From NCBI GenBank assembly GCA_022703585.1, contig JAKLDJ010000007.1, forward strand, positions 25,338 to 89,337: 64,000 nucleotides of DNA. Direction: 5' to 3'. This document shows positions 1 to 64,000 of this stretch, one piece after another. How positions within the stretch are numbered: position 1 is the stretch's first letter; each line of letters opens with the position of its first letter. The notes beneath the pieces are model-generated. The model did no database searches. It saw nothing but the letters and a program-made list of their open reading frames with translations, and was not told where the DNA came from. Origin of the DNA: Candidatus Omnitrophota bacterium. GTDB taxonomy: Bacteria > Omnitrophota > Gorgyraeia > Zapsychrales > JAKLDJ01. Both the position numbers and the translations under genes were made by a program.

Positions 1-422
1 AACAGATCAATATTTTTGTAGATAACCGAGCCGGGCGTATTCAAAAAATAGCCGAGTCGATGTCGTTGGCCAATATCAATATCCGGGCGTTGGCAATCCA
101 GGATCGCGGCGAATTCGGGTTGGTTAAGCTTATTGTTAATAAGCCCGATAAAGCGGTCTTGGCCTTGCAGGAAAAGGGTTTTGCCTGCGGGATCAAGGAT
201 GTCCTGGCGGTGGTGATGGAGGACAAGCCCGGCGGATTGTATCAATTGCTTAAAACATTTCCCGAAGAAGGCGTGAATATCCTTGATGCCTATGGGTTTG
301 CGGCAGAAACCATCAAGGGATCGGTATTCTTTATCGAGGTCAAAGATCCCGCCCAGATGACGGCGTTTCTGCAGGGAAAAGGTTATAAGGTCTTAACCGA
401 CCAGGAAATTTACGAGCTTTAA
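1..422 (+). CDS. ACT-domain protein (5' partial; frame is open to the window edge)
   Basis: The frame of ORF 60..422 has no stop back to position 3. The translation shows tandem ACT-like regulatory folds (GLVKLIVNKPDKAVLALQEKGF, GGLYQLLKTFPEEGVNILDAYGF). Confidence 0.6.
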   Translation, partial: QINIFVDNRAGRIQKIAESMSLANINIRALAIQDRGEFGLVKLIVNKPDKAVLALQEKGFACGIKDVLAVVMEDKPGGLYQLLKTFPEEGVNILDAYGFAAETIKGSVFFIEVKDPAQMTAFLQGKGYKVLTDQEIYEL

Positions 423-561
423 ACCCGGATTTTGTACAGCCCCACAGAGGCGGGGCAGGCAAAATTCGCCCGAAGGGCCGTTACGTCCCGACATATGAAT
501 TTTATTGTCGGGACTAACGGGGTTAACCCCGTTAAAGGCGGGGTTAGGATAAGATCAAGCC

Positions 562-948
562 ATGACAGAACCCCAAGGATTTTCCGCCGCTCCTTTTGAA
601 CAGTATGTCCCTCTTGAGATCCTCGAGCGTAAAGACGGCTTTGCCAAAATACGCTTACCTTACAAAAAAGAATTAACCAACCCCTATGGCCTTATGCATG
701 GCGGGGCCATTGCCACTCTTGCCGATACCACGATGGCGCATGCTGTCTATTCCCGGTATCCACAGAATAAATTCTTTACCATCAGCCTAAAAATTGAGTT
801 TAAATCTCCCGTTAGCACAGGATATGCCGTTGCCGAAGCCAAGATTACCAGCAAAAGAAAACAGCTGCTTTTTGGCGACGTTATCGTCCAGGATGATACC
901 GGCAAGACTGTCGCCGTCGCTTCTGCCACATTTTTCCTCAAAATATAA
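562..948 (+). CDS. PaaI/4HBT-family hotdog-fold acyl-CoA thioesterase
   Basis: 128 aa with the PaaI-family motif NPYGLMHGGAIATLADTTMAHAV. Confidence 0.75.
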   Translation: MTEPQGFSAAPFEQYVPLEILERKDGFAKIRLPYKKELTNPYGLMHGGAIATLADTTMAHAVYSRYPQNKFFTISLKIEFKSPVSTGYAVAEAKITSKRKQLLFGDVIVQDDTGKTVAVASATFFLKI

Positions 949-1016
949 TAATTCCTAACAACTTTCCCTGCGTCATATTCGAAGGGTTATTTTTTTATTA
1001 AACAATACACTTCTTG

Positions 1017-1045
1017 TTGACGCGTTAAGAATGCGCATATATAAT
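1017..1045 (+). promoter_or_regulatory. Candidate sigma70 promoter (TTGACG, 17-nt spacer, TATAAT) about 250 nt upstream of the kinase gene
   Basis: Reads cttgTTGACGcgttaagaatgcgcataTATAATgg: near-consensus -35 and -10 hexamers with a 17-nt spacer. Confidence 0.45.
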
Positions 1046-1292
1046 GGACATAAATAATAAAACTAATATTAATATTCTTCCGTCGATGTGAAGAATTGAT
1101 TCGCGGGATAAAGTTTGTGTTGTCTGTGGTCATTTAGCAATAGAGGAAGAGAATGCTGAAGGCAAAAAACATCCCCCCAGAAACTCCTTCCGGTCAGTTC
1201 GGTTCGTTAAATTTAGATTTATTTCCGCTCTCCAGTTCTTTTCCAGCAATATATCCTATGTGTTTCTTTGATTCTTCTCCGGAGGCCGGCCT

Positions 1293-4200
1293 ATGATCTC
1301 CGTATTCTGGCAGGCTCAGATGGACTATGTGTTTTTTGTATACGGAATCGCATTTCTCCTTTTGGGCGCGGTGATCTGGGGGGTGTCTAAACCTTCTTGG
1401 AGTCGCTTACCCTGGAATTATTTGGCCTGGTTTGGATTTTTACACGGCGCCAATGAGTGGTTTGATATGCTGGCGGTAAGCCTTGGCGATTCACCGGATT
1501 TTAAATGGGTTCGTTTGATCATAATGGCGGTTTCTTTCTTACCGTTGGTTGAATTTGGCCGTGCCGGCTTAAAGGCGCAGGGCATATCTGTGCCGGGACA
1601 GTGGATTTATATTCCGCTGGTGGCGCTATCGGGCTGTGGGTATCTTGCCGGGATGAGCGGACTTAACGCCGGTTGCCGCTATGCGCTGGGTTTTACCGGC
1701 GGGTTATTAGCTGGTATTGTTTTTCTAAGGGAACCTCCTCGGGCGGAGGCGAGTCCGCGCTGGTCACTACGCCTGATCGGATGGGCTTTTTTGATTTATG
1801 GTTTTGCGGCAGGGTTAATCGTACCAAAGGCTGGTTTTTTTCCGGCCAATATTCTTAACAATGATGCATTCTTGAATATCACAGGATTTCCTATCCAGGT
1901 CGCTCGTGCTTTGTGTGCTGTTTCAGCTGCGCTTGGGGCCTGGTTTATCTTCGGGTATAAATACGATAAAGACAAAGGGACATATGAATGGCAGTCTTGG
2001 TTTGTTCCTTTCGCGCTTGCCGTGACGTTGGTTGCCGGTTTTTGGGTTGTTAACTGGCGCGGCCAGGTTGCTGATCAAGAACAACGTGATCGTCTAAGTT
2101 CCCAAGTTATCGATATTGCCCGGACGATAAGTTCCAATCGCGTGAATATGCTGTCTTTTTCTGATGAAGATAAGCATAATCCCAGCTATGTGCGCCTACG
2201 TAATCAGATGGTCGCTTATGGCCAGGCTATGGGATTGCGCAGTATCTATAGCATGGCTGTCAGGGGGGATCATATTGTTTTTGGCCCCGAGAGCATTCCG
2301 GAATCTTCTCCTCTGGCTTCCGCCCCGGGAACGATTTATCAGAAACCGCGTCCTGAAGATTGGGAGGCCTTTAAAACCGGTAAGCCTTACACGGTTGGCC
2401 CTGTGGCTGATGAATATGGGACGTTTGTCTCGGCAGGGGCGCCGGTTAGAGATCCTCATACGGGGAAAATAATTCTTATGATCGGGGCAGACATTGATGC
2501 CACGATATTTCAGACGACGGTGGTGCGCGCGCGGATCATGGCGCTTTTCAGCATTTTGATCGTGGTATGTATTATTTTATTCACCTTGAGCATATTAGGA
2601 TGGCGCAATCAGCTTTCAAAGGAGCAGAGAAATAAGTTGCGGTATATTGAAGTATGGCTGACGGTAGTGATCGGAATTATTGCTACGGTCAATGCCGTTT
2701 ATTTTATAAGAGATGAAGAGCAGCGTTACCGTAAAGCTGTTTTTATTCAACTTGCCCGGGCCCAAACGGGAGATATTGTCCAGGCATTTGTAAGCATGAG
2801 GGATTATGAGCTGGGAGGGTTGGCCCGGTTTTTTGACGGAAGCGAGCAAGTGGAATTCAGGGAGTTCCAGGCCTTTGCCGGGCCGCAGGTACGGACAAGT
2901 TTGGTCCGGGCATGGGAATGGATTCCTGCTGTTCCGGCGGAAATGAGGACGGAATTCGAAGAAGGTGTTCATCGGCAGGGGCTGAGTGACTTTACTATTT
3001 TTGAGAAGAATGCAGACGGTGTTAATATCGTTCCTCCGGAAAGGCTTTTTTATTATCCGGTCCAGTATATTGAACCGTTCGCCGGCAATGAGAAAATTCT
3101 TGGTTACGATGTCGGGTCAGAGCCTCTTCGCCGTTCAGCCCTGGAAGAATCAGCGCGTGTCGGCTTTGCGACGGCAACGGAGCCCGTTACTCTCACCCAC
3201 GAAATGGGCGGGCAAAAGGCGATTGTCGTATTTCACCCTGTTTTTAAGCATGTGCCGCTGGATTTTGGCTATGACGTTGATATTGATACGAATTCCCTGC
3301 AAGGATTTGCTGCGGTTGTCGTGAATCTCGGGGATATGCTTAAAAAAACGATCTTTGACTCGGGCGTTCGAACAGCTCTTTTGGGGCCGGCGGATGTTAA
3401 TCTTTACCAGCTTAAAAAGGATGATACGCCTTTATGGATAGCATCTTCGAAGACGGATGACGATCAGCGCCATGCTGACAAAAACAAAGCCCTATTAGAT
3501 TTAGCGGATACCCGGAATTATGTAAGCCCTCTGTTTATGTTTGGGAAGACATACGCTTTGGTTATCCATCCTAAACCGGGTTCAATTGATGCGCCGGTAG
3601 CCTCGAGTATATTCTTTGGATTTATCGGGATTATTTTAACCGGGGCCCTGGCGTACAGTTTATTTTCGGCGTTAAGCCGTGCCGCCAAGGTGGAAGCGCT
3701 GGTTGCTGAAAAGACCGAGGAGTTAAAGTCAAAAGAACTTCAGCTCGGGGCGATTGTTTCCAATGTCCCCGGAGCAATTTACCGCTGTGTCAATGATGTA
3801 CATTGGACGATGGAATTTATCAGCAGCGAAATAGAGAATATTTCCGGATATCCGGTTTCAGATTTTATCAAGAATAAAGTACGCAGTTATGCCAGCATCA
3901 TTTATCCCGATGATGTCACGCTGGTTGATCGGACTATCCAGGATGCAATCAGCAAAGAAGAATCGTATATTATTGAATATCGTATTGTCCATTCCAGCGG
4001 AAAGATAAGATGGGTTTTTGAGAAGGGCCAGCCGATCTTTATCGGAGACGGAAAGCTTGCATGGCTCGATGGTGTTATTTCTGATGTCAGCGAGCGCAGA
4101 AAATCCGAGGAGCAGTTGCGCCATCTGTCGCGTGCGGTTGAGCAAAGCCCCGCGGTTGTTGTCATTACGGACAGAGACGGAAAGATAGAATACGCTAACC

Positions 4201-5171
4201 CGAAATTTGTCCAACTGACCGGATACACACTTAGAGAGGCCGTGGGTCAAAATCCGCGTATTTTAAAGGGCGGAACGGAATCGGCTGAATTTTATAAACA
4301 GCTTTGGAATACTATTCTCGCCGGCAACGAATGGCGGGGAGAATTTCTTAATAAAAAGAAAAACGGAGAATTGTACTGGGAGAGCGCCTCGATTTCTCCC
4401 CTTAAAAATAATCGGGGAGAGATCACCCATTTTGTTGCCGTCAAGGAAGACATTACCGAGCGTAAAAAGCTGGAACGCATTAAGGATGATTTTACCAGTA
4501 CGGTATCTCACGAGTTGCGTACACCCCTGGCGGCCATGAAAGAAGGTATTGGCATTGTCTTGGACGGTACCGCCGGCGAGATCAGCCCGGAGCAAAAAGA
4601 ATTTCTTGGGCTCGCTAAAAGAAACGTTGATCGCCTGGGGCGGTTGATTAATGATGTGCTGGATTTCCAAAAGTTAGATTCCGGGGCGATGACATTTAAG
4701 ATACGGGATGAGGATATCAATTCTGTCATTCGGGATGTAGGGCAGATGATGATGCTTGCTGTAGCCAAGCAAAAAGGTTTGGATCTAAATTTTAATCTTG
4801 GCGAAAACCTTCCTCGGATACCGTTTGACAGGGACAAAATCATCCAGGTCTTGACGAATCTGATCAACAACGCGATTAAATTCACGGATAAAGGGAGTAT
4901 TACGGTTACCTCTTCGCTGGGGGATAACGCCGTTGAAGTCTCTGTCCGGGATACCGGTATCGGCATTAAAGAAGAAGATTTGCCGAAGCTCTTTGGAAAG
5001 TTTACCCAGCTGACCAGCGGCAGCGATAGAAAAACCGGCGGAACGGGTCTGGGGCTGGCTATTTCCAAACAAATTGTTGAATGGCACAAAGGAAAGATCT
5101 GGGCGGAGTCAAAATTTGGCGAGGGGACAACGATTCGTTTTTTCTTACCGATTGGAGAGCGGAGAACTTGA
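1293..5171 (+). CDS. Multidomain sensor histidine kinase: N-terminal polytopic membrane domain, TM-flanked CHASE domain, two PAS/PAC domains, HisKA, HATPase_c
   Basis: 1292 aa. A CHASE-like extracytoplasmic region (WEWIPAVPAEMRTEFEE...LFYYPVQYIEPFAGNEKILGYDVGSEPLRRSALEESARVG) sits between hydrophobic helices. The H-box is HELRTPLAAMKEGIGIV and the G-box is [30 protein letters not shown]. Confidence 0.85.
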   Translation: MISVFWQAQMDYVFFVYGIAFLLLGAVIWGVSKPSWSRLPWNYLAWFGFLHGANEWFDMLAVSLGDSPDFKWVRLIIMAVSFLPLVEFGRAGLKAQGISVPGQWIYIPLVALSGCGYLAGMSGLNAGCRYALGFTGGLLAGIVFLREPPRAEASPRWSLRLIGWAFLIYGFAAGLIVPKAGFFPANILNNDAFLNITGFPIQVARALCAVSAALGAWFIFGYKYDKDKGTYEWQSWFVPFALAVTLVAGFWVVNWRGQVADQEQRDRLSSQVIDIARTISSNRVNMLSFSDEDKHNPSYVRLRNQMVAYGQAMGLRSIYSMAVRGDHIVFGPESIPESSPLASAPGTIYQKPRPEDWEAFKTGKPYTVGPVADEYGTFVSAGAPVRDPHTGKIILMIGADIDATIFQTTVVRARIMALFSILIVVCIILFTLSILGWRNQLSKEQRNKLRYIEVWLTVVIGIIATVNAVYFIRDEEQRYRKAVFIQLARAQTGDIVQAFVSMRDYELGGLARFFDGSEQVEFREFQAFAGPQVRTSLVRAWEWIPAVPAEMRTEFEEGVHRQGLSDFTIFEKNADGVNIVPPERLFYYPVQYIEPFAGNEKILGYDVGSEPLRRSALEESARVGFATATEPVTLTHEMGGQKAIVVFHPVFKHVPLDFGYDVDIDTNSLQGFAAVVVNLGDMLKKTIFDSGVRTALLGPADVNLYQLKKDDTPLWIASSKTDDDQRHADKNKALLDLADTRNYVSPLFMFGKTYALVIHPKPGSIDAPVASSIFFGFIGIILTGALAYSLFSALSRAAKVEALVAEKTEELKSKELQLGAIVSNVPGAIYRCVNDVHWTMEFISSEIENISGYPVSDFIKNKVRSYASIIYPDDVTLVDRTIQDAISKEESYIIEYRIVHSSGKIRWVFEKGQPIFIGDGKLAWLDGVISDVSERRKSEEQLRHLSRAVEQSPAVVVITDRDGKIEYANPKFVQLTGYTLREAVGQNPRILKGGTESAEFYKQLWNTILAGNEWRGEFLNKKKNGELYWESASISPLKNNRGEITHFVAVKEDITERKKLERIKDDFTSTVSHELRTPLAAMKEGIGIVLDGTAGEISPEQKEFLGLAKRNVDRLGRLINDVLDFQKLDSGAMTFKIRDEDINSVIRDVGQMMMLAVAKQKGLDLNFNLGENLPRIPFDRDKIIQVLTNLINNAIKFTDKGSITVTSSLGDNAVEVSVRDTGIGIKEEDLPKLFGKFTQLTSGSDRKTGGTGLGLAISKQIVEWHKGKIWAESKFGEGTTIRFFLPIGERRT

Positions 5172-5172
5172 T

Positions 5173-5535
5173 ATGGCAAAAAAGATTTTGTTTGTTGATG
5201 ATGAATCGGATGTCTCGGCGGTGGTGACATTCCGGTTAAAAAAGGCCGGTTACGAGGTTATTAATGCTGTCAACGGCCAGGAAGCGCTGGATTTGGCGGG
5301 CAAGGTCAATCCGGATCTCATACTTCTGGATTTGCGCTTACCGATTATTTCGGGGGAAGAGGTTTGTGAAAGAGTGAAATCTGACGAGAGGTTGAAAAAT
5401 ATCCCCGTCATTTTGTTCACTGCCAGTGTTGATAATATGGAAGATAAGGTCAAGAGGACAGGGGCGGATGATTTTATTACCAAACCTTTTGATCCGGAAC
5501 AGTTAATGCAAAAGATAAAAAAACTTATAGGATAG
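5173..5535 (+). CDS. Stand-alone response regulator receiver (CheY-like)
   Basis: ATG lies 2 nt after the kinase stop. MAKKILFVDDESD...DLILLDLRLP...KPF are receiver-domain hallmarks and there is no output domain. The listed ORF 5074..5535 has an artefactual N-terminal extension overlapping the kinase. Confidence 0.85.
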   Translation: MAKKILFVDDESDVSAVVTFRLKKAGYEVINAVNGQEALDLAGKVNPDLILLDLRLPIISGEEVCERVKSDERLKNIPVILFTASVDNMEDKVKRTGADDFITKPFDPEQLMQKIKKLIG

Positions 5536-5545
5536 GAGTGTCCTG

Positions 5546-5938
5546 ATGAGCAAAAAAGTTATTTTATTGGTGGATGACCAGGAAGATTTGCGTAAGGTTA
5601 TAGGTTTACGGATTAAAAGCTGGGGTTACGATCTCATCGAAGCTCAAAACGGACAGGAGGGCATTGATGCGGCCAAAACCCAAAATCCCGATATCATTAT
5701 TCTCGACTACATGATGCCGGATATGGACGGGATTAGCGTCTTGGCTGAAATACGCAAGACCAATAAGACTATCCCCGTGGTTATGTTCACGGCTTATCCC
5801 AATAAGATGTCCATGCTGGAATCTGAAAAGTTGGGCGTCAGCTCATTTGTCCCGAAACTAAGCACCTATTCCGACATCCAGCCCCTTTTAAAGGCGGCCA
5901 TCCATATGGCGGAGAAAAAGCAGGATAAGGACGCGTAG
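5546..5938 (+). CDS. Second stand-alone response regulator receiver
   Basis: 130 aa, VILLVDDQEDL...IIILDYMMPDMDG...MFTAY, receiver domain only. Confidence 0.85.
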   Translation: MSKKVILLVDDQEDLRKVIGLRIKSWGYDLIEAQNGQEGIDAAKTQNPDIIILDYMMPDMDGISVLAEIRKTNKTIPVVMFTAYPNKMSMLESEKLGVSSFVPKLSTYSDIQPLLKAAIHMAEKKQDKDA

Positions 5939-5989
5939 GTCTCTAAAAAAGTTCATATCATAAAACCTCTCTAATCGCAGGAGCCTGTA

Positions 5990-6577
5990 ATGAAAGTTAT
6001 CGCTTTTAACGGTAGTGCCCGCCGGGACGGCAATACCGCTATCCTTATTAATAATGTATTTCATGAGCTTCAAAAAGAAGATATAAAAACCGAGATGGTC
6101 CAGCTGGCCGGCCAATCCCTCCGGGGCTGTACCGCCTGTGGCCAATGCCTGGTCAATAAAGACCGGCGGTGCGCCGTTACAGATGACATTATTAATGAAT
6201 GTATTGAGAAAATGCTCGAAGCCGACGGGATTATCCTGGCGTCTCCGACCTATTTTGCCGATGTGACTGCCGAACTTAAAGCGCTAATTGACCGCGCTGG
6301 CATGGTCGCCAAGGCTAATAATGATATGTTCAGGCGTAAAGTCGGCGCGGCGATTGTCGCGGTGCGGCGCGCCGGGGCCATTCACGCCTTTGACTCCATC
6401 AACCATTTCTTTTTTATCAATCAAATGATCGTACCCGGTTCCAGTTATTGGAATGTTGGCATAGGCCGCAAAGTGGGCGAAGCGGCTGATGACGAAGAAG
6501 GCATAAAGACAATGAAGGTCTTGGGGCAAAATATGGCATGGCTGCTAAAGAAAGTTTCTAACACCCCAAAAAATTAG
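5990..6577 (+). CDS. Iron-sulfur flavoprotein (Isf) / NADPH-dependent FMN reductase family
   Basis: 195 aa with a flavodoxin-like fold ([16 protein letters not shown]) and a compact Cys motif ([15 protein letters not shown], i.e. C-x2-C-x2-C-x7-C) typical of Isf proteins. Confidence 0.75.
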
Positions 6578-6789
6578 GTTTTTGTAGTTATTCCTGTCAA
6601 AATCGAGTGGGTGCTGCCCTTGACTTCCTTAAATTAAAAGGATTTGTATCCAGAAGAGACAAGGGCTGCACTTGTTTCTTCCTAATGTTGATCTTTTTAT
6701 TCTGAGGAGAACAAGGCTGTGCACAACAAACTGTTAACAACTTATATTAACGATGCACTAGCCAGTAAGAAGGTGAAAAGGAGATCTTT

Positions 6790-7932
6790 ATGTTTGATTT
6801 CTTAAAAAGGAAAAAGCAGGTTTTCTTTTGCCTGTTGGCATTGTCGGCCTTTAGTTTTGTCGCGGGTTGCTCTAAGGCAAAAGAGCCGCCCCGTGCTCCC
6901 GTCGTGGAGGTAGTACCGGTTATCATCCAGGATGTGCCCGAAACGGCAGAATGGGTGGGATCAATCGACGGCTCCGTCAACGCCCAGATCCGGGCGCAGG
7001 TTTCCGGATACCTCATTAAACAAAATTATCAAGAAGGAAGGTTGGTCCAGGAAGGCGATGTCCTCTTTGAAATAGACCCCCGGCCTTTCGAGGCAAGCCT
7101 GGCAAAGGCACAGGCCACGTTAGCCGAGTCCCAGGCGCGGTGGGAAACGGCTAAATCGACGTATGCGCGTGTTAAGCCGCTGGCCGATCAAAATGCCTTG
7201 AGCAAAAAAGATTTGGATGATGCCTTTGGCGACCAGGAAACCTCTGGGGCCCAGGTCCAGGAGGCGAAGGCCATGGTGGACAAGGCGCAGCTGGACCTGG
7301 AATTTACAAAAATAAAATCTCCTATCACGGGAATTGCCGGTTTGGCCAAAGTCCAAATCGGCAATTTGGTCGGACCGTCGACGGCTGAAGAGTTGACAAC
7401 CGTCTCGACCCTGGACCCCGTCAAAGTTTATATCGAAATAAGCGAGCAGCAGTATTTAAAGACGTCGACGATGTATCCGGAGGCCAAAAACACTCACGCA
7501 CTCGAACTTTATCTCACCGACGGTTCGCTTTTTTCCAAAGAGGGTTATTTCGTATTTGCCGACCGCCAGGTGAATCCTACGACCGGGACGATGAAGGTTG
7601 CGGCTTTCTTCTCCAACCCAAAGAATCTCTTGAGGCCGGGGCAATATGCGCGCCTGCGGGCCACTTTGGCCGTGCATAAAGATGCCAAGCTGGTTCCTCA
7701 AAAATCCGTAATCCAGATGCAGGGTGTCAATCAGGTAGCCGTTGTCGGAAAAGATAACACGGTCGAAATCCGTTCCGTACAATTAGGAGGGGAAAACGGG
7801 GAATATTTTGTCGTCCAGGACGGGTTAAACGGCGATGAAAATGTGGTGGTCGAGGGCCTTGAAAAAGTGAGAAGCGGATTAAAGGTTGACCCCAAACCCT
7901 CCGCAGAGAATTTTGGAGACGGAAAACCATGA
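6790..7932 (+). CDS. RND efflux periplasmic adaptor (membrane fusion protein) lipoprotein
   Basis: 380 aa with a signal peptide and lipobox (FVAGCS), HlyD/AcrA-like coiled-coil and beta-barrel segments. The stop overlaps the permease start (ATGA). Confidence 0.85.
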   Translation: MFDFLKRKKQVFFCLLALSAFSFVAGCSKAKEPPRAPVVEVVPVIIQDVPETAEWVGSIDGSVNAQIRAQVSGYLIKQNYQEGRLVQEGDVLFEIDPRPFEASLAKAQATLAESQARWETAKSTYARVKPLADQNALSKKDLDDAFGDQETSGAQVQEAKAMVDKAQLDLEFTKIKSPITGIAGLAKVQIGNLVGPSTAEELTTVSTLDPVKVYIEISEQQYLKTSTMYPEAKNTHALELYLTDGSLFSKEGYFVFADRQVNPTTGTMKVAAFFSNPKNLLRPGQYARLRATLAVHKDAKLVPQKSVIQMQGVNQVAVVGKDNTVEIRSVQLGGENGEYFVVQDGLNGDENVVVEGLEKVRSGLKVDPKPSAENFGDGKP

Positions 7933-10900
7933 CCAAATTCTTTATCGAGCGGCCGATAGTCGCTATTGTTATTTCCATTTTTATGGCCATCGGCGGTGCG
8001 GTGGCGCTATCGCAACTTCCGATAGCCCAGTATCCTAATATTGTCCCGCCCGAGGTTCAAATAAAGGCCAATTATACCGGGGCTGATGCTTTAACCCTTG
8101 AGCAATCCGTGGCAACACCCATCGAGCAGCAGATGTCGGGCGTTGACAACATGAATTACATGTATTCAATCAATGCCAATAACGGGCAGATGTCGCTGAA
8201 GGTTAATTTTGATATTGCCAGCGATCCTAACACGGATCAGATCTTAGCCCAGATGCGTGAGTCCCAGTCGGAAAGCCAATTGCCCGAGGATGTGCGCGCC
8301 CTCGGCGTGACGGTTCAAAAATCGATGGCTTCGCCATTAATTATGTTCGCGATCTATTCGCCTAAAGGGACGTACGATAACATCTTTCTGGCGAATTACG
8401 CGTATATCAATATGAACGACCAGATGACCCGTGTTCCCGGCATTGCCAGTGTTACGATCTTCGGCTCCGGGCAATACGCGATGCGGGTTTGGGTCAAGCC
8501 CGACGAGCTGGCAAAACTCAACATAACCATCCCCGATATCAGCCGGGCGATAGAATCCCAAAATAGTGTTAATCCGGCGGGAAAAATAGGCGGTGAGCCC
8601 GTTCCCCCGGGGCAGGTCTTTACCTATGCCGTTCGGGCCGAAGGCCGGCTTCAGACACCGGAGGAATTCGGCAATATTATCGTAAGGGCCAATCCCGACG
8701 GCGGGATCGTGAGGCTTAGGGATGTGGCGCGCATAGAATTGGGCTCGCAAAGTTACGACGTCGAAGGGCGTTTAAACGGAAAGCCATCGGCCTTGATTGC
8801 CTTGTATCAATTACCGGGAACCAATGCGATTGCAGCGGCGCAAGGGGCTAAAAAGCTGATGAATGAAATGGCGCAGCGTTTTCCTCCGGACATGGAGTAT
8901 ACGACCGCGCTGGATACGACTCTCCCCGTCACCGAAGGCATCAAAGAAATTTCACAAACTCTCTATCAGGCGCTCTTGCTTGTTATCCTGGTTGTATTTA
9001 TTTTTCTGCAGGGGTGGCGCGCGACCCTGATTCCTACCCTGGCTGTTCCGGTGGCGCTGATCGGGACATTTATGGTATTTCCTCTGTTGGGATTTTCGAT
9101 TAATACCTTGTCCTTGTTTGGCCTGGTTTTGGCTATAGGGCTTGTGGTCGATGACGCCATTGTTGTCGTCGAAGCGGTCGAGCGGCATATCGAAAACGGA
9201 TTAAATCCAAAAGAGGCGGCGGTTAAGGCTATGGAGGAGGTTTCGGGGCCGGTTATTGCGATTGCGATTATCTTGGCGGCTGTTTTTATTCCCACGGCTT
9301 TTATCCCGGGCATCACCGGAAGTTTATATCAGCAGTTTGCTATCACGATTGCTGTTTCTGTTATCATTTCGGCTTTTAACGCGCTTTCGCTTTCTCCGGC
9401 CTTGTCAGCGATGCTTTTAAAACCTAAGCACGAAAACAAGCCGGGAATTTTAAGCGGATTTTATAATGGCTTCAATAAAATGTTTGGCAGGGTTTCCGGT
9501 GGATATGTTCAATTGTGCCGGTATCTTATTCGTAAAAGTCTCATATGCTGTTTGTGTATTGCCGCTGCCGGTATTTTGGCATGGGCTGTGGCGTCGCGGG
9601 TTTCTTTCGGATTCCTGCCCGAGGAGGACCAGGGGTATGTCTTTGCCGGCATTCAGCTTCCCCAGGCGTCTTCGTTACAGCGCACCAGTGAGGCAGCCAG
9701 AAAAGTTGAACAGGAATTGGCGAAAATCCCGGGTATAAAAAATTATTCGACGGTTTTAGGCTACAATATGCTCAGCCAAGTGAACAATACTTACAGCGCT
9801 TTCTTTTTTATCAGTTTCAATAAATGGGACGAGCGTGTCAAGCCGCAGGAAAAATACCAGGCTTTGATGGGTGGAATCAATAAGGCGATTGCGCAGGTTC
9901 CGGATGCGGTCGGCTTTGCCTTTTCGCCTCCGGCGATTCCCGGTATCGGAACCTCCGGTGGGGTTACCTTTATCTTGGAGGACCGGTCGGCGAAAGACAT
10001 GGCATTTTTGGCAAAAAATACAACAACCTTCGTGGAGGCAGCGCGTAAACGCCCTGAGATTGCCAGCGTCATGACCACATTGCTTCCGGCGGTGCCGCAG
10101 GTCTTTATTGATATCGACCAGGATAAATGCTTAAAGCAAGGGGTGGATTTGGCTGATGTCTACGGGACCCTGCAGGCGTATATGGGGTCAAGCTTTGTGA
10201 ATTATTTTAATGCCTTCGGCCGTCAATGGTCGGTTTATATCCAGGCGGAAGGCCAATACCGTACCCGCGCCGACCAACTGCAACAGTATTATGTGCGTAA
10301 CGCTAGCGGTGAAATGGTTCCGCTCTCGGCTTTGACTTCGGCCAGGTCCATCGTCGGGCCGGAGTTTACCATGCGGTATAATTTATACCGTTGTGCCCAA
10401 ATTAATGCCACCGCCCGCCCGGGCTATAGTTCCATGCAGGTAATGAAGGCGATGGAAGAAGTTTTTCGCGAAGTGATGCCCTCGGAAATGGGATTTGATT
10501 ACATGGGCATGAGTTTTCAGGAAAAGAAAGCGCAAGAAGGGGTGAGCCCGGTGGCGATATTTGCATTATCGCTGTTATGCGTATTCTTGATTTTGGCGGC
10601 CCAGTATGAAAGCTGGTCGTTGCCGTTAAGTGTTTTGTTGGCGACCCCCATCGCTATCCTGGGCGCATTTACAGGGCTGTTGGTGCGGGGGATGGAAAAC
10701 AATGTCTATGCCCAGATCGGGCTGGTCATGTTAATCGGCCTGTCGGCTAAGAATGCTATTTTGATCGTTGAATTCGCGAAGATGGAACACGAAAAAGGAA
10801 AAGACCTTCTTGAGGCAGCTTTGGAGGGGGCGCGATTGCGGCTTAGGCCGATTCTGATGACGAGTTTTGCTTTTATCTTAGGGTGTATTCCCTTAGCCAT

Positions 10901-11072
10901 AGCGTCGGGCGCGGGCAAGGTCAGCCGCCAGATCATGGGGACAACGGTTATCGCGGGGATGTTGGCGGCGACGTTTATCGCCATCTTTCTCATTCCTGCC
11001 GCTTTTTACATGATCATGAAAATGGGTGTTTCCCGGAAGGCGGGTGCCGGTGAAAAGGAAAGGAATTCATAA
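7929..11072 (+). CDS. RND efflux permease (AcrB/MexB-like, HAE1 family)
   Basis: 1047 aa, 12-TM RND architecture, starting MTKFFIERPIVAIVISIFMAIGG. Translationally coupled to its neighbours. Confidence 0.9.
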   Translation: MTKFFIERPIVAIVISIFMAIGGAVALSQLPIAQYPNIVPPEVQIKANYTGADALTLEQSVATPIEQQMSGVDNMNYMYSINANNGQMSLKVNFDIASDPNTDQILAQMRESQSESQLPEDVRALGVTVQKSMASPLIMFAIYSPKGTYDNIFLANYAYINMNDQMTRVPGIASVTIFGSGQYAMRVWVKPDELAKLNITIPDISRAIESQNSVNPAGKIGGEPVPPGQVFTYAVRAEGRLQTPEEFGNIIVRANPDGGIVRLRDVARIELGSQSYDVEGRLNGKPSALIALYQLPGTNAIAAAQGAKKLMNEMAQRFPPDMEYTTALDTTLPVTEGIKEISQTLYQALLLVILVVFIFLQGWRATLIPTLAVPVALIGTFMVFPLLGFSINTLSLFGLVLAIGLVVDDAIVVVEAVERHIENGLNPKEAAVKAMEEVSGPVIAIAIILAAVFIPTAFIPGITGSLYQQFAITIAVSVIISAFNALSLSPALSAMLLKPKHENKPGILSGFYNGFNKMFGRVSGGYVQLCRYLIRKSLICCLCIAAAGILAWAVASRVSFGFLPEEDQGYVFAGIQLPQASSLQRTSEAARKVEQELAKIPGIKNYSTVLGYNMLSQVNNTYSAFFFISFNKWDERVKPQEKYQALMGGINKAIAQVPDAVGFAFSPPAIPGIGTSGGVTFILEDRSAKDMAFLAKNTTTFVEAARKRPEIASVMTTLLPAVPQVFIDIDQDKCLKQGVDLADVYGTLQAYMGSSFVNYFNAFGRQWSVYIQAEGQYRTRADQLQQYYVRNASGEMVPLSALTSARSIVGPEFTMRYNLYRCAQINATARPGYSSMQVMKAMEEVFREVMPSEMGFDYMGMSFQEKKAQEGVSPVAIFALSLLCVFLILAAQYESWSLPLSVLLATPIAILGAFTGLLVRGMENNVYAQIGLVMLIGLSAKNAILIVEFAKMEHEKGKDLLEAALEGARLRLRPILMTSFAFILGCIPLAIASGAGKVSRQIMGTTVIAGMLAATFIAIFLIPAAFYMIMKMGVSRKAGAGEKERNS

Positions 11073-12481
11073 TGATGAGGTTTAAGTTTTTATGCGGTTT
11101 TATTTTAGCTGCTTTTATTTGCGGCTGTGCCGGATCGAAAGATTTCAAGAAACCGCAAGTAGACGTGCCTACGGCGTGGCGGACTGATTCTCAAGGGACA
11201 GGCGCTGTCGATAGCGCCTGGTGGGAACAATTTAATGATTCTACCCTGGTCGCTCTGATTCAGGAAGGTTTAACCAATAACCAGGATATCCGTATCGCGA
11301 CCGCCCGTATCAAGGAATATTACGGCCGCTTGGGAGTTGTGCGTTCTCAAGCCGGGCCCCAGGTGGGCGCGACGGCATCCAGCGGGCGGGCACAGTCGCC
11401 GGGGGCTCAGGTCGCGCCGGGCGGCAAGGCGACGTCGGATTCATTTGAGGTTAAATTAGCCGCCAGTTGGGAATTGGATCTTTTTGGCCGGGTGCGAAGC
11501 CAAACCGAGGCTGCCCGGGCGCAGTTAAAAGGGGCGCAAGAAGTCAAAACCGCGGCTATCCTTTCATTGGTGACGGCGATCGCGAATTCTTATGTTGAAT
11601 TATTAGCCCTGGATCAAAAATTATCCATCGCGCAAAAAACCGAAACCTCCCGCCAAGAGGCGTTAAAGTTTATCAAGCTTCGTTTTGATGGCGGGATTGG
11701 TTCTCAAGTTGATGTGGACCAGGCCAAAACGGAATTGGCACAGGCGCAAATTTCCGTGATCGATTTAAAAAACACCATTTCTCAGCAGGAAAATAGTTTG
11801 TGCGCACTCTTGGGGCGCAATCCTTCCGCAATCGTCCGCAGCCAGGGAATCGACCAGCTTCAGATCCCTCAGGTTCCGGCGGGAATTCCTTCCGATGTCC
11901 TCGAGCAGAGGCCGGATATTCGCCAGGCCGTGGATAATCTGATGGCCGCGCACGCGTTAATCAAAGCCGCCAAGGCGCAGTATTTTCCCGTGATCTCTTT
12001 AACCGGTTCCGTCGGTTCGCGCAGTAACGACCTGGCGAGTTTGTTCTCGTCGGGGGCGGGGCAGTGGGGTGTTGCCGAGCAGCTCGCGCAACCCATTTTT
12101 ACCTCGGGCAGGACCAGAAGCCAGGTCAACGAGGCGCGCGCCGGAGAGGAAGAGATGGTGGCGCAATACCAAAAGGCGGTTCAAAATGCCTTTAAAGAAG
12201 TCAATGACGCGTTAATCGATTATGAAGGGTCATCCGAGAAGCTGGGAATCCAGAAGGAGTCTCTCGATTCCCTTCGGGAATACGCCCGGCTTGCCCGGGC
12301 CCGGTATGATGAGGGCATGACGAGCTACCTGGAGGTTTTAGACGCGGAGCGCAGCCTCTACGACGGCGAGATTTCTTATGTTGAAACCAAAAAGAATATT
12401 TTTGTTTCCTTAGTCGATCTTTATAAGGTGCTGGGCGGCGGTTGGGTGGAAAAGGCCGAGGATATGATACCCAAATCGTAG
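11072..12481 (+). CDS. Outer-membrane efflux factor (NodT/TolC-family lipoprotein)
   Basis: 469 aa with a lipobox (FICGCAGS) and OEP repeats. ATG overlaps the permease stop (ATAATGA). Confidence 0.85.
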   Translation: MMRFKFLCGFILAAFICGCAGSKDFKKPQVDVPTAWRTDSQGTGAVDSAWWEQFNDSTLVALIQEGLTNNQDIRIATARIKEYYGRLGVVRSQAGPQVGATASSGRAQSPGAQVAPGGKATSDSFEVKLAASWELDLFGRVRSQTEAARAQLKGAQEVKTAAILSLVTAIANSYVELLALDQKLSIAQKTETSRQEALKFIKLRFDGGIGSQVDVDQAKTELAQAQISVIDLKNTISQQENSLCALLGRNPSAIVRSQGIDQLQIPQVPAGIPSDVLEQRPDIRQAVDNLMAAHALIKAAKAQYFPVISLTGSVGSRSNDLASLFSSGAGQWGVAEQLAQPIFTSGRTRSQVNEARAGEEEMVAQYQKAVQNAFKEVNDALIDYEGSSEKLGIQKESLDSLREYARLARARYDEGMTSYLEVLDAERSLYDGEISYVETKKNIFVSLVDLYKVLGGGWVEKAEDMIPKS

Positions 12482-12567
12482 AGGTGTAAGATCTCAGAAT
12501 TTTTCATGAAGCCTTTGAAGTTGATTTAAGACACAAAAATATTAAAGTTTCAAAAAGGAGAGAAGAA

Positions 12568-13068
12568 ATGAAAGCTATTTTTGAGAGGCGTAGTATTCGT
12601 AAGTACAAACCCGATCCCCTGACTGAAGAGACGATTCGGGAGATCCTGGAAGCGGCCATGGCCGCGCCCTCGGCGGGCAATGAGCAGCCCTGGGAGTTTA
12701 TTGTCATTAACAATCGCACTGTGCTTAATGAAATTCCGAAGATTCACCCGCACGCCTCCATGACGAAAGAGGCACCGGTGGCGATTCTGGTCTGCGGCAA
12801 CTTGAAAAAAGAGGTCCATAAGGATTTGTGGCCCCAGGATTGCGCGGCGGCGGTTGAGAATATTCTTTTGACCGTGACCGATAAGGGCTTGGGCGCGGTC
12901 TGGACGGCGGTTTATCCCCGCGAAGAACGAGTTGCGGGCATGCGCAAACTTCTTAATATCCCCGAACACGTGGTGCCGTTTGCGCTTATTCCTATCGGTT
13001 ATCCGGCAGAAGAGAAGCCGCCGATTAAACGTTTTGACGCGGCAAGGATTCATTATAATAAATGGTAG
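12568..13068 (+). CDS. Nitroreductase-family FMN oxidoreductase
   Basis: 166 aa, RSIRKY...PSAGNEQPWEFIVI, nitroreductase fold. Confidence 0.8.
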   Translation: MKAIFERRSIRKYKPDPLTEETIREILEAAMAAPSAGNEQPWEFIVINNRTVLNEIPKIHPHASMTKEAPVAILVCGNLKKEVHKDLWPQDCAAAVENILLTVTDKGLGAVWTAVYPREERVAGMRKLLNIPEHVVPFALIPIGYPAEEKPPIKRFDAARIHYNKW

Positions 13069-13076
13069 TCATAATA

Positions 13077-13160
13077 AGGGACGCTCTTTCGGTTCAATGG
13101 AGGCCTGTCCCTTTTCTAGTAAAAAGGGACACACTTTTACAGCACGAAAAGAGCGTCCCT
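13077..13160 (+). other. Nested inverted-repeat stem-loops (GGGAC-containing REP-like element)
   Basis: agggacgctcttt (about 13077-13089) pairs perfectly with aaagagcgtccct (about 13148-13160), enclosing the hairpin gtccctttt/aaaagggac (about 13107-13130). The 10-mer agggacacac recurs at about 18739. Confidence 0.55.
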
Positions 13161-13212
13161 CAATAATAGGTTGACTAAAATAGGATTTGTGTTTAAATAA
13201 GAGAAATAAATA

Positions 13213-13313
13213 ACGGGGAGGCCGTAAGACGGCCTGAGAGTTCCGCTAAGTTTTAAGCGGATGACCCGACGAACCTGATCTGGATAATGCCAGCGGAGGG
13301 AAAGGAAGGTGAG
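13213..13313 (+). promoter_or_regulatory. TPP (THI-box) riboswitch aptamer
   Basis: ACGGGGAGGCCGUAAGACGGCCUGAGAG...ACCCGACGAACCUGAUCUGGAUAAUGCCAGCGGAGGGAA matches the conserved TPP aptamer core (CUGAGA, ACCCG, GAACCUGAUCUGGAUAAUGCCAGCGNAGGGA). Confidence 0.9.
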
Positions 13314-13320
13314 TATGTTT

Positions 13321-13352
13321 AACCCTTATGCATCCGCGTAAGGGTTTTTTGT
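13321..13352 (+). terminator. Riboswitch expression-platform intrinsic terminator
   Basis: aacccttatgcatccgcgtaagggtt followed by tttttgttttt, placed between the aptamer and the thi4 RBS (transcriptional OFF switch). Confidence 0.7.
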
Positions 13353-13397
13353 TTTTCCGCGGGGCCTTTGTTTCGGATCGCCAAAAAAAGGAGAAGG

Positions 13398-14210
13398 ATG
13401 ATGTTTAAAAAAATAACAGAAGCACAGATTAGCCGGGCGATTGTGGGGGAATTTACAAAATGGTTTGATGAGTATATTATTTCCGACGTTATCATTGTCG
13501 GCGGCGGCCCCAGCGGTCTTATGGCAGCGCGTGATCTGGCCAATGCGGGTTTTAAGACGCTCATTGTCGAAAGCAATAATTACATCGGGGGAGGTTTTTG
13601 GGTGGGGGGCTATTTTATGAATACGTTGACATTTCGTGCGCCCGCAAACCAGATTCTTGATGAACTAAAAATCCCTTACAAGGAAATCGAAGATGGTTTG
13701 TTTGTTGCTGACGGCCCGACGGCCTGCTCAAAACTTATCTCCGCTACCTGTGATTCGGGTGCGAAAATTCTTAATTTAACAAAATTCGATGATGTGGTAC
13801 TGCGTCACAGCAAAGTGGAAGGGGCGGTTATTAATTGGGCACCGGTGTCGGCCTTGCCGCGGCAAATTACCTGCGTCGATCCCATTGCGCTGGAATCTAA
13901 AATTGTCATTGATGCCACGGGCCATGATGCCTGGGTTGCCAAAAGCCTTGAAAAAAGAAAACTCCTGGAATTAAAAACATTCGGGCCTATGGATGTCGTC
14001 AGTTCCGAAGATATGGTTGTGGAAAAGACTGGAGAGATTTTCCCCGGGCTTTATGCCATTGGCATGGCGACGGCAACCGTCTTTGGTATTCCGCGTATGG
14101 GGCCGACGTTTGCGGGAATGCTTTTCTCCGGCAGGAAGGCTGCTCAGCAGATTATAAAAAAGCTGGCAGCAAAGGAGGGACTCTTGCGTAAAGAAGCTGT
14201 TGTTGCGTAG
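13398..14210 (+). CDS. thi4: Thi4-family thiazole synthase
   Basis: FAD GxGxxG motif (VIIVGGGPSGLMAARDLA) and the Thi4 core (NNYIGGGFWVGG, IVIDATGHDAW). Start chosen at the MMFKK ATG after RBS aaaggagaagg; the listed ORF begins 30 nt earlier. Confidence 0.85.
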   Translation: MMFKKITEAQISRAIVGEFTKWFDEYIISDVIIVGGGPSGLMAARDLANAGFKTLIVESNNYIGGGFWVGGYFMNTLTFRAPANQILDELKIPYKEIEDGLFVADGPTACSKLISATCDSGAKILNLTKFDDVVLRHSKVEGAVINWAPVSALPRQITCVDPIALESKIVIDATGHDAWVAKSLEKRKLLELKTFGPMDVVSSEDMVVEKTGEIFPGLYAIGMATATVFGIPRMGPTFAGMLFSGRKAAQQIIKKLAAKEGLLRKEAVVA

Positions 14211-14232
14211 GGGGTGTGTCTTTTTGTGATGA

Positions 14233-14278
14233 AGGGCCCTCGCCCGACGCTGAAGCAGTGATGGGCGAGGGCCCTTTT
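14233..14278 (+). terminator. Rho-independent terminator after thi4
   Basis: agggccctcgccc ... gggcgagggccct (13-bp perfect stem) followed by TTTT. Confidence 0.8.
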
Positions 14279-14308
14279 ATGTCTAAAGGGGCGATGATAA
14301 AAAAATAC

Positions 14309-14336
14309 TTGACAAAATTTATGTTAATGTTATATT
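14309..14336 (+). promoter_or_regulatory. Candidate sigma70 promoter for the Rrf2 gene
   Basis: TTGACA, 16-nt spacer, TATATT, about 40 nt upstream of the ATG. Confidence 0.4.
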
Positions 14337-14374
14337 CTACATATCCGATGGGATAAGTAGGAAAGAGGTAAGCA

Positions 14375-14818
14375 ATGAAGATAACTTTTAAAGGCGATTA
14401 TGCGTTAAAGGCGATTCTTGATTTAGCGCTTCATTACGATTCAGGCGAATTGGTAACAAGTTTTGATTTGTCTCAGCGCATCGACGCGCCGATAAAATTT
14501 TTAGAACAAGTGTTGCTGGAATTAAAGAAGGGCGGATTTATTGAAAGTCGCCGCGGAAATATCGGCGGTTATCGATTGGCGAGAGTTCCGGGGCAGATCA
14601 CGGTAGGCGATATCGTGCGGCTTGTGGATGGGCCCAGCGAACCGATTGCCTGTGTGAATAAGGATTATTCCAACTGCGCGGATATCAAGAAATGTATCTT
14701 TAAAGGAATTTGGCAAAAAGTGGACCAGGCGACATCGGGCATTATTGATCATATAACTTTTGAAGATTTGGCTTCGCAAATTAGCATAAACCAAAAAGTA
14801 TTATCCTATTCCATTTAA
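14375..14818 (+). CDS. Rrf2-family transcriptional regulator (IscR/NsrR-like, three-Cys Fe-S type)
   Basis: 147 aa with a winged HTH (SQRIDAPIKFLEQVLLELKKGGFIESRRG) and three cysteines (C-x7-C-x5-C in PIACVNKDYSNCADIKKC) resembling IscR cluster ligands. Confidence 0.85.
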   Translation: MKITFKGDYALKAILDLALHYDSGELVTSFDLSQRIDAPIKFLEQVLLELKKGGFIESRRGNIGGYRLARVPGQITVGDIVRLVDGPSEPIACVNKDYSNCADIKKCIFKGIWQKVDQATSGIIDHITFEDLASQISINQKVLSYSI

Positions 14819-14831
14819 GGGAATACCTAAG

Positions 14832-14918
14832 ATGAACGAAAATCCCAAAAATATTAATATGATGATGTGTTGCATGCGGATGTGTTGCTTCCACGGTAGT
14901 GGAGGAACGCCTGTGTGA
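14832..14918 (+). CDS. Unannotated 28-codon ORF encoding a Cys/Met-rich peptide (candidate leader peptide)
   Basis: atg aac gaa aat ccc aaa aat att aat atg atg atg tgt tgc atg cgg atg tgt tgc ttc cac ggt agt gga gga acg cct gtg tga translates to MNENPKNINMMMCCMRMCCFHGSGGTPV. RBS-like aaggga lies 9 nt upstream. It is below the ORF-track length cutoff. Confidence 0.4.
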   Translation: MNENPKNINMMMCCMRMCCFHGSGGTPV

Positions 14919-14952
14919 GATATCATCTAATATATCAGGCGTAGGACGGGAT

Positions 14953-14992
14953 AACCCACTGCCAAGGAAAGAAAAAGGTCGGTGGGTTTTTT
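14953..14992 (+). terminator. Terminator/attenuator-like hairpin with T-run between the small ORF and the yezD-like gene
   Basis: aacccac ... gtgggtt stem (7 bp, large loop) followed by ttttttatttt. Confidence 0.45.
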
Positions 14993-15026
14993 ATTTTCTA
15001 AATTTATAAAATACAGGAGAGATGAA

Positions 15027-15218
15027 ATGAGCTTGAGCCAAAATACAAAAAGCATCATCAACGATGCCATTGTCAAAGACATACGGGATGCGGTGGATGA
15101 TTTGGAATACGGTACAGTGGTTATTACGGTACACAATAAAAAGATCACCCAGATCGAGACCGCGCGCAAGAAACGTTTCGATGATGTCTGGAAGGTTGAG
15201 GAAGGAGGTGGGATCTAA
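15027..15218 (+). CDS. YezD/DUF2292-family small protein
   Basis: MSLSQNTK...LEYGTVVITVHNKKITQIETARKKRF matches the DUF2292 pattern (YG-V-L/ITIH-QITQI-KxRF). RBS aggaga lies 6 nt upstream. The listed ORF starts 45 nt earlier. Confidence 0.7.
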   Translation: MSLSQNTKSIINDAIVKDIRDAVDDLEYGTVVITVHNKKITQIETARKKRFDDVWKVEEGGGI

Positions 15219-15339
15219 AAATGATTGTTGGCGTGTTGGTCCTTGCCGGACTACCGGTGGGACGTTTTTAAGAATGAATCTAAACGTCGAATGCTACCTG
15301 TCATCTGGAGCGAGGACACAAAAAAAGGAAAATAAAGAA

Positions 15340-16206
15340 ATGAAAAAGTTAATATTGTCTATTGCGTTTATTGTTCTGGCGGTTTTATTTGTAAGTGACA
15401 AGGTGTTTGCCGGTCCGCCATTTAACAATCTTGAAGGTGTCGGGGGTGTCGCGTTTAACCCGTTGGCGTATTTGGCTGATTCCGACGGAGAAAAGAGCCA
15501 TTTAAAAATCGGCAAGACCGAGGTTATTGGCTTACCCAGATTTGGCGGCTGGTATGTGAGCTTGCCGGATGCGAAGATCGATTGGACATCGGTTGGGGTT
15601 GCGGACACGATTTTTAAGCGGTTAGAAGTTTCCTATGGTTATCAAGTTGTTGCCTGGGAAGACCATCCGACGTTTCGCAAGAACAATCTTGGAGCCAAGT
15701 TTCTGGTATTGCCGGAAAACTCTTTTGACACAAAGTTTCTTCCAGCTCTTTCGATCGGAACGATTTATAAGACGACAAGCCATACGGCGTTACGAAAAAT
15801 AGCCGGGTTCTCGGACCTTCGCTCCAGCGGACAGGATTGGTATGCGGTCGCGACCAAGACCATTACTCAGTTGCCGCGTCCGGTCATCGTTTCCGGAGGC
15901 GTGCTTTCTTCTCAAGGATTCGTTACCGGCGTGTTGGGTTTCCATGACAAAAGAAAGACAACCGGCTTTGCCAATGTGGATGTGGTTCTTCCTAAGAACA
16001 TTGTTATTGGTTATGAGTTTAAACAAGGAGAGCAGTTCGCGGTCCATAAAAATGCCAATTATTGGGAAGCGCATTTGGCCTGGCTTGCGAATAATGACCT
16101 GACCCTTATTGCGGCGTATACGGACACCAGCAGTTACACCAAGTCCGGAAATACCAGACAAGGGTTAGGAAGTGGTTTTGTTTTAAGTGCGCAGTATGCG
16201 TTTTAG
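15340..16206 (+). CDS. Secreted outer-membrane beta-barrel protein of unknown function
   Basis: Signal peptide MKKLILSIAFIVLAVLFVSDKVFAG, alternating amphipathic strands, C-terminal aromatic (…LSAQYAF). The listed ORF 15064.. has a long spurious N-terminal extension overlapping the previous gene. Confidence 0.6.
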   Translation: MKKLILSIAFIVLAVLFVSDKVFAGPPFNNLEGVGGVAFNPLAYLADSDGEKSHLKIGKTEVIGLPRFGGWYVSLPDAKIDWTSVGVADTIFKRLEVSYGYQVVAWEDHPTFRKNNLGAKFLVLPENSFDTKFLPALSIGTIYKTTSHTALRKIAGFSDLRSSGQDWYAVATKTITQLPRPVIVSGGVLSSQGFVTGVLGFHDKRKTTGFANVDVVLPKNIVIGYEFKQGEQFAVHKNANYWEAHLAWLANNDLTLIAAYTDTSSYTKSGNTRQGLGSGFVLSAQYAF

Positions 16207-16213
16207 AAAATGA

Positions 16214-17572
<1,359 letters not shown>

Positions 17573-17589
17573 AAAGGTCTTAGACGGAC

Positions 17590-17719
17590 ACAACTTGCGG
17601 AACGAAGTGGGGCAAGTTGATGTCCGACTTAGACCCTTGACATCCGACGAGTTACTCGAGGGATGTCAAGGGTCAATTCGTCCCGCAACTTATGTTCACT
17701 TCGTTCCATAAGTTGCGGA
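17590..17719 (+). promoter_or_regulatory. Structured intergenic leader upstream of cysK with several mutually exclusive helices
   Basis: caacttgc/gcaagttg (8 bp) encloses ggaacgaagtg, which is also complementary to cacttcgttcc about 100 nt downstream (11 bp). There is a central 14-bp perfect hairpin gacccttgacatcc/ggatgtcaagggtc, and ccgcaactt/aagttgcgg (9 bp) sits just 5' of the cysK RBS. Confidence 0.5.
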
Positions 17720-17738
17720 CTCATTGAAGGAGATTCTC

Positions 17739-18668
17739 ATGTCGAAAACTTTTTCTAACATTACAAAAACGATCGGTAACACCCCGCTGGTGAAGATTAA
17801 CAAGCTTGCCGAAGGGCTGCCTGCGATCATTCTGGCCAAGCTGGAATTCTTTAACCCGCTCTCAAGCGTCAAGGACCGTATCGGTGTGGCCATGATCGAG
17901 GCCGCCGAGAAAGAAGGGAAGCTCAAGAAAGATTCCGTGATTATCGAGCCCACCAGCGGCAACACTGGCATTGCCTTGGCGTTTGTCGCGGCTGCCAAAG
18001 GGTATCGGCTGGTTTTAACCATGCCTGATACCATGAGTGTCGAGCGCCGGCAATTGCTGGCGATTTTGGGAGCGGAATTGGTTTTAACCGAGGGCGCTAA
18101 AGGAATGAAGGGAGCGGTCGAAAAAGCCGAAGAGCTCGCCCGGCTTACCCCGAATAGTTATGTTCCCCAGCAGTTTAATAATCCGGCGAATCCGGAGATC
18201 CACCGCCGGACCACAGCTGAAGAAATTTGGCGGGATACCGACGGGAAAGTGGATATCTTTATTGCCGGAATCGGAACCGGCGGAACCATTACCGGCGTGG
18301 GCGAGGTTTTAAAACAACGGAAGCCCACGGTAAAAATCATCGGCCTGGAGCCGGCGGATTCTCCGATTCTCTCCGGAGGAAAACCGGGCCCGCACAAGAT
18401 CCAGGGGATAGGCGCGGGTTTTATTCCTGGGAATCTTAACCGCGCGATTATCGATGAAATCATCACCGTGCGCCACGAGGATGCCGGGGAAACCACGCGC
18501 GCGCTCGCGAAGACCGACGGAATCCTGGGCGGAATTTCTAGCGGCGCGGCAGTTTGGGCGGCTTTACAGGTCGGCAGGCGTCCGGAATTCAAAGGGAAAA
18601 CCATTGTAACGGTCTTGCCCAGCTCCGGCGAGCGGTATTTGTCGACCTGGCTTTTTCAAAAACCATAA
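17739..18668 (+). CDS. cysK: Cysteine synthase A (O-acetylserine sulfhydrylase)
   Basis: [23 protein letters not shown]...SVKDRIG...[12 protein letters not shown]... is the canonical CysK/CysM PLP fold. RBS aaggag upstream. The listed ORF starts 15 nt earlier. Confidence 0.9.
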
Positions 18669-18830
18669 GAGGGACAGACCCCGCCGTTACCCCGACCTGT
18701 CCCCTTCTCACGCTTGGGACAGTCCCAAGTGTGGCAGAGGGACACACCCAAGTTACGGCGGGGTCTGTCCCAGGTGTAATTTGGGGACTGTCCCAGAATT
18801 GCACCTGGAGCTGTCCCCGAAGTAAAAAGT
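18669..18830. repeat. Cluster of GGGACAG/CTGTCCC palindromic repeats (REP-like), about 160 nt
   Basis: At least seven copies of GGGAC(A/T)G or its complement, including the perfect palindromes gggacagtccc and gggactgtccc. The 17-bp inverted repeat gggacagaccccgccgt ... acggcggggtctgtccc lies here. Both strands give mirror-image ORFs (18554..18874 + and 18589..18879 -), which is symmetry rather than coding. Confidence 0.7.
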
Positions 18831-18878
18831 GCCCGGCATTTTTTCTTCTTTCAACTTTCCTTTTTCTGAAATAAAACA

Positions 18879-18906
18879 TTGACGACGGTTAGCCGCGGAA
18901 TATAAT
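18879..18906 (+). promoter_or_regulatory. Candidate sigma70 promoter for the ehr operon (TTGACG, 16-nt spacer, TATAAT), followed by a ~230-nt leader
   Basis: Reads cattGACGacggttagccgcggaaTATAATatc. Confidence 0.45.
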
Positions 18907-19138
18907 ATCCCTATTCCCAAAAAATAATCGGTATTCAAGTCGAACCAAGAAGGCGTTCGATCATTTAGGGAATAAGAATTTATATTCCAAGAGTAAGCTT
19001 GTTTTAAGAAAAATTTAATTTAAACGCAGGAATTTATTGAGGGATTGTATCCTCAAAGTTGCATAGATCGTTGTAGCCTTCCGCTTTTTCTCCTGCCAAG
19101 CCCAATCTTCCTTAAAGGAAATAGGGGGACGTTTTAAC

Positions 19139-20962
19139 ATGCCCGGGTTGTTTCTTTTTGATCCACTGTCAATTTTCTTTATTTTTGTTATCGCAATCGT
19201 TTCTTTGCCTTCCGCTGTTTATTCCGTCGGATATTTAAAAGGTGGGGGATCGCGATTTGCAACGACTCTGTCCTGGATTTTATTATGCCTTTTTGTGGCA
19301 TCCATGGGGCTAGTGGTAACGGTTAATAACGTTATCGCCTTTCTCGTTGCCTGGGAAATCATGTCTCTGGTTTCGTATTTTCTGGTTATCGCCGACGCCA
19401 AACACGAGCGCTCCGTCCAGGCGGGCACGATTTATATCATCATGACCCACATCGGCACGGCTTTTTTAGTTGCCGCCTTCATGATCATGGCTAAATATGC
19501 CGGCTCGTTTAATTTTGCCGCCATCAAAAGTGCCTGCCTGGTCATGCCGCCGCAAATTAAAAACATTATTTTCCTGTTACTCTTGGTCGGATTCGGGACC
19601 AAGGCGGGAATAGTTCCTCTCCATATCTGGTTGCCCTATGCCCATCCGCAGGCGCCGAGCCATATCTCTAGCATTATGTCCGGGGTCATGATCAAGACCG
19701 CGATTTACGGCATTATCCGGTTTGTGATTTATCTTTTGAGCGCGGATACGGCTTGGTGGGGAATATTGATTCTGATCTTGGCAATCATTTCCTGTCTGGT
19801 CGGAGTTATTTACGCTCTTATGGAACACGATCTTAAACGGTTACTCGCCTACCACAGCGTCGAGAATATCGGAATCATTCTTCTCGGCGTGGGGCTGTCG
19901 ATGTTTTTTCTGAGCATTCATCTTCCGTACTTGGCTGTATTCTCTTTGATAGCCGGATTGTATCATCTGGTCAATCACGCCATCTTTAAAGGGCTCCTGT
20001 TTCTCTGCGCCGGCAGTGTTTATAAAGCGACAGGCACGCGCGACATCGAAAAGCTCGGGGGGCTCATTAAAAAAATGCCCCAAACCGCCGTCTGTTTTTT
20101 GCTGGGGGCCATGGCGATCTCGGCGCTGCCGCCCTTAAACGGTTTTGTGAGCGAATGGTTGACGCTGCAGGCGTTCTTTTTGGGGGCTTTTAAAGTGACG
20201 GGGGTGAGCAGACTTTTCCTGGGAGTATGCGCAGCTCTGCTTGCCTTAACCGGGGGCCTGGCCGCTGCCTGTTTCGTTAAGGCTTTTGGAATCACATTTT
20301 TAGCCCAGTCCAGAAGCCGTCATGCCGAGGAAGCAAAAGAAGTTTCTTTGTCGATGAAGGTGGGAATGTATTTTCTTTCTTTCCTAACGGTTGCCTTTGG
20401 CCTGGCGGCGGTGCCGGTGATGCGATTGCTGGCTAAGGTTGCGGGCACAGCTACGGATGTCGATACCAAGGGCGTGATCTTTTCTCTTAATAATTTTATT
20501 GTCAATCCGCTGGCAGAAAAAGGTATTTATCTTTCACCACTATGGCTGGCGCTTGTTTTACTCATCCTGGGTGCTATTGCCTTTGCCCTTTTTCTTCTCC
20601 CCGGGCGAAGAAAAGCGGTTAGCTATAGCACCTGGGACTGCGGTTATTATCAATTGGACGCGCGAAACGAATATACCGCTACCGCATTTTCAAAACCTTT
20701 TAGGATCGCCTTTAGCTTCTTTTTGCTTCCGTACCGACGGACACAGAAGATCAGGGAATCGTTTTACCACGTTAAATCTTTCGTCTACGAAACACATACA
20801 ACCCCGGTTTTTCGAAAATATGGTTACGCGCCGGTTTTGGCTCTGGTCTTTGGCATTGCCAAATCCATGCGCCGGATCCAGCCCGGGAGCATTCATTTGT
20901 ATTTGTCGTATATTTTTGTCACCGTTATTTTATTAATTTTATTTATGGGCAGGTTTCATTGA
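19139..20962 (+). CDS. ehrA: Ehr module subunit A: NuoL/MrpA/HyfB-like proton-pumping membrane subunit
   Basis: 607 aa polytopic protein of the NADH-dehydrogenase L/M/N (Mrp antiporter-like) family. Confidence 0.8.
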   Translation: MPGLFLFDPLSIFFIFVIAIVSLPSAVYSVGYLKGGGSRFATTLSWILLCLFVASMGLVVTVNNVIAFLVAWEIMSLVSYFLVIADAKHERSVQAGTIYIIMTHIGTAFLVAAFMIMAKYAGSFNFAAIKSACLVMPPQIKNIIFLLLLVGFGTKAGIVPLHIWLPYAHPQAPSHISSIMSGVMIKTAIYGIIRFVIYLLSADTAWWGILILILAIISCLVGVIYALMEHDLKRLLAYHSVENIGIILLGVGLSMFFLSIHLPYLAVFSLIAGLYHLVNHAIFKGLLFLCAGSVYKATGTRDIEKLGGLIKKMPQTAVCFLLGAMAISALPPLNGFVSEWLTLQAFFLGAFKVTGVSRLFLGVCAALLALTGGLAAACFVKAFGITFLAQSRSRHAEEAKEVSLSMKVGMYFLSFLTVAFGLAAVPVMRLLAKVAGTATDVDTKGVIFSLNNFIVNPLAEKGIYLSPLWLALVLLILGAIAFALFLLPGRRKAVSYSTWDCGYYQLDARNEYTATAFSKPFRIAFSFFLLPYRRTQKIRESFYHVKSFVYETHTTPVFRKYGYAPVLALVFGIAKSMRRIQPGSIHLYLSYIFVTVILLILFMGRFH

Positions 20963-21063
20963 CTTTCTTAGAACCCAAAGAAGCATAAGGTAGTCAATGT
21001 TACCTTTTTCCCGACGAAAATGAATTTTATATCTCTGTTATTGTAAAGAAAAAGGTTAATAAA

Positions 21064-21984
21064 ATGGACATCCTGATTACTATCGCGCAGCTTATTGTCT
21101 TTATTGTGGTCTCGCCTTTTATAAGCGGATTGATCAGCAAAATAAAAAATAATATCCGCATGCGAAAAGGGCAGAGCATCTTTCAGCCGTATTATAATTT
21201 CTTTAAACTTTTCGCCAAAGGCGAGGTAGTTTCCCAAACCGCTTCTTGGATCTTTAAAGTGACCCCTTTTGTGGTGATCGCTTCTTCTTTGGCCGCGGCA
21301 TCACTGGTTCCGGCGCTCATTACCTCCGGGCCTTCCTTTTTCTTGGGGGATTTTCTGGCGCTGATATTTATTCTCGCCCTGGGCCGTTTCTTTATGGCAC
21401 TTGCGGCACTGGACACGGGCAGTGCTTTTGGAGGAATGGGTTCTTCCCGGGAAATGTTTATATCAAGCCTGGTTGAGCCGGCGGTGTGCCTGGTTATTTT
21501 CGCGGTTTCCTTGCAATTCGGCACGACCAATATCGCGTCATTCAGCCACATTCACATGGTGTCCATTTCTTCTCTGGCGGCGGTTGCTGCTTTATTCTTT
21601 GTTGTTATCGCGGAAACCTCGCGCATCCCGGTCGATAATCAGGAAACGCATCTGGAATTGACCATGGTACACGAGGCCATGGTCCTGGAATATTCGGGCC
21701 GGTCGCTGGCGCTTATTGAATTGGCTTCTTACATAAAACAAATGATGTGGTTTTTTCTTATCGCCCAAATTATTTTCCCGATCGCGTTACCGATTTTTGG
21801 AAATGGGGGACAATTTTTCTATTGGTTTTTGTGGTATTTAGCCAGGATTTTAATTATCGCTATTGCCATGGCTGTGGTGGAGGCTTCCGTCGCTAAAATG
21901 CGTTTATTTAGAGTGGCGGATTTTCTAGGCTTCGCGGTTGTTTTGGCAATGGTCGCAACGGTCTGCGCCATTTTAGGAGTCTGA
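21064..21984 (+). CDS. ehrB: Ehr module subunit B: NuoH/HycD/HyfC-like membrane subunit
   Basis: 306 aa; the N-terminal region RMRKGQSIFQPYYNFFKLFAKGEV resembles the NuoH/HycD conserved loop. Confidence 0.75.
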   Translation: MDILITIAQLIVFIVVSPFISGLISKIKNNIRMRKGQSIFQPYYNFFKLFAKGEVVSQTASWIFKVTPFVVIASSLAAASLVPALITSGPSFFLGDFLALIFILALGRFFMALAALDTGSAFGGMGSSREMFISSLVEPAVCLVIFAVSLQFGTTNIASFSHIHMVSISSLAAVAALFFVVIAETSRIPVDNQETHLELTMVHEAMVLEYSGRSLALIELASYIKQMMWFFLIAQIIFPIALPIFGNGGQFFYWFLWYLARILIIAIAMAVVEASVAKMRLFRVADFLGFAVVLAMVATVCAILGV

Positions 21985-21985
21985 T

Positions 21986-22621
21986 ATGCAAGGAATCGTC
22001 CTTTTCGGTGTTTTGGCGTGTACGTACTTGATGGTTATCGCCAAGCGAATGCCGGCTTTGATCCGCAACTTTCGCTATCAATCGTTCTTTTTGTTCTTGG
22101 CAACTTTTGTTACCGCGTTTCAGGAGCGGCAAATCGATTTGTACATCATCGCCGGATTATTGTTCGTGCTTAAGGTCATCGCGATTCCGTATGTTTTGTA
22201 CCGGGTCATCAAAAGGACGAAGGTTAACGAAGACTTAGGATTGTTTGTCAACGCCCAATTGTCGCTTCTCTCCGCCTTAGGGCTGACCTATCTATCCTGG
22301 ATTTTAGCCAGGCATTTGGTTGCCCCGGTTGACCGGGTTGAGGTTTCGACGTTTACGGTGGCTTTATTCATGGTGTCCACCGGGATATTTTTAATGATCC
22401 TGCGCATGACCGCGCTGGCGCAGATCATCGGCTTATTGGTTATGGAAAACGGGCTTTTTCTTTTGGCGTCGATGGTTTCGGGGGGCATGCCGTTTTTTGT
22501 CGAGATCGCCATATTCTTTGATGTCTTTGTGAGCGTTGTTATCATGGGATTTTTTCTTTACCGGATCAATAAACTTTTTACCCATATCGACGTTAATAAG
22601 CTTTCGCGTTTAAAGGGATAA
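21986..22621 (+). CDS. ehrC: Ehr module subunit C: HyfE-like small membrane subunit
   Basis: 211 aa, 6-7 TM, similar in size and hydropathy to hydrogenase-4 subunit HyfE. Confidence 0.6.
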   Translation: MQGIVLFGVLACTYLMVIAKRMPALIRNFRYQSFFLFLATFVTAFQERQIDLYIIAGLLFVLKVIAIPYVLYRVIKRTKVNEDLGLFVNAQLSLLSALGLTYLSWILARHLVAPVDRVEVSTFTVALFMVSTGIFLMILRMTALAQIIGLLVMENGLFLLASMVSGGMPFFVEIAIFFDVFVSVVIMGFFLYRINKLFTHIDVNKLSRLKG

Positions 22622-22625
22622 AGCA

Positions 22626-24083
22626 ATGCTGATATTTTTTATTTTGGGAATTCCGATTCTGCTGGCAGCTGGAGCCTTTTTCTCAAAAAGGCCCAGGGTA
22701 TTCGGAATTATTAATGTCTTTGGCTACTTAAGCATTTTATTGGCTTCAATCGTGCTTTTAAAAGATATTGCCTTTGCCGGCCACACACTTTTCTTCTTTA
22801 GTTTTCTTTATATCGATACTCTAAGCGCGTATTTTATTTTTGTTATCAGTGTGGTTAGCTTTGCCACAGCGCTTTATTCCGTCGGTTATATAGGAAAGGA
22901 TATGCAATCGGGGGCGATATCGGAAAATAAAGCAAAAATGTATTATTTGCTTTTTAATCTGTTTTGCTTTTCGATGTTTTTTGTCCCGGCGGTCAATAAT
23001 TTGGGCATGCTTTGGGTGGCTATTGAAATGACAACGCTGATCTCCGCGTTTTTGGTGGGATTTTATAACACCAAGCAATCGGTGGAAGCAGCCTGGAAAT
23101 ATATTATTATCTGCTCGGTGGGAATTATCTTCGCGCTTTTAGGCACAATCCTTTTTTCTTACGCGTTTTCGCTTGCCGGGGGCGCCAAAAGCCTTAATTG
23201 GACAGATATGGTGGCTGCGGCCGGGGGAATGGATAAAAATATCCTTAAAGTCGCCTTTATCTTTATTCTCGTCGGTTACGGGACCAAGGCGGGTTTGGCT
23301 CCCATGCACACCTGGCTGCCGGACGCGCACAGCCAGGCGGTTACCCCCATTAGCGCGCTTCTTTCCGGGGTTTTATTAAAGACCGCGATTTACGCTATTC
23401 TTAGATTCGGCATCATTGTGATTGAGGGGGTGGGATTTGGGTATTTCAGCCACCTGATGATTTTGCTGGGGTTGATCTCGCTAGGCGTATCCTGCAGCTT
23501 TATTCTGGTTCAAAAAGATTTAAAACGGCTTTTGGCCTACAGCAGCATTGAACATGTCGGAATAATTGCTATCGGCTTAGGGTTAGGCACGCCGCTCGCT
23601 TGGGGTGGCGCTTTATTGCATGTTTTTAATCATGCCGTGACTAAGTCGCTCATGTTTTTTGGCGCCGGGGATATTGTCAGCGCCTACAAAAGGCACAACA
23701 TGAAGATGATTCGCGGGGTTATAAGGGTTTTGCCCTTTGCCGGAGTAATGACGCTGGCAGGCATGTTTGCCTTAACCGGTTTTCCGCCGTTTTCCATTTT
23801 TGTCAGCGAACTCATAATCATTATCGCCGCGTTTACCAAGGGGTCTTACGTCGTGGCTGTCCTGTTTTTGCTATTTATCGCGATTATCTTCGGCGCCTTC
23901 GCCTATCAATTCGGTAAAATGCTTTTTGGCAATCTTCCCAAAGGAATGGCGAAGGCGCCGGAACCTTTAAGCGGAAAGCTGGCGTTCTTATTTTTGTTCG
24001 TTCAAATGCTGGCGGTGGGCGGTGTGGTTCTATTCATGAAGAAGGACTTATTATGGATTGTGCAGGGATTATTAACGAGATAA
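22626..24083 (+). CDS. ehrD: Ehr module subunit D: NuoM/N/HyfF-like antiporter-type membrane subunit
   Basis: 485 aa, NADH dehydrogenase M/N family (…GLAPMHTWLPDAH… motif). Confidence 0.8.
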   Translation: MLIFFILGIPILLAAGAFFSKRPRVFGIINVFGYLSILLASIVLLKDIAFAGHTLFFFSFLYIDTLSAYFIFVISVVSFATALYSVGYIGKDMQSGAISENKAKMYYLLFNLFCFSMFFVPAVNNLGMLWVAIEMTTLISAFLVGFYNTKQSVEAAWKYIIICSVGIIFALLGTILFSYAFSLAGGAKSLNWTDMVAAAGGMDKNILKVAFIFILVGYGTKAGLAPMHTWLPDAHSQAVTPISALLSGVLLKTAIYAILRFGIIVIEGVGFGYFSHLMILLGLISLGVSCSFILVQKDLKRLLAYSSIEHVGIIAIGLGLGTPLAWGGALLHVFNHAVTKSLMFFGAGDIVSAYKRHNMKMIRGVIRVLPFAGVMTLAGMFALTGFPPFSIFVSELIIIIAAFTKGSYVVAVLFLLFIAIIFGAFAYQFGKMLFGNLPKGMAKAPEPLSGKLAFLFLFVQMLAVGGVVLFMKKDLLWIVQGLLTR

Positions 24084-25642
24084 AAGCAAAATTTCCCGGT
24101 TTTTCTGTGATTAGCGCGGTGCAGAATTACCCGGATGAGATTTGCCTGTATGTCCGGCCGGAGATCTTTAAAGACACCTGTCTGGTCTTGCATAAAATTC
24201 TTTTATCTCCGGTAAAAATGCTTTTTGCCCTGGATGAACGCAAGATGGCGAATAAATTTACAGTCCACTGCGTTTTTCTCAGTGCGAAAAGCGGTCAATG
24301 GGTCACGGTTGCTATTGATGTCCCGGCCGAAAATCCCTGTTTTGATTCGTTGGCAAAAAGCATTTATTCGGCCAGCCTTTTTGAACGTGAAATTTATGAA
24401 ATGTTTGGCATCAAGCCCGAGGGGAATCCTGATTTGAGGCGGCTTCGTTTGCATGATGAGGTTTGGCCGCAGGGAAGTTTCCCTTTGCGCAAAGATTTTG
24501 CGGGCGCGCCAAAAAATATTTCAGCAGAGAATTTACCCGCCTACAAATTCTCTAAAGTCGAAGGCAACGGCATCTTTGAAGTCCCGGTTGGCCCGGTGCA
24601 CGCCGGGATCATCGGGCCGGGGCATTTTCGTTTTAGCGTTGCCGGAGAACCGATCATTAATCTGGAGATCAGGCTCGGCTTTACCCACCGGGGAGTTGAA
24701 AAACTTTTTGAAGGAAAATTTTTAACGCAAGCGCTGCGCCTCGCGGAAAGCGTTGACGGAGAATCAGCATTCGCTCATAGTCTCGCTTTTACCCAGGCCG
24801 CGGAAAAGATTGCCGGGATTTCCATTTCTCTTCAGGCGGCTTACGCCCGGGCAATATTTTTGGAGCTTGAGCGGATGTATAATCACGCCAATGATATCGG
24901 CGGCATTGCCGTTGATGTGGGTTTTAGTTTTCCGGCAGCCATTGCCTCGATCATTAAGGAATCTATTTTGCAATTGAATGAAAAGTTAACCGGCAGCCGG
25001 TATTTAAAGGGGATTAATACTGTTGGGGGAGTTTTAAGGAGCCCGGAGGAACATGAAATAAGAATGGTTTCTGGCTTTTTAAAAGAGATCAAAAAAGATT
25101 TTAACCAGCTTGCCAAAATCCTTACGACAAGCGTTTCGTTTATGGATAGGGTGGACACAACCGGCGTATTAAAGAAGAAAACCGCCGAGGACATCGGGGT
25201 TGCGGGTTTGGCAGGCCGCGCTTGCGGGATCGCTTTGGATCTAAGGAAAAATTTTGCGGGTGTTTACCACGAGGCCAAATTTAAAATGGCTGTGGAGCAA
25301 AGCGGCGATGTCCTGGCCCGGTTAAGGGTAAGGATCGCCGAATTTGAGGAATCAATGCGGTTGGTTGAGTTCTTTTTAAGTAAAATCACCCCCGGCGAAA
25401 CAGCCTTTCCTCAGCCGCAACGAAAAGAAGGAGAAGCCTTAGGTTTCGCGGAAAGCTGGAGGGGGCCGGTTTTGTATTGGCTTAAAACCGATTGTAACGG
25501 CGCAATCGAGCGCTGCAAGATCGTCGACGCCTCTTTTTGCAACTGGCAGGGCTTGTCCTACGCGGTTTTAGGAAATATTATTCCCGATTTTCCACTATGC
25601 AATAAGAGTTTTGACCTTTCGTACCCGGGTAACGACTTATAG
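24053..25642 (+). CDS. ehrL: Ehr 'large subunit': NuoC-NuoD (HycE-like) fusion lacking both Ni-Fe cysteine motifs
   Basis: The N-terminal half is NuoC-like (SLFEREIYEMFGIKPEGNPDLRRL). The C-terminal half is NuoD/HycE-like (VPVGPVHAGIIGPGHFRFSVAGEPIINLEIRLGFTHRGVEKLFEGKF). Where MbhL has ERxCGxCxxxH this protein has AESVDGESAFAHS, and the C-terminus has DASFCN instead of DPCxxCxxR. Confidence 0.8.
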   Translation: MDCAGIINEIKAKFPGFSVISAVQNYPDEICLYVRPEIFKDTCLVLHKILLSPVKMLFALDERKMANKFTVHCVFLSAKSGQWVTVAIDVPAENPCFDSLAKSIYSASLFEREIYEMFGIKPEGNPDLRRLRLHDEVWPQGSFPLRKDFAGAPKNISAENLPAYKFSKVEGNGIFEVPVGPVHAGIIGPGHFRFSVAGEPIINLEIRLGFTHRGVEKLFEGKFLTQALRLAESVDGESAFAHSLAFTQAAEKIAGISISLQAAYARAIFLELERMYNHANDIGGIAVDVGFSFPAAIASIIKESILQLNEKLTGSRYLKGINTVGGVLRSPEEHEIRMVSGFLKEIKKDFNQLAKILTTSVSFMDRVDTTGVLKKKTAEDIGVAGLAGRACGIALDLRKNFAGVYHEAKFKMAVEQSGDVLARLRVRIAEFEESMRLVEFFLSKITPGETAFPQPQRKEGEALGFAESWRGPVLYWLKTDCNGAIERCKIVDASFCNWQGLSYAVLGNIIPDFPLCNKSFDLSYPGNDL

Positions 25643-25666
25643 ATAATTAATTATGCTGGTATTTAA

Positions 25667-25747
25667 CACAGATTCTCACAGATCAAACACAGATGGCCAC
25701 AGATAAAACTATCTGTGAATATCTGTTTAGATCTGTGTCTATCTGTG
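25667..25747. repeat. Dyad-symmetric heptamer array: four CACAGAT followed by four ATCTGTG
   Basis: Reads cacagattctcacagatcaaacacagatggccacagataaaactatctgtgaatatctgtttagatctgtgtctatctgtg. It sits in a 157-nt gap between ehrL and ehrS. Confidence 0.8.
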
Positions 25748-25799
25748 CTCAATAAGAGCAAAAGTAAATCGACATTATAAACTTATAGGATTTTTTGCC

Positions 25800-26315
25800 A
25801 TGTATCGAATATTAAAATATAGAATGCTCAAAGGAATTGTCACCCGGCATATTGCGCCCGAAGCTTTGGGCGAAATCGAATCAACCGGCAAAGAGCTTAA
25901 GACTTTGATCCGCAAGAAATTCGGTAAATCCTTGCATATCCGCGAGGTCGATACTGGCTCGTGCAATGCCTGCGAATCCGAAATTATTTCGGCCAATAAT
26001 CCTATTTATGACCTGCAGCGATTTGGCATCAATTTTGTGGCGTCCCCGCGGCACGCCGATGCCCTTCTTGTGACGGGACCGGTTTCCAAGAATATGCTTT
26101 TGGCTTTAAAGAAAACCTACGACGCCATGCCGGAACCGAAATTCGTCATTACCGTCGGCGATTGCGCCTTGGATTGCGGTGTTTTTAAAGGCTCTTACTA
26201 CACCGCGGGCGCTGTCGCCCAAATCCTCCCCGTCGCCCTTCACATCCCGGGGTGCCCGCCGAGTCCCTCAGCTATCATTAAATCGCTGCTTGCATTCTTG
26301 AGGCAGCATGATTAG
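25800..26315 (+). CDS. ehrS: Ehr small subunit: NuoB / hydrogenase small-subunit-like protein with retained Fe-S cysteines
   Basis: 171 aa with Cys in GSCNACESE, VGDCALDCG and IPGCPPSP, matching the NuoB/MbhJ cluster-ligand pattern. Confidence 0.8.
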   Translation: MYRILKYRMLKGIVTRHIAPEALGEIESTGKELKTLIRKKFGKSLHIREVDTGSCNACESEIISANNPIYDLQRFGINFVASPRHADALLVTGPVSKNMLLALKKTYDAMPEPKFVITVGDCALDCGVFKGSYYTAGAVAQILPVALHIPGCPPSPSAIIKSLLAFLRQHD

Positions 26316-26319
26316 CAAG

Positions 26320-26620
26320 CTCCAATAACCAAGATACAAATCCCAAACAATATTCAATAAGTAAATTCCAATGACCAAACACGGTTTGGTTATTGGGGAT
26401 TGGGTATTGAAATTTGTTTGTATCTTGTTTCTTGGAATTTGTATCTTAACAAACCTAGGGCATAGGTTACGGTTAGGGTTAGGATGCCCGTATCGGTTAC
26501 GTTTAGCGGTTAGGTCAAAACTTTAGGCCGAATGCCGTTACCGAAAGACGATACGGGCTTCGTAACCGTTACCTTTACCGAGTAACGATACGGGCTTCGT
26601 TACCGTAACCGAAAGACTTT
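26320..26620. repeat. Repeat-dense non-coding block: imperfect palindromes, telomere-like GGTTAG hexamers, two ~25-nt direct repeats
   Basis: ccaataacc/ggttattgg; caagatacaaat with two copies of its reverse complement atttgtatctt; ggttacggttagggttagg; gcccgtatcg inverted relative to two copies of cgatacgggcttcgt(a/t)accgt(t/a)acc, flanked by ccgaaagac. No ORF support. Confidence 0.7.
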
Positions 26621-26787
26621 ATTTGACAAAATTCTCCCAGAGGCGTAGCCTATGAATTAAGTATTGTGTCCCCGGAATTCAGATTCCCGTTTACGGAATT
26701 CCGAATAAATTAGACCGTTTCTCAATAAACATTTGCAGGATATAGGGTTTTGGCAAAAATATCCCCGGAAATCTTGGGATCTTAAAT

Positions 26788-27639
26788 ATGTCAAAATTAG
26801 AATTTATTTCAAGCGCATCGGATTTCAACCTTACCGATGCTTTCTATTTGTCCAAAATTTCGGAATTAGTCTATGAAGATTTGGACAAGATTGAGGATGT
26901 TCTTAAGGAAGAGTATGGTTTATCAAAATACAAACCATTCGAGGTGAAAGAAACAGATACGCAAGCTTTTCTAGCATCTAATGAGGATATTTTAGTGCTG
27001 GCCTTTAGAGGAACTACTTCATGGGCTGACTGGATGACTAATTTCAAAATAGTAATGGTTTCGTCTAGCGTAGGGAAAGTTCATTCTGGCTTTGCTCGGT
27101 CTTTAAATTCGATTTGGGATGATGTAAACGATTCTATTCTTTCTGGGAAGGATAGAAATCAAACTCTTTGGGTTGCTGGTCATAGTTTAGGTGGGGCGTT
27201 GGCTACGTTGGCTGTCGATAGATTAACTGAAGAAAATTCAGAAATAGTTGATGGTTTGTATACATTTGGACAACCTAGAGTGGGGGATAAACAGTTCGCC
27301 GATAACTTTGACAGGAAGATGAAGCGGCATGCTTTTCGTTTAGTTGATGATGAAGACATTGTAACGAAGATACCCATACCTCCGGGCTATCGTCACATAG
27401 GAACGGAGTACTTTATTAACAATAAAGGTCTGCTGTCTAAGAATAATAATTTCTGGGAGTGGTTTAGGAGTTGCTCGGAATCGGTAGCAATACGTTCAAG
27501 CGACGATGCAAACAAATATCGGGCACAAAACCCAGGGGGGATAAGAGATCACGGTGCTAGTTATTATTCTAAATACTTGTATCAAAATTTACAAAAGAAG
27601 AGAAAGAGTCCTTTTTTAAGCTACATCAATGGGGCGTAG
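26788..27639 (+). CDS. Lipase class 3 (alpha/beta-hydrolase) family protein, no signal peptide
   Basis: Nucleophile elbow LWVAGHSLGGALATLAV and the Lipase_3 core (YTFGQPRVGD). The gene is markedly AT-rich compared with its neighbours. Confidence 0.8.
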   Translation: MSKLEFISSASDFNLTDAFYLSKISELVYEDLDKIEDVLKEEYGLSKYKPFEVKETDTQAFLASNEDILVLAFRGTTSWADWMTNFKIVMVSSSVGKVHSGFARSLNSIWDDVNDSILSGKDRNQTLWVAGHSLGGALATLAVDRLTEENSEIVDGLYTFGQPRVGDKQFADNFDRKMKRHAFRLVDDEDIVTKIPIPPGYRHIGTEYFINNKGLLSKNNNFWEWFRSCSESVAIRSSDDANKYRAQNPGGIRDHGASYYSKYLYQNLQKKRKSPFLSYINGA

Positions 27640-27741
27640 CATGAAATGTTCCGGGGGCACACCTTAACCCTTCGACAAACTCAGGGTAAATGTTTCACGT
27701 TAAGAAGTGTTCGCTAACGCTCGCTGTAATACTTAATTAAA

Positions 27742-28206
27742 ATGAAAAATAATCTCGTATCTATTTATGTTGCACATGACATTCTCGAACTGAATGGGGT
27801 AAAAGACGTTTTAGAGAAGAACGGCATTGCTGTCGTGATTCGTGCCTATGAGGACAGCGCATTTAAAGAGATTTTTAAACCGCAGTACGGCGCGGGGGAA
27901 TTGCTGGTCGCTAGCGACAGAGAGACGGAAGCAAAGAAAATCATAAACGACTATCTCCAAGCAGAAAAACAATTGATGCTTCCGGAAGACGAAAAGCCTA
28001 AGAATTGTTTCGATGATATAAAGAAAAAAGGCAGGCAATCTGCAGTTATTGTTCCAGTAGTGGTTTCTATTATTTTTATGGCATTGGGGATTTTGTTTGT
28101 AGTATACGGAAATATGGCCGGAAGAGTTTGCGGCGGGATATGCCTGTCTTTTTCGTTGGCAGCTATTTGGATTTCCCATCTGAATGCTATGGACAATCGA
28201 AATTAG
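27742..28206 (+). CDS. DUF2007-like (putative signal-transducing) domain protein with a C-terminal TM anchor
   Basis: N-terminal domain MKNNLVSIYVAHDILELNGVKDVLEKNGIAVVIRAYED with a C-terminal hydrophobic helix (AVIVPVVVSIIFMALGILFVVYG). AT-rich. Confidence 0.55.
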   Translation: MKNNLVSIYVAHDILELNGVKDVLEKNGIAVVIRAYEDSAFKEIFKPQYGAGELLVASDRETEAKKIINDYLQAEKQLMLPEDEKPKNCFDDIKKKGRQSAVIVPVVVSIIFMALGILFVVYGNMAGRVCGGICLSFSLAAIWISHLNAMDNRN

Positions 28207-28311
28207 ATGGAATCCCGGTGACACCGGAATTTGAGGGAGTTAAAAAAACGTGCCGGGTACAAATTAGGGGCAGGGTGATTCCCGGGAATCATAGAGGTAA
28301 TTCTACGAAAA

Positions 28312-28683
28312 ATGAAAATACTTAATCTTGCTCTCAATGATGTAGAAAACGGCAGCATCTACAAGTATATTGCAGAAGATTCAGATGATATCGAAATCGC
28401 TCTTATTCATACCGATAATATTGAAGAAAGTTCTGGTTCCTATTTGATTACTGGTGAGGTTACCTTAGCCGATGGGAGTAGGTATCCTGCTATTTTCGGA
28501 ATAAATTCCGATGATGGCGGTGAAATGTCTGAGTTTTATTTTCTAGTCGATTCTGATGGATGGGTCTCAAGCAGTGATAACCTTGAAGAATTATTAAGAA
28601 AGAAGAAGGAAGAAGTTTTTCCTTTCAGATATCATTTAAATATTAAAGTTGAAGGTGACTTGCATACTGAAAATCAATATTAG
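28312..28683 (+). CDS. Hypothetical acidic protein (123 aa)
   Basis: The ORF has a start and is very acidic (many D/E). No recognisable domain. AT-rich. Confidence 0.45.
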   Translation: MKILNLALNDVENGSIYKYIAEDSDDIEIALIHTDNIEESSGSYLITGEVTLADGSRYPAIFGINSDDGGEMSEFYFLVDSDGWVSSSDNLEELLRKKKEEVFPFRYHLNIKVEGDLHTENQY

Positions 28684-28703
28684 CGGGAAAGAAGGGGACG
28701 GGT

Positions 28704-28790
28704 TAGCGAATAGTGAATAGTCAATGGTGAATGGTTAATGGTGAATGGTGAATAGTTAATAGTGAATAGCGGATAGCGGATAGTAAAGCG
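28704..28790. repeat. Tandem heptanucleotide repeat (consensus TGAATRG, about 12 units)
   Basis: Reads gcgaatag tgaatag tcaatgg tgaatgg ttaatgg tgaatgg tgaatag ttaatag tgaatag cggatag cggatag. Confidence 0.8.
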
Positions 28791-28811
28791 GCCTAGCGTC
28801 ATTCGCGGCCC

Positions 28812-28840
28812 TTGAGTTTCTTAAAAAATTGAAGTATAAT
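28812..28840 (+). promoter_or_regulatory. Candidate sigma70 promoter for the ORF6N gene (TTGAGT, 17-nt spacer, TATAAT)
   Basis: Reads cTTGAGTttcttaaaaaattgaagTATAAT, followed by a CCAAC-rich leader. Confidence 0.4.
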
Positions 28841-28946
28841 TTCTTCTAACCTTCCAATTCGAATTATCCTCACATTCCAACTCACAGTCATCTCCTAACT
28901 TTCAGTCCACTTTCCAACTTCAAAAATTTCAAGGAAAGGAAATTTC

Positions 28947-29471
28947 ATGAAAAAAAGCACCGCTTTGGAAGTTGTCGAGCAAAAGATTTTCTTGATCCGG
29001 GGTCAGAAAGTCATGATCGACCTACATTTGGCCGAGCTTTACGATGTTCGGACAAAAGTCCTTGTCCAAGCCGTCAAGCGAAACAAAAGAAGGTTTCCTA
29101 AGGATTTTATGTTTCAACTGACCGATCAAGAATTTGAGAGTTTGAGGTCACAATTTGTGACCTCAAACCGCGGTGGAAGACGGTACCGGCCGTATGCCTT
29201 TACGGAACAGGGTGTCGCGATGCTTTCAAGCGTTCTCAACGGCGAGAGGGCTGTTCAAGTCAATATTGTCATTATGAGGGTTTTTGTCAAATTGAGAGGA
29301 ATTTTATTTGCTCATAAAGAACTTGAGCAAAAACTGAACGCGCTTGAGCAAAAAGTCGAAAGTCACGACGCCCATATCCAGGGGATCTTTGATGTTATCC
29401 GTAAATTGATGGCAGCACCTGTTGAGAAACCAAAACAGAGAATCGGGTTTCATCCGTCCCCTTCCGGCTAA
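28947..29471 (+). CDS. ORF6N-domain protein (KilA-N-like, phage antirepressor-associated DNA-binding domain)
   Basis: IRGQKVMIDLHLAELYDVRTKVLVQAVKRNKRRFPKDFMFQLT...SQFVTSNRGGRRYRPYAFTEQGVAMLSSVL matches the ORF6N domain consensus. Confidence 0.8.
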   Translation: MKKSTALEVVEQKIFLIRGQKVMIDLHLAELYDVRTKVLVQAVKRNKRRFPKDFMFQLTDQEFESLRSQFVTSNRGGRRYRPYAFTEQGVAMLSSVLNGERAVQVNIVIMRVFVKLRGILFAHKELEQKLNALEQKVESHDAHIQGIFDVIRKLMAAPVEKPKQRIGFHPSPSG

Positions 29472-29472
29472 T

Positions 29473-29515
29473 CGGGAATTTGAGAATTTGAGGTGACAAT
29501 TTGACACCTCAAAAA
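29473..29515. repeat. Downstream duplicate of an internal ~40-nt segment of the ORF6N gene
   Basis: gaatttgagaatttgaggtgacaatttgacacctcaaa (after the stop) versus gaatttgagagtttgaggtcacaatttgtgacctcaaacc inside the CDS (about 29127-29168). The internal copy contains the perfect palindrome tttgaggtcacaa t ttgtgacctcaaa. Confidence 0.7.
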
Positions 29516-29523
29516 AGGAGTAG

Positions 29524-29567
29524 GAGGGGCGCAAGCCCCGCTTTTTCAGGCGGGGCTTGCGCCCCTC
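29524..29567 (+). terminator. Strong hairpin after the ORF6N gene (terminator-like)
   Basis: gaggggcgcaagccccgc tttttcag gcggggcttgcgcccctc: 18-bp perfect stem followed by a T-rich stretch. Confidence 0.6.
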
Positions 29568-29585
29568 GGTTTACTTTTCCCGCCA

Positions 29586-29678
29586 CCCCCGTTGCAGGGA
29601 AGCGCAACGGGGATAAGCGGCGGGACGATTCCGGCCAACGACTTACGTTCTTCGTTTCGCTCATCCGTAAGTCGTGGC
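29586..29678 (+). other. Two further stable hairpins ahead of the mbh promoter
   Basis: ccccgttgc agggaagc gcaacgggg (9 bp) and ggccaacgacttacg ... cgtaagtcgtggcc (about 15 bp). Confidence 0.55.
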
Positions 29679-29711
29679 CTCATCGAAGTTGCGGCCTCGT
29701 TTAATTTTAAT

Positions 29712-29739
29712 TTGACAAAATAAAAAATAACGCTACAAT
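29712..29739 (+). promoter_or_regulatory. Candidate sigma70 promoter for the mbh/mrp operon (TTGACA, 16-nt spacer, TACAAT)
   Basis: Reads tTTGACAaaataaaaaataacgcTACAATaag. Confidence 0.45.
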
Positions 29740-29820
29740 AAGTTTCTCAAATCAGAAATCGAACAAGCGAATGCCTTCGGAATACAGGCTGAAGGCATTT
29801 TTTAACATTAGGGGTAGCAC

Positions 29821-31266
29821 GTGTCCAACCAACAAATCCTGCTTTCGGTTATCTTCGTTCCAACCTTGGGCGCTTTCCTTTTACCTATCCTGGAGCGGGT
29901 GTCAGCCGGGTTACGCAACTGGTCGGCGCTTGTTTTTGTCCTGGTTTCGGTTGCCGGCTCTTCTTTGCTCGCACCTTTAGCCCTGAAGGGACAAGCTGTA
30001 AGTGTAAGCCACGCATTGCCTTTGGGATTTAACTTCGTCTTTACCGCGGACGGCCTGGCGGTATTTATGGCGCTGGTGTCATCATTCATCAGCGCGGTTA
30101 TCGTCCTTTATTCCTTCGGTTATATAAGCCACTATGAGAATCAAAACGAGTATTATCTCATGGTGGTTTTGTTTTTAGGCTCCATGATGGGGCTGGTTTT
30201 TTCGGGAAATCTCATCTTCCTTTATCTGTTTTGGGAAATCACGGCCATCACCAGCTGGCGGTTGATCGGATTCTTTAGAGAGAAAAATGACGTCTTTCGA
30301 GCCGACAAATCGTTTTTGGTCACGGCCTTCGGTGCTTTGTCCATGCTTTTGGGCTTTTTAATGATCTACCAGCAGTCCGGCTCATTTGACCTGTCGGTTA
30401 TTAAGGAAACGTTTAGGTTTAATCCGCTATCCAATACCGCGATATTTTTAATCCTTATCGGAATATTCTCTAAATCAGCCACCTTGCCGTTCCATACCTG
30501 GCTTCCGGATGCAGGGGTAGCTCCGTCGCCGGTAACCGCGCTACTGCACGCGGCGGTTCTGGTAAAGATTGGCGTCTATGTCTTTGCCCGGCTTTTTGTG
30601 GTCAATCTTTCGCTGGGCGAATTCTGGCATGTAGCGGTACCGGTTATTGCGGGCGCCAGCGCGCTTGTTTCAGCCGGGGCAGCACTTATTGACACCAATT
30701 TAAAAAGAATTATTGCCTATTCGACCATCAGTCAAATAGGTTTTATTTTTCTTGGCCTCGCCATCGGAAACGAAATGGCGGTTGCCGGCGGGCTTTTGTA
30801 TATCTTGATGCACGGCCTGGCCAAGGGCGGGTTGTTCTTGTGCGCCGGTATCATTGAGCAGAACACCAAGACAAAAGACATTACTAAAATGGGCGGCCTG
30901 ATCGCGACCATGCCGGTCACGGCGATCGCATTTTTATTCTGCGCGTTTTCGGTCATGGGCATACCGCCGTTTGGCGGATTCTTTAGCAAATTTATGGTTA
31001 TTGTGGGAACGTTACAGGCCGGTCATGTATGGATCGCGCTTATTTTTATTCTGGGCGCTTTTTTGACTATCCTTTATCTTTTTAGAGCCTTTAACATGAT
31101 CTTCTTAGGCGAACTTAAAACTCCGGGCGTAAGGGAAGGCTCAGCCGTTATGGTTTTTAGCGTGGCGCTGTTGGCATTTCTTTCGCTGGCAGGCGGCATT
31201 TTTATCCGGTATCCGAATGAATTCGTAGGGCTGGTTTTGCAGCCCATATTTGGGATGGTGCGGTAA
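29821..31266 (+). CDS. MrpD/NuoN-like antiporter-type membrane subunit (MbhH-like), GTG start
   Basis: 481 aa, NADH dehydrogenase L/M/N family (…LPFHTWLPDA…). Confidence 0.8.
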   Translation: MSNQQILLSVIFVPTLGAFLLPILERVSAGLRNWSALVFVLVSVAGSSLLAPLALKGQAVSVSHALPLGFNFVFTADGLAVFMALVSSFISAVIVLYSFGYISHYENQNEYYLMVVLFLGSMMGLVFSGNLIFLYLFWEITAITSWRLIGFFREKNDVFRADKSFLVTAFGALSMLLGFLMIYQQSGSFDLSVIKETFRFNPLSNTAIFLILIGIFSKSATLPFHTWLPDAGVAPSPVTALLHAAVLVKIGVYVFARLFVVNLSLGEFWHVAVPVIAGASALVSAGAALIDTNLKRIIAYSTISQIGFIFLGLAIGNEMAVAGGLLYILMHGLAKGGLFLCAGIIEQNTKTKDITKMGGLIATMPVTAIAFLFCAFSVMGIPPFGGFFSKFMVIVGTLQAGHVWIALIFILGAFLTILYLFRAFNMIFLGELKTPGVREGSAVMVFSVALLAFLSLAGGIFIRYPNEFVGLVLQPIFGMVR

Positions 31267-33092
31267 TGGATAATATTTTACTTCTTCCTATATTAGTCCC
31301 GGCGGTTTCGGGGATCCTGATGCTGCTGATAAGGAAGACGCGCGGCATTAAAGAAATCGCTACGTTCTTTGTGGCGACGGCTAATCTCCTGATTGCGGTT
31401 ATGCTGTTTAGGAAGGAGCTTGACTTTACGCTGCCGTGGGCGGGTTTTGGCATGGAATTTTCGCTCCGGCTTTATCACTTTAGCTCGTTTATTCTTTTGG
31501 CCACGGGGTTTTTCGGATTTCTAATCGCGCTTTACTGCACGACCTTTATGCGCGAAAAAGGCGCCCTCAATCAATTCTATAGTTACTTATTGATTTCGAT
31601 TGCTTTGGTTAACGGCGCGGTGTTATCCGACAATCTGGTTTTGATGCTCTTTTTCTGGGAAGGGCTGTTGGTGACGCTCTTTGGAATGATCTTTATTGGC
31701 GGCAAGGATTCGTTTAGAACCGCGACCAAGGCTTTTATCATTGTCGGGATATCGGATCTGTGCATGATGGTGGGGATCGGCATTACCGCGCATTTGGCCG
31801 GAACTTTAACAATTTCAAAAATCAATCTTCCCGTGGACGCGCTGGGAAGTGTGGCGTTTGTGCTGCTCATGATCGGCGCGATTTCAAAAGCCGGGGCCAT
31901 GCCGTTTCACAGCTGGATTCCCGACGCAGCCAAGGACGCGCCGCTTCCTTTTATGGCGTTTTTGCCGGCGGCTTTGGAAAAATTATTGGGAATTTATTTT
32001 CTGGCCAGGATCTCACTGGATATGTTTAAACTGGACGCCTCGTCATGGTTAAGCCCGCTTTTGATGATCATCGGTTGTATCACGATCCTCTTGGCGGTTA
32101 TGATGGCCCTTATTCAAAAAGATTATAAAAAGCTTCTTTCCTATCACGCCATCAGCCAAGTCGGCTACATGATTTTAGGGATCGGGACCTGCGTTCCCGT
32201 CGGAATCGTCGGCGGGCTGTTTCATATGATTAACCACGCGCTTTATAAGTGCTGCCTGTTTTTATCCGGCGGTTCGGTGGAAAAGCAAGCCGGGACAACG
32301 GATCTTGAAAAATTAGGCGGCCTGGGAATTAAAATGCCGGTAACCTTCGGCTGTTTTATCGTTGCCGCGGCATCCATCTCCGGCGTGCCGCCTTTTAACG
32401 GATTTTTTTCCAAAGAGCTGATCTATGACGGGGCGCTGGAACGGGGTTGGATTTTTTACGCGATGGCGGTGGCGGGGTCATTTTTTACCGCGGCGTCATT
32501 CTTGAAATTAGGCCACGCGGCATTTTTGGGAAAAATAAACGATGCCAACAAAAGTGTTAAAGAGGCGTCCTGGCCGATGCTGATTCCGATGGTGATGATC
32601 GCGTCTTTGTGCGTTCTTTTTGGTTTATATAATGCCTTGCCTTTGAATAATCTGATTCAGCCGATTTTGGGCGAGCATAGGCTTGAAGGCCACAACTTTT
32701 CCGGAATGCCCACAAACGCATTTTTGGTTATTATGACCGTTCTGGTCTTGGCCGCCGCGCTTTTAAATCATTATCTCGGATTTAAAAAGCAGGGAAGCGG
32801 TATTAAAGCGGTTGACCATATTCACTACGCCCCGGTTTTGCATCCGATTTATGACCGGGCGGAAAAAAGATTTTTTGACCCCTTTGATATTGGAATGAGA
32901 GTGGCAGGCTGGGCGGCCAAGATGATCTGGTATGTTGACCGCGTTATCGATTGGCTGTATGACGGTTTCTCGGTGGGGATGACCTACGCGCTTTCTATCG
33001 GTATCCGACGGGCGCATACGGGAAATTATTCGGTGTATATTATCTGGTCGCTGGTAGGTCTCATGGTTATTATCTTTCTTGCGGTGAGGTAA
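31266..33092 (+). CDS. MrpA/MrpD-like antiporter-type membrane subunit (608 aa)
   Basis: Proton-pumping Mrp/Nuo L-M-N family (…MPFHSWIPDAA…). Start codon overlaps the upstream stop. Confidence 0.8.
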   Translation: MDNILLLPILVPAVSGILMLLIRKTRGIKEIATFFVATANLLIAVMLFRKELDFTLPWAGFGMEFSLRLYHFSSFILLATGFFGFLIALYCTTFMREKGALNQFYSYLLISIALVNGAVLSDNLVLMLFFWEGLLVTLFGMIFIGGKDSFRTATKAFIIVGISDLCMMVGIGITAHLAGTLTISKINLPVDALGSVAFVLLMIGAISKAGAMPFHSWIPDAAKDAPLPFMAFLPAALEKLLGIYFLARISLDMFKLDASSWLSPLLMIIGCITILLAVMMALIQKDYKKLLSYHAISQVGYMILGIGTCVPVGIVGGLFHMINHALYKCCLFLSGGSVEKQAGTTDLEKLGGLGIKMPVTFGCFIVAAASISGVPPFNGFFSKELIYDGALERGWIFYAMAVAGSFFTAASFLKLGHAAFLGKINDANKSVKEASWPMLIPMVMIASLCVLFGLYNALPLNNLIQPILGEHRLEGHNFSGMPTNAFLVIMTVLVLAAALLNHYLGFKKQGSGIKAVDHIHYAPVLHPIYDRAEKRFFDPFDIGMRVAGWAAKMIWYVDRVIDWLYDGFSVGMTYALSIGIRRAHTGNYSVYIIWSLVGLMVIIFLAVR

Positions 33093-33097
33093 AAGAA

Positions 33098-34528
33098 GTG
33101 CTTCCTTTATTTATACTGGTTCCGTTATTTTGCTTGATACTGCTGAACGTGCCGCCCAAGGCAATCGTGAAGCGGCCGGCCTTTTGGCTGGTGGCGGCAT
33201 TGCCTTTGGTGCAGGTATTTTTGACGGCCTTTCATCCTGTGGCGGTGTGGGATGAGATCCGCAATCCCTTTAATTCGTATTTTATTTTTAATCTTTCGGT
33301 TGACGCGTTAAGCACCGTGCTCTTATTATCCATCGGAATCGTCGTTTTTATCGCGGCGCTGGTGGGCCGTTATACCCTGTCGGGCGAAACCCAGAGGTTT
33401 AATTTCTTTAATCTTCTGCTGGTTGCGTTTCTGGGAATGAATGCAACCGTGATGGTTCAGGATATTTTTGCGCTGTATGTTTTTATCGAAGTGACCGCGG
33501 TGGCATCATTTATTTTGATCGCGATGCAAAAAGACAAACCGGCGCTCGAGGGTGCCTTTAAATACATTATCCTTTCGGTGGTAGCGACGGTATTGATGCT
33601 GTCATCGATCGCGTTGATTGTTATGGCGGCCGGAGATACCTCGTTTGCCGCGGTTTCGTCTGCTATCCGGGCGTATCCGGCCAGTGTTTTGGTCAAGGTC
33701 GCGGTTAATCTATTTTTGTGCGGTTTGTTTATCAAGGCGGGAATTGTTCCCTTTCACGGCTGGTTGCCGGACGCGTATTCGGCGGCACCGTCGTCGGTCT
33801 CGGTCTTGTTGGCCGGCATTATTACCAAGGTCTCGGGCGTATACGTACTGATACGAATGGTGGTGACTGTTTTCGGGATTGAGCAGTCGCCGCAGGCGGT
33901 GTTGATGTTTGTCGGTGCTTTATCGATTGTGGCCGGCGCGTTGGCGGCTATAGGACAAAGCGATTTTAAAAGAATGCTCGCCTATTCCAGCGTCAGCCAG
34001 GTGGGATATATTATTTTAGGTTTAGGTTGCGGCACGCCGTTGGCGCTGGCGGGCGCGGTATTTCATTTATTTAATCACGCGCTTTTTAAGACTCTTTTGT
34101 TCGTTAATGCCGCCGCGGTTCAGGAAAAACTGGGAACTGTGGATATGAATAAGATGTCGGGGTTATCGGTCAAGATGCCGGTGACCGGCGCCACAAGCGT
34201 GGTCGCGCTTTTATCGACGGCAGGAATTCCGCCCTTGTCCGGATTTTGGAGCAAGCTGATTATTGCTATGGCCCTTTGGCAGTCGGGTCAATATGCGTAT
34301 ACTATTATTGCAGTCCTCGCGAGCGTTTTAACTTTGGCTTATTTTCTTTCGATGCAGCGAAGGGTTTTCTTTGGGAAATTGCAGGAAGGGCTGGAAAATT
34401 TAACCGAGGCCAGGCTGGGGCTGATTCTGCCGGCGATTATCTTAGCGGTGGTCACGGTCGGGGTGGGGTTAGCTTTTCCGATCGTCTTGGATAAATTAAT
34501 TTTACCTGTACAAAACATTCTTAAATAA
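33098..34528 (+). CDS. Third MrpD/NuoM-like antiporter-type membrane subunit (476 aa)
   Basis: Same family (…VPFHGWLPDAY…). Confidence 0.8.
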   Translation: MLPLFILVPLFCLILLNVPPKAIVKRPAFWLVAALPLVQVFLTAFHPVAVWDEIRNPFNSYFIFNLSVDALSTVLLLSIGIVVFIAALVGRYTLSGETQRFNFFNLLLVAFLGMNATVMVQDIFALYVFIEVTAVASFILIAMQKDKPALEGAFKYIILSVVATVLMLSSIALIVMAAGDTSFAAVSSAIRAYPASVLVKVAVNLFLCGLFIKAGIVPFHGWLPDAYSAAPSSVSVLLAGIITKVSGVYVLIRMVVTVFGIEQSPQAVLMFVGALSIVAGALAAIGQSDFKRMLAYSSVSQVGYIILGLGCGTPLALAGAVFHLFNHALFKTLLFVNAAAVQEKLGTVDMNKMSGLSVKMPVTGATSVVALLSTAGIPPLSGFWSKLIIAMALWQSGQYAYTIIAVLASVLTLAYFLSMQRRVFFGKLQEGLENLTEARLGLILPAIILAVVTVGVGLAFPIVLDKLILPVQNILK

Positions 34529-34529
34529 T

Positions 34530-35015
34530 ATGGCGATAAACTTTATTCTAGTGGTTGCATTACTTTTGGCTGCTCTCTGGACGGTAATGACCGCCCGGCT
34601 TATTCGTTCGGCCTTTGGGCTTGCCTTGACCAGTGCGGTTTTGGCGATCCTTCTTTTTAGATTGGATTCTCCCATGGCAGCGGTGTTTGAGCTTTCGGTA
34701 TGCGCGGGGTTAATCCCGGTTATTTTTGTTACCACCATCAGTTTGACCCATCGGTTAAGCCAGGACGCATTTCAAATCAGGCAAAAAGAACGATGGGGAA
34801 AATACTGGTATCTTTTGGTGATCGTTGTCCTGGTGGGGGTTTTATTAAGCCGGCGGGCTTTGTTACCGGATGTGCCGTTGCCGGTAGTAACGCATCCAAC
34901 GGATGTCCGTATTGTTATGTGGAATATGCATCATGTGGATCTGTTGGGCCAGGTGGCGGTTATTTTGGCCGGTGTTTTTGGCGTGGTTATTCTATTTAAG
35001 GAAGTTAAAAAATGA
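34530..35015 (+). CDS. MrpB/MnhB-like small membrane subunit
   Basis: 161 aa, 4-5 TM, MnhB-domain-like (…TVMTARLIRSAFGLALTSAVLAILLF…). Confidence 0.65.
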   Translation: MAINFILVVALLLAALWTVMTARLIRSAFGLALTSAVLAILLFRLDSPMAAVFELSVCAGLIPVIFVTTISLTHRLSQDAFQIRQKERWGKYWYLLVIVVLVGVLLSRRALLPDVPLPVVTHPTDVRIVMWNMHHVDLLGQVAVILAGVFGVVILFKEVKK

Positions 35016-35332
35016 GCCCTGATTTGACCCAAGTATTTTGGCCCTTTAGTGCTGCGGCTATTCTTTTGTTTGTGATGGGGACCTATTACGTGCTGGTCAC
35101 ATTTAATCTTATTCGCGCTTTAATCGGCGTCGAGATTTTAATTAAAGGCGCAACTCTTTTGATTATTCTTGCCGGTTACGTGACCGGCAATACCGGCTTG
35201 ACCCAGGCTTTGGTTATCACCCTGATTGTGATCGAGGTCGTGATCATGGTGGTAGCGGGCGGGGTGATCTTATGCGTGTACCGGAATAATAAGTCGATCG
35301 ATGTTCGCGAATTACGGAGTTTGAAAGGTTAA
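35012..35332 (+). CDS. NuoK/MrpC-like (MbhG-like) small membrane subunit
   Basis: 106 aa, 3 TM, NuoK/MnhC pattern (LIGVEILIKGATLLIILAGY). Confidence 0.7.
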   Translation: MSPDLTQVFWPFSAAAILLFVMGTYYVLVTFNLIRALIGVEILIKGATLLIILAGYVTGNTGLTQALVITLIVIEVVIMVVAGGVILCVYRNNKSIDVRELRSLKG

Positions 35333-35335
35333 AAG

Positions 35336-35671
35336 ATGCCCGAGAAAATATTTCTAACGCCGCCGGTCGCTTTTATCGTGGTGTTATTGGTGATCGCCTC
35401 GTTGTCGTATCTTTTTTCGAAGCTTTCTTTTCGCGACCCGAAACACGGCAAAGACGAAAGAAAACCGTATGCCTGCGGGGAAGATTTTGACGGCAGCATG
35501 ATCCAGCCGGATTACAGCCAGTTTTTTCCTTTTGCCTTTTTCTTTACGATTCTCCACGTGGTGGCGTTGATGATCACCACCGTTCCGGCCGGGGTCTCCG
35601 GGACATTGGCCATGGCGGTGATTTATATCATCAGTGCCGTGGTCGGTTTATTCATTCTATTGGGAAAGTAG
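35336..35671 (+). CDS. NuoA/MbhI-like small membrane subunit
   Basis: 111 aa; the KPYACGED motif resembles the NuoA PYECG motif between TM helices. Confidence 0.55.
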   Translation: MPEKIFLTPPVAFIVVLLVIASLSYLFSKLSFRDPKHGKDERKPYACGEDFDGSMIQPDYSQFFPFAFFFTILHVVALMITTVPAGVSGTLAMAVIYIISAVVGLFILLGK

Positions 35672-35677
35672 GGGACG

Positions 35678-36172
35678 ATGAGTATTCTAAAAAAAATAAT
35701 CAGATGGGCCAGGATCAAGTCACCCTGGATCATTCATTTTAATACGGGGGCGTGCAATGCCTGCGATATCGAGATCGTGGCTGCGCTTACTCCCCGCTAT
35801 GACCTGGAACGTTTTGGAGTTATTATAAAAGGGACTCCGCGGCACGCGGATGTGCTGGTCTGTTCCGGGCCGGTGACGCTCCAGACGCAGGACAGGCTGC
35901 TAAGGATCTATGAACAGATGCCGGAGCCGAAGTTTGTGGTGGCGGTTGGAACCTGCGCCTGCAGCGGCGGGGTTTTCCAGGGTTGTTACAGCGTTCGGGC
36001 GGGCATTGATTCTATTTTGCCGGTTTCGGTTTTTATCCCGGGTTGCCCGGCAAGCCCCAAGGCCATTATTGACGGGGTAGTTAAATTGCTGGATAGCCTG
36101 GAAGATAAACCCAAGAAAGAAATGGCCCCGGTGCTTCCTAAAAAAGAATTAGCCCAGGGCAATGCTACATAA
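35678..36172 (+). CDS. mbhJ: [NiFe]-hydrogenase small subunit / NuoB-like (MbhJ-like) protein
   Basis: Cysteines in GACNACDIE, VGTCACSGG and IPGCPASP, i.e. the NuoB/MbhJ Fe-S ligand pattern. Confidence 0.85.
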   Translation: MSILKKIIRWARIKSPWIIHFNTGACNACDIEIVAALTPRYDLERFGVIIKGTPRHADVLVCSGPVTLQTQDRLLRIYEQMPEPKFVVAVGTCACSGGVFQGCYSVRAGIDSILPVSVFIPGCPASPKAIIDGVVKLLDSLEDKPKKEMAPVLPKKELAQGNAT

Positions 36173-36178
36173 TAAAAG

Positions 36179-36667
36179 GTGTTCGTGATGACCGAAGAAC
36201 AGATTAAACAACAAATAGAGCATCAATTCGGCTACCTAAAAGATGCCGTGGTGATCAAACGGGCAAGGCGCCTGTGGCTGGATGTGCCGATGGATAAATT
36301 TGAAGAAGTTTTTGTTTATTTGACTGAAGCGATGCCCCTGGTGAGGCTGTTAACTATTACCGGCATGGATGAGGGGACGACGTTTGGAATCATCTATCAT
36401 CTGGCGGCAGAGAGCGGAATTATTTTGAATTTAAGAATTCACATCCCGCGCGAGAATCCCGCTATCCAATCAATGACGTCAAAATTCTCGTGTGCGGATA
36501 TTTACGAACGGGAGATTAAGGATTTACTGGGGATCCAGGTGCTGGGTTTGCCCGAGGGCCGTCGGTATCCCTTGACGGACAATTGGCCCGACGGAGAATA
36601 TCCGTTACGCAAAGATTGGAAGGGTTTAAGCACCGAAAAGAAGGGGGGAACTTTAAATGCCCAATAA
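36179..36667 (+). CDS. mbhK: NuoC-like (MbhK-like) subunit
   Basis: 162 aa with a 30-kDa-subunit fold (…SCADIYEREIKDLLGIQVLGLPEGRRYPL…). The true start may be the internal MTEEQ. Confidence 0.8.
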   Translation: MFVMTEEQIKQQIEHQFGYLKDAVVIKRARRLWLDVPMDKFEEVFVYLTEAMPLVRLLTITGMDEGTTFGIIYHLAAESGIILNLRIHIPRENPAIQSMTSKFSCADIYEREIKDLLGIQVLGLPEGRRYPLTDNWPDGEYPLRKDWKGLSTEKKGGTLNAQ

Positions 36668-37910
36668 AATACGTAAATTACCGGATTCCGGCGACGTTCA
36701 GGTCCCCATAGGGCCGCAGCATCCTTCGCTTAAGGAGCCCGAGAGTTTTCTTTTAACTCTGCGGGGGGAAAAGATCACGGCCGCGAGTGTGAGATTAGGT
36801 TATAATCACCGGGGAATAGAGAAGGCCTGCGAGGAACGGACCTATATTCAGGATTTGTACTTAATCGAAAGGGTCTGCGGTATTTGTTCGCATGCCCATT
36901 TGACCTGTTTTGTTCAGGCGGTGGAAGAGATTGCGGCGATCGAAGTCCCCAAACGCGCCCAGTATATCCGTGTTGTGGTTGGAGAATTGGAGCGCATTCA
37001 TAGCCATCTTTTGTGGCTGGGGGTAGCGGGCCACGAAATCGGTTTTGATACGTTATTGATGTACAGCTGGCGCGACCGGGAAATTGTTATGGATATCCTG
37101 GCGGATTTAGCCGGTAACCGCGTCCATTACGGAGTGACCACCTACGGCGGGGTGAAACGTGATATTACTCCCGAGCAGATAAAAGATGTCTTAAAGGCGG
37201 TCGATACTCTCGAGGAGAGGACAAAATACTATATTGAACTCGCCAAAAATGAGGAAACGATCATCAAAAGGCTGTCGGGCGTGGGGATGCTTAAACACGA
37301 TGATGCCTTAAGATTAGGCGCGGTCGGGCCAACAGCGCGTGCCGGCGGTGTTGACCGCGATACGCGGCGTGACGATCCTTATGCGGCGTACCCGGAAATG
37401 AAATTCAAAGTGGTAATCGATGACCATGCGGATGTTTACGGCCGTACCTTGGTGCGCATGGGAGAATTGATGGAGGCCTACAGTATTATCCGTCAGGCCC
37501 TGACCAATATGCCTGAAGGGGTGTTTAGGGTGAGGGCGCCGAGGCGCATTCCTGCCGGGGAAGCCACCGGCCGTTACGAGGCGCCGCGGGGTGAAGACGT
37601 GCATTATGTTAAATCAAACGGCAGCGATAAGCCGGAAAGGGTTAAGATCCGGGCTCCGACCTTGGCGAATATCCAGGCTGTCACCCATATGCTCGAGGAT
37701 AGATACTTAGCCGACATGCCCATTGTGGTTGCGGCTATTGATCCCTGTTTTTCCTGCACCGACCGATTGATTGGTATCAAGGATCTGCGCACCGACAAAA
37801 AGCAAACACTGGATTGGGATAATTTACGTCTTTCGGGTATTAAATGGTATCAAAAACGAGGCGTTGATTTCTCGCGGTTGAATGAAAAGCTAAAGAGGTC
37901 ATTTAAATAA
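36657..37910 (+). CDS. mbhL: Group-4 [NiFe] hydrogenase large subunit (MbhL/HycE/NuoD family) with both Ni-Fe cysteine motifs and a C-terminal extension
   Basis: L1 motif ERVCGICSHAH and L2 motif DPCFSCTDR are both present, followed by a ~45-aa C-terminal tail (a substrate for an endopeptidase). Confidence 0.9.
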   Translation: MPNKIRKLPDSGDVQVPIGPQHPSLKEPESFLLTLRGEKITAASVRLGYNHRGIEKACEERTYIQDLYLIERVCGICSHAHLTCFVQAVEEIAAIEVPKRAQYIRVVVGELERIHSHLLWLGVAGHEIGFDTLLMYSWRDREIVMDILADLAGNRVHYGVTTYGGVKRDITPEQIKDVLKAVDTLEERTKYYIELAKNEETIIKRLSGVGMLKHDDALRLGAVGPTARAGGVDRDTRRDDPYAAYPEMKFKVVIDDHADVYGRTLVRMGELMEAYSIIRQALTNMPEGVFRVRAPRRIPAGEATGRYEAPRGEDVHYVKSNGSDKPERVKIRAPTLANIQAVTHMLEDRYLADMPIVVAAIDPCFSCTDRLIGIKDLRTDKKQTLDWDNLRLSGIKWYQKRGVDFSRLNEKLKRSFK

Positions 37911-37912
37911 AA

Positions 37913-38860
37913 ATGGATATCCTCCAGCAGTTGTTTAATATTTTTATATTCCCGGGGCTTTTGTTTTTATTTGTCTTTGCCCTGGCAGCGGAATTTATCG
38001 ACCGGCGGCTTTATGCGCGATTTCAAAACCGCATGGGCCCGCCCTGGTTTCAGCCGCTGGCGGATTTTATTAAACTATTAGCCAAAGAGGACATTATCCC
38101 TCAGGAAGCGGATGTGGCGACGTTTAAGCTGATGCCGGTTCTGGCATTGACCGCGACCGTCACCTCGTTTTTTTATATACCGCTTTGGAATGAACAGGCG
38201 CTGTTTTCTTTTAACGGCGATATCATTGTCGTGTTGTATCTTCTGACTATCCCGACCTTGACGTACTTCTTGGGCGGCTGGTATTCGCGTTCTGTATATT
38301 CGATGATCGGGGCGGTGCGTTCTTTAACCCAGCTTTTTGCCTATGAGGTGCCTTTATTTATGAGCATCTTGGCGTCGGCACTTTTGGCCGGGACCTGGTC
38401 TTTAAGCGGAATGGCTGTTTTTTACAACGATCACCCCTGGTACTGGCTTTTTAATCTCATTGGTTTTGCCACGGCCTTGGTGGCGCTTTTGGGAAAACTG
38501 GAAAAGGTGCCGTTTGATATTCCCGAAGCCGAAACCGAGATCGTGGCCGGAAGTTTTACCGAATACAGCGGCCGAATGCTGGCGCTTTTTAGATTATCGA
38601 TTAATGTCGAGATGGTGGTGGGGGCGTCTCTTTTGGCGGCGGTATTCTTGCCGTTTAGTTTAGACGGCAATCTGGTTTTGGGATTCGCCATTTATCTTTT
38701 TAAGGTTATCTCGATTGTTGCTTTTATTGCTCTGGCCCGCTCGATTTTTGCCAGGTTACGGCTTGACCAGATGATCAATCTTTGCTGGAGATTTTTTGCG
38801 CCCATAGGATTTTTACAGGTGTTGATTAACTTGGCCATTAAAGGATTCTTTTTGAAATGA
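37913..38860 (+). CDS. mbhM: NuoH-like (MbhM-like) membrane subunit
   Basis: 315 aa with the NuoH signature (FIDRRLYARFQNRMGPPWFQPLADFIKLLAKEDI). Confidence 0.9.
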   Translation: MDILQQLFNIFIFPGLLFLFVFALAAEFIDRRLYARFQNRMGPPWFQPLADFIKLLAKEDIIPQEADVATFKLMPVLALTATVTSFFYIPLWNEQALFSFNGDIIVVLYLLTIPTLTYFLGGWYSRSVYSMIGAVRSLTQLFAYEVPLFMSILASALLAGTWSLSGMAVFYNDHPWYWLFNLIGFATALVALLGKLEKVPFDIPEAETEIVAGSFTEYSGRMLALFRLSINVEMVVGASLLAAVFLPFSLDGNLVLGFAIYLFKVISIVAFIALARSIFARLRLDQMINLCWRFFAPIGFLQVLINLAIKGFFLK

Positions 38861-39288
38861 AAACTCCCGGTAAAATCTTGATGCAAGTCCTGGAATCGGT
38901 GGGAAAAAAGCCCGCGACCTTGAACTACCCCCAGGAAAAACCGCCCATGGCCAAAGGATTCCGGGGAAAGTTGAAATTTAAACCCGAAGCCTGCGTGGGA
39001 TGTATGCTGTGCACCAAAGATTGCCCGTCGGGCGCGATTCAAATCAAAAAGCTCGGCGAAAAACAATTTCAATGCGAAATCGACTTAAGCAAATGTATCT
39101 ACTGCGCCCAGTGCGTGGAATCCTGCGCTCGCAAGGCCCTGGAATATACGGATGAATTTGAACTCGCCAACATTGACCGCGGCAAATTAAAGATCGTCTA
39201 TAGCGCCCAACCTCCAGCTAATACCCAGCCTCCAACCAATGTCCAGCCCTCAACCAATGCCCAGCCTCAAGACCCAACTCAAAAGTAG
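38857..39288 (+). CDS. mbhN: NuoI-like 2x[4Fe-4S] ferredoxin subunit (MbhN-like) with a low-complexity Q/P/T/N tail
   Basis: Two CxxCxxCxxxCP motifs (CVGCMLCTKDCP, CIYCAQCVESCA). The C-terminal tail is PPANTQPPTNVQPSTNAQPQDPTQK, from a short nucleotide tandem repeat. Confidence 0.85.
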   Translation: MKTPGKILMQVLESVGKKPATLNYPQEKPPMAKGFRGKLKFKPEACVGCMLCTKDCPSGAIQIKKLGEKQFQCEIDLSKCIYCAQCVESCARKALEYTDEFELANIDRGKLKIVYSAQPPANTQPPTNVQPSTNAQPQDPTQK

Positions 39289-39757
39289 GCTTGCAAAAGC
39301 AAAAAGAATCGTTATCTTAGGCGTCGGTTCCGAACTTCGCGGCGATGACGTCGCCGGCATGCTGGTTGTGAAAACTTTAAAAAAAAGCCTTAGCGGAAAC
39401 AAGAAAATAGTCCCGATTAAAATTATTTTCGGCGGTGTCTCCCCGGAGAATTTTACCGGTGCGATAAAGCGATTCAAGCCGTCGCACTTGGTCATTATTG
39501 ATTCCGCGGATTTAGGCCGCAAGGCCGGAACGGTTGATTTTCTTGACGTTCAGAATATCGGCGGGGTAACGTTTAATACCCATAAACTGCCCACTCGGTT
39601 TATGGTCGAATATCTTTTAGTCTCCGAAAAATTCTCGGTCACCATAATCGGCATTCAGCCCAAGACTATTTCGTTTATGGCCCCCGTATCCCAACAAGCC
39701 AAAAAAGCGGTAGGAAGCCTCGCGGGTACCTTGAAGTCGATTTTGACACATCAGTAG
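39257..39757 (+). CDS. hycI: Hydrogenase maturation endopeptidase (HycI/HyaD family)
   Basis: RIVILGVGSELRGDDVAGMLV...VIIDSADLG is the HycI/HybD fold. The start is ambiguous and overlaps the mbhN 3' end; the listed ORF starts at 39239. Confidence 0.75.
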   Translation: MPSLKTQLKSRLAKAKRIVILGVGSELRGDDVAGMLVVKTLKKSLSGNKKIVPIKIIFGGVSPENFTGAIKRFKPSHLVIIDSADLGRKAGTVDFLDVQNIGGVTFNTHKLPTRFMVEYLLVSEKFSVTIIGIQPKTISFMAPVSQQAKKAVGSLAGTLKSILTHQ

Positions 39758-39781
39758 ATTCCCGGCATGGGCAAAATATTC

Positions 39782-39810
39782 TTGCCATCCTAAGGGCAGG
39801 ACTATATAAT
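39782..39810 (+). promoter_or_regulatory. Candidate sigma70 promoter for trxA (TTGCCA, 17-nt spacer, TATAAT)
   Basis: Reads cTTGCCAtcctaagggcaggactaTATAATtaa. Confidence 0.45.
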
Positions 39811-39863
39811 TAATACTCTTACTATTATATTAACGAAGCGGCACGCTGAGGAGGAATGGGCCC

Positions 39864-40184
39864 ATGGGTTTAGTGCACTTGACGCAAAAGAATTTTGAGG
39901 AGGAAGTCTTAAAATCAAAGATACCGGTTTTGGTTGATTTCTGGGCGGAGTGGTGCGGGCCCTGCCGGATGATCGCTCCCGCGGTTGACCAGCTTGCGGA
40001 GGAATTTTCCGGGAAATTTAAAGTCGCCAAGGTCAATGTCGATGAGGCGCAGGATCTGGCCATGCAGTACAGTGTCATGTCCATCCCGACTTTGATGATC
40101 TTTAAAGAGGGAAAAGTGGCGGATATGGTCGTTGGCGCTTTAGGCAAAGAGCAGCTTGCCAAGAAGATGAAGCAGAATTTATAA
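39864..40184 (+). CDS. trxA: Thioredoxin
   Basis: 106 aa with the WCGPC active site. Confidence 0.9.
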   Translation: MGLVHLTQKNFEEEVLKSKIPVLVDFWAEWCGPCRMIAPAVDQLAEEFSGKFKVAKVNVDEAQDLAMQYSVMSIPTLMIFKEGKVADMVVGALGKEQLAKKMKQNL

Positions 40185-40210
40185 ATTGATTTCGTCTGAG
40201 GATTTCAACA

Positions 40211-40720
40211 ATGAGCAAAAAAATCCTCATGGTTATTGCCAGCAAGAATTTTCGGGATGAGGAATTATTGGTTCCAAAATCCCTTTTTGAGAAAAATAGC
40301 TTTGACGTTGTTATTGCCAGTTCGTCTTTGAATCCATCGCGGGGCGTATTGGGCACAATCGTAACGCCGTCGATTTTGCTAAGGGATGTTAAGGCTAATG
40401 ATTACGACGCGGTTATTTTTGTGGGCGGAAACGGTGCCAGCGAATACTGGAAAGATGCAACCGCTCACCGTGTTGCCCAAGAGTTTGCCGGAGAAGAAAA
40501 AATTGTCGCTGCGATCTGTATCGCGCCGGTGACTTTGGCTAACGCCGGTTTATTAAAGGGCAAGAAGGCGACGGTTTGGCCTTCGGAAGCGGGGGCATTG
40601 AGCAAGCAAGGCGCCCTGATGGACAAGGGCGATGTTGTCCAGGACGGCCATTGTATTACCGCGAACGGCCCCAAGGCGGCCGCGCCATTCGCCGAAACAA
40701 TCATAAGGAGTTTGAAATAA
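40211..40720 (+). CDS. DJ-1/PfpI-family protein
   Basis: 169 aa, class-I glutamine-amidotransferase-like fold (…DAVIFVGGNG…AAICIAPVTLANAGLL…). Confidence 0.75.
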   Translation: MSKKILMVIASKNFRDEELLVPKSLFEKNSFDVVIASSSLNPSRGVLGTIVTPSILLRDVKANDYDAVIFVGGNGASEYWKDATAHRVAQEFAGEEKIVAAICIAPVTLANAGLLKGKKATVWPSEAGALSKQGALMDKGDVVQDGHCITANGPKAAAPFAETIIRSLK

Positions 40721-40721
40721 A

Positions 40722-41072
40722 ATGCTGATTACTATCTGCAAATCCAAGATTACCAATGCCACGATCACCCAAACCGAATTATATTATCAGGGCAGTATTA
40801 CCGTCGATGAAAAGCTGTTGAAGGCGGTTAATATTATCCCCGGCGAGAAAGTGGAAGTCCTTAATATCAATAATGGCGCCCGGATTGAGACCTACACGAT
40901 TGCCGGCAAGGCCGGTTCGGGCCAGGTTTGCTTGAACGGCCCGGCGGCGCGCTCAGGATGCGTGGGTGATAAATTGATTATCCTCAGTTATTGCCTGGCT
41001 GAACCCAAAGAAGCTTCGACGTATACGATGAAAGTTATTTCTCTCGATGATAGCAACAAAATTAAAAATTAG
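40722..41072 (+). CDS. panD: Aspartate 1-decarboxylase
   Basis: MLITICKSKITNATITQTELYYQGSITVDE matches the PanD N-terminus, including the self-processing Gly-Ser site. Confidence 0.85.
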   Translation: MLITICKSKITNATITQTELYYQGSITVDEKLLKAVNIIPGEKVEVLNINNGARIETYTIAGKAGSGQVCLNGPAARSGCVGDKLIILSYCLAEPKEASTYTMKVISLDDSNKIKN

Positions 41073-41568
41073 ACTTTGTTCCGATCCCTGCCTGCGCAAG
41101 AAATCCGTGCCCATCAAAGCGGTTGACGCCAGCACGCGGTTGTTGATTACCTCAATGCTGGAGACGATGTATGACGGCAAGGGCATCGGCCTTGCCGCGC
41201 CCCAGGTCGGCATCAATGAACGCCTCATCGTGGTGGATATCGGAGACGGGCCGGTCGCGCTTATTAATCCTAAGATCACCAAAAGAAGCGGCCAGGATAT
41301 CATGGAAGAGGGGTGTTTAAGCGTTCCGGGAATTGTTGTGGAGATTAAGCGTCCGGCAAAAATAAGGGTTGAATATTTGGATGAAAACAATCAGCCCCAG
41401 GCCCAAGACTTGGCCGGATTGATGGCCAGGGTTGTCTTGCACGAAACCGATCATTTAAACGGCAAGCTGATTATCGATTATGCCTCCTGGGCTCAGAAAT
41501 TGAAGTTTAAAAAGAAGCTTAAAGAAATCAAAAAGAACAGCGTAACGAATTCCCCGGTAAATTTCTAA
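41047..41568 (+). CDS. def: Peptide deformylase
   Basis: The three Def motifs GIGLAAPQVG, EGCLSVPG and HETDHLNG are present. The start overlaps the panD 3' end by about 25 nt. Confidence 0.85.
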   Translation: MIATKLKIRLCSDPCLRKKSVPIKAVDASTRLLITSMLETMYDGKGIGLAAPQVGINERLIVVDIGDGPVALINPKITKRSGQDIMEEGCLSVPGIVVEIKRPAKIRVEYLDENNQPQAQDLAGLMARVVLHETDHLNGKLIIDYASWAQKLKFKKKLKEIKKNSVTNSPVNF

Positions 41569-42473
41569 TGCCTACAGAAGCAAGTGCCTTGGCTTCCATC
41601 TCCTTACCGCCGTGGTTTAAGCAGCAGATTCCCGATGCACAACATATAGAAAGAATGCACCGTCTTCTTAAGGCGGGTGATCTGGCTACGGTTTGTGAAG
41701 GTGCTCATTGCCCGAACTTAGGCGAGTGTTGGGCCCGTGGCACGGCGACATTTATGATCCTGGGAAACATTTGTACGCGTGCCTGCCGGTTTTGCGCGGT
41801 TAAAAACGGGACGCCGTTAGAAATAGACGAACAGGAACCGCACGCAGTTGCCGCAGCGGTTAAGAAATTAAATTTGCGCTACGTTGTTGTTACTTCGGTA
41901 ACGCGTGACGATCTTCCCGACGCCGGTGCCGGGCATTTCGCACAAACGATTCAGGAAATCAGGGCACAAAATCCGCAAGCCAAGATTGAGGTCTTGATTC
42001 CGGATTTGGGTGGAAAAATAGAGAATTTAAAGATTATGGCCGATCAGGCGCCGGAAGTGATCGGCCATAATCTGGAAACAGTTTCGCGGCTTACGAAAAG
42101 CGTTAGGCCTGCGGCCGATTACCGCCGGTCGCTAAGAATTTTGGAAAGTATCAAGGACTTGGCTTCAGGTATATTGGTAAAGTCCGGGTTTATGGTTGGT
42201 TTAGGTGAGACGCATGAAGAAATTATTGAGCTCATGCGTGATTTGCGCGATGCCGGTTGCGATATTTTAACTATCGGCCAGTATTTGGCGCCGTCAAAGA
42301 CCGAAAGGCATTTTGCCGTTAAAAGGTTTCTGGAGCCTAAAGAATTTGAAGATTACCGCCTAATGGCTTTAAACTTAGGTTTTAAATATGTTGCCAGCGC
42401 GCCCTTGGTGCGTAGCTCGTATAAAGCGGAAGAGGCGTATCAGGCGGCCTGCCGCAGCGTGAACCGTGTATAA
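41568..42473 (+). CDS. lipA: Lipoyl synthase
   Basis: Radical-SAM CTRACRFC plus the auxiliary cluster motif CEGAHCPNLGEC. Confidence 0.9.
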   Translation: MPTEASALASISLPPWFKQQIPDAQHIERMHRLLKAGDLATVCEGAHCPNLGECWARGTATFMILGNICTRACRFCAVKNGTPLEIDEQEPHAVAAAVKKLNLRYVVVTSVTRDDLPDAGAGHFAQTIQEIRAQNPQAKIEVLIPDLGGKIENLKIMADQAPEVIGHNLETVSRLTKSVRPAADYRRSLRILESIKDLASGILVKSGFMVGLGETHEEIIELMRDLRDAGCDILTIGQYLAPSKTERHFAVKRFLEPKEFEDYRLMALNLGFKYVASAPLVRSSYKAEEAYQAACRSVNRV

Positions 42474-42507
42474 AAAATAACGATTACCCAGTAAAGGAAC
42501 TTTACGT

Positions 42508-43470
42508 ATGGCCTTAAATGAAAAGTTAAAGAATGTTTTGTCGCTATTGCTGCGCATAGGTTTGAGCGTCCTTCTTTTGGCATATCTTTTTTCCAAGATC
42601 GATACCAGCAAAATGTTAGACGCCGTCAAGAATGCCGATTTGCGCTATTTCTTTGCGGCCATGTTTATCTTTATCGCTATTAACTTTCTGCTGCTTTTCC
42701 GTTGGACAGTTTTTATCCGGGCTTTGGGACTTACGGTGCCTTTTAAGAGCATTGCCAATTGTTTTTTTATCGGCCTGTTCTTTAACCTCTTTTTGCCCAG
42801 CTCGACGGGCGGGGATATTGTTAAGACCATAGGGCTTTTTAGGGACACACCCGAAAAGGCGAAGGTAGTGGCGTCGGTGGTGGTGGACCGTTTGAGCGGT
42901 TTTGCCTCGATTGTTTTAGTGGCGCTGGTTTCTTTTGCGTTCGGCTACAGGATTTTAAACGATAATTCTCTTCTTGTGTCGATTGCGGTTTTGGCGTTGT
43001 TTTGTTTTGCGGTTATCTTGGTTCTATTCAATGAAAAATTATTTTCGTTTGTTTTTGGGATGTTTAACCGGTTTCCGAAGATCAAAGAAAAGCTTATGAG
43101 CTTGCACTATTCGGTGGCCTTACTTAAAGGGAAACCTCAGGCCCTGTTAAAAGCGGTTGCCCTGTCCTGCTTATCGCAAACAATTTTAGCATTTATATTT
43201 TCTTTGCTTGCTAAAAGCTTTCATCAGGATATTCCGGTTCTCTACTTCTTGATCTTTGTCCCGATCCTTTGCGTGATTTCATCTTTGCCGTCCATAGGAG
43301 GCCTGGGCGTTCGCGATGCCGGCGGGGTATATTTATTTGCCAAGATCGGCGTTGAGTCCAGCCTCGCGGTCAGCATTACCCTGATTAGCTTTTTGTTTAT
43401 GGTCATCGTCGGTCTTTTGGGCGGGATCGTATACATTTTTGCTATGCCTTCGAAACGTCCGGGAAATTAG
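42508..43470 (+). CDS. Lysylphosphatidylglycerol-synthase-TM-region-like (flippase-like, UPF0104) membrane protein
   Basis: 320 aa polytopic protein with the family motif FFIGLFFNLFLPSSTGGDIVKT. Confidence 0.65.
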   Translation: MALNEKLKNVLSLLLRIGLSVLLLAYLFSKIDTSKMLDAVKNADLRYFFAAMFIFIAINFLLLFRWTVFIRALGLTVPFKSIANCFFIGLFFNLFLPSSTGGDIVKTIGLFRDTPEKAKVVASVVVDRLSGFASIVLVALVSFAFGYRILNDNSLLVSIAVLALFCFAVILVLFNEKLFSFVFGMFNRFPKIKEKLMSLHYSVALLKGKPQALLKAVALSCLSQTILAFIFSLLAKSFHQDIPVLYFLIFVPILCVISSLPSIGGLGVRDAGGVYLFAKIGVESSLAVSITLISFLFMVIVGLLGGIVYIFAMPSKRPGN

Positions 43471-43514
43471 CGCTCTTTGCGCCGGCGGCCTAACTTAGAA
43501 TTTCCAAAACCCGT

Positions 43515-44015
43515 ATGTCACTTCAATATATCCTTGACGGTTATAATATTATCAAGCAAATTCCTCCCCTAAAGCTTAAAAAACTCCGGGACGGCCGCGA
43601 TAGCCTGGTGAGTTTAATCGAAATCTATCGGCCGCAAGGGAGCATCAAAAACAGCGTGACAATCGTTTTTGACGGCCAATCAGGAATCATCGGTTATCCG
43701 AATCCCTTGGCGGTCAAGGTCTTGTTTTCCAGCGACGAATCGGCGGATGATAAGATAAAGCGTATCGTATCGGAATCAAACCGCAAAAAAGAAACCATTG
43801 TCGTGACCGATGACCGGGAATTGCAGTTTTCCGTGCGCCTGTTGGGCGCTAAAATTCTAAGTGTTGCCGATTTTCTGGCCCAGGCCAAGGGGCAGGGAGG
43901 GGAGGGGCCGGCTTCGAAAGGTCAAAAGCCGAAAGCTTGGGATGAAAAAACAATATCCAAAACTCTTGAATACAAAATTAATTCGGAATTTGAAAAAATC
44001 TGGCTTAAAAAATGA
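43515..44015 (+). CDS. NYN-domain protein (YacP/Rae1-like putative ribonuclease)
   Basis: ILDGYNII...VTIVFDG...SADDKIKRI...IVVTDD parallels the YacP/Rae1 motifs (DGYN, VVFDA, ADERI, ATSD). Confidence 0.6.
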   Translation: MSLQYILDGYNIIKQIPPLKLKKLRDGRDSLVSLIEIYRPQGSIKNSVTIVFDGQSGIIGYPNPLAVKVLFSSDESADDKIKRIVSESNRKKETIVVTDDRELQFSVRLLGAKILSVADFLAQAKGQGGEGPASKGQKPKAWDEKTISKTLEYKINSEFEKIWLKK

Positions 44016-44791
44016 CACCAAGCCCGCTACCACAAACTAATTTTATAGAATTCTTAGGAACGGCAGGCGCCCGTTATGTCACCATCAGCCAGACACGCGC
44101 CTCGGGCGGGATATGGATTTCTTTTGAAGGCACGAATCTTCTTATCGACCCGGGCCCGGGGAGCCTTATCAAATGCCTTGAGGCGGTGCCGAAGCTTGAG
44201 CCTTCTACCTTAGACGGGATTATTGTTACCCACAAGCACATTGACCACTGCAATGATATCAATATCATGATTGAGGCCATGACCCTTGGCGGTTCAAAGA
44301 AAAAGGGAAAAGTTTTTGTGCCGCAGGATATGCTGGACGAGGATTCGATGCTGCGAAAATATGCCTGTGCGCTTCCCGAAGAAATTATTTCTTTAAAGGA
44401 AAACGGTGATTACACTTTGGGTTCAATAAGCTTTTCGACGCCGCTACGCCACGTGCATCCCGTCGAAACTTACGGACTTAAATTTCGTTTTAAAGAAAGA
44501 ACAGTTTCGTTTGTCGCGGATGCCCGTTATTCGGATACGATGGCAAGCTGTTACAAGGGCGATATCCTCATCCTTAATACGGTTTTAGTCCAACCTTTCG
44601 AGCATGTTGATCATTTAAACATCAAAGATGCCGGCCGGTTGATCGCGGATATCCGTCCGCAAAAAGCTATTCTCACCCATTTCGGGAGGGAGCTTTTAAA
44701 CAAGGGCCCGGAAACCTTCGCCCGGCAGCTAACCGGAGAAACCGGCATCGAGGTCATCGCGGCTACGGACGGGATGATGGTGGGATTGTAA
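44012..44791 (+). CDS. MBL-fold metallo-hydrolase
   Basis: HxHxDH motif (VTHKHIDHCNDI). The start overlaps the upstream stop. Confidence 0.8.
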   Translation: MTPSPLPQTNFIEFLGTAGARYVTISQTRASGGIWISFEGTNLLIDPGPGSLIKCLEAVPKLEPSTLDGIIVTHKHIDHCNDINIMIEAMTLGGSKKKGKVFVPQDMLDEDSMLRKYACALPEEIISLKENGDYTLGSISFSTPLRHVHPVETYGLKFRFKERTVSFVADARYSDTMASCYKGDILILNTVLVQPFEHVDHLNIKDAGRLIADIRPQKAILTHFGRELLNKGPETFARQLTGETGIEVIAATDGMMVGL

Positions 44792-44916
44792 ATTTGCCGG
44801 AAAAATAAAAAATGTTCACGGGCGAAAATATTTTCTAAAAACGCCTTCTTCGATTATAATAGATAAACACTGACGGTTATTTTAAGTATAAAAATTAATA
44901 TTCATCTTAATTTATT

Positions 44917-45687
44917 ATGAAACATCTTATTGAATATATTTTTGGGTTTATTATCGGCCTTGGCAATGCCCTTTTTTTCTTGGGGGAAGTGCTGGCGCAT
45001 ATCGTGAGGGGACATGTGCGCATCAAGGAAGTCCTCAAACAAATTTACGAGCAAGGGATACAATCGATTGTCATTATCGCGCTTACCTCTTTTGCCACGG
45101 GGATGGTTTTGGCATTGCAGGGTTATCTGATGCTCGAGCGCTTTGGGGCGAAGGAATATGTGGCGCATTTAGTTGCCCTATCGCTGGTGCGGGAATTAAG
45201 CCCGGTTTTTGGGGCGCTTATTTTTTCCGGCAAAGCCGGGGCCAAGATGGCCGCGGAATTGGGCTCCATGAGCGTCAACGACCAAGTCCTGGCTACGCGG
45301 ACGATGGGGGTTGACCCGGTGGAATTTTTAATCGTGCCGCGCATGGTGGCGGCTTTTTTTGTTTTGCCCATTCTCGTTGTTCTTTCCGAAGTCCTTGGCA
45401 TCGCTGGCGGGTATATCGTTGGAATCTCGGAGGCGAATATTCCGGGCTCGTTTTATCTTAACCGGACCCTGGCGGCCGTCGGATACGTGGATTTTTTTAG
45501 CGGTTTTATCAAAACATTCTTTTTCGCGATTTTGATCGGCTGGGTTTGCTGTTATCAGGGATTTAAGACGCGCGGCGGCTCTCTGGGGGTCGGGCGTTTT
45601 ACGACCAGGGCGGTCGCCTTTTCGTATATCCTGATTGTTTTATCCAATGCCTTGTTGACAAAAATTATTTTAACCCTGTGGGGATAG
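44917..45687 (+). CDS. mlaE: MlaE-family ABC transporter permease
   Basis: 256 aa, MlaE/YrbE signature region (…LVRELSPVFGALIFSGKAGAKMAAELGSMSVNDQVLA…). Confidence 0.85.
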   Translation: MKHLIEYIFGFIIGLGNALFFLGEVLAHIVRGHVRIKEVLKQIYEQGIQSIVIIALTSFATGMVLALQGYLMLERFGAKEYVAHLVALSLVRELSPVFGALIFSGKAGAKMAAELGSMSVNDQVLATRTMGVDPVEFLIVPRMVAAFFVLPILVVLSEVLGIAGGYIVGISEANIPGSFYLNRTLAAVGYVDFFSGFIKTFFFAILIGWVCCYQGFKTRGGSLGVGRFTTRAVAFSYILIVLSNALLTKIILTLWG

Positions 45688-45726
45688 AGAGATATTTTGA
45701 TAAGCTTATTTTCTAAGGAGGCAGAT

Positions 45727-46071
45727 GTGAAATTTTTAGGCAGAATATTGATCAGCATTTCTTTATTATCTTTTGCGGTTATCGGTTTGGGCGGATGCGA
45801 AACTCCTCATTCCGGCAGAAATTATGCGTTTAGTACCCGCGCTGTTCCCCTGGAGCCGGAGTGGATCAGAAACGGCGAACCTGTCGAATTCGAAGGGGAA
45901 TTGTGGTTTCCGGCGGACTCGGTAGAGAATCTGTTGGATACGGAAGTCTATCAGGTTGGCGAATATAAGGGCGTTCCCATTTTTATCGAACTGACGGATG
46001 TTCGGCCCTACGACAGGATTTATACGCGTTTTGCCAAGCACAAATTCAGATTTTTTGAGAAAAAAGGGTAA
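45727..46071 (+). CDS. Small lipoprotein of unknown function (GTG start)
   Basis: RBS aaggagg, then GTG. Signal peptide ends in the lipobox …FAVIGLGGC. The listed ORF starts at an upstream ATG, 45697. Confidence 0.5.
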   Translation: MKFLGRILISISLLSFAVIGLGGCETPHSGRNYAFSTRAVPLEPEWIRNGEPVEFEGELWFPADSVENLLDTEVYQVGEYKGVPIFIELTDVRPYDRIYTRFAKHKFRFFEKKG

Positions 46072-46073
46072 AC

Positions 46074-46793
46074 GTGATCAAGGTTTCCGGTTTATATAAG
46101 GCGATTAACGGCCAGGATATCCTTCAGGATATCAATCTCGAAGTAGAAGACGGCGAAATCCTGGTGATATTGGGCCAGAGCGGGGCGGGAAAAAGTGTTT
46201 TGCTGCAGCACTTGATGGGCCTGCGCAAACCCGACAAGGGAAATGTCGTTATCAGCGGAGTGGATATTACGAATCTTTCCGAGAGGGATCTTTTGAGGGT
46301 AAGGAAGAATATCGGCTACCTTTTTCAGGAAGGCGCTCTGTATGACTTTATGGATGTTTATGAGAATCTCGCCTTTCCGCTTGAAGAACATACGGATTTA
46401 AATGAGGGGCAGATCTCCCAGCGGATAAAGAATGTATTACAGACGGTCGGCCTTGAGGGCGTGGAAGGTAAATACCCGGTGGAATTAAGCGGAGGGATGA
46501 GAAAACGGGTGGCCTTGGCCCGGGCGGTTATTTTAAATTCAAAAATTCTTTTTTGTGACGAGCCGACCTCAGGGCTTGACCCTATCCGCAGCCGGGATAT
46601 TTCGGATTTGATTAGGAATCTATCCAAGCAATTGCAATGCACGACGGTGGTTACCTCTCACGATGTGGCGAATTCGTTTCGTATCGCTGACCGTTTGGCC
46701 CTGATTCATGAGGGCAGGTTGATTGCCGTCGGGATTCAAGGAGAGATCGCGTCGTCCAAGGATCCTTTTGTCAGGCAATTTTTTAAGAATTAA
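46074..46793 (+). CDS. mlaF: MlaF-like ABC transporter ATP-binding protein
   Basis: Walker A GQSGAGKS, signature LSGGMRKRVALARA, Walker B ILFCDEPTSGLD. Confidence 0.9.
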   Translation: MIKVSGLYKAINGQDILQDINLEVEDGEILVILGQSGAGKSVLLQHLMGLRKPDKGNVVISGVDITNLSERDLLRVRKNIGYLFQEGALYDFMDVYENLAFPLEEHTDLNEGQISQRIKNVLQTVGLEGVEGKYPVELSGGMRKRVALARAVILNSKILFCDEPTSGLDPIRSRDISDLIRNLSKQLQCTTVVTSHDVANSFRIADRLALIHEGRLIAVGIQGEIASSKDPFVRQFFKN

Positions 46794-46804
46794 AGAGGTG
46801 GATT

Positions 46805-47398
46805 ATGGAAAAGAGAGATTTTGTTAAAAGGTTTTACGCGGGAATGTTTTTTGTGATCGGCATTATCCTTATCCTGGCGGTTGTCTTTGCTATCGGGATT
46901 GAAAAAGGGATGACTCAGCCGAAGTTTCAAGTCAAAGTCCTGTTTAAGGATATCGGGGGGCTTTCGGTGGGGGCACCGGTCAGACTTTCGGGTGTTAATG
47001 TCGGCACCGTGGGCAAAATCGATTTTATGGAAGAAAAAAACGCAGGCCGGGGTGTCTTGGTAACGCTGAACATTTTTAGGCGTTATCGAAAACAAGTAGA
47101 AAGAAGCGCCAGTTTTGCCATTAAGACCGAAGGGCTTTTAGGCGGAAAGATCATTAACATGACCGCCGACGAGATGGGTCGCAAGATTGATCTCAGCCAA
47201 ATGATTATCGGCGAAGACCCCCTGGATGTCCAGGATCTGGCGGAGTCCTTTGGGGATACCGCGGTATCCTTAACAGAAACTTCCAAGGGCATCAATTCGA
47301 TTATCGAAGAATTGCAGCAAATCTCAAAAACATCCAAAAGGCTGTTAAACCGTATCGAAGAGCGTCTTATCGAAGGGAATCTTTTTAAGGTTTTCTAG
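46805..47398 (+). CDS. mlaD: MlaD-like MCE-domain protein
   Basis: N-terminal TM anchor plus MCE domain (…VLFKDIGGLSVGAPVRLSGVNVGTVGKIDF…). Confidence 0.85.
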   Translation: MEKRDFVKRFYAGMFFVIGIILILAVVFAIGIEKGMTQPKFQVKVLFKDIGGLSVGAPVRLSGVNVGTVGKIDFMEEKNAGRGVLVTLNIFRRYRKQVERSASFAIKTEGLLGGKIINMTADEMGRKIDLSQMIIGEDPLDVQDLAESFGDTAVSLTETSKGINSIIEELQQISKTSKRLLNRIEERLIEGNLFKVF

Positions 47399-47446
47399 GA
47401 GAATCCCGGGAAATATTAAGAGCGGGAAAAGGGAGGACTAAATACA

Positions 47447-47746
47447 ATGTTTATTGTCGGCAATCTGCTGCTCGCTTTAGCCAGGGTGGTTGATGTTCTT
47501 TTGATCATGTTTTACTGGCTGATCCTCATTCGTGCCCTAATAAGCTGGGTGAATCCGGATCCCTATAATACGATTGTCCAATTCTTGTACCGGGTGACGG
47601 AACCGATCCTGCAGCCTATTCGCCGGATATTACCTCCCATGGGGATTGATATTTCTCCCATTATTGCTTTTCTGATTATTGTATTCTTGCAATCGTTTCT
47701 CGTCAGGACACTGACGGAACTCAGTTTTAAACTGCGCTACGAATGA
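47447..47746 (+). CDS. yggT: YggT-family membrane protein
   Basis: 99 aa, LIRALISWVNPDPYNTIVQFLYRVTEPILQPIRR is the YggT/Ycf19 signature. Confidence 0.8.
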   Translation: MFIVGNLLLALARVVDVLLIMFYWLILIRALISWVNPDPYNTIVQFLYRVTEPILQPIRRILPPMGIDISPIIAFLIIVFLQSFLVRTLTELSFKLRYE

Positions 47747-47802
47747 TATTCTTAAAAGCACGGGGTGTGCTTAAGTAATCTTAAAAAGGGGAGATTTTAG
47801 TT

Positions 47803-48096
47803 ATGCTGGATAAAATGAAACAATTGATGGAAATCAAAAAGCAGGCCGAAAGGATGAAGCGTGAGTTAGAGGCGGCAAAAATCGTGCTCGACGAAGGCCG
47901 CGGGATTAAAGTGACCATTAACGGCGCGCAATCGTTTCAATCCGTCGAAATTAACGATTCTTTAATGAACGTCAACACCAAAGAAAGGTTCGAAGCGGAG
48001 TTGTTGCGCGCTATCAACACCGCCATCCACAAATCCCAGGCCTTGGCCGCAGAAAAGATGAAATCTGCGATGAATTTAAATATGCCGGGCCTATAA
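47803..48096 (+). CDS. ybaB: YbaB/EbfC-family nucleoid-associated protein
   Basis: 97 aa, MLDKMKQLMEIKKQAERMKRELE...GAQSFQSVEINDSLMN. Confidence 0.8.
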   Translation: MLDKMKQLMEIKKQAERMKRELEAAKIVLDEGRGIKVTINGAQSFQSVEINDSLMNVNTKERFEAELLRAINTAIHKSQALAAEKMKSAMNLNMPGL

Positions 48097-48168
48097 CAAG
48101 ATTCTATATAAATCTACCGTCTTGCCAGGAGCAGGTGCGCATGATTAACAACAAACAAGGAGCGAAAA

Positions 48169-48402
48169 ATGCCTTACGATAAGTCGTTGGATGTGGCCGT
48201 ATTTAAAGAGATCAAAGATTTTGGCGATACGCGTATTACGGTAGGGGTATTTTCCTACAATAATGGAGAGAAAAAACTTCAGATGTCCCGCGAAGATAAA
48301 ATTCAGGGTGAAGACTGGCAGTATGTCAAGCTCGGCCGCTTAACCAAGAACGAAGCCGAGGGGATACTTCCGCTGATTAATCAAGCCTTGGGGAAGATGT
48401 AA
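48169..48402 (+). CDS. Hypothetical small protein (77 aa)
   Basis: The ORF has a plausible RBS (aaggag) but no recognisable domain. It could be YdbC/PC4-like, but that is unverified. Confidence 0.4.
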   Translation: MPYDKSLDVAVFKEIKDFGDTRITVGVFSYNNGEKKLQMSREDKIQGEDWQYVKLGRLTKNEAEGILPLINQALGKM

Positions 48403-48514
48403 TTTCCGAGGATGTTGCCGGCATTTCTTGCCTTTTAAGAGAAGGCGCGCTTCTCTAAGACCAGGCTGCGTCTTAAGAAGTGCCGGGGGCATATCTTTAG
48501 AATTAGAAAAATCT

Positions 48515-50581
48515 ATGACAACACCCATCATGGGCAGTTCTGCAAAAGGCATCTTGCAAGTCATCAAGGAATTGCGGAGCTCTCTTAAAGAAAACCGTCT
48601 TCTCGGGGTATTTTTGATTATCCTGTCGGCGGGGATCATTTCGTATGCCAGCGGCCTGCTGGCGGATTTTCAATTTGATGACTACTATACAATAGTCAAT
48701 AACCCGCTCATTAAACATTTTAGCCCTTCCGTTTTGTGGGACCACTACAAGGCAAGGCTTGTCACCAATTTCTCCTTTACCCTTAATTATCTTTTGTTTG
48801 GGCTCAATGTTTTCTGGTGGCATATCGTTAATCTGATTATCCATGTTGTTGCCGCTTTCTTTGCCTATCTCTTGACGCTGATTACCCTGCAGTCTCCCGT
48901 GCTTAAGGATAAATTTAAAGACGATGACAGGCATCTTATTGCCTTGTTCTCGTCACTGATCTTTCTTCTCCATCCGGTTCAAACCCAAGCCGTAACTTAT
49001 ATTGTCCAAAGGGCGACATCCTTAGCCGGTTTGTTTTATTTAGGAACGATGTATTTTTACGCCCGGGCAAGATTGAATAATCATGTTCGATCGTATCTAT
49101 GGGCGGTTATTTTTGCTCTTTTAGGGTCGATGACCAAGCCGATTGTGATTACGCTCCCGTTTATGATTATCCTGTATGATTTTTGTTTTTTGTCTTCCTT
49201 GCGCAAAACAAAACTGGAGAAGTTTTTCTTATGGGCCTTGTTTTTGTCCCCGATTATTACCGTGCCCTTTCTTTTGGTGGGTAAGGCAGATTTTACCTGG
49301 GAGTCCATCCAGACCATCCAGGGGTACGGCACCATGCCCCAGATTCATTATCTGCTGACGCAAATCAAGGTGGTGATGACATACGTGCGCCTTTTATTCT
49401 TTCCCGTCGGGCAGAACCTTGATTATGACTACAGAATTGCCGCAAGTTTCTTTGAGCCGGCGGTCTTTTTCTCCGCGATAGGGCTCCTGGCCCTAGCCTG
49501 GTTGGCGTTAAGGCTCTTTAAGGTTAACCGATTGATGAGTTTTGGGATTCTGTGGTTTTTTATCGCCTTGAGCGCGCAATCGAGTATTTTTCCCCTACTG
49601 GATGTCATCTATGAACATCGTTTGTATCTGGCTGTTTACGGGTTTTCGGTATTTCTATGTATCGCGCTTTACAAGATTATCAAATTCCCCAAATTGTATA
49701 TAACGGTCATGGGTTTTATTATTCTTGCGCTGGCGACGACGACGTGCCTTCGCAATATGCTCTGGGCTGACTCGGTCGCTTTTATGCAGGATGTGGTTAA
49801 AAAATCTCCCAACAAGGCCCGGCCGCATAATAATTTAGGATTTATCTATTTTACCCGCGGGGATTTTGCCCGGGCGGAGAGCGAATACAAAAAGGCCATC
49901 GCGCTCGACCCGAATTATTTTGTTGCCTATAACAATCTGGGGATGGCCTATTATGAGCAGGATAAGATTGATGAGGCCAAAGAGGTATTCGAGAAAGTTA
50001 TTATGATGTATCCTGATTATCCGGATCCGTATACGGGGCTGGGATTAGTTTATCAGGGATTAGGCAGAGAGGATTTCTCATTTCGCTTGTTTACCGAAGC
50101 CGTTACGATTTATCCCTACAATGCCGCCGGCTATATCGGCCTGGGCAATATTTATCAAAGCCGGGGGGATTTGGTAACGGCTAAAAAGCAGTTTGAAAAG
50201 GCCGTGTGGTTTAATCCCGATAGCGCGTTTGCCCATTATAACCTCGGAAACGTCAGCCTCCGGCAGGGGAATTTCTACGAGGCGTTGTTAAGCTATCAGC
50301 GGGCGGTTAGGATTCGCCCTGATTTTGCCCAGGCGTTTAACAATATGGGAAATATCTTTTTTTACTTCGGTGACTATGAAAAAGCCGTCGATGTTTACAA
50401 AAAGTCCATACAGTATAATCCGTCTCTGCCCGAAACTCATCTCAATCTTGCTAACGCGCTTTTTGAAGTGGGCCGCATCGCTGATTCCAGGTATTTTGCC
50501 TCGCGGGCGGTAGAACTCTACCGTCGTCAAGGGAGAAGCAATACGGCCGATCAGATTCAAGAGAAATTACCTTCCCCTTAA
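48515..50581 (+). CDS. GT-C-fold glycosyltransferase (PMT/ArnT-like membrane domain) fused to C-terminal TPR repeats
   Basis: N-terminal polytopic domain with a first-loop acidic motif (FQFDDYY) and C-terminal TPR units (AYNNLGMAYYEQDKIDEA, etc.). Start chosen at MTTPIM; the listed ORF begins at 48428. Confidence 0.7.
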   Translation: MTTPIMGSSAKGILQVIKELRSSLKENRLLGVFLIILSAGIISYASGLLADFQFDDYYTIVNNPLIKHFSPSVLWDHYKARLVTNFSFTLNYLLFGLNVFWWHIVNLIIHVVAAFFAYLLTLITLQSPVLKDKFKDDDRHLIALFSSLIFLLHPVQTQAVTYIVQRATSLAGLFYLGTMYFYARARLNNHVRSYLWAVIFALLGSMTKPIVITLPFMIILYDFCFLSSLRKTKLEKFFLWALFLSPIITVPFLLVGKADFTWESIQTIQGYGTMPQIHYLLTQIKVVMTYVRLLFFPVGQNLDYDYRIAASFFEPAVFFSAIGLLALAWLALRLFKVNRLMSFGILWFFIALSAQSSIFPLLDVIYEHRLYLAVYGFSVFLCIALYKIIKFPKLYITVMGFIILALATTTCLRNMLWADSVAFMQDVVKKSPNKARPHNNLGFIYFTRGDFARAESEYKKAIALDPNYFVAYNNLGMAYYEQDKIDEAKEVFEKVIMMYPDYPDPYTGLGLVYQGLGREDFSFRLFTEAVTIYPYNAAGYIGLGNIYQSRGDLVTAKKQFEKAVWFNPDSAFAHYNLGNVSLRQGNFYEALLSYQRAVRIRPDFAQAFNNMGNIFFYFGDYEKAVDVYKKSIQYNPSLPETHLNLANALFEVGRIADSRYFASRAVELYRRQGRSNTADQIQEKLPSP

Positions 50582-50587
50582 AATCCC

Positions 50588-52612
50588 ATGAATGGCTTAA
50601 CACGATTTCTTAGACATTTTTTATTTTGCCTTTTGACGGCTATCCTGGGAATAGGTATTTACCGAGGAGCCTTCCGGGCCCCATTTCAATTTGACGATCT
50701 TCTTACTGTTGTTGAAAATCCTTCGATTAAAAGCCTTTCCGATATCGGATGGATCTGGTTTTTTGACCCGTCCCGGTTTTTGACTCATCTTAGTTTTGCC
50801 CTTAATTATCGTTTCGCGGGTTTGGAAACTTACGGTTATCATTTGGTAAATTTCGGCATCCATCTGTTGACGGCGTGGATGGTGTATATCTTGTTAAGGA
50901 TGATCGTCTTGCCGAAATTAAAAGATTTTTCCCGTGCGCGGGCTGAGGCGATTATCATTTTTGCGGCATTGATTTTTTTGTGCCACCCCATTCAAACCGC
51001 AGCTGTTACCTATGTGGCGCAGCGGTCAACGCTTTTGGCGAGTTTTTTTTATTTGTCTTCGATGATTTTTTATATAGCGTATCGGACTAGAGGAAAAAGG
51101 AGTTATTATCTCTGGGCCATTCTCGTCGCTTGCGTCGGATTATTTACAAAGCCGATCATTATTACCCTGCCGTTGGCGATGGTGTTGTATGAGGTTTTCT
51201 TTTTGGGCCTGACGGAAAATCCCGATAAGAAGAAAATTCTTAAAGGGCTCATGCCGTTTTTCCTCATGATTATCGTTGTGCCGTCTCTTTTGGTCTTATG
51301 GAAATATAAGTCGTTTGATCTTAACAACCTGCTGTCCGTGACCCAGGAAACGGCCAAGATATCCCGAAAAGATTATCTTTTGACCGAATTCAATGTTCTC
51401 ATGACGTATTTAAAGTTGTTGATTGTGCCGGTTAATCAAAACCTGGATTATGATTTTCCTATCGCGAAAAATTTCTTTGCCTTTCCTACGTATGTCTCAT
51501 TTCTGGCGCTTCTGGCGATTTTCTTATTTGCCTTGCGTATGTACAAGACGCAGAAATTGTTTGCCTTTGCCGTTGCCTGGTTTTTCCTGACCCTAAGCCT
51601 GGAATCGAGTGTGTTTCCTATCTCGGACGTTATTTTTGAACACCGGCTTTATCTGCCCATGGTCGGATTTGTTATTTTTGTTTCGCTGGGTTTGGCGCGG
51701 CTCATCGGTAATCGCTATGTATACGTCGGGGCGATGTTTTTTGTTATTGCCGTGTTTTCTTTCTTGACCTACCAGAGAAATCTTCTTTGGGGAGACCGAA
51801 TAGCTTTTTTAAACGATGTCGCCCAAAAATCTCCCCGTAAGCCCCGGGTTCACAACAACCTGGGCTTTGTCTATCATGAACAAGGGAATTTGAGGGCGGC
51901 CGAAGCAGAATACAACAAGGCTGTTGCCCTCGATTCCGACTATGCCCATCCGCTTAATAATCTGGCCAATATCTATATGGCCGAGGGGAGAATTCCCGAG
52001 GCGTTGGCAGCGCTTGAACAGGCCCTAAAAATCGATCCCCGCTATGCGGCGCCGTATTACAACCTCGGAAATATTTATAGGGATAAGGGGGATTTTAAGA
52101 AAGCGAAGGAATTTTACGAGAAGGGAATGAGGATTAACCCTGATCTTGCGCAATTTCATGCCGGCCTGGGTTTCGTTTATTTGCAAAAAGGAGACGTTGA
52201 TTTGGCGGAATCTTATTTTCAGCAGGCCATTTCGCTAAACCCGGATTTTGGCTATGCCTATTATGGGTTGGCCGACCTGTATTTAAAGACAGGGAAGCAT
52301 CACCCGGCACTTGAAATGTATCTTAAGGCAATCAAGCTAAAACCGGATTTTGCGCCGGGATTCAACGACATCGGAAATCTTTATGATATGCAGGGGGATT
52401 ATGACCTTGCCATCGAGAGCTATCAAAAGGCGATCAAGCTTGATTCGAGGTTTGCCAACGCCTATCTGAATCTGGCGAATAGCCTCAAGAAGGCAAAACG
52501 TTTTAAAGAATCCCGGGAGGCATTGATGCGCGCCCTGGAGATTTATAACCAGAAGCGGAATAAGGCGATGGCTGAAATTTCCCGTAAGAGGTTGCAGGAA
52601 TTGCCGGAATAA
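50588..52612 (+). CDS. Paralogous GT-C-fold glycosyltransferase with TPR repeats
   Basis: Same architecture as the upstream gene (FQFDDLL motif, 6+ TPR units). Confidence 0.7.
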   Translation: MNGLTRFLRHFLFCLLTAILGIGIYRGAFRAPFQFDDLLTVVENPSIKSLSDIGWIWFFDPSRFLTHLSFALNYRFAGLETYGYHLVNFGIHLLTAWMVYILLRMIVLPKLKDFSRARAEAIIIFAALIFLCHPIQTAAVTYVAQRSTLLASFFYLSSMIFYIAYRTRGKRSYYLWAILVACVGLFTKPIIITLPLAMVLYEVFFLGLTENPDKKKILKGLMPFFLMIIVVPSLLVLWKYKSFDLNNLLSVTQETAKISRKDYLLTEFNVLMTYLKLLIVPVNQNLDYDFPIAKNFFAFPTYVSFLALLAIFLFALRMYKTQKLFAFAVAWFFLTLSLESSVFPISDVIFEHRLYLPMVGFVIFVSLGLARLIGNRYVYVGAMFFVIAVFSFLTYQRNLLWGDRIAFLNDVAQKSPRKPRVHNNLGFVYHEQGNLRAAEAEYNKAVALDSDYAHPLNNLANIYMAEGRIPEALAALEQALKIDPRYAAPYYNLGNIYRDKGDFKKAKEFYEKGMRINPDLAQFHAGLGFVYLQKGDVDLAESYFQQAISLNPDFGYAYYGLADLYLKTGKHHPALEMYLKAIKLKPDFAPGFNDIGNLYDMQGDYDLAIESYQKAIKLDSRFANAYLNLANSLKKAKRFKESREALMRALEIYNQKRNKAMAEISRKRLQELPE

Positions 52613-52702
52613 TATAGAATCATCTTTAAGAGAAATGAATATCTCCAGGGCAGAGTTGCCCGGAGGACACCGAAAACTTTTAAATTATCCTAAAGAGGAA
52701 TT

Positions 52703-53176
52703 ATGGCCCAAGAGATCTATTTAACAAAAGCCGGTTTTGAAAAATTAAGGGAAGAGCTGGAGAATCTTAAAACGGTTGAACGCCGCAGGATCGCTAGGGC
52801 TATCGGCGAGGCGAGGCTGCAGGGCGATATTTCGGAAAATGCCGAATACGATGCCGCCAAGGATGCCCAGGCCCATTGCGAGGCCAGGATCGCGGAACTA
52901 GAGGTCAAGCTCGCCAAGGTTCGCATTATCGAGAACGAGGATATTCCGTCGGATAAAGTATTTATTGGAGCCATCGTTACCCTTAAGGATTTAGATACGG
53001 GTGAGGAAACGAAATATACACTGGTGTCGCCCGAAGAGGCCAATTACGAGCAAGGGAAAATATCAATCTTTTCTCCCGTGGGAAAGTCTTTAATGGGACA
53101 TAGCCAAAACGAAGAAGTTGTCGTCCGTGTCCCTGCCGGGGATCTTAAATATAAAATTATCAGCATTGATCGATAA
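52703..53176 (+). CDS. greA: Transcription elongation factor GreA
   Basis: 157 aa with an N-terminal coiled coil and C-terminal FKBP-like domain (…GDLKYKIISIDR). Confidence 0.9.
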   Translation: MAQEIYLTKAGFEKLREELENLKTVERRRIARAIGEARLQGDISENAEYDAAKDAQAHCEARIAELEVKLAKVRIIENEDIPSDKVFIGAIVTLKDLDTGEETKYTLVSPEEANYEQGKISIFSPVGKSLMGHSQNEEVVVRVPAGDLKYKIISIDR

Positions 53177-53190
53177 AGCGGGATTTTCAA

Positions 53191-54651
53191 TCAGGCCTTG
53201 CGCCCTTCCTTGTTGTTATCTTCCCAGAAAGAATAAAGAATCCAGAATAAAGCAGCCGGCAGAAGCGAAAAGAGTATCCGGTTCAAGCTCACCGAAAGCC
53301 ACCAGAGTATTTCAAAATAAGTATTCAACCAGTAATAGAAGGCGACCGTAAGGCCGTAAAGGGCAAAGAATGCCGGAAAGACGATCTTTTCCTGCCTCAA
53401 TGATTTCTTTACACTTAAGATCATCCCCGCCAATAAAATAATCCAAATCCCGCCCCATTTCGCGCTTGTCAATTCCGCCAGAAAGAAAAGCGCGATCGCT
53501 TTTAAACGGTAAAGGCCGACTCTTTCCGTCAAGCCGGAAAATATACTGGTGAATGTCTGGTTTGGCGGGGCATAGAGGAGCTGGAAAATAATTGTCGGCA
53601 AGGATGCAATCAGCAATCCCGAGAGGAAATATAAAACGGAGTTTAACCCTAAAGAGCCCTTTGTTTTTCTAGACACAAGAAGGGTGACGGTCATAATCGC
53701 GGCTAAGATAAGTGCCGCGATCGTTCCTTCACTTTTTGAAAAACTTAAAAACCCTAAAAATAATCCCGTCAAAAACAAAAAGATTTTATTTTCACCGCGC
53801 CAAGCTATCACAAAACAAAGCAGGGCCGCTAAAACGAAATAGGCGACGACGATATCCGCATACTGGCTGGTTGCCAGCGTGTTAAAAAAAGGCAGGGTGA
53901 TTAAAAAGCAGGCACCCAGGATGCCGGGGGTATTCCTGCCGGTAACCATTTTTAACCCTGACAGAAGCAACCCGACGGTGATAAGGCTGAAGAGGACCGA
54001 ATTGATTAAGGGGATTATGGGCGCCGTGTCTTGGGCCCAAATCCATCCCCAGACATTGACCAGGGGCAACAGCAGGGGATAGTGGGGGCTGGAGCGCCAC
54101 AGGGCAGGATCCAAAATATTCTTCCAATCGGCGCCGCCCAGGAAAAGAAATTTTGCCTTTAAATTCCAGCATGACCATGCGTCCCATCCCCCTAACGGAT
54201 AAAGACCGGCGTGCAGGTAAAGGGTCAGGCCGGAGGCTGCCAAAACAATCCAGGGGATAACCCGGCGGATTCCGGCACTTTTGAGTTTCCTGAAATTCAT
54301 TAAAGAAAAATCTTCCTTTCTGAAGGATTGGCGCCCGATAAAGACAAGCAGGGCGAGCAAGATGAAATGTCCGGCGATAACGAAAAGATTGTCGAGCCTG
54401 TCCAGGAATAGAAAGCTGCAAAATACAATATAAGCGCTTATGCCCAGCCCCAGGCCCATCGATAAAAATAAACGCGTGCTTAAAAGCATCGATGTCTCCC
54501 GGCGCAGTATTACGGCCAGCAAAAAGAAGCCGATTAAAAAAGAGATTATATAAGAAAGGGAATATGTCACGGTTTCTTTCCCGCCAGGATAACGCCGAAT
54601 TGATTCTTCTTTAAAGGGATGGCATTGCTGGCGCGTATCTTTTCTTGGCAT
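53191..54651 (-). CDS. Polytopic membrane protein, possible GT-C/ArnT-like glycosyltransferase
   Basis: 486 aa with 10 or more TM helices. Convergent with greA. The start is ambiguous (the internal Met at about 54489 would remove the 85-nt overlap with the upstream gene). Confidence 0.5.
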   Translation of the reverse strand: MPRKDTRQQCHPFKEESIRRYPGGKETVTYSLSYIISFLIGFFLLAVILRRETSMLLSTRLFLSMGLGLGISAYIVFCSFLFLDRLDNLFVIAGHFILLALLVFIGRQSFRKEDFSLMNFRKLKSAGIRRVIPWIVLAASGLTLYLHAGLYPLGGWDAWSCWNLKAKFLFLGGADWKNILDPALWRSSPHYPLLLPLVNVWGWIWAQDTAPIIPLINSVLFSLITVGLLLSGLKMVTGRNTPGILGACFLITLPFFNTLATSQYADIVVAYFVLAALLCFVIAWRGENKIFLFLTGLFLGFLSFSKSEGTIAALILAAIMTVTLLVSRKTKGSLGLNSVLYFLSGLLIASLPTIIFQLLYAPPNQTFTSIFSGLTERVGLYRLKAIALFFLAELTSAKWGGIWIILLAGMILSVKKSLRQEKIVFPAFFALYGLTVAFYYWLNTYFEILWWLSVSLNRILFSLLPAALFWILYSFWEDNNKEGRKA

Positions 54652-55001
54652 TTCTCTTGGGATGAACAGTCAAAGAGGGTGAAGGCGTGATTAAGGTTAT
54701 AAGGATCGAGGATGGCCGGAGCCAGGATATATTGGGCCTGGGAAAATTGGGCGGCCTCGGAGTTTTTTGACAAATCCCTGTCGGTGTAATACCCGATACG
54801 GGTAACCCCTCCTAGTATTTTATCCAAACCCGCGAACTTCATTCCCAGAAAATAAAAGGGGAGGTTATTTCTTTGCGCGATATTTTTTGGGGTTTTTTTG
54901 AAAAGTTCGATTGCATTAATAATGATAGCGATAATAATGATGGCGGAAAAGACGGATTTTAAGCCGATATATCGCGGGAAAACTTTTAATAATTTCATCA
55001 T
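54567..55001 (-). CDS. Hypothetical membrane-anchored protein (144 aa)
   Basis: N-terminal TM helix and no recognisable domain. Confidence 0.4.
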   Translation of the reverse strand: MMKLLKVFPRYIGLKSVFSAIIIIAIIINAIELFKKTPKNIAQRNNLPFYFLGMKFAGLDKILGGVTRIGYYTDRDLSKNSEAAQFSQAQYILAPAILDPYNLNHAFTLFDCSSQEKCQEKIRASNAIPLKKNQFGVILAGKKP

Positions 55002-55188
55002 CCGGGCCTTTGAAGCGAGAAGTGTTGTTATGGAATACGATTGTTATTCTACCCAGACATCCCCGGCATTGCAACCGAAAACTGCTCCGCATGCCTTTTT
55101 GCTGCCGGAATGAAAAGAAAAACTTCCTTAGCCATTTTGGCCTAATATCATATATAATAATGCGTAATATTCATATAAGGAGGGAGAT

Positions 55189-56205
55189 TTGGTTCATATC
55201 GGTGTTGTCGGGTTTGGCCATTGGGGGCCTAACCATGTCAGGATTTTCTCGTCCCTGTTGAATTCCAAGGTCTTGATGTGTAGCGACTTAAGCCAAGACA
55301 GGCTTAAGGCAATCAAGAATTTATTTCCTTCTATCGGGGTTACCGCTGATTACCGGGATATTTTAGCTAAAAAAGAGATCGATGCGGTCTGCATTTCTAC
55401 GCCTACCAGCAGCCATTTTTCTATCGCCAAAGAAGCCTTAGAACACAATAAACATGTCCTTTGTGAAAAACCCCTGGCCTTGAAGCCCGATGAATGCCGT
55501 GAATTGGAAACCCTCGCCAAAAAAAATAAAAAGGTATTGATGGTGGGCCATGTTTTTGTCTTTAATGCGGGCATTGTCCGCCTGAAGGAATATATCAAAA
55601 ATAGCGAGCTAGGGACGATTCATTACGCACATTCCGAGAGGACCAATCTGGGGCCTTTTCGCTATGATGTCAACGCCCTTTGGGACCTAGCCCCGCACGA
55701 TATCGCCATCTTTAACTACTTATTTGACAGTTGCCCGGTGAGCGTTTCCGCGCGCGGGCAGAAATGCCTGGGGACTTCTCATGAGGACCTGGCGTTTGCT
55801 ACGCTGGAATACCCGAATAATATCCTGGTCAATGTGCATGTGAGCTGGCTTGACCCAAAGAAGGTAAGGCAGATTACTATTGTGGGTGACAAGAAAATGG
55901 TTATCTGGGATGACTTGGATAATGTCGGCCCGGTCAAATTATACGACAAGTATGTCGAGAAGACATCCGTCTTTTATGAAACCTACGGGGAATTTCAACT
56001 ATTGTCCCGGGAAGGCAGCATCACGATTCCAAAAATCAATTTAGTTGAACCCTTAAAAGCCCAGAATCAATATTTTATTGATTGTATTGAAAAAGGAAAT
56101 TCTTCCGAAATCTCGGACGCGGGAAAAGGATTCGATGTGGTAAAGACTTTGTGCGCCATCCAGGAGTCGATTAACAAAAGAGGCGTGCCGGTCGAGGTCC
56201 GATAA
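55189..56205 (+). CDS. Gfo/Idh/MocA-family NAD(P)-dependent sugar oxidoreductase (WbpB-like)
   Basis: Rossmann N-terminus (VHIGVVGFGHWGPNH) and MocA C-terminal domain, with an alternative (TTG/GTG) start. Confidence 0.8.
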   Translation: MVHIGVVGFGHWGPNHVRIFSSLLNSKVLMCSDLSQDRLKAIKNLFPSIGVTADYRDILAKKEIDAVCISTPTSSHFSIAKEALEHNKHVLCEKPLALKPDECRELETLAKKNKKVLMVGHVFVFNAGIVRLKEYIKNSELGTIHYAHSERTNLGPFRYDVNALWDLAPHDIAIFNYLFDSCPVSVSARGQKCLGTSHEDLAFATLEYPNNILVNVHVSWLDPKKVRQITIVGDKKMVIWDDLDNVGPVKLYDKYVEKTSVFYETYGEFQLLSREGSITIPKINLVEPLKAQNQYFIDCIEKGNSSEISDAGKGFDVVKTLCAIQESINKRGVPVEVR

Positions 56206-56210
56206 TCAAA

Positions 56211-56777
56211 ATGATCAAGCCAAAGTATTTTAAACACAAAACTGCCCTTATTGCCCCCAGGGCCAAGATTGGCGACGGGACCCGGGTCTGGGCGTTTACC
56301 AACATCCAGGACGGCGCCGTCGTCGGGAGGAATTGCAATATCTGTGACGGTTGTTTCATAGAGAAAGGGGCTGTTGTCGGAAATCATGTGACTCTAAAAA
56401 ACGGCGTATCGGTTTTTGAAGGGATTACGCTGGAAGATGATGTCTTTTGCGCGACGAATGCCGCTTTTATCAACGACAGGCATCCGCGCAGCCACCGAAA
56501 AGATCCGTGGATTTTGGAAAGGACAACGGTTAAGAAAGGCGCGACCATAGGCGCCAACGCGACCGTGATGTGCGGGGTGGTGGTGGGAGAGTATGCGGTG
56601 GTGGGGGCCGGAAGTGTTGTGACCAAAGATGTCCCTGCCTACGCGATTGTTTTAGGGGTCCCGGCGAAGGTTAAAGGTTACGCCTGCCGTTGCGGCCGGA
56701 AGCTCAATCAAGATTTTCAATGTTCCTGCGGACTTAACTATACCCTGGCACAGCAGGGCCTTAAGCTGAATGAATAA
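56211..56777 (+). CDS. Left-handed beta-helix (hexapeptide) acetyltransferase with C-terminal Cys4 zinc-ribbon (WbpD-like)
   Basis: Hexapeptide repeats (…VGRNCNICDGCFIEKGAVVGNHVTLKNGVSVFEG…) and a C-terminal CRCGRK…CSCG motif. Confidence 0.75.
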   Translation: MIKPKYFKHKTALIAPRAKIGDGTRVWAFTNIQDGAVVGRNCNICDGCFIEKGAVVGNHVTLKNGVSVFEGITLEDDVFCATNAAFINDRHPRSHRKDPWILERTTVKKGATIGANATVMCGVVVGEYAVVGAGSVVTKDVPAYAIVLGVPAKVKGYACRCGRKLNQDFQCSCGLNYTLAQQGLKLNE

Positions 56778-57501
56778 GATCCTTATCTCGCCTGTTGCTT
56801 TTAACGAAAACGTAAAATTAAAAAGCGTTATTCAAAGGTTTATCCAAAGCCGCGTTTTCGGCCAAATGGATTATCTGATTATTGACGACGGCTCTACCGA
56901 TACGACCAGCGAAGTTATCAGGAGTTTTGCCCCGCAGAATATCGGGACGATCAAGCATGCGCAGCGAACCGGGGTCGGCGCCGCTATTCGCACGGCAATC
57001 ACCTATGCCATAGAAAAGGGTTATGAGGTTTTGGTGATTATGGCCGGCAATGATAAAGATAACCCCGAAGAGATTCCGGCCCTGGTTGAACCGATCATTA
57101 AAGAAGGCTATGACTTAATTCAGGGTTCGCGCTACCTAAGGCATGATGGTACGGGCGGAGATATGCCCGGTTACAGAAAAGTTGCTGTCAGGGTCCACTC
57201 GTTTCTTATCTCGCTGTTAACACACAAAAAGATAACCGACAGCACTAACGGATTTAGAGCGATCAAGCTTTCGATTTTTAAGGACAAGCGCATTGACATT
57301 AACCAGGAATGGCTCAATACCTATGAGCTTGAGCCGTATCTTCTTTTTAAGGCGATTACGTTAGGTTATAAAGTGAAAGAAGTCCCGGTGACCAAAATAT
57401 ATCCGGCCAAGAAACTGGGCTATACAAAGATGAAGCCGATTACCGGCTGGTGGAGTATCCTCAAGCCCCTATTTTATCTGGGGCTGGGGATTAAAAAATA
57501 G
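56770..57501 (+). CDS. Family-2 glycosyltransferase (Dpm1/polyprenol-phosphate sugar transferase-like)
   Basis: Has the YLIIDDGSTDTT motif and a DxD-like region. Confidence 0.8.
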   Translation: MNKILISPVAFNENVKLKSVIQRFIQSRVFGQMDYLIIDDGSTDTTSEVIRSFAPQNIGTIKHAQRTGVGAAIRTAITYAIEKGYEVLVIMAGNDKDNPEEIPALVEPIIKEGYDLIQGSRYLRHDGTGGDMPGYRKVAVRVHSFLISLLTHKKITDSTNGFRAIKLSIFKDKRIDINQEWLNTYELEPYLLFKAITLGYKVKEVPVTKIYPAKKLGYTKMKPITGWWSILKPLFYLGLGIKK

Positions 57502-57589
57502 CTTCTCGTTTTTCTTAAACGCCGATAGGGATTTTCAGGTATTGCCGGTTAAGATATAGTTTTACCCAAGGAAAGCGGAAACGTAAAAC

Positions 57590-58288
57590 ATGAAGAAATG
57601 TATCAAATGCCAGATTATTTTTTATACAGCCAGCCGTATCCGTTGCCTGTATTGTGATTCCCAGCTGGAATCAGCCTCCATGGAAGAGGTCATGCAGCTG
57701 GGTTCCGAGACGACGAACCGGGGCAAGATGTCCAGAATCCAGGAATCAATCAGCCATCAACGCTCGCAGTATCTGGTCAGCAGTTTTTTTAGGGCACGTT
57801 CGTTTTCTTTTGTCTATGCCTTCAGCCGTAATCAGCTAAAAATGGGGAAACAATTCAAGCGATTTCTTGTCCAGCCTCTGGATCTTACTTTTTTTATCAA
57901 GATTCCCTGGGTCTTGATCGATCTTATTGATTCCATTCTTTTTCATGTAGTCTATACGGGATTTTGCCCCCAGTGCGGCTGGAAGCATAAAAAAATGACC
58001 GCTCAGGGTGATCATACGTCGGATGATTGTGTCTACAACAAAGAATATTCGGCCGTGGTCAACGAAATCTTTAGCGGTGAAATTGTCAGAAATGAGGAGG
58101 AATTTGAACGGCGGGCTGGTGAGATTATCAAGCAGGGCAAAAGAAGCGCCTACCATGATTTGTGCTCGCGAAAAAGGGATTTTGAATCCTTTATCGATGT
58201 CATCACGATTCTTATTTCGATGGGGCTTTTGATTTATCTTGTCGTCCGGACCATTTTGCCCATTTTCGGGTCTATTTACGATTTTTAA
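57590..58288 (+). CDS. Hypothetical protein with N-terminal zinc-ribbon-like CxxC pairs and C-terminal TM helix
   Basis: CIKCQ…CLYCDS and CPQCGW…DDC, with a C-terminal hydrophobic segment (ITILISMGLLIYLVV). No known family recognised. Confidence 0.45.
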   Translation: MKKCIKCQIIFYTASRIRCLYCDSQLESASMEEVMQLGSETTNRGKMSRIQESISHQRSQYLVSSFFRARSFSFVYAFSRNQLKMGKQFKRFLVQPLDLTFFIKIPWVLIDLIDSILFHVVYTGFCPQCGWKHKKMTAQGDHTSDDCVYNKEYSAVVNEIFSGEIVRNEEEFERRAGEIIKQGKRSAYHDLCSRKRDFESFIDVITILISMGLLIYLVVRTILPIFGSIYDF

Positions 58289-58398
58289 GTTTTTCTCAGC
58301 CGGCCGGCAGTTCCTGTGTCGCGGCTGCGGCATGAGAAATAAAAAACGAAAATACCGATGAAATAATCTCGGTACCAAAACAGAAGGGAGCCAGTACA

Positions 58399-58656
58399 AT
58401 GAAAAGAATTACCGCATTATGCCTCATGCTCTTTCTTTGCGGATGCAGCTACGGTACGAAGGAAATTAAAACCCTGGTTACCGACCAGCAGTATGTCGAT
58501 TACAAGGCACAGCTGGACAGCGCGGAGAAATCTTATCTTGCCGGCGAGACAACCTATGCTCAGTATCTGAGCAAAAAAGCCCAAATCCAGGATGATTACG
58601 ACAGGGTTATTAAAGGCCGGCAAGAGAGGATTCATGACGATACTATGGGACGGTAA
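58399..58656 (+). CDS. Small lipoprotein of unknown function
   Basis: Has a lipobox (LFLCGCS) and is 85 aa. Confidence 0.5.
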   Translation: MKRITALCLMLFLCGCSYGTKEIKTLVTDQQYVDYKAQLDSAEKSYLAGETTYAQYLSKKAQIQDDYDRVIKGRQERIHDDTMGR

Positions 58657-58697
58657 GATTTTCTTAGGCGCATAACACAATACGGACTTTTACCTAT

Positions 58698-59429
58698 ATG
58701 AAACTCTACGGCAAGAACCCTGTTTTGGAAAGACTGAAGACCAACCCGAAAAGCATACAACGTATCCTTGTGCAGGAAGACCACATTGATGCCGGCTATG
58801 TCCGTAAAAAGGCCAGCCAGTGGGGAATATCCTGCGCTGTTGTTCCCCGTTCCAAGATGCTAAAAATCGGCCGCAACGTCAATATGCAGGGAATCTTGGC
58901 TGAGGTAGACGATTTCGCCTATCTCCCCTTTGACGAATTGCTGGATAACGCCCTAAAACAACATCGGACAATTATATTCTTGGACAATTTAAATGACCCT
59001 CAGAATTTGGGGGCGATTATAAGAAGCCTAGCCTGCCTGGGAGGGTTCTCGATTGTCCTGCCTACGCACGATTCGGTGGAGGTTACGGAAGCGGTTTTAA
59101 GGGTTGCCAGTGGCGCGGAAAATCACATCCCTATCGCTAAGGTAGGGAATTTGAATAATGCTATCTCTCACGCAAAGAAAGCGGGATTTTGGGTGGCGGG
59201 CACGGTGGTAACGGAAGGAAAAGATTTGATGACAACGCCGCTGCTTTTTCCTCTATGTTTGGTGATGGGATCCGAGCAAAAGGGGGTCAGGGATATTATC
59301 CGGAAAAATTTGGATTTATTACTGACGATCCCGATGGCGGCCCCGAGGCTCTCTCTCAATGTTGCCCAGGCAACGACAATATTCTGCTATGAAATCAAAA
59401 AACAAAAAGAAAATCCAGTTAAAACATAA
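58698..59429 (+). CDS. rlmB: SpoU/TrmH-family 23S rRNA 2'-O-methyltransferase (RlmB-like)
   Basis: N-terminal substrate-binding domain plus SpoU methylase motifs (…IFLDNLNDPQNLGAIIRS…, …GSEQKGV…). Confidence 0.8.
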   Translation: MKLYGKNPVLERLKTNPKSIQRILVQEDHIDAGYVRKKASQWGISCAVVPRSKMLKIGRNVNMQGILAEVDDFAYLPFDELLDNALKQHRTIIFLDNLNDPQNLGAIIRSLACLGGFSIVLPTHDSVEVTEAVLRVASGAENHIPIAKVGNLNNAISHAKKAGFWVAGTVVTEGKDLMTTPLLFPLCLVMGSEQKGVRDIIRKNLDLLLTIPMAAPRLSLNVAQATTIFCYEIKKQKENPVKT

Positions 59430-60003
59430 GCCCGCTATCCGGGCGCTTAATTTCTTCGCCGAGGCCGGCCTGTTAAAGAGGGTCAAGCGCAGCGGCTGGT
59501 GGGTGGCAGGGATTAAGGATCCGGAGAGTGTCGCCGACCACTGTTTCCGGTGTGCCGTCATCGGTTATTATCTGGCGCATCTGGAAGGCGCCGATCCTTT
59601 TAAGGTGACCGTGATGGCGCTTTTTAACGATATCCACGAAGCCCGGATTAACGATTTGCACAAAATGGGTCATTATTATGTCGCGTTCAAGGAAGCGGAG
59701 AAGAAGGCATTTAAAGATCAGATGAACGCGCTCGACAAGAAAGTCAAGTCTGAGCTTTCCGGTTTTCGGGAGGAATACGACGGCCAGCGAACCAAAGAGG
59801 GCATGGTTGCCCGGGACGCGGATATCCTGGAATGCTTGGTCCAGGCTAAAGAATATTATGACAGCGGGCACAAGGGGGCCAGGAGTTTCCTGGACAGGGC
59901 CCCGGACTTTCTTAGGACTAAAAGCGCCAGAAATCTCTGGCGCGATTTAAGAAAATGGGACAGCGGGCAGTGGTGGAAGGGTATTGTTAAATTTGAGCGA
60001 TGA
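59389..60003 (+). CDS. HD-domain phosphohydrolase (YfbR-like)
   Basis: HD motif …SVADHCFRCAVIGYYLAH…NDIHEARINDL. The start is uncertain (the listed ORF begins at 59359) and overlaps the rlmB 3' end. Confidence 0.65.
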   Translation: MKSKNKKKIQLKHKPAIRALNFFAEAGLLKRVKRSGWWVAGIKDPESVADHCFRCAVIGYYLAHLEGADPFKVTVMALFNDIHEARINDLHKMGHYYVAFKEAEKKAFKDQMNALDKKVKSELSGFREEYDGQRTKEGMVARDADILECLVQAKEYYDSGHKGARSFLDRAPDFLRTKSARNLWRDLRKWDSGQWWKGIVKFER

Positions 60004-60815
60004 GCATTGCTAAAAGGCGTCTTTTTAGCGCCGCATTATTCTTTGAATCGGTTTTGTTTATTTTTGTCGCGGGGTGTGCGACTCTGTATAATCCTGCGAC
60101 GGGCAGGAAAGAATTTATCATTATCCCCACGGATTACGAAGTTTCGATGGGGAAAAATATTCACAGCCAGATCATCAGCGAATACGGTATTTCTCCCCGG
60201 CAGGCGGATGCGCAGAAGCTCACGCGCATCGGGCAAAGATTGGCAAAGGTTTCCGACCGCCAGGATTACGAATATCATTTTTATCTGGTGGACAAAAAAG
60301 ACATCAATGCGTTTACGACTCCGGGCGGAAACATTTATTTCTTTACCGGGCTTTTGGATAAGTTAAAGACGGATGACGAGATTGCCGCTGTCCTGGCTCA
60401 TGAGGTAGGGCATTGCGCGGCCAGGCATACGATTAAGAAATACCAGGCCGCCTTAGGCTATAATCTTATCGGGGCGCTGGTCTTTAGCCAGGTCAATATG
60501 GGTGACACGGCAAAAGGCACGGCAGCGTTGGCGGCTAATGTTGCCATGGAGCTGGCGATGTCGGCGTATAGCCGCCAGGACGAGTACGCGGCTGACCGGC
60601 TGGGTGTCAAATATATGTATTTGGCAGGTTACGATTTGAATGGTATGATAGAAACTTTAGAGGTCCTTGACAAAGAATCTTCCGGGGTAAATGCCCCTTT
60701 GATATTGCGCACACACCCTTACGTGCCGGACCGGATTAAAGCCGTACGGGAAGAAATTAAGCAGGCACCGATAAAGTATGGACGAGATACGGCCGGGTTA
60801 ACCGAAAAACGTTAA
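60000..60815 (+). CDS. M48-family Zn metallopeptidase lipoprotein (LoiP/BepA-like)
   Basis: HEVGHCAARH (HExxH) and a lipobox (FVAGCAT). Confidence 0.8.
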   Translation: MSIAKRRLFSAALFFESVLFIFVAGCATLYNPATGRKEFIIIPTDYEVSMGKNIHSQIISEYGISPRQADAQKLTRIGQRLAKVSDRQDYEYHFYLVDKKDINAFTTPGGNIYFFTGLLDKLKTDDEIAAVLAHEVGHCAARHTIKKYQAALGYNLIGALVFSQVNMGDTAKGTAALAANVAMELAMSAYSRQDEYAADRLGVKYMYLAGYDLNGMIETLEVLDKESSGVNAPLILRTHPYVPDRIKAVREEIKQAPIKYGRDTAGLTEKR

Positions 60816-60833
60816 ATAAACGGGTAGTCAGAG

Positions 60834-61133
60834 ATGGAAAGAATAGGAATAGCTGCAAGTAAGATCGCCAAGGGCAACCTTCTTTTGTATAACTTTTTCG
60901 TTGTCTTGCTGACGTCTTTATTTGCGCTGTTGATTTTCTTTGTGTCGGGTTCTTCCATTGTTATTGTCCTGGTCGGTATTGCCTATGGAACCAGTACCGG
61001 TTTTCTGCCGGATCTGCAAAGAGGGTGGATTCCTTTTATGATAGTATGCCTGCAGTGCCTGGCGATCGTGGTCGGCATTTTAGCCCTTTGGGTGATTGCG
61101 CGAAATATAAAGTTTCATAAGAAAAGAAGATAA
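60834..61133 (+). CDS. Hypothetical small membrane protein
   Basis: 99 aa with two or three TM helices. Confidence 0.4.
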   Translation: MERIGIAASKIAKGNLLLYNFFVVLLTSLFALLIFFVSGSSIVIVLVGIAYGTSTGFLPDLQRGWIPFMIVCLQCLAIVVGILALWVIARNIKFHKKRR

Positions 61134-61151
61134 AAAGTCTGCAACAGGATT

Positions 61152-63461
61152 ATGGACGACGAAAATATAAATTTTAGAGATTTAATCAACAATCTTAAAG
61201 TCGGCGTCTACCGCAGTGTCCCCAAGCCTCAGGGCGGTTTTCTCTTTACTAACCCTACCTTTGCCGAAATACTCGGCTATACCCCGGAAGAAATACTGAG
61301 AATACCGGCGGTTAAAATATACGAGCATTCCGAGCAGCGAAAATGGTTTCTTAATAAAATCCTTCAGCAAGGCTATGTCCTTGACGAGAAGGTGCGGCTT
61401 CGAAAGAAAGACGGCAGCCTTGTCTGGTGTTCGGTGACTTCGGTTGCTGTTAAAGATTCAAAAGGGCAGATTCAATGTCTCGACGGAGCCATTGAGGATA
61501 TTACCTTTCAAAAAAAGGTTGAGCGTGAGCTTTTAGAGTCAAAAGAATTGTTTAGGGTTGTCTTCGACAATTCGGCCGTCGGCATTACCGTTACCGATAA
61601 AGAAGAAAAGATTATTGCCTGGAATTTCTTCGCCGAAAAAATGCTGGATATGACCAAAGAAGATTTGTTTAATAAACCGGTTAAGGAATTATACCCTCTG
61701 CATGAGTGGCGCAGGATTCGGGGCTTGCGTATTCGACGCCGGGGTATGTTGCCGGATATGGAAACCAAAATTTTAAAGAAAGACGGCACCGCGATTGATA
61801 TCAGTCTTTCCGTGTCGGTTCTTAAAGACCTTGAGGGCAATGTGACCGGCGCAATTGGCATCATGCGCGATATCACCAAACAAAAAACAACCGAGCGCAA
61901 ATTTAAAGAGTCTGAAAATACCATGCGCGTTATTCTGGATAATTCCCCCGTGGCCATTACCCTGATTGATGAGCACGAGCGTATCGTTTCATGGAATCGT
62001 TTCGCGGAAAATCTTTTCGGGATGAAGCGCAAGGATCTCTTTCAGAAGCCGGTCAGTTTTTTGTATCCGAAAGAGGAATGGAAAAAGATCCGCGCCGAAA
62101 ATATCCGAAAAATCGGTTCCAAGCACCATTTAGAAACGAAGGTTATCCGCAAAGACGGCAAAATCATCGACGTGGATTTGTCCATTAACGTGCTGAAGGA
62201 TGCCAACGGTGATAATATCGGCGCTGTGGGTATTATGCACGATATCACGGAACGCAAGCAGGCTCACCACGTGCTTGTTCAGGCCAAACTGGCTGCCGAA
62301 GAATCCAGTAGCGCCAAAAGCCTCTTTTTGGCGAATATGTCCCACGAGGTCCGTACCCCGATGAATGCTATTCTGGGCATGATTGATTTAACCCTGGATA
62401 CTTCATTAACCGACGAACAAAAAGATAATTTAAATACCGCCAAAGATGCCGCCAACAGCCTTTTAAATTTATTGAATGATATTTTGGACCTCTCGCGCGT
62501 GGAGGCCGGCAAAGTCAATTTAGAGACGATTGAATTCAATCTGCGTAATGTCCTGCAGAGTGTCTGTAAGGGGCTGTCGGTGCTGGCTCGAAATAAAAAC
62601 CTGGATTTATTATGGAGCGTAGACGGCCGGGTCCCCGAACTTTTGTGGGGTGACCCGGTGAGGGTGCGCCAGATTATCATCAATTTGGTCAATAATGCTA
62701 TTAAATTTACCCATAAGGGGAAGATTGAAGTCAATGTCAGCCTGGGTTCTCTGCCCGGGGATACATGCCAGCTGATTTTTGCTATTACGGACACCGGGAT
62801 AGGCATTCCGAAAGAAAAACAGGACCTTATTTTTGAGGTGTTTACGCAAGCTGACGATGCCACGACGCGTCGTTACGGCGGGACAGGCTTGGGGCTCGCC
62901 ATCTGCAAACGCTTGGTCGAAATGATGAGCGGAGAAATTTGGGTGGAAAGTGAGCCGGGGGAAGGGAGCAGTTTTAAATTTACGGCTGTCTTTAAGGTTA
63001 AAAAGTCGGAAGGGGGAGCCGCTGTTTCTTTCTCTGAAGTTAAGCAGCCGGTCGTTGCTGATTCTTCGGTGGCAACTTTAGGCCAATTGAAGATTCTGCT
63101 GGCAGAGGATAACGTAGTCAATCAGAAGATAGCCATCAAGATATTGGAAAAGAAAGGCTGGGCGGTTAAGACCGTTGAGAATGGCCAGGAGGCTTTAGAC
63201 CTGCTTAACAAAGAGGGTTTTGATATTGTCCTGATGGATGTCCAAATGCCCCGCCTCGACGGATATGAAGCCACAAAGCTTATCCGGGAAGAAGAAAAAC
63301 AAACTGGCAAGCATATACCTATTGTGGCTATGACGTCTCATGCCATGACGGGCGATGAGGAAAAATGTTTAACCGCGGGCATGGACGGGTATGTTTCCAA
63401 GCCCATTGACCGCATGCGTCTTTATGAGGTTGTTGAAAATATTACAAAAAGGAATAAATAA
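61152..63461 (+). CDS. Hybrid sensor histidine kinase: three PAS domains, HisKA, HATPase_c, C-terminal receiver
   Basis: H-box [17 protein letters not shown]-box [31 protein letters not shown], receiver [14 protein letters not shown]…VLMDVQMP. Confidence 0.85.
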
Positions 63462-63463
63462 TC

Positions 63464-63823
63464 ATGGAAAAAGAAGTGATTGACCTTAAGGAAGTTTTGG
63501 AAAGGGTCCAGGACGACCGGGAGCTATTGATTGAGCTTCTGGAAATTTTTACGGATGATTGCCCCTTGAAATTAAAAGCTATCCGGGAGGCCGCGGCAAA
63601 GAAGGATTTTGTTGCCCTTAAAGATGTTGCCCATTCGATGAAAGGTGCCTCCGGCAATATATCGGCGAAGCCGACCTATGCGGCCTTTCTTGAGATCGAG
63701 CAAATGGCCAAGGACGGAAATCTTGGCGATATTGAGCGCCCGCTTAAAGAAATTGAAGGCCAGCTGGAACAGCTCAAGGCCTATGCCCGGAAACTGGAAG
63801 AAGACTTAAACGCGGCGTCGTAA
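63464..63823 (+). CDS. Hpt-domain phosphotransfer protein
   Basis: 119 aa with the Hpt motif HSMKGASGNISA. Confidence 0.8.
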   Translation: MEKEVIDLKEVLERVQDDRELLIELLEIFTDDCPLKLKAIREAAAKKDFVALKDVAHSMKGASGNISAKPTYAAFLEIEQMAKDGNLGDIERPLKEIEGQLEQLKAYARKLEEDLNAAS

Positions 63824-63879
63824 GACGGGTTGACAGAAAATACTCCCCCCGCCTTAAGGCAAGGCGAATTTCCACCCCA

Positions 63880-64000
63880 TGAAACCCGACCTCAACGGCA
63901 CCATTTACAATCTTAAATTCTCAAAGATAGTCGCGCTGCTTTGCGCCTTGGGTTTTCTCGCCTACGCCAACGCGATATTTCATCCGTTTGTACACGATGA
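63880..64000 (+). CDS. 5' end of a further gene (3' truncated by the window), probably a third TPR/GT-C paralog
   Basis: MKPDLNGT…ALGFLAYANAIFHPFVHDD parallels the N-terminal TM helix and F-x-FDD loop of the 48515 and 50588 proteins. Confidence 0.4.

Follow-up and report, generated by a model that had tools for sequence, protein, structure and literature searches.

How did three small genes, much richer in A and T than their surroundings, come to lie between two respiratory-complex operons of a Candidatus Omnitrophota bacterium, and do they work together? The original prediction, made from the letters of a 64-kb stretch of one contig (the whole of the DNA that was analysed, hereafter the window), described a lipase, a DUF2007 membrane protein and a small acidic protein, suspected that they had been acquired horizontally, and likened their arrangement to an effector-plus-immunity or abortive-infection module. 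The three ORFs of this islet were confirmed as follows:

26788..27639, + strand: class-3 lipase (alpha/beta hydrolase), 283 aa, recognised by Pfam Lipase_3, PHROG and its triad; GC 0.390, GC3 0.363
27742..28206, + strand: putative DUF2007-like (PII/ferredoxin-like) domain with a C-terminal two-TM hairpin (DUF2007+2TM protein), 154 aa, recognised by a sub-threshold Pfam match, its relatives and an AlphaFold2 model; GC3 0.432
28312..28683, + strand: acidic orphan protein, 123 aa, predicted mostly beta; pI 4.2; GC 0.347, GC3 0.282, the window minimum

The spacers between the ORFs measure 102 and 105 nt, and the three genes are therefore not translationally coupled.

The three small genes do make up a stretch that is AT-rich and looks foreign. 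With the 64-kb window as the reference, the GC content of the islet is 39.2% against 47.2%, and the islet is the lowest-GC stretch among all 1.9-kb windows (mean 47.1%, SD 2.4%). GC at third codon positions (GC3) deviates as well: the lipase, DUF2007+2TM and acidic-protein genes have the three lowest GC3 values among the 58 window genes, with z-scores of -4.7, -3.0 and -6.7, respectively, relative to 0.553 ± 0.040 for the other 54 genes. The compositional contrast on which the original prediction had been built is thus genuine.

Upstream of the islet lies an Ehr-like operon of six genes, the last of them NuoB-like (171 aa), and downstream an Mrp/Mbh-like operon, the first three genes of which are antiporter-like, so that the Pfam architecture bears out the placement between two hydrogenase-like operons. 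The identical islet arrangement is present on about 17-20 conspecific contigs from several independent samples, and exact-protein look-ups of EhrS, the lipase and the ORF6N protein encoded after the islet return only this arrangement. A scan with EhrL, taking one genome per species, yielded 14 Omnitrophota loci with 56-70% identical EhrL. All 14 relatives keep the six Ehr-like genes, the genes that follow differ among them, and neither the Mbh-like operon nor any islet gene was found downstream in any of the 14 (up to 10 kb where the contig allows). The boundary between ehrS and the Mbh-like operon is a synteny breakpoint in Omnitrophota, and conservation of the three genes at this place does not extend across the clade. 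No tRNA gene was found in the 64-kb window, and no integrase or transposase among the window proteins checked.

Repeat blocks flank the islet on both sides, as had been claimed, with hairpins and 37-nt tandem units on the left and a heptamer array on the right; three of the five tandem arrays of the whole window fall within 25.6-28.8 kb. The features around the three genes are:

25643..25799, + strand: 157-nt spacer between ehrL and ehrS, the last two genes of the Ehr-like operon, forming one long hairpin from CACAGAT-type short repeats and their inverted copies
26316..26441, + strand: left boundary hairpin 1, a 126-nt imperfect palindrome starting directly after the ehrS stop codon
26465..26614, + strand: left boundary hairpin 2, in which GGTTAGG/GGTTACG heptamer-like units pair with two 37-nt tandem units, CCGTTACCGAAAGACGATACGGGCTTCGTAACCGTTA
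28704..28784, + strand: right boundary, a tandem array of 11.6 heptamers with the consensus TAGTGAA, unstructured (fold z-score +1.0)
28812-28840: predicted promoter-like site for the ORF6N gene, TTGAGT-17-TATAAT
28947..29471, + strand: ORF6N/KilA-N-type protein, 174 aa, pI 10.2; Pfam ORF6N E 3.2e-35; PADLOC PDC-S05
29471..29513, + strand: 43-nt copy, 86% identical, of the internal ORF6N segment 29125-29167, directly after the ORF6N stop codon
29524..29567, + strand: strong intrinsic-terminator-like hairpin with 20 pairs (15 G-C) and a T-rich tail
29712..29739, + strand: best sigma-70-like promoter predicted in the region, TTGACA-16-TACAAT (11/12), upstream of the first Mbh/Mrp-like gene at 29821

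The ehrL-ehrS spacer contains tandem repeats at 25665-25747 and has a fold z-score of -7.25; in the 14 Omnitrophota relatives, ehrL and ehrS either overlap or have a gap of just some 3-7 nt. Hairpin 1 is paired over nearly its whole length in the minimum-free-energy fold of 26316-26625 (z-score -8.47), and the Tandem Repeats Finder rows for hairpin 2 lie at 26535-26617. On the right, 28 nt lie between the heptamer array and the predicted ORF6N promoter downstream of it, both copies of the 43-nt ORF6N segment are palindromic, a pattern seen twice with 0.00 expected, and the terminator-like hairpin closes the lipase-to-ORF6N block. An Rfam scan of the spacers gave only sub-threshold chance matches, on the terminator hairpin.

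Two candidate signs of insertion or strain polymorphism in this region were rejected. The -35 region of the promoter at 29712 (29707-29721) matches 26618-26632 at 14 of 15 positions; as att sites, this pair was discarded as unproven, the match being at chance level and both copies containing a TTGACA -35-like hexamer. The short-read contigs L032 and L004 break at 26406-26435, and a break also occurs at 29166; these positions coincide with long palindromes, and assembly-graph breaks are a simpler explanation than strain polymorphism.

The lipase appears to be an intact enzyme, judged from its sequence. It matches Pfam Lipase_3 (PF01764) over profile positions 1-137 of 140 (E 1.2e-31, 110 bits with a cutoff of 22) and a PHROG esterase/lipase family (E 7.8e-21). 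The GHSLGG nucleophile elbow noted originally is present at residues 131-136 (G131-H132-S133-L134-G135), and in the alignment the triad S133, D190 and H255 as well as the FRGT and GHSLG motifs are invariant among 38 homologues. The protein aligns with the fungal lipases 3ngm and 5ap9 over residues 56-216 (E about 6e-16 to 1e-15), with the Ser and Asp regions of both sides corresponding. The alpha/beta-hydrolase core, the GHSLG elbow and the Ser-Asp-His triad are common to class-3 lipases such as the triacylglycerol lipases of Rhizomucor miehei and Thermomyces lanuginosus and plant phospholipase A1, but the islet lipase differs from the fungal enzymes in being bacterial, in having no signal peptide and in being only about 30% identical over the core. 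No 19-residue window exceeds a Kyte-Doolittle hydropathy of 1.04, no transmembrane segment was detected, and the N-terminus is polar and acidic; the lipase therefore has no classical signal peptide, in agreement with the original prediction. With an intact triad and without an export signal, the lipase may hydrolyse acyl esters within the cell or along the inner side of its membrane, and we infer acylglycerols or phospholipids, attacked in the sn-1 manner, as its likely substrates. All of its top homologues are stand-alone proteins of 270-290 aa belonging to an uncharacterised, mostly Omnitrophota clade, and no paper on Omnitrophota lipases was found in the literature.

The second protein had been called a DUF2007 membrane protein, and this description stands in part. 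Hydrophobic segments at about 97-147 coincide with the two long C-terminal helices of the AlphaFold2 model (pLDDT 78), which places before them a beta-alpha-beta...beta-alpha domain at residues 5-77 with a pLDDT of about 80-94 outside one loop. The domain name is less secure: the protein scores 21.0 bits against Pfam DUF2007 (PF09413), below the gathering score of 25.7, and 16.8 against NCBIfam DUF2007_rel, where the threshold is 55. Full-length relatives pass the Pfam threshold (P0124, 35.7 bits; P0125, 26.8 bits; P0127, 29.9 bits), and the islet protein is a putative DUF2007 member only by transitivity through them. In a Foldseek search of the PDB, the model returned nothing below E 0.04, with weak matches to PII-like, DUF2007 and ring-building-motif structures, among which the DUF2007 founder structure 2hfv ranked ninth (E 0.12, TM-score 0.50 normalised to the target). 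Searching 1.84 billion proteins yielded 31 family representatives at E <= 1e-3. The closest, P0124, is 37% identical, has the same architecture and lies in DNA of 32% GC, where it starts 10 nt after a gene ending in an Rhs core motif, YFYRARYYDPTIGRFLSEDP ... LYTYGINNSINFTDPNGE, with a short hydrophobic tail behind it; two samples yielded this one context. No plasmid record matched P0124, and the literature yielded no paper on DUF2007 function.

The third protein is small and acidic, as described originally (26 D+E against 9 K+R), and has no match in Pfam, NCBIfam, PADLOC, PHROG or IMG/VR. Its sole homologue among 5.8 billion clusters, P0122, is 49% identical and lies in DNA of 32.7% GC, next to neither a lipase nor a DUF2007 protein. 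The AlphaFold2 model, based on a two-sequence alignment, is unusable (pLDDT 43.6).

The ORF6N gene that had been noted after the islet is near-native in composition (GC3 0.486, z -1.7). Its product matches three models of the PADLOC candidate defence system PDC-S05, the best match being full-length (PDLC04856, E 7.3e-57, covering 8-175 of 177 profile positions), and also a PHROG anti-repressor family (E 3e-25), with a weak match to Rha. The PDC-S05 match concerns the neighbour and not the three islet genes. It is reported in a preprint that one PDC-S05 representative protects E. coli against T7, T5 and T4 (bioRxiv 10.1101/2024.09.26.614923). The tested representative carried a Virulence_RhuM domain, which was not detected in the ORF6N protein of the window.

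The proposal that the three genes constitute an effector-plus-immunity or abortive-infection module found no backing in the searches that bear on it. Profiles of the DUF2007+2TM and acidic proteins matched none of the ORFs of 8 close, 80 metagenomic and 80 viral-contig lipase loci, giving 0 of 168 loci with a relative of either small protein. A search of PADLOC-DB v2 returned nothing at E <= 0.1 for the lipase and the acidic protein, and the sole match of the membrane protein was a generic 2TM effector model, at a chance-level E of 0.03. When the lipase neighbours were clustered, no family recurred in more than 6 of 83 loci; around the eight close homologues, no relationship between neighbours was seen at E <= 0.01, and the closest homologue of each small protein sits in a context different from the islet. 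The missing co-occurrence has little power, however, because both small proteins are near-orphans.

The surroundings of the lipase clade nevertheless offer some material for a conflict module, in which the lipase would be a membrane-attacking effector that degrades membrane lipid when a phage infects or once delivered to a competitor or host cell, the DUF2007+2TM protein its immunity protein or anchor and the acidic protein perhaps an inhibitor, the whole forming a mini defence island with the ORF6N/PDC-S05 gene. In an uncontrolled tally, defence genes occur within a few genes of close-clade lipases at L009, L118 and L119/L120, in addition to the window. The order is SoFic-lipase-AbiEi-AbiEii at L119/L120 and AbiEi-AbiEii-Metallophos-193aa-lipase at L118, and DpnI, an Nhi/AbiO-like helicase and toxin-antitoxin pairs surround the lipase at L009; the L118 and L119/L120 contexts share ancestry. 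Among the 113 immediate neighbours of the broader lipase family, by contrast, defence models are not enriched, the matches being four PLD/DrmC-like ones and scattered singletons. The order of hydrolase, small membrane protein and small acidic protein in an AT-rich cassette recalls T6SS Tle-Tli pairs and Rhs toxin-immunity cassettes, and P0124 occupies the canonical immunity-gene position of a polymorphic toxin, although there is just the one Rhs context, at 37% identity. Small, acidic proteins like the third one are frequent among antitoxins and immunity proteins; its homologue P0122 adjoins no lipase or DUF2007 protein. The closest lipase homologue, at L007, is likewise paired with a small multi-TM protein, but a membrane neighbour in five of the eight close contexts is about what chance would give. 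In contrast to Tle-Tli and polymorphic-toxin cassettes, the islet pair is not conserved, the lipase has no trafficking or delivery domain, and no secretion-system or Rhs gene was found among the window genes examined. Tli immunity proteins are periplasmic; the islet membrane protein is a two-TM hairpin with a soluble DUF2007 domain. Taken with the PADLOC and co-occurrence results and with the RhuM domain of the protective PDC-S05 representative, these differences leave a joint role in conflict possible but doubtful.

A more specific version is less likely still. It would make the cytoplasmic lipase the membrane-destroying effector of an undescribed Omnitrophota conflict module, acting in abortive infection or against host or prey cells, restrained by the DUF2007+2TM protein, whose family would also confer immunity against an Rhs toxin, and by the acidic protein as inhibitor, and moving with exchangeable partners, namely DUF6804 and a coiled-coil protein at L007 and the DUF2007+2TM and acidic proteins in the window. 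To our knowledge, neither an effector that attacks lipids nor a lipase-based defence is on record for Omnitrophota. Members of the phylum are considered host-dependent or predatory nanobacteria (PMC10066038).

What the evidence favours is a mosaic accessory islet that was acquired, consisting of a lipase and non-obligate passengers, to which we assign a probability of roughly 0.55. Horizontal acquisition, as the original prediction proposed, is well supported by several observations beyond the composition of the islet itself. In six other Omnitrophota loci (L005, L009, L116, L117, L118 and L119), the GC3 of the lipase homologue equals that of its own host genome over a range of 0.27-0.58, and the lipase gene therefore has no built-in AT bias. 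The closest homologue, 64% identical, forms a second, independent three-gene islet at L007, where it alone of the homologues compared is AT-rich against a high-GC locus and lies with two unrelated AT-rich neighbours, the genes for the DUF6804 and coiled-coil proteins, between panB (GC3 0.67) and hisS (GC3 0.77); these partners are unrelated to those in the window. The homologues of both small proteins lie in AT-rich DNA. The window lipase groups with P0003 from L116, a locus of 38% GC, and the two genes agree in GC and GC3 (0.390/0.363 in the window, 0.390/0.366 in P0003). As the nearest lipase homologue is only 64% identical, composition is the sole ground for calling the acquisition recent. 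Direct signs of an insertion were not found: mobility genes (among the window proteins checked) and tRNA genes are absent, the one candidate pair of flanking repeats is at chance level, the conspecific contigs all carry the islet, and the 14 relatives, in which the Ehr-like and Mbh-like operons are not adjacent, offer no comparable junction.

Two other origins have to be weighed against the acquired islet. The islet could be the remnant of a phage or other mobile element, or its moron cargo, the lipase and small ORFs having come with a prophage of which ORF6N is the last recognisable gene after deletion of the rest. The anti-repressor-like nature of the KilA-N-type neighbour fits such a past, class-3 lipases occur in cyanophage genomes and form a PHROG family, at least 547 near-full-length relatives (30-42% identity) lie on IMG/VR viral contigs, and the fragment of ORF6N copied behind its stop codon suggests past recombination. 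The closest lipase relatives, however, are chromosomal Omnitrophota genes at 50-64% identity, well above the viral ones at 35-42%, and the ORF6N gene differs from the three islet genes in its near-native composition. A search of 50,697 phage records gave no match to either small protein, with IMG/VR likewise empty for the acidic one, and in the 64-kb window there is no tRNA gene, and no integrase, structural, replication or lysis gene was found among the proteins sampled, which are ordinary chromosomal ones. A phage origin is accordingly regarded as unlikely. It is hardly credible that the genes are simply native, old residents that became AT-rich through low expression, relaxed selection or amino-acid content. 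All conspecific contigs do share the arrangement, lipases of this family are characteristic of Omnitrophota, the DUF2007+2TM gene has an unremarkable synonymous-codon log-likelihood (z -1.3), and at a 400-nt scale a few other spots of the window are equally AT-rich, e.g., 22600-22999 at 0.375. Yet GC3, which is largely free of amino-acid constraint, is off by 3 to 6.7 SD in all three genes, the host-tracking lipase genes elsewhere and the parallel islet between housekeeping genes at L007 speak for transfer, and no relative with the Ehr-like operon carries islet genes nearby.

For the acquired mosaic islet, the following course may be proposed. A segment of about 2.5 kb (about 26.4-28.9 kb) would have been acquired horizontally, most plausibly from a low-GC member of the Omnitrophota, and would have lodged at the operon boundary that is now a synteny breakpoint, to become fixed in the species. 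In this view, lipases of the clade, which is common in Omnitrophota, travel as lone genes from one variable region to the next, their neighbours changing each time, and the DUF2007+2TM and acidic genes would be lineage-restricted passengers, gained with the lipase or separately, rather than obligate partners. The composition anomaly, the three ORFs with the lipase triad, the lack of conserved linkage and the fixation in the species are observed; we infer the low-GC donor and the functional independence of the three genes. The islet shares with small genomic islands a compositional contrast, an inter-operon site at a synteny breakpoint, orphan cargo and edge repeats, but differs from them in its size of only about 2.5 kb and in showing no integrase, tRNA target, clear att repeats or presence/absence polymorphism.

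The three genes most likely represent a real but ordinary accessory islet, and no result shows that they work jointly. As such, the islet cleanly illustrates how Omnitrophota exchange genes among themselves, here probably from low-GC donors into a genome with about 47% GC, and it marks the place where synteny breaks between the operons of two respiratory complexes. Its significance would grow if the lipase clade proved to be a conflict effector. For the DUF2007+2TM family, which has so far had no known role, the Rhs-adjacent homologue P0124 provides the first functional lead.

The three genes of the islet lie on the plus strand between the Ehr-like and Mrp/Mbh-like operons, exactly as the original prediction described them, and the ORF6N gene that it placed after them is also there.

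Features of the islet and its surroundings, in window positions (the five long spacer hairpins have arms of 24–50 nt that are 71–84% complementary)
13072–13165, long spacer hairpin
18671–18788, long spacer hairpin
25647–25767, long spacer hairpin
26316–26441 and 26465–26614, long hairpins of the left spacer (26316–26787), fold z-score −8.5
26788–27639, + strand, class-3 lipase, 283 aa
27742–28206, + strand, DUF2007+2TM membrane protein, 154 aa (DUF2007-like domain plus two predicted transmembrane helices)
28312–28683, + strand, acidic protein, 123 aa
28704–28784, tandem heptamers of the right spacer (TAGTGAA, 11.6 copies), unstructured, fold z +1.0
28947–29471, ORF6N gene, downstream of the islet
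29524–29567, predicted terminator after ORF6N

The islet genes are separated by spacers of 102 nt (lipase to membrane protein) and 105 nt (membrane protein to acidic protein), and their products are annotated in the source as "lipase family protein" and "hypothetical protein [Candidatus Omnitrophota bacterium]". According to Pfam architecture, the six genes of the upstream Ehr-like operon encode two antiporter-like proteins, a NuoH-like protein, a 211-aa protein, a fused NuoC/D-like protein, and a NuoB-like protein. The Mrp/Mbh-like operon downstream of ORF6N begins with three antiporter-like genes and also contains NuoJ/K/B/C-like genes and one NiFe large-subunit-like gene.

The predicted AT-richness of the three genes relative to their surroundings was borne out. 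The GC content of the islet is 39.2%, against 47.2% for the window, and the islet is the lowest-GC 1.9-kb stretch in the window (mean of 1.9-kb windows 47.1%, SD 2.4%). The GC at third codon positions (GC3) of the lipase, membrane protein, and acidic protein genes is 0.363, 0.432, and 0.282 (z −4.7, −3.0, and −6.7), the three lowest values among the 58 window genes, compared with 0.553 ± 0.040 for 54 other genes, whereas ORF6N is near-native (GC3 0.486, z −1.7). The deviation is thus genuine and pronounced, and it does not extend beyond the three genes and their spacers. The fourth-lowest GC3 in the window (0.446, z −2.6) belongs to an Rrf2-family regulator gene at 14375–14818, which may be another, older acquisition or mere scatter.

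By its sequence, the first gene is clearly predicted to encode a class-3 lipase, matching Pfam Lipase_3 with 110 bits and the PHROG esterase/lipase family with an E-value of 7.8e-21; among solved structures, fungal triacylglycerol lipases come nearest (E ~6e-16). The nucleophile elbow GHSLG occupies residues 131–135, and S133, D190, and H255, as well as R74-G75 and H99-G101-F102, are invariant in an alignment of 38 homologues 37–64% identical to the window lipase. Hydropathy of the protein sequence revealed neither a hydrophobic N-terminus nor a transmembrane segment, so the cytoplasmic location proposed originally is reasonable. In other Omnitrophota contigs, lipase genes embedded among defence genes were observed in L119 (1131–5015) and L118 (536–4548), at a variable spot that in L118 and L120 (context shared with L119) lies upstream of a MoxR-DUF58-transglutaminase operon. 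Among distant homologues (loci L036–L115), four of the 113 immediate neighbours match DrmC models (phospholipase-D-type domains), which may reflect a lipid-metabolism pairing rather than defence.

The membrane protein scores 21.0 bits against Pfam DUF2007, under the threshold of 25.7, while three of its full-length relatives score above it. When 1.84 billion representatives were searched exhaustively with HMMER, the family proved small, with 31 members at E ≤ 1e-3; the top three are 37%, 32%, and 28% identical to the window protein and share its length and architecture. In the AlphaFold2 model (pLDDT 78), a beta-alpha-beta...beta-alpha domain precedes two long helices, which coincide with the hydrophobic segments at residues 97–147. 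Foldseek against the PDB gave no match below E 0.04; weak similarity was seen to PII-like proteins, ring-building motifs of type III secretion, and the DUF2007 founder structure 2hfv. The acidic protein (pI 4.2) has no match in Pfam, NCBIfam, PADLOC, or PHROGs and a single homologue, 49% identical, among 5.8 billion clusters; its AlphaFold2 model was unusable (pLDDT 43.6).

All of the ~17–20 conspecific contigs, which come from several independent samples, share this arrangement and encode identical proteins. The 14 nearest Omnitrophota relatives in a one-genome-per-species collection, whose EhrL is only 56–70% identical, all keep the six Ehr-like genes, and none has the Mbh-like operon, the lipase, the DUF2007+2TM protein, the acidic protein, or ORF6N downstream (up to 10 kb, contig permitting). 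Since the genes that follow vary among these relatives, the boundary after ehrS is a general synteny breakpoint. In six other Omnitrophota loci, the GC3 of the lipase homologue (range 0.27–0.58) equals that of its surroundings, so the lipase has no intrinsic AT bias; that the islet genes are native and merely odd in composition, with GC3 values at the bottom of the window, appears very improbable. The closest lipase homologue, P0002 (64% identity), lies on a higher-GC Omnitrophota contig in a second AT-rich three-gene islet (L007, 1541–4023) between panB and hisS. There, the lipase has a GC3 of 0.395 and its neighbours, a DUF6804 membrane protein and a 215-aa coiled-coil-like protein, have 0.384 and 0.394, against 0.67–0.77 for panB, hisS, PPDK, and a sigma factor. 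The lipase of the window falls into one group with P0003, which is encoded in a locus of 38% GC by a gene with nearly identical GC and GC3 (0.390/0.366), and the DNA encoding the homologues of the acidic and DUF2007+2TM proteins has 32.7% and 32% GC, respectively. Together with the GC3 outliers, these observations support the proposed horizontal acquisition. No integrase, transposase, or tRNA gene was found in the window, and GC3 among the three genes differs by up to 0.15, about 2.5 times the sampling error by our estimate. We conclude that the three genes derive from donors of low GC, most probably other Omnitrophota, whether acquired together or separately.

Repeat blocks do flank the islet on both sides, as first noted, with two long hairpins on the left and the heptamer array on the right, and the region of 25.6–29.6 kb holds three of the five tandem arrays and six of the 11 long local inverted repeats of the window. 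The hairpin at 26465–26614 is composed of heptamer-like units and two 37-nt tandem units. Downstream of the heptamer array, 28 nt separate it from the −35 hexamer of the predicted ORF6N promoter (28812–28840); in three conspecific contigs spanning the array (L001, L034, and L035), lengths fit the window and, judged by lengths only, no copy-number difference is apparent. Long hairpins are similarly placed after other operons (13072–13165 and 18671–18788), and the 157-nt spacer between the large-subunit-like gene ehrL and the NuoB-like gene ehrS (25643–25799), inside the Ehr-like operon, forms one long repeat-built hairpin (z −7.25). The long hairpins are thus a feature of the spacers of this genome and not proof of island borders. 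In the 14 relatives, the ehrL and ehrS counterparts are ~3–7 nt apart or overlap; the 157-nt spacer seems to be a palindromic element that was inserted into the operon in this lineage only. Several of the five spacer hairpins consist of short tandem units and inverted copies of these, and each of the five has its own sequence, so within the window they do not belong to a single repeat family. Candidates for their nature include terminators and REP- or MITE-like elements.

The ORF6N protein, in which Pfam recognizes ORF6N and a weak Rha match only, matches the PADLOC candidate defence system PDC-S05 over its full length (E 7.3e-57). The one PDC-S05 representative that has been tested experimentally, which had a RhuM domain, is reported in a preprint to protect E. 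coli from T7, T5, and T4 (bioRxiv 10.1101/2024.09.26.614923). A 43-nt segment inside the gene (29125–29167), encoding ..EFESLRSQFVTS.. and carrying a perfect 14+14-nt palindrome (29140–29168), recurs with 86% identity at 29471–29513, directly after the stop codon, where one frame reads EFENLR*QFDTS. The downstream copy resembles either a scar left by another copy of ORF6N or a site for binding or recombination. Position 29166 is the exact end of three short-read contigs that come from different samples.

The original prediction likened the islet to an effector-plus-immunity or abortive-infection-style module. A lipase-based toxin/immunity or defence module is possible, yet we consider it rather doubtful, as its leads are suggestive but thin. 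The gene for P0124, the closest DUF2007+2TM homologue, lies 10 nt downstream of a gene encoding a protein with an Rhs core motif at its end (...YFYRARYYDPTIGRFLSEDP...LYTYGINNSINFTDPNGE, then a short hydrophobic tail), and the position directly after an Rhs polymorphic-toxin gene is the classical immunity-gene position; however, this context is a single observation. Lipase homologues of 57–58% identity occur in the orders SoFic-lipase-AbiEi-AbiEii (L119/L120) and AbiEi-AbiEii-Metallophos-193aa-lipase (L118), although these loci have a common context, and a homologue of 51% identity (L009) shares its region with DpnI, an Nhi/AbiO-like helicase, and toxin-antitoxin pairs. The adjoining PDC-S05 match also speaks for a module. 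Against it, neither the lipase nor the acidic protein matches a PADLOC model, the membrane protein gives only a generic 2TM match (E 0.03), and profiles of the small proteins found no relative in any of 168 lipase loci (8 close, 80 metagenomic, and 80 on viral contigs). The neighbours of the eight close lipase homologues (50–64% identity) are all different and mutually unrelated, with a membrane-protein neighbour in five of the eight, about the chance expectation; any one neighbour family is found in at most six of 83 loci, and the broader lipase family has no defence enrichment among 113 immediate neighbours. The acidic-protein homologue, too, is surrounded by other small unrelated ORFs. In the Rhs-type gene of L122 (2–1079; also in L121), the toxin C-terminus has a ~95-aa insertion between the GRFLSEDP and LYxYxxNNxxxxxDPxG motifs, and the DUF2007+2TM gene 10 nt downstream of it is very AT-rich (25% GC, GC3 0.175). 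A phage remnant is less probable still and, in our view, unlikely: class-3 lipases are common on predicted viral contigs (at least 547 confirmed relatives) and also present in cyanophages, but the viral relatives are only 30–42% identical, whereas chromosomal Omnitrophota homologues reach 50–64%. Moreover, neither small protein has a viral match (phage records for both, IMG/VR for the acidic protein), and no phage gene besides ORF6N was found in the window.

As the most likely reading, with a confidence of roughly 0.55, we favour a mosaic islet whose accessory genes function independently of one another. At its centre would be an intact, intracellular class-3 lipase, one that moves between variable regions of Omnitrophota genomes. 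The islet would then be a small acquired islet of a known kind with a member of the Lipase_3 family, and the Rhs-adjacent placement of the membrane-protein homologue provides a first functional lead for the DUF2007+2TM family.

Follow-up and report, generated by a model that had tools for sequence, protein, structure and literature searches.

Membrane-bound hydrogenases of the Mbh type (group 4d) are defined by the MbhABCF module, which equates to MrpEFG/B. Hfo, an enzyme of HydDB group 4g described in Bathyarchaeia in 2021, is an 11-subunit complex-I-like hydrogenase that, according to Loh et al., has no Mrp module (PMC7886697). Group 4g enzymes are biochemically uncharacterised (PMC7886697), and the ferredoxin coupling of those from Omnitrophota has been inferred from MAGs (PMC8542988, PMC5037454).

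The 64-kb stretch of DNA from an uncultured Omnitrophota bacterium analysed here (the window) contains a complete, intact group-4 [NiFe] hydrogenase operon with a HycI-type protease gene at its end, in agreement with the original prediction. Twelve tightly packed ORFs, which overlap or are separated by 7 nt at most, encode 11 structural subunits and the protease, with families assigned using Pfam and NCBIfam (Table 1). The same 12-gene order was found in more than 50 loci, each from a different GTDB species, mainly in Omnitrophota and also in Planctomycetota, Elusimicrobiota and others. A promoter-like site, whose putative function is based on the consensus match alone, lies ∼80 nt 5′ of the first gene, preceded by a terminator-like hairpin with a 20-bp stem that ends the upstream gene.

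Table 1. Features of the hydrogenase operon and its upstream region (positions in the window).
Feature	Position	Strand	Size and evidence
Terminator-like hairpin	29524-29567		20-bp stem
Promoter-like site	29712-29739	+	TTGACA-16-TACAAT, 11/12 consensus matches
Operon	29821-39757	+	12 ORFs
Antiporter-like subunit 1	29821-31266	+	481 aa, GTG start; Proton_antipo_N + Proton_antipo_M
Antiporter-like subunit 2, NuoL-like	31266-33092	+	608 aa; NCBIfam NuoL model 3-606 of 615
Lateral amphipathic helix, subunit 2	∼32814-33014		∼aa 517-583
Antiporter-like subunit 3, NuoN/NuoM/MrpD class	33098-34528	+	476 aa; Pfam, NCBIfam
NuoJ-like subunit	34530-35015	+	161 aa, 5 predicted TM; Oxidored_q3 33.4 bits, borderline
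NuoK/MbhG/MrpC-like subunit	35012-35332	+	106 aa, 3 TM; Pfam Oxidored_q2 1.9e-16
NuoA/ND3-like subunit	35336-35671	+	111 aa, 3 TM; Pfam NuoA 22.5 bits, just below cut-off
Small subunit, NuoB-like	35678-36172	+	164 aa; Pfam Oxidored_q6 5e-31; NCBIfam NuoB 162 bits, cut-off 116
NuoC/MbhK-like subunit	36179-36667	+	162 aa; Pfam Complex1_30kDa 3.6e-22
[NiFe] large subunit	36657-37910	+	417 aa; Complex1_49kDa 6e-70; NiFeSe_Hases 2.5e-12
L1 motif	36867-36899		ERVCGICSHAH, aa 71-81
L2 motif	37740-37766		DPCFSCTDR, aa 362-370
Large-subunit C-terminal tail	37767-37907		47 aa
NuoH/MbhM-like membrane anchor	37913-38860	+	315 aa; Pfam NADHdh 1.5e-75
NuoI/MbhN-like subunit	38857-39288	+	143 aa; two [4Fe-4S] motifs
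QP-rich tail of NuoI-like subunit	39208-39267		aa 118-137; overlaps hycI start
HycI-type maturation endopeptidase	39239-39757	+	172 aa (longest ORF); TIGR00142 120.4 bits, cut-off 119.1; Pfam HycI 7e-14

By sequence, the NuoD-like large, NuoB-like small, NuoC-like and NuoI-like subunits make up a genuine hydrogenase module in the peripheral arm. Both signatures anticipated for the large subunit, L1 (which includes RVCGIC) and L2, were located, and they are present in all 80 orthologues with the four Ni-Fe cysteines invariant. Sequence comparison places the protein within the hydrogenases, the closest solved structure being P. furiosus MbhL (336 bits, compared with 257 for HycE and 217 for Nqo4); nearly all full-length members of its nearest 50%-identity clusters keep both NiFe motifs. 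The score against the NCBIfam NuoD model (343 bits) is near the cut-off of 360, and homologues are frequently labelled ‘NADH-quinone oxidoreductase subunit D/L’ in databases, which would fit a complex I- or Fpo-like enzyme of 11 subunits with quinone or some other compound as its electron acceptor. That the complex is not a hydrogenase is, however, highly improbable, as the accepted hallmark of complex I is the loss of the Ni-Fe cysteines (PMC3144371), the C-terminal tail and HycI protease (see below) are conserved, and the small subunit displays a hydrogenase-type CxxC (residues 26–29) rather than the CC of NuoB. With GTCACSGG and PGCP, this motif supplies the ligands for one [4Fe-4S] cluster in what is the most conserved subunit of all (73–83% identity across loci).

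The large subunit extends 47 residues beyond L2, close to the ∼45 residues originally proposed, and the extension aligns into the tail of HycE, which is cleaved in E. coli. The tail is 38–50 residues long in 79 of the 80 orthologues (71 in the remaining one) and contains the conserved core W-E-x-L-R-x-x-[GS]-I-x-W-[YH]-x-x-x-G-[IV]-D-F-x-x-L-N. The HycI gene is the last in ∼50 orthologous loci, and forms a fusion with that of the NuoI-like subunit in a sister clade from Methanoregulaceae. As the HMM match starts at residue 25, the true start of HycI may be downstream of that of the longest ORF. The large subunit would be made as a precursor into which HypA-F, encoded outside the window (no hyp genes were found within its 64 kb), would insert the Ni-Fe(CN)2CO cofactor, after which HycI would cut off the tail behind Arg370.

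The NuoI-like subunit is likely the entry point for ferredoxin. The operon sequence contains no module for input from NADH, F420, formate or CO, and it is solely this lack of other modules that points to ferredoxin as the probable electron partner; neither a ferredoxin nor a PFOR gene is present within the window. It is conceivable that electrons instead come from a dedicated dehydrogenase whose gene lies elsewhere, whether a formate dehydrogenase, CODH or a NuoEFG-like module, making the complex a formate or CO hydrogenlyase, or NADH-linked. Hyf/FHL-2 also has three antiporter-like subunits (PMC3144371), and related candidate-phylum hydrogenases that carry an attached oxidoreductase module have been described (PMC6349859). 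Such a partner is nevertheless unlikely, as neither the window nor the syntenic loci have a gene of this kind within or beside the operon, the NuoC-like and large subunits are encoded by separate, unfused genes, in contrast to HycE and HyfG, and the NuoI-like subunit has the plain two-cluster form. The low-complexity tail previously noted in this subunit (QPPANTQPPTNVQPSTNAQP) is indeed present, but comparison with orthologues revealed no conservation, and the tail is specific to this lineage, with nothing to suggest a function.

By sequence, the 11 structural subunits pair with the core set of complex I, likewise 11 in number. All seven membrane subunits have counterparts in the membrane arm, with one homologue each of NuoA, NuoH, NuoJ and NuoK and three L/M/N-like proteins. 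The initial description of the enzyme as ‘Mbh/Mrp-type’ fails because the MbhABCF module is missing. None of the operon proteins matched the MrpE/F/G or MnhB (MbhF) families, and there is no space for extra ORFs. Small ORFs with at least two predicted TM number just 11 in the window, and a scan of the six otherwise unassigned ones identified neither an Mrp E/F/G family nor an MbhF (MnhB) homologue. The predicted absence of MrpE/F/G was upheld and, by sequence, the hydrogenase is not Mrp-linked. The MrpEFG/B module was likewise absent from the more than 50 syntenic loci and from the sister operons L081, L083 and L084. A classical Na+-translocating Mbh, joined by MrpE/F/G/B (MbhABCF) subunits encoded elsewhere, would be consistent with MbhL being the closest structure, with the similarity of half of the NuoJ-like subunit to MbhD/MbsD and with MAG papers that call Omnitrophota group 4g enzymes ‘Mrp-linked’, although ‘Mrp’ may there simply denote the operon's own antiporter-like subunits. 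The absence of these genes at every locus inspected, an absence shared with Hfo (PMC7886697), and the lack of a Na+ signature in adjacent c-subunits (see below) make this very unlikely. The view that the membrane arm is unusual holds only in comparison with those Mbh, Mbs and FHL complexes whose structures have been solved; within a large, widespread clade the complex-I-like arm is the norm, and the idea of a complex-I-like hydrogenase with 11 subunits had already been published for the archaeal Hfo.

The subunit thought to be MrpB-like proved to be NuoJ/MbhD-like, with orthologues matching Pfam NuoJ (17/17) and MbhD (14/17) but never MnhB (0/17). Its N-terminal half is best matched by MbhD/MbsD (DUF4040); a profile search of the PDB returned MbsD (1.6e-10), MbhD (3.9e-8) and E. 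coli NuoJ (0.02 over positions 10–108), and Glu54 in TM3 (VFELS) is invariant. The predicted NuoK-like subunit was recovered, with PDB matches to MbsG (2.5e-9), NdhE (6e-8) and NuoK (1e-5) and membrane glutamates at positions 41 and 75. The subunit containing PYACG (residues 44–48), initially termed NuoA/MbhI-like, retains only the first half of that name. Pfam NuoA is matched by 16 of 18 orthologues, and a profile search of the PDB aligned ND3 over its full length (11–106 versus 4–105, E 0.0045) with no match to MbhI, while the NCBIfam MbhI model matched weakly, across TM1 and the loop only. The invariant loop motif Y45-x-C47-G48-E49 is the counterpart of the ‘YECG’ loop in ND3.

As predicted, there are three antiporter-like subunits, all Proton_antipo_M proteins (Pfam, E 1e-57 to 1e-74) that retain the canonical charged residues, namely Glu in TM5 and Lys in TM7, TM8 and TM12. 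Subunit 1 has the N-terminus of the NuoL/MrpA class without a C-terminal extension; Glu139 (TM5), Lys218 (TM7), Lys249 (TM8), His331/Lys335 (TM11) and Lys390 (TM12) are invariant in 52 orthologues, and in Margulisiibacteriota homologues the protein is fused with subunit 2. Subunit 2, like NuoL of complex I, carries a lateral helix, located between TM15 and an anchor, TM16 (residues 588–607). T. thermophilus Nqo12 (5–603 versus 7–601) and M. smegmatis NuoL can be aligned along the entire subunit, and its AlphaFold2 model (pLDDT 80) displays helices at 525–533, 539–583 and then 588–607, with MrpA and NuoL as the top, full-length Foldseek matches (TM-score 0.74–0.76). Lys383-Glu384 in TM12 is invariant. 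All 62 orthologues compared with subunit 3 share its Glu131, Lys213, Lys244, His323/His327/Lys331 and Lys386.

ATP synthase, pyrophosphatase and ExbBD are conserved neighbours across the syntenic loci, with an F-type ATP synthase operon no more than 6 kb downstream in ∼15 loci of relatives and a membrane pyrophosphatase in 22. The adjacency of the ATP synthase is neutral with respect to H2 production or uptake. The c-subunits of these adjacent ATP synthases read ..GLG..IEA(L/I)T.., without the Gln and Ser/Thr of the established Na+-binding signature. The coupling ion is more likely H+ than Na+.

Overall, we consider it about 75% probable that the product of the operon is an ion-translocating group-4 [NiFe] hydrogenase of 11 subunits that is coupled to ferredoxin and has its own HycI protease. 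In space, these subunits might be arranged either as in complex I or in the flipped manner of Mbh. Reduced ferredoxin would dock at the NuoI-like subunit, and its electrons, relayed by three [4Fe-4S] clusters, would reduce protons to H2 at the Ni-Fe site. This redox step would drive H+ across the membrane by way of the NuoH/A/J/K channel and the three antiporter-like proteins, in the fashion of complex I, and H+ translocation would feed the ATP synthase; the reverse, reduction of ferredoxin by H2 and the membrane potential, would also be expected. Calculated from standard potentials, electron transfer from ferredoxin to H+ yields only ∼15–40 kJ per 2 e−, which is not enough to move four H+ for every 2 e− when the membrane potential is normal. 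These energetics suggest that either the stoichiometry is below that of complex I or the enzyme runs mainly in reverse.

It is possible, if doubtful, that the role of the same enzyme is H2 uptake, with the membrane potential driving endergonic ferredoxin reduction by H2. The three antiporter-like subunits would then raise the H+/e− ratio, such that ferredoxin is reduced at very low H2, and many proton paths would energetically suit this direction better. Ferredoxin reduction by H2 at the expense of the membrane potential is known for Eha, Ehb and Ech of methanogens and was proposed for the archaeal Hfo by Loh et al. (PMC7886697); among archaea, the nearest sister clade belongs to hydrogenotrophic Methanoregulaceae, and a group 4g enzyme and the Wood-Ljungdahl pathway occur together in one genus of Omnitrophota (PMC8542988). 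Against this, most Omnitrophota MAGs have been interpreted as fermenters that require an electron sink (PMC8542988), and Wood-Ljungdahl or CO2-fixation genes are absent from the window. The probably ferredoxin-coupled hydrogenase is a bacterial variant of a known, uncharacterised kind of hydrogenase that is common among uncultured anaerobes.

The hydrogenase locus is filled by 12 forward-strand ORFs that overlap or are separated by no more than 7 nt, in the order (antiporter-like x3)-J-K-A-B-C-D-H-I-hycI, where the letters denote Nuo-type subunits and D and B are the large and small hydrogenase subunits, respectively. The operon is real, complete and well conserved, and its sequence context looks like that of a self-contained transcription unit. 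A promoter-like site preceded by a strong terminator-like hairpin lies on its 5′ side, a second promoter-like site is located 3′ of it, and the neighbouring genes are unrelated, encoding a lipase, a DUF2007 protein and an ORF6N/Rha-like protein upstream, and thioredoxin, DJ-1, PanD, Def and LipA downstream. The G+C content is ∼0.42–0.52 across the window, with no compositional break at the operon. A 9-bp inverted repeat in the 5′ UTR, located after the promoter-like site and ahead of the GTG codon that opens subunit 1, is a possible regulatory hairpin. The ORF6N/Rha-like gene, which encodes a phage-type regulator, lies directly 5′ of the operon, is followed by the terminator-like hairpin, and is probably a mobile-element remnant. 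Further upstream, a TPP riboswitch directly precedes a gene for a Thi4-family thiazole synthase.

Features of the hydrogenase operon, its surroundings and related loci (window positions unless a locus is named)
Feature	Position	Strand	Length	Basis or remark
Hydrogenase operon	29821-39757	+		12 genes
Antiporter-like subunit 1		+	481 aa	Proton_antipo_M; Pfam/NCBIfam
Antiporter-like subunit 2		+	608 aa	Proton_antipo_M; Pfam/NCBIfam
Antiporter-like subunit 3		+	476 aa	Proton_antipo_M; Pfam/NCBIfam
NuoJ-like protein		+	161 aa	Pfam/NCBIfam
NuoK		+	106 aa	Pfam/NCBIfam
NuoA-like protein		+	111 aa	Pfam/NCBIfam
NuoB-like small subunit		+	164 aa	Pfam/NCBIfam
NuoC		+	162 aa	Pfam/NCBIfam
Large subunit		+	417 aa	Complex1_49kDa/NiFeSe_Hases; Pfam/NCBIfam
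Large subunit tail	37767-37907		47 aa
NuoH		+	315 aa	Pfam/NCBIfam
NuoI-like protein		+	143 aa	two [4Fe-4S] motifs; Pfam/NCBIfam
nuoI-like/hycI overlap	39239-39288		50 nt	longest hycI ORF
HycI		+	172 aa	TIGR00142, 120.4 bits (cut-off 119.1)
Terminator-like hairpin	29524-29567			20-bp stem
Promoter-like site	29712-29739			TTGACA-16-TACAAT; sequence match
Inverted repeat	29771-29800		9 bp	AATGCCTTC...GAAGGCATT
ORF6N/Rha-like gene	28947-29471	+
Second complex-I-related cluster	19139-26315	+		six genes
NuoL-like, in cluster			607 aa
NuoH-like, in cluster			306 aa
HyfE/NuoK-like, in cluster			211 aa
Antiporter-like, in cluster			485 aa
Fused NuoC-NuoD, in cluster			529 aa
NuoB-like, in cluster			171 aa
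TPP riboswitch	13204-13318	+		Rfam RF00059, 64.1 bits
Thi4-family thiazole synthase gene	13368-14210
Gene fusions in relatives	L081 (Methanoregulaceae locus) 12150-13007			proteins P0395, P0396, P0428

The original prediction of a group 4 [NiFe] hydrogenase with its own maturation protease was right, as judged by motifs, subunit families and the presence of HycI, and all of the motifs that it quoted were recovered in the subunits to which it had assigned them. The large subunit contains ERVCGICSHAH at residues 71–81 and DPCFSCTDR at residues 362–370, the latter followed by a further 47 residues, and PYACG occupies residues 44–48 of the NuoA-like protein. The L1 (RxCGxC) and L2 (DPCxxCxxR) motifs of the large subunit are invariant in 80 orthologues, all four Ni-Fe cysteines are kept, and the NuoB-like small subunit displays the hydrogenase-type CxxC and a single [4Fe-4S] cluster. 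Against the PDB, the large subunit matched Pyrococcus furiosus MbhL (336 bits) more strongly than E. coli HycE (257 bits) or Nqo4 of complex I (217 bits). The NCBIfam NuoD score of the protein is high, and its placement as a near neighbour of NuoD was considered and rejected. The best structural matches are hydrogenases and, in a scan of 1.84 billion representatives, nearly all full-length sequences in the nearest 50%-identity clusters contain both NiFe motifs; the large subunit therefore falls within the hydrogenases and not beside NuoD.

The tail that follows the L2 motif shows unusually strong conservation across the 80 orthologues, and across phyla, around the core W-E-x-L-R-x-x-[GS]-I-x-W-[YH]-x-x-x-G-[IV]-D-F-x-x-L-N-K-K, and the phmmer alignment with HycE extends to the end of the HycE chain, tail included. 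E. coli HycI cleaves HycE after the Arg of DPCxxCxxR, and the precursor of MbhL has a tail that we take to be of similar length. As about 50 syntenic loci end with hycI, and as Methanoregulaceae encode a fusion of the NuoI-like subunit and HycI (285 aa), we infer on good grounds that the large subunit undergoes proteolytic maturation after Arg370, the tail presumably being removed by HycI. The conservation of the tail exceeds the needs of a disposable peptide, raising the question of whether it has a role in docking a chaperone or the protease. In the AlphaFold2 model of the large subunit the tail has a pLDDT of 43–55, and the active-site loops are likewise poor. Given that the HycI-type protease acts a single time, its fusion to a permanent subunit is unexpected. 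No hyp genes were found among the window ORFs scanned; in the sister locus L083, hypA/B/F are located directly upstream of the hydrogenase. The low-complexity tail of the NuoI-like subunit, previously singled out as a notable feature, proved not to be significant, as the QP-rich stretch (residues 118–137) is not conserved in orthologues and sits in the overlap with hycI; a functional role was thus rejected. The HycI HMM aligns only from residue 25 onwards, and the actual start codon of hycI may therefore lie further 3′.

The Mrp-type components were sought with Pfam and NCBIfam in all 12 operon proteins, none of which matched MrpE (MNHE), MrpF, MrpG or MnhB. A hydropathy screen of every window ORF of 60–230 aa identified 11 candidates with at least two transmembrane (TM) segments, and the six small membrane ORFs in the 64-kb window that lacked another assignment showed no match to Mrp families in Pfam at E ≤ 1. 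The tight gene packing leaves no space for hidden ORFs in the operon, and MbhA/B/C/F (MrpE/F/G/B) were not found in the syntenic loci either. These data uphold the predicted lack of MrpE/F/G among the operon proteins and small membrane ORFs of the window.

The membrane subunits that are present resemble those of complex I. The 161-aa protein, initially described as MrpB-like, is instead NuoJ-like, with Pfam NuoJ detected in 17/17 orthologues and MbhD in 14/17. Its profile retrieves MbsD and MbhD through the N-terminal half and matches E. coli NuoJ at positions 10–108, and the TM3 glutamate is invariant; the protein is assigned as the NuoJ equivalent, matching MbhD and part of MbhE. Pfam NuoA was found in 16/18 orthologues of the 111-aa protein, the profile of which matched mitochondrial ND3 across all three TM helices (E 0.0045) in a PDB profile search that did not retrieve MbhI. 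Its invariant residues Y45, C47, G48 and E49 align with the ‘YECG' loop of ND3. Subunit 2 of the three antiporter-like proteins, which is named NuoL by NCBI, aligns end to end with Thermus thermophilus Nqo12, mycobacterial NuoL and the NCBIfam NuoL model. Its AlphaFold2 model (pLDDT 80) displays TM15, a long lateral helix (residues 525–533 and 539–583) and a last TM helix (588–607), and its top structural matches, over the full length, are MrpA and NuoL chains. In all three antiporter-like subunits TM5 Glu, TM7 Lys, TM8 Lys, TM11 His/Lys and TM12 Lys, charged residues whose roles are established in complex I, are invariant, with Lys-Glu in TM12 of subunit 2 where NuoL has Lys-Asp. The NuoK-like subunit keeps both membrane glutamates. 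The features of NuoL are split over two proteins, the Proton_antipo_N-type N-terminus being on subunit 1 and the lateral helix on subunit 2. The two are a single polypeptide of ∼1,000 aa in Margulisiibacteriota homologues, and a double antiporter-like fusion of 1,095 aa occurs in Methanoregulaceae, indicating that these subunits must neighbour each other in the complex. At the sequence level, each of the 11 structural proteins has its own counterpart in complex I, eight of them in NuoA, B, C, D, H, I, J and K and the other three in L/M/N-type subunits.

The operon has the sequence features of group 4, comprising the L1/L2 motifs, a one-cluster NuoB-like small subunit, NuoC-, NuoH- and NuoI-like proteins and at least one antiporter-like subunit, but the more specific ‘Mbh/Mrp-type' designation is wrong, as the Na+ module is missing from the operon and from the small membrane ORFs of the window, and the membrane subunits are of the complex I type. 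Among solved structures only, the large subunit is closest to MbhL of the P. furiosus group 4d enzyme (PDB 6CFW), homologues of Mbh D, G, H, J, K, L, M and N are all present, and the window hydrogenase is expected, by analogy with Mbh, to depend on ferredoxin. In contrast to Mbh, it has no MbhA/B/C/F and contains three antiporter-like subunits rather than one (MbhH). The NuoJ-like protein merges the equivalents of MbhD and MbhE, a 3-TM homologue of NuoA/ND3 serves as the small loop subunit, and the NuoL-like subunit, not MbhI, carries the lateral helix. The enzyme also differs from E. coli Hyf/FHL-2 (group 4a), with which it shares three antiporter-like subunits, HycI-type maturation and a homologous large subunit tail. 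In Hyf the large subunit is a fused NuoCD type and there are HyfA and formate dehydrogenase partners, whereas C and D are separate in the window and neither HycB/HyfA nor a formate dehydrogenase partner is found in the operon or its flanks; Hyf, moreover, has no recognizable NuoA or NuoJ (PMC3144371).

The core comprises the same set of 11 subunits as that of complex I and the 11-subunit Nuo/Fpo-like/NDH-1 enzymes, and the NuoL-type lateral helix, ND3-type loop motif, NuoJ TM3 Glu and two NuoK glutamates are common to both. Complex I is distinguished by loss of the Ni-Fe cysteines and a quinone/phenazine site (PMC3144371), while the large subunit of the window enzyme retains its four cysteines and an apparently protease-matured Ni-Fe site; the small subunit has CxxC where complex I has CC, and the quinone chemistry of complex I is not expected. 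A second complex-I-related cluster is located 3.5 kb upstream of the hydrogenase operon. It contains no NuoI, and its fused NuoC-NuoD protein lacks both Ni-Fe cysteine motifs, with ..AESVDGESAFAHS.. and ..DFPLCNKSFDLS.. at those positions. By sequence, the cluster matches an ‘energy-converting hydrogenase-related' (Ehr) complex, a type for which the partner and function are unknown (PMC6349859).

A close known counterpart is Hfo, the Fpo-like hydrogenase of the Bathyarchaeia (HydDB group 4g-6, PMC7886697), which likewise comprises 11 subunits (NuoA, B, C, D, H, I, J, K, L, M and N), keeps the L1 and L2 Ni-Fe motifs, and lacks both the MbhABCF Na+ module and an NADH or F420 input module. Where BLASTP gave an alignment, subunits of the Bathyarchaeota Hfo-type locus L082 and their window counterparts share 30–68% identity (68% for B, 50% for D, 42% for I and 39% for H); the NuoA- and NuoJ-like subunits gave no BLASTP match, although the NuoA-like subunit of L082 has the same ‘YACGE' loop. 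The two systems differ in several respects. The order in L082, A-B-CD-H-I-J-K-L-M-N, is not that of the window, which also departs from the fpo/nuo order (A-B-C-D-H-I-J-K-L-M-N); C and D are separate genes in the window; hycI is inside the window operon, unlike Hfo; the Hfo L subunit combines the Proton_antipo_N-type N-terminus and lateral helix that the window enzyme splits; and the host is bacterial rather than archaeal. In a rough neighbour-joining (NJ) tree of large subunits, in which ‘noNiFe' tags derive from a strict regular expression and truncated sequences and are not to be taken as real losses, the nearest neighbours of the window protein are L083, Methanoregula and Anaerolineales, and it does not group with the Hfo cluster. 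The window large subunit thus probably represents a different lineage from Hfo.

A scan of one genome per GTDB species revealed a relative in 194 species, and the family is abundant in databases, with at least 8,000 candidates in a protein search, all at E ≤ 1e-20. The large subunits of the best 80 of the 194 relatives are 67–75% identical to that of the window. Their hosts are mainly Omnitrophota, but also Sedimentisphaerales/Phycisphaerae, Saganbacteria, Elusimicrobiota/Endomicrobiales, Krumholzibacteriota and one Myxococcales MAG, and the 12 genes and their order are identical in every locus with enough flank. Large subunits of sister clusters (L083, L084 and L081) are 53–58% identical to the window's. 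L083 has the window gene order, preceded by hyp genes, and one apparently truncated antiporter-like gene (334 aa). The uncharacterized ‘Mbh-like' hydrogenases of Methanoregulaceae and Anaerolineales (53–54% identical) contain the same subunit set, including a NuoA-like protein of 104–109 aa, and share the order A-B-C-D-H-I, then HycI, with the window, but their J and K genes precede the antiporter-like genes. The Anaerolineales locus L084 is arranged J-K-two antiporter-like-A-B-C-D-H-I-HycI, and the Methanoregulaceae locus L081 is J(split, 87 and 80 aa)-K-fused double antiporter-like-antiporter-like-A-B-C-D-H-I::HycI. The two antiporter-like genes of L084 and the truncated gene of L083, the closest of the sister operons, show that the number of these subunits varies within the clade. 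As MrpEFG are absent from L081, L083 and L084, the family belongs to a wider ‘Mbh-like' clade that has no Na+ module and whose antiporter-like genes differ in number and order.

HydDB set up group 4g as a loosely clustered, uncharacterized, putatively ferredoxin-coupled class (PMC5037454), and the subgroup is a polyphyletic catch-all (PMC13582414). Membrane-bound [NiFe] hydrogenases of Omnitrophota have been assigned to it, Williams et al. listing ‘Group 4g [NiFe] hydrogenase, Mrp-linked' for two Omnitrophota genera (PMC8542988), and ‘Mbh-Mrp type' labels have similarly been used for Elusimicrobia and Saganbacteria. Moparthi and Hagerhall reported NuoA and NuoJ to be absent from all hydrogenases, and derived complex I and hydrogenases from a postulated 11-subunit, Ni-Fe-bearing common ancestor (PMC3144371). 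In the literature searched, no description of the bacterial family in 11-subunit complex-I-like terms and no cryo-EM study of energy-converting hydrogenases from 2022 onwards was found, and the term ‘Hfo' appeared only in the original paper. The window enzyme is most suitably placed among the 11-subunit complex-I-like group 4g hydrogenases, as a rearranged variant from bacteria. The gain is one of refinement, not discovery, as the general idea is in print for archaeal Hfo and group 4g already includes Omnitrophota enzymes.

The set of subunits and the conserved residues for catalysis and pumping are evident in the predicted proteins. In the proposed mechanism, reduced ferredoxin would donate electrons to the NuoI-like subunit, from which they would pass through three [4Fe-4S] clusters to the Ni-Fe site, where proton reduction would be coupled, reversibly, to H+ translocation via the complex-I-type arm. 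Calculated from standard potentials, the redox span from ferredoxin to H+ is ∼90 mV at 1 atm H2 and ∼200 mV at 10 Pa H2, equivalent to ∼17–39 kJ per 2 e−. On this basis, four H+ per 2 e− could be pumped in the forward direction only against ∼100 mV or less, which implies either a smaller number of translocated ions than in complex I or an enzyme that often runs backwards. The latter, in which H2 and the membrane potential generate reduced ferredoxin, is the main rival to H2 evolution; it follows the proposal of Loh et al. 2021 for Hfo, also devoid of MbhABCF, of H2-driven ferredoxin reduction at the membrane potential's cost (PMC7886697). In about 15 related loci (among them L002, L005, L007, L008, L013, L016, L029, L036, L044, L050 and L058), an F-type ATP synthase operon directly follows the hydrogenase genes, ≤6 kb downstream. 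The c-subunits of ATP synthases adjoining related loci, outside the window, do not have the Gln and Ser/Thr residues typical of Na+ binding, which weakly favours H+ as the coupling ion. A membrane pyrophosphatase is encoded near the operon in 22 loci and ExbB/ExbD are conserved neighbours in a subset; the window itself has no such ATP synthase or pyrophosphatase arrangement.

In one reading, to which we give a probability of roughly 40%, the enzyme would be an L-shaped complex of 11 subunits that joins a full membrane arm of the complex I type to a working Ni-Fe site, and in which NuoH-A-J-K would be followed by three antiporter-like subunits clamped by the NuoL lateral helix, in the orientation of complex I rather than the flipped one of Mbh/Mbs. 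The origin of complex I from membrane-bound hydrogenases, and the coupling of redox chemistry to proton pumping in the membrane arm, are long-standing questions, and the solved hydrogenase relatives (Mbh, Mbs and FHL) each depart from complex I in the composition or orientation of this arm. A closer functional intermediate would be a hydrogenase that contains the full set of seven membrane subunits of complex I, with the NuoL-type lateral helix and the ND3-type loop. Such an enzyme also poses an energetic puzzle, with three or four proton paths on a redox span of only ∼100–200 mV. If the above reading is correct, the family originated, or was retained, in bacteria separately from archaeal Hfo, and the coupling stoichiometry of the complex I membrane arm would be measurable with a low-energy redox reaction (ferredoxin/H2). 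Members of the family abound in anoxic sediments, groundwater and peat, with hosts in Omnitrophota, Planctomycetota, Elusimicrobiota and other groups, and whether they produce or consume H2 therefore matters for hydrogen-cycling models of uncultured bacteria.
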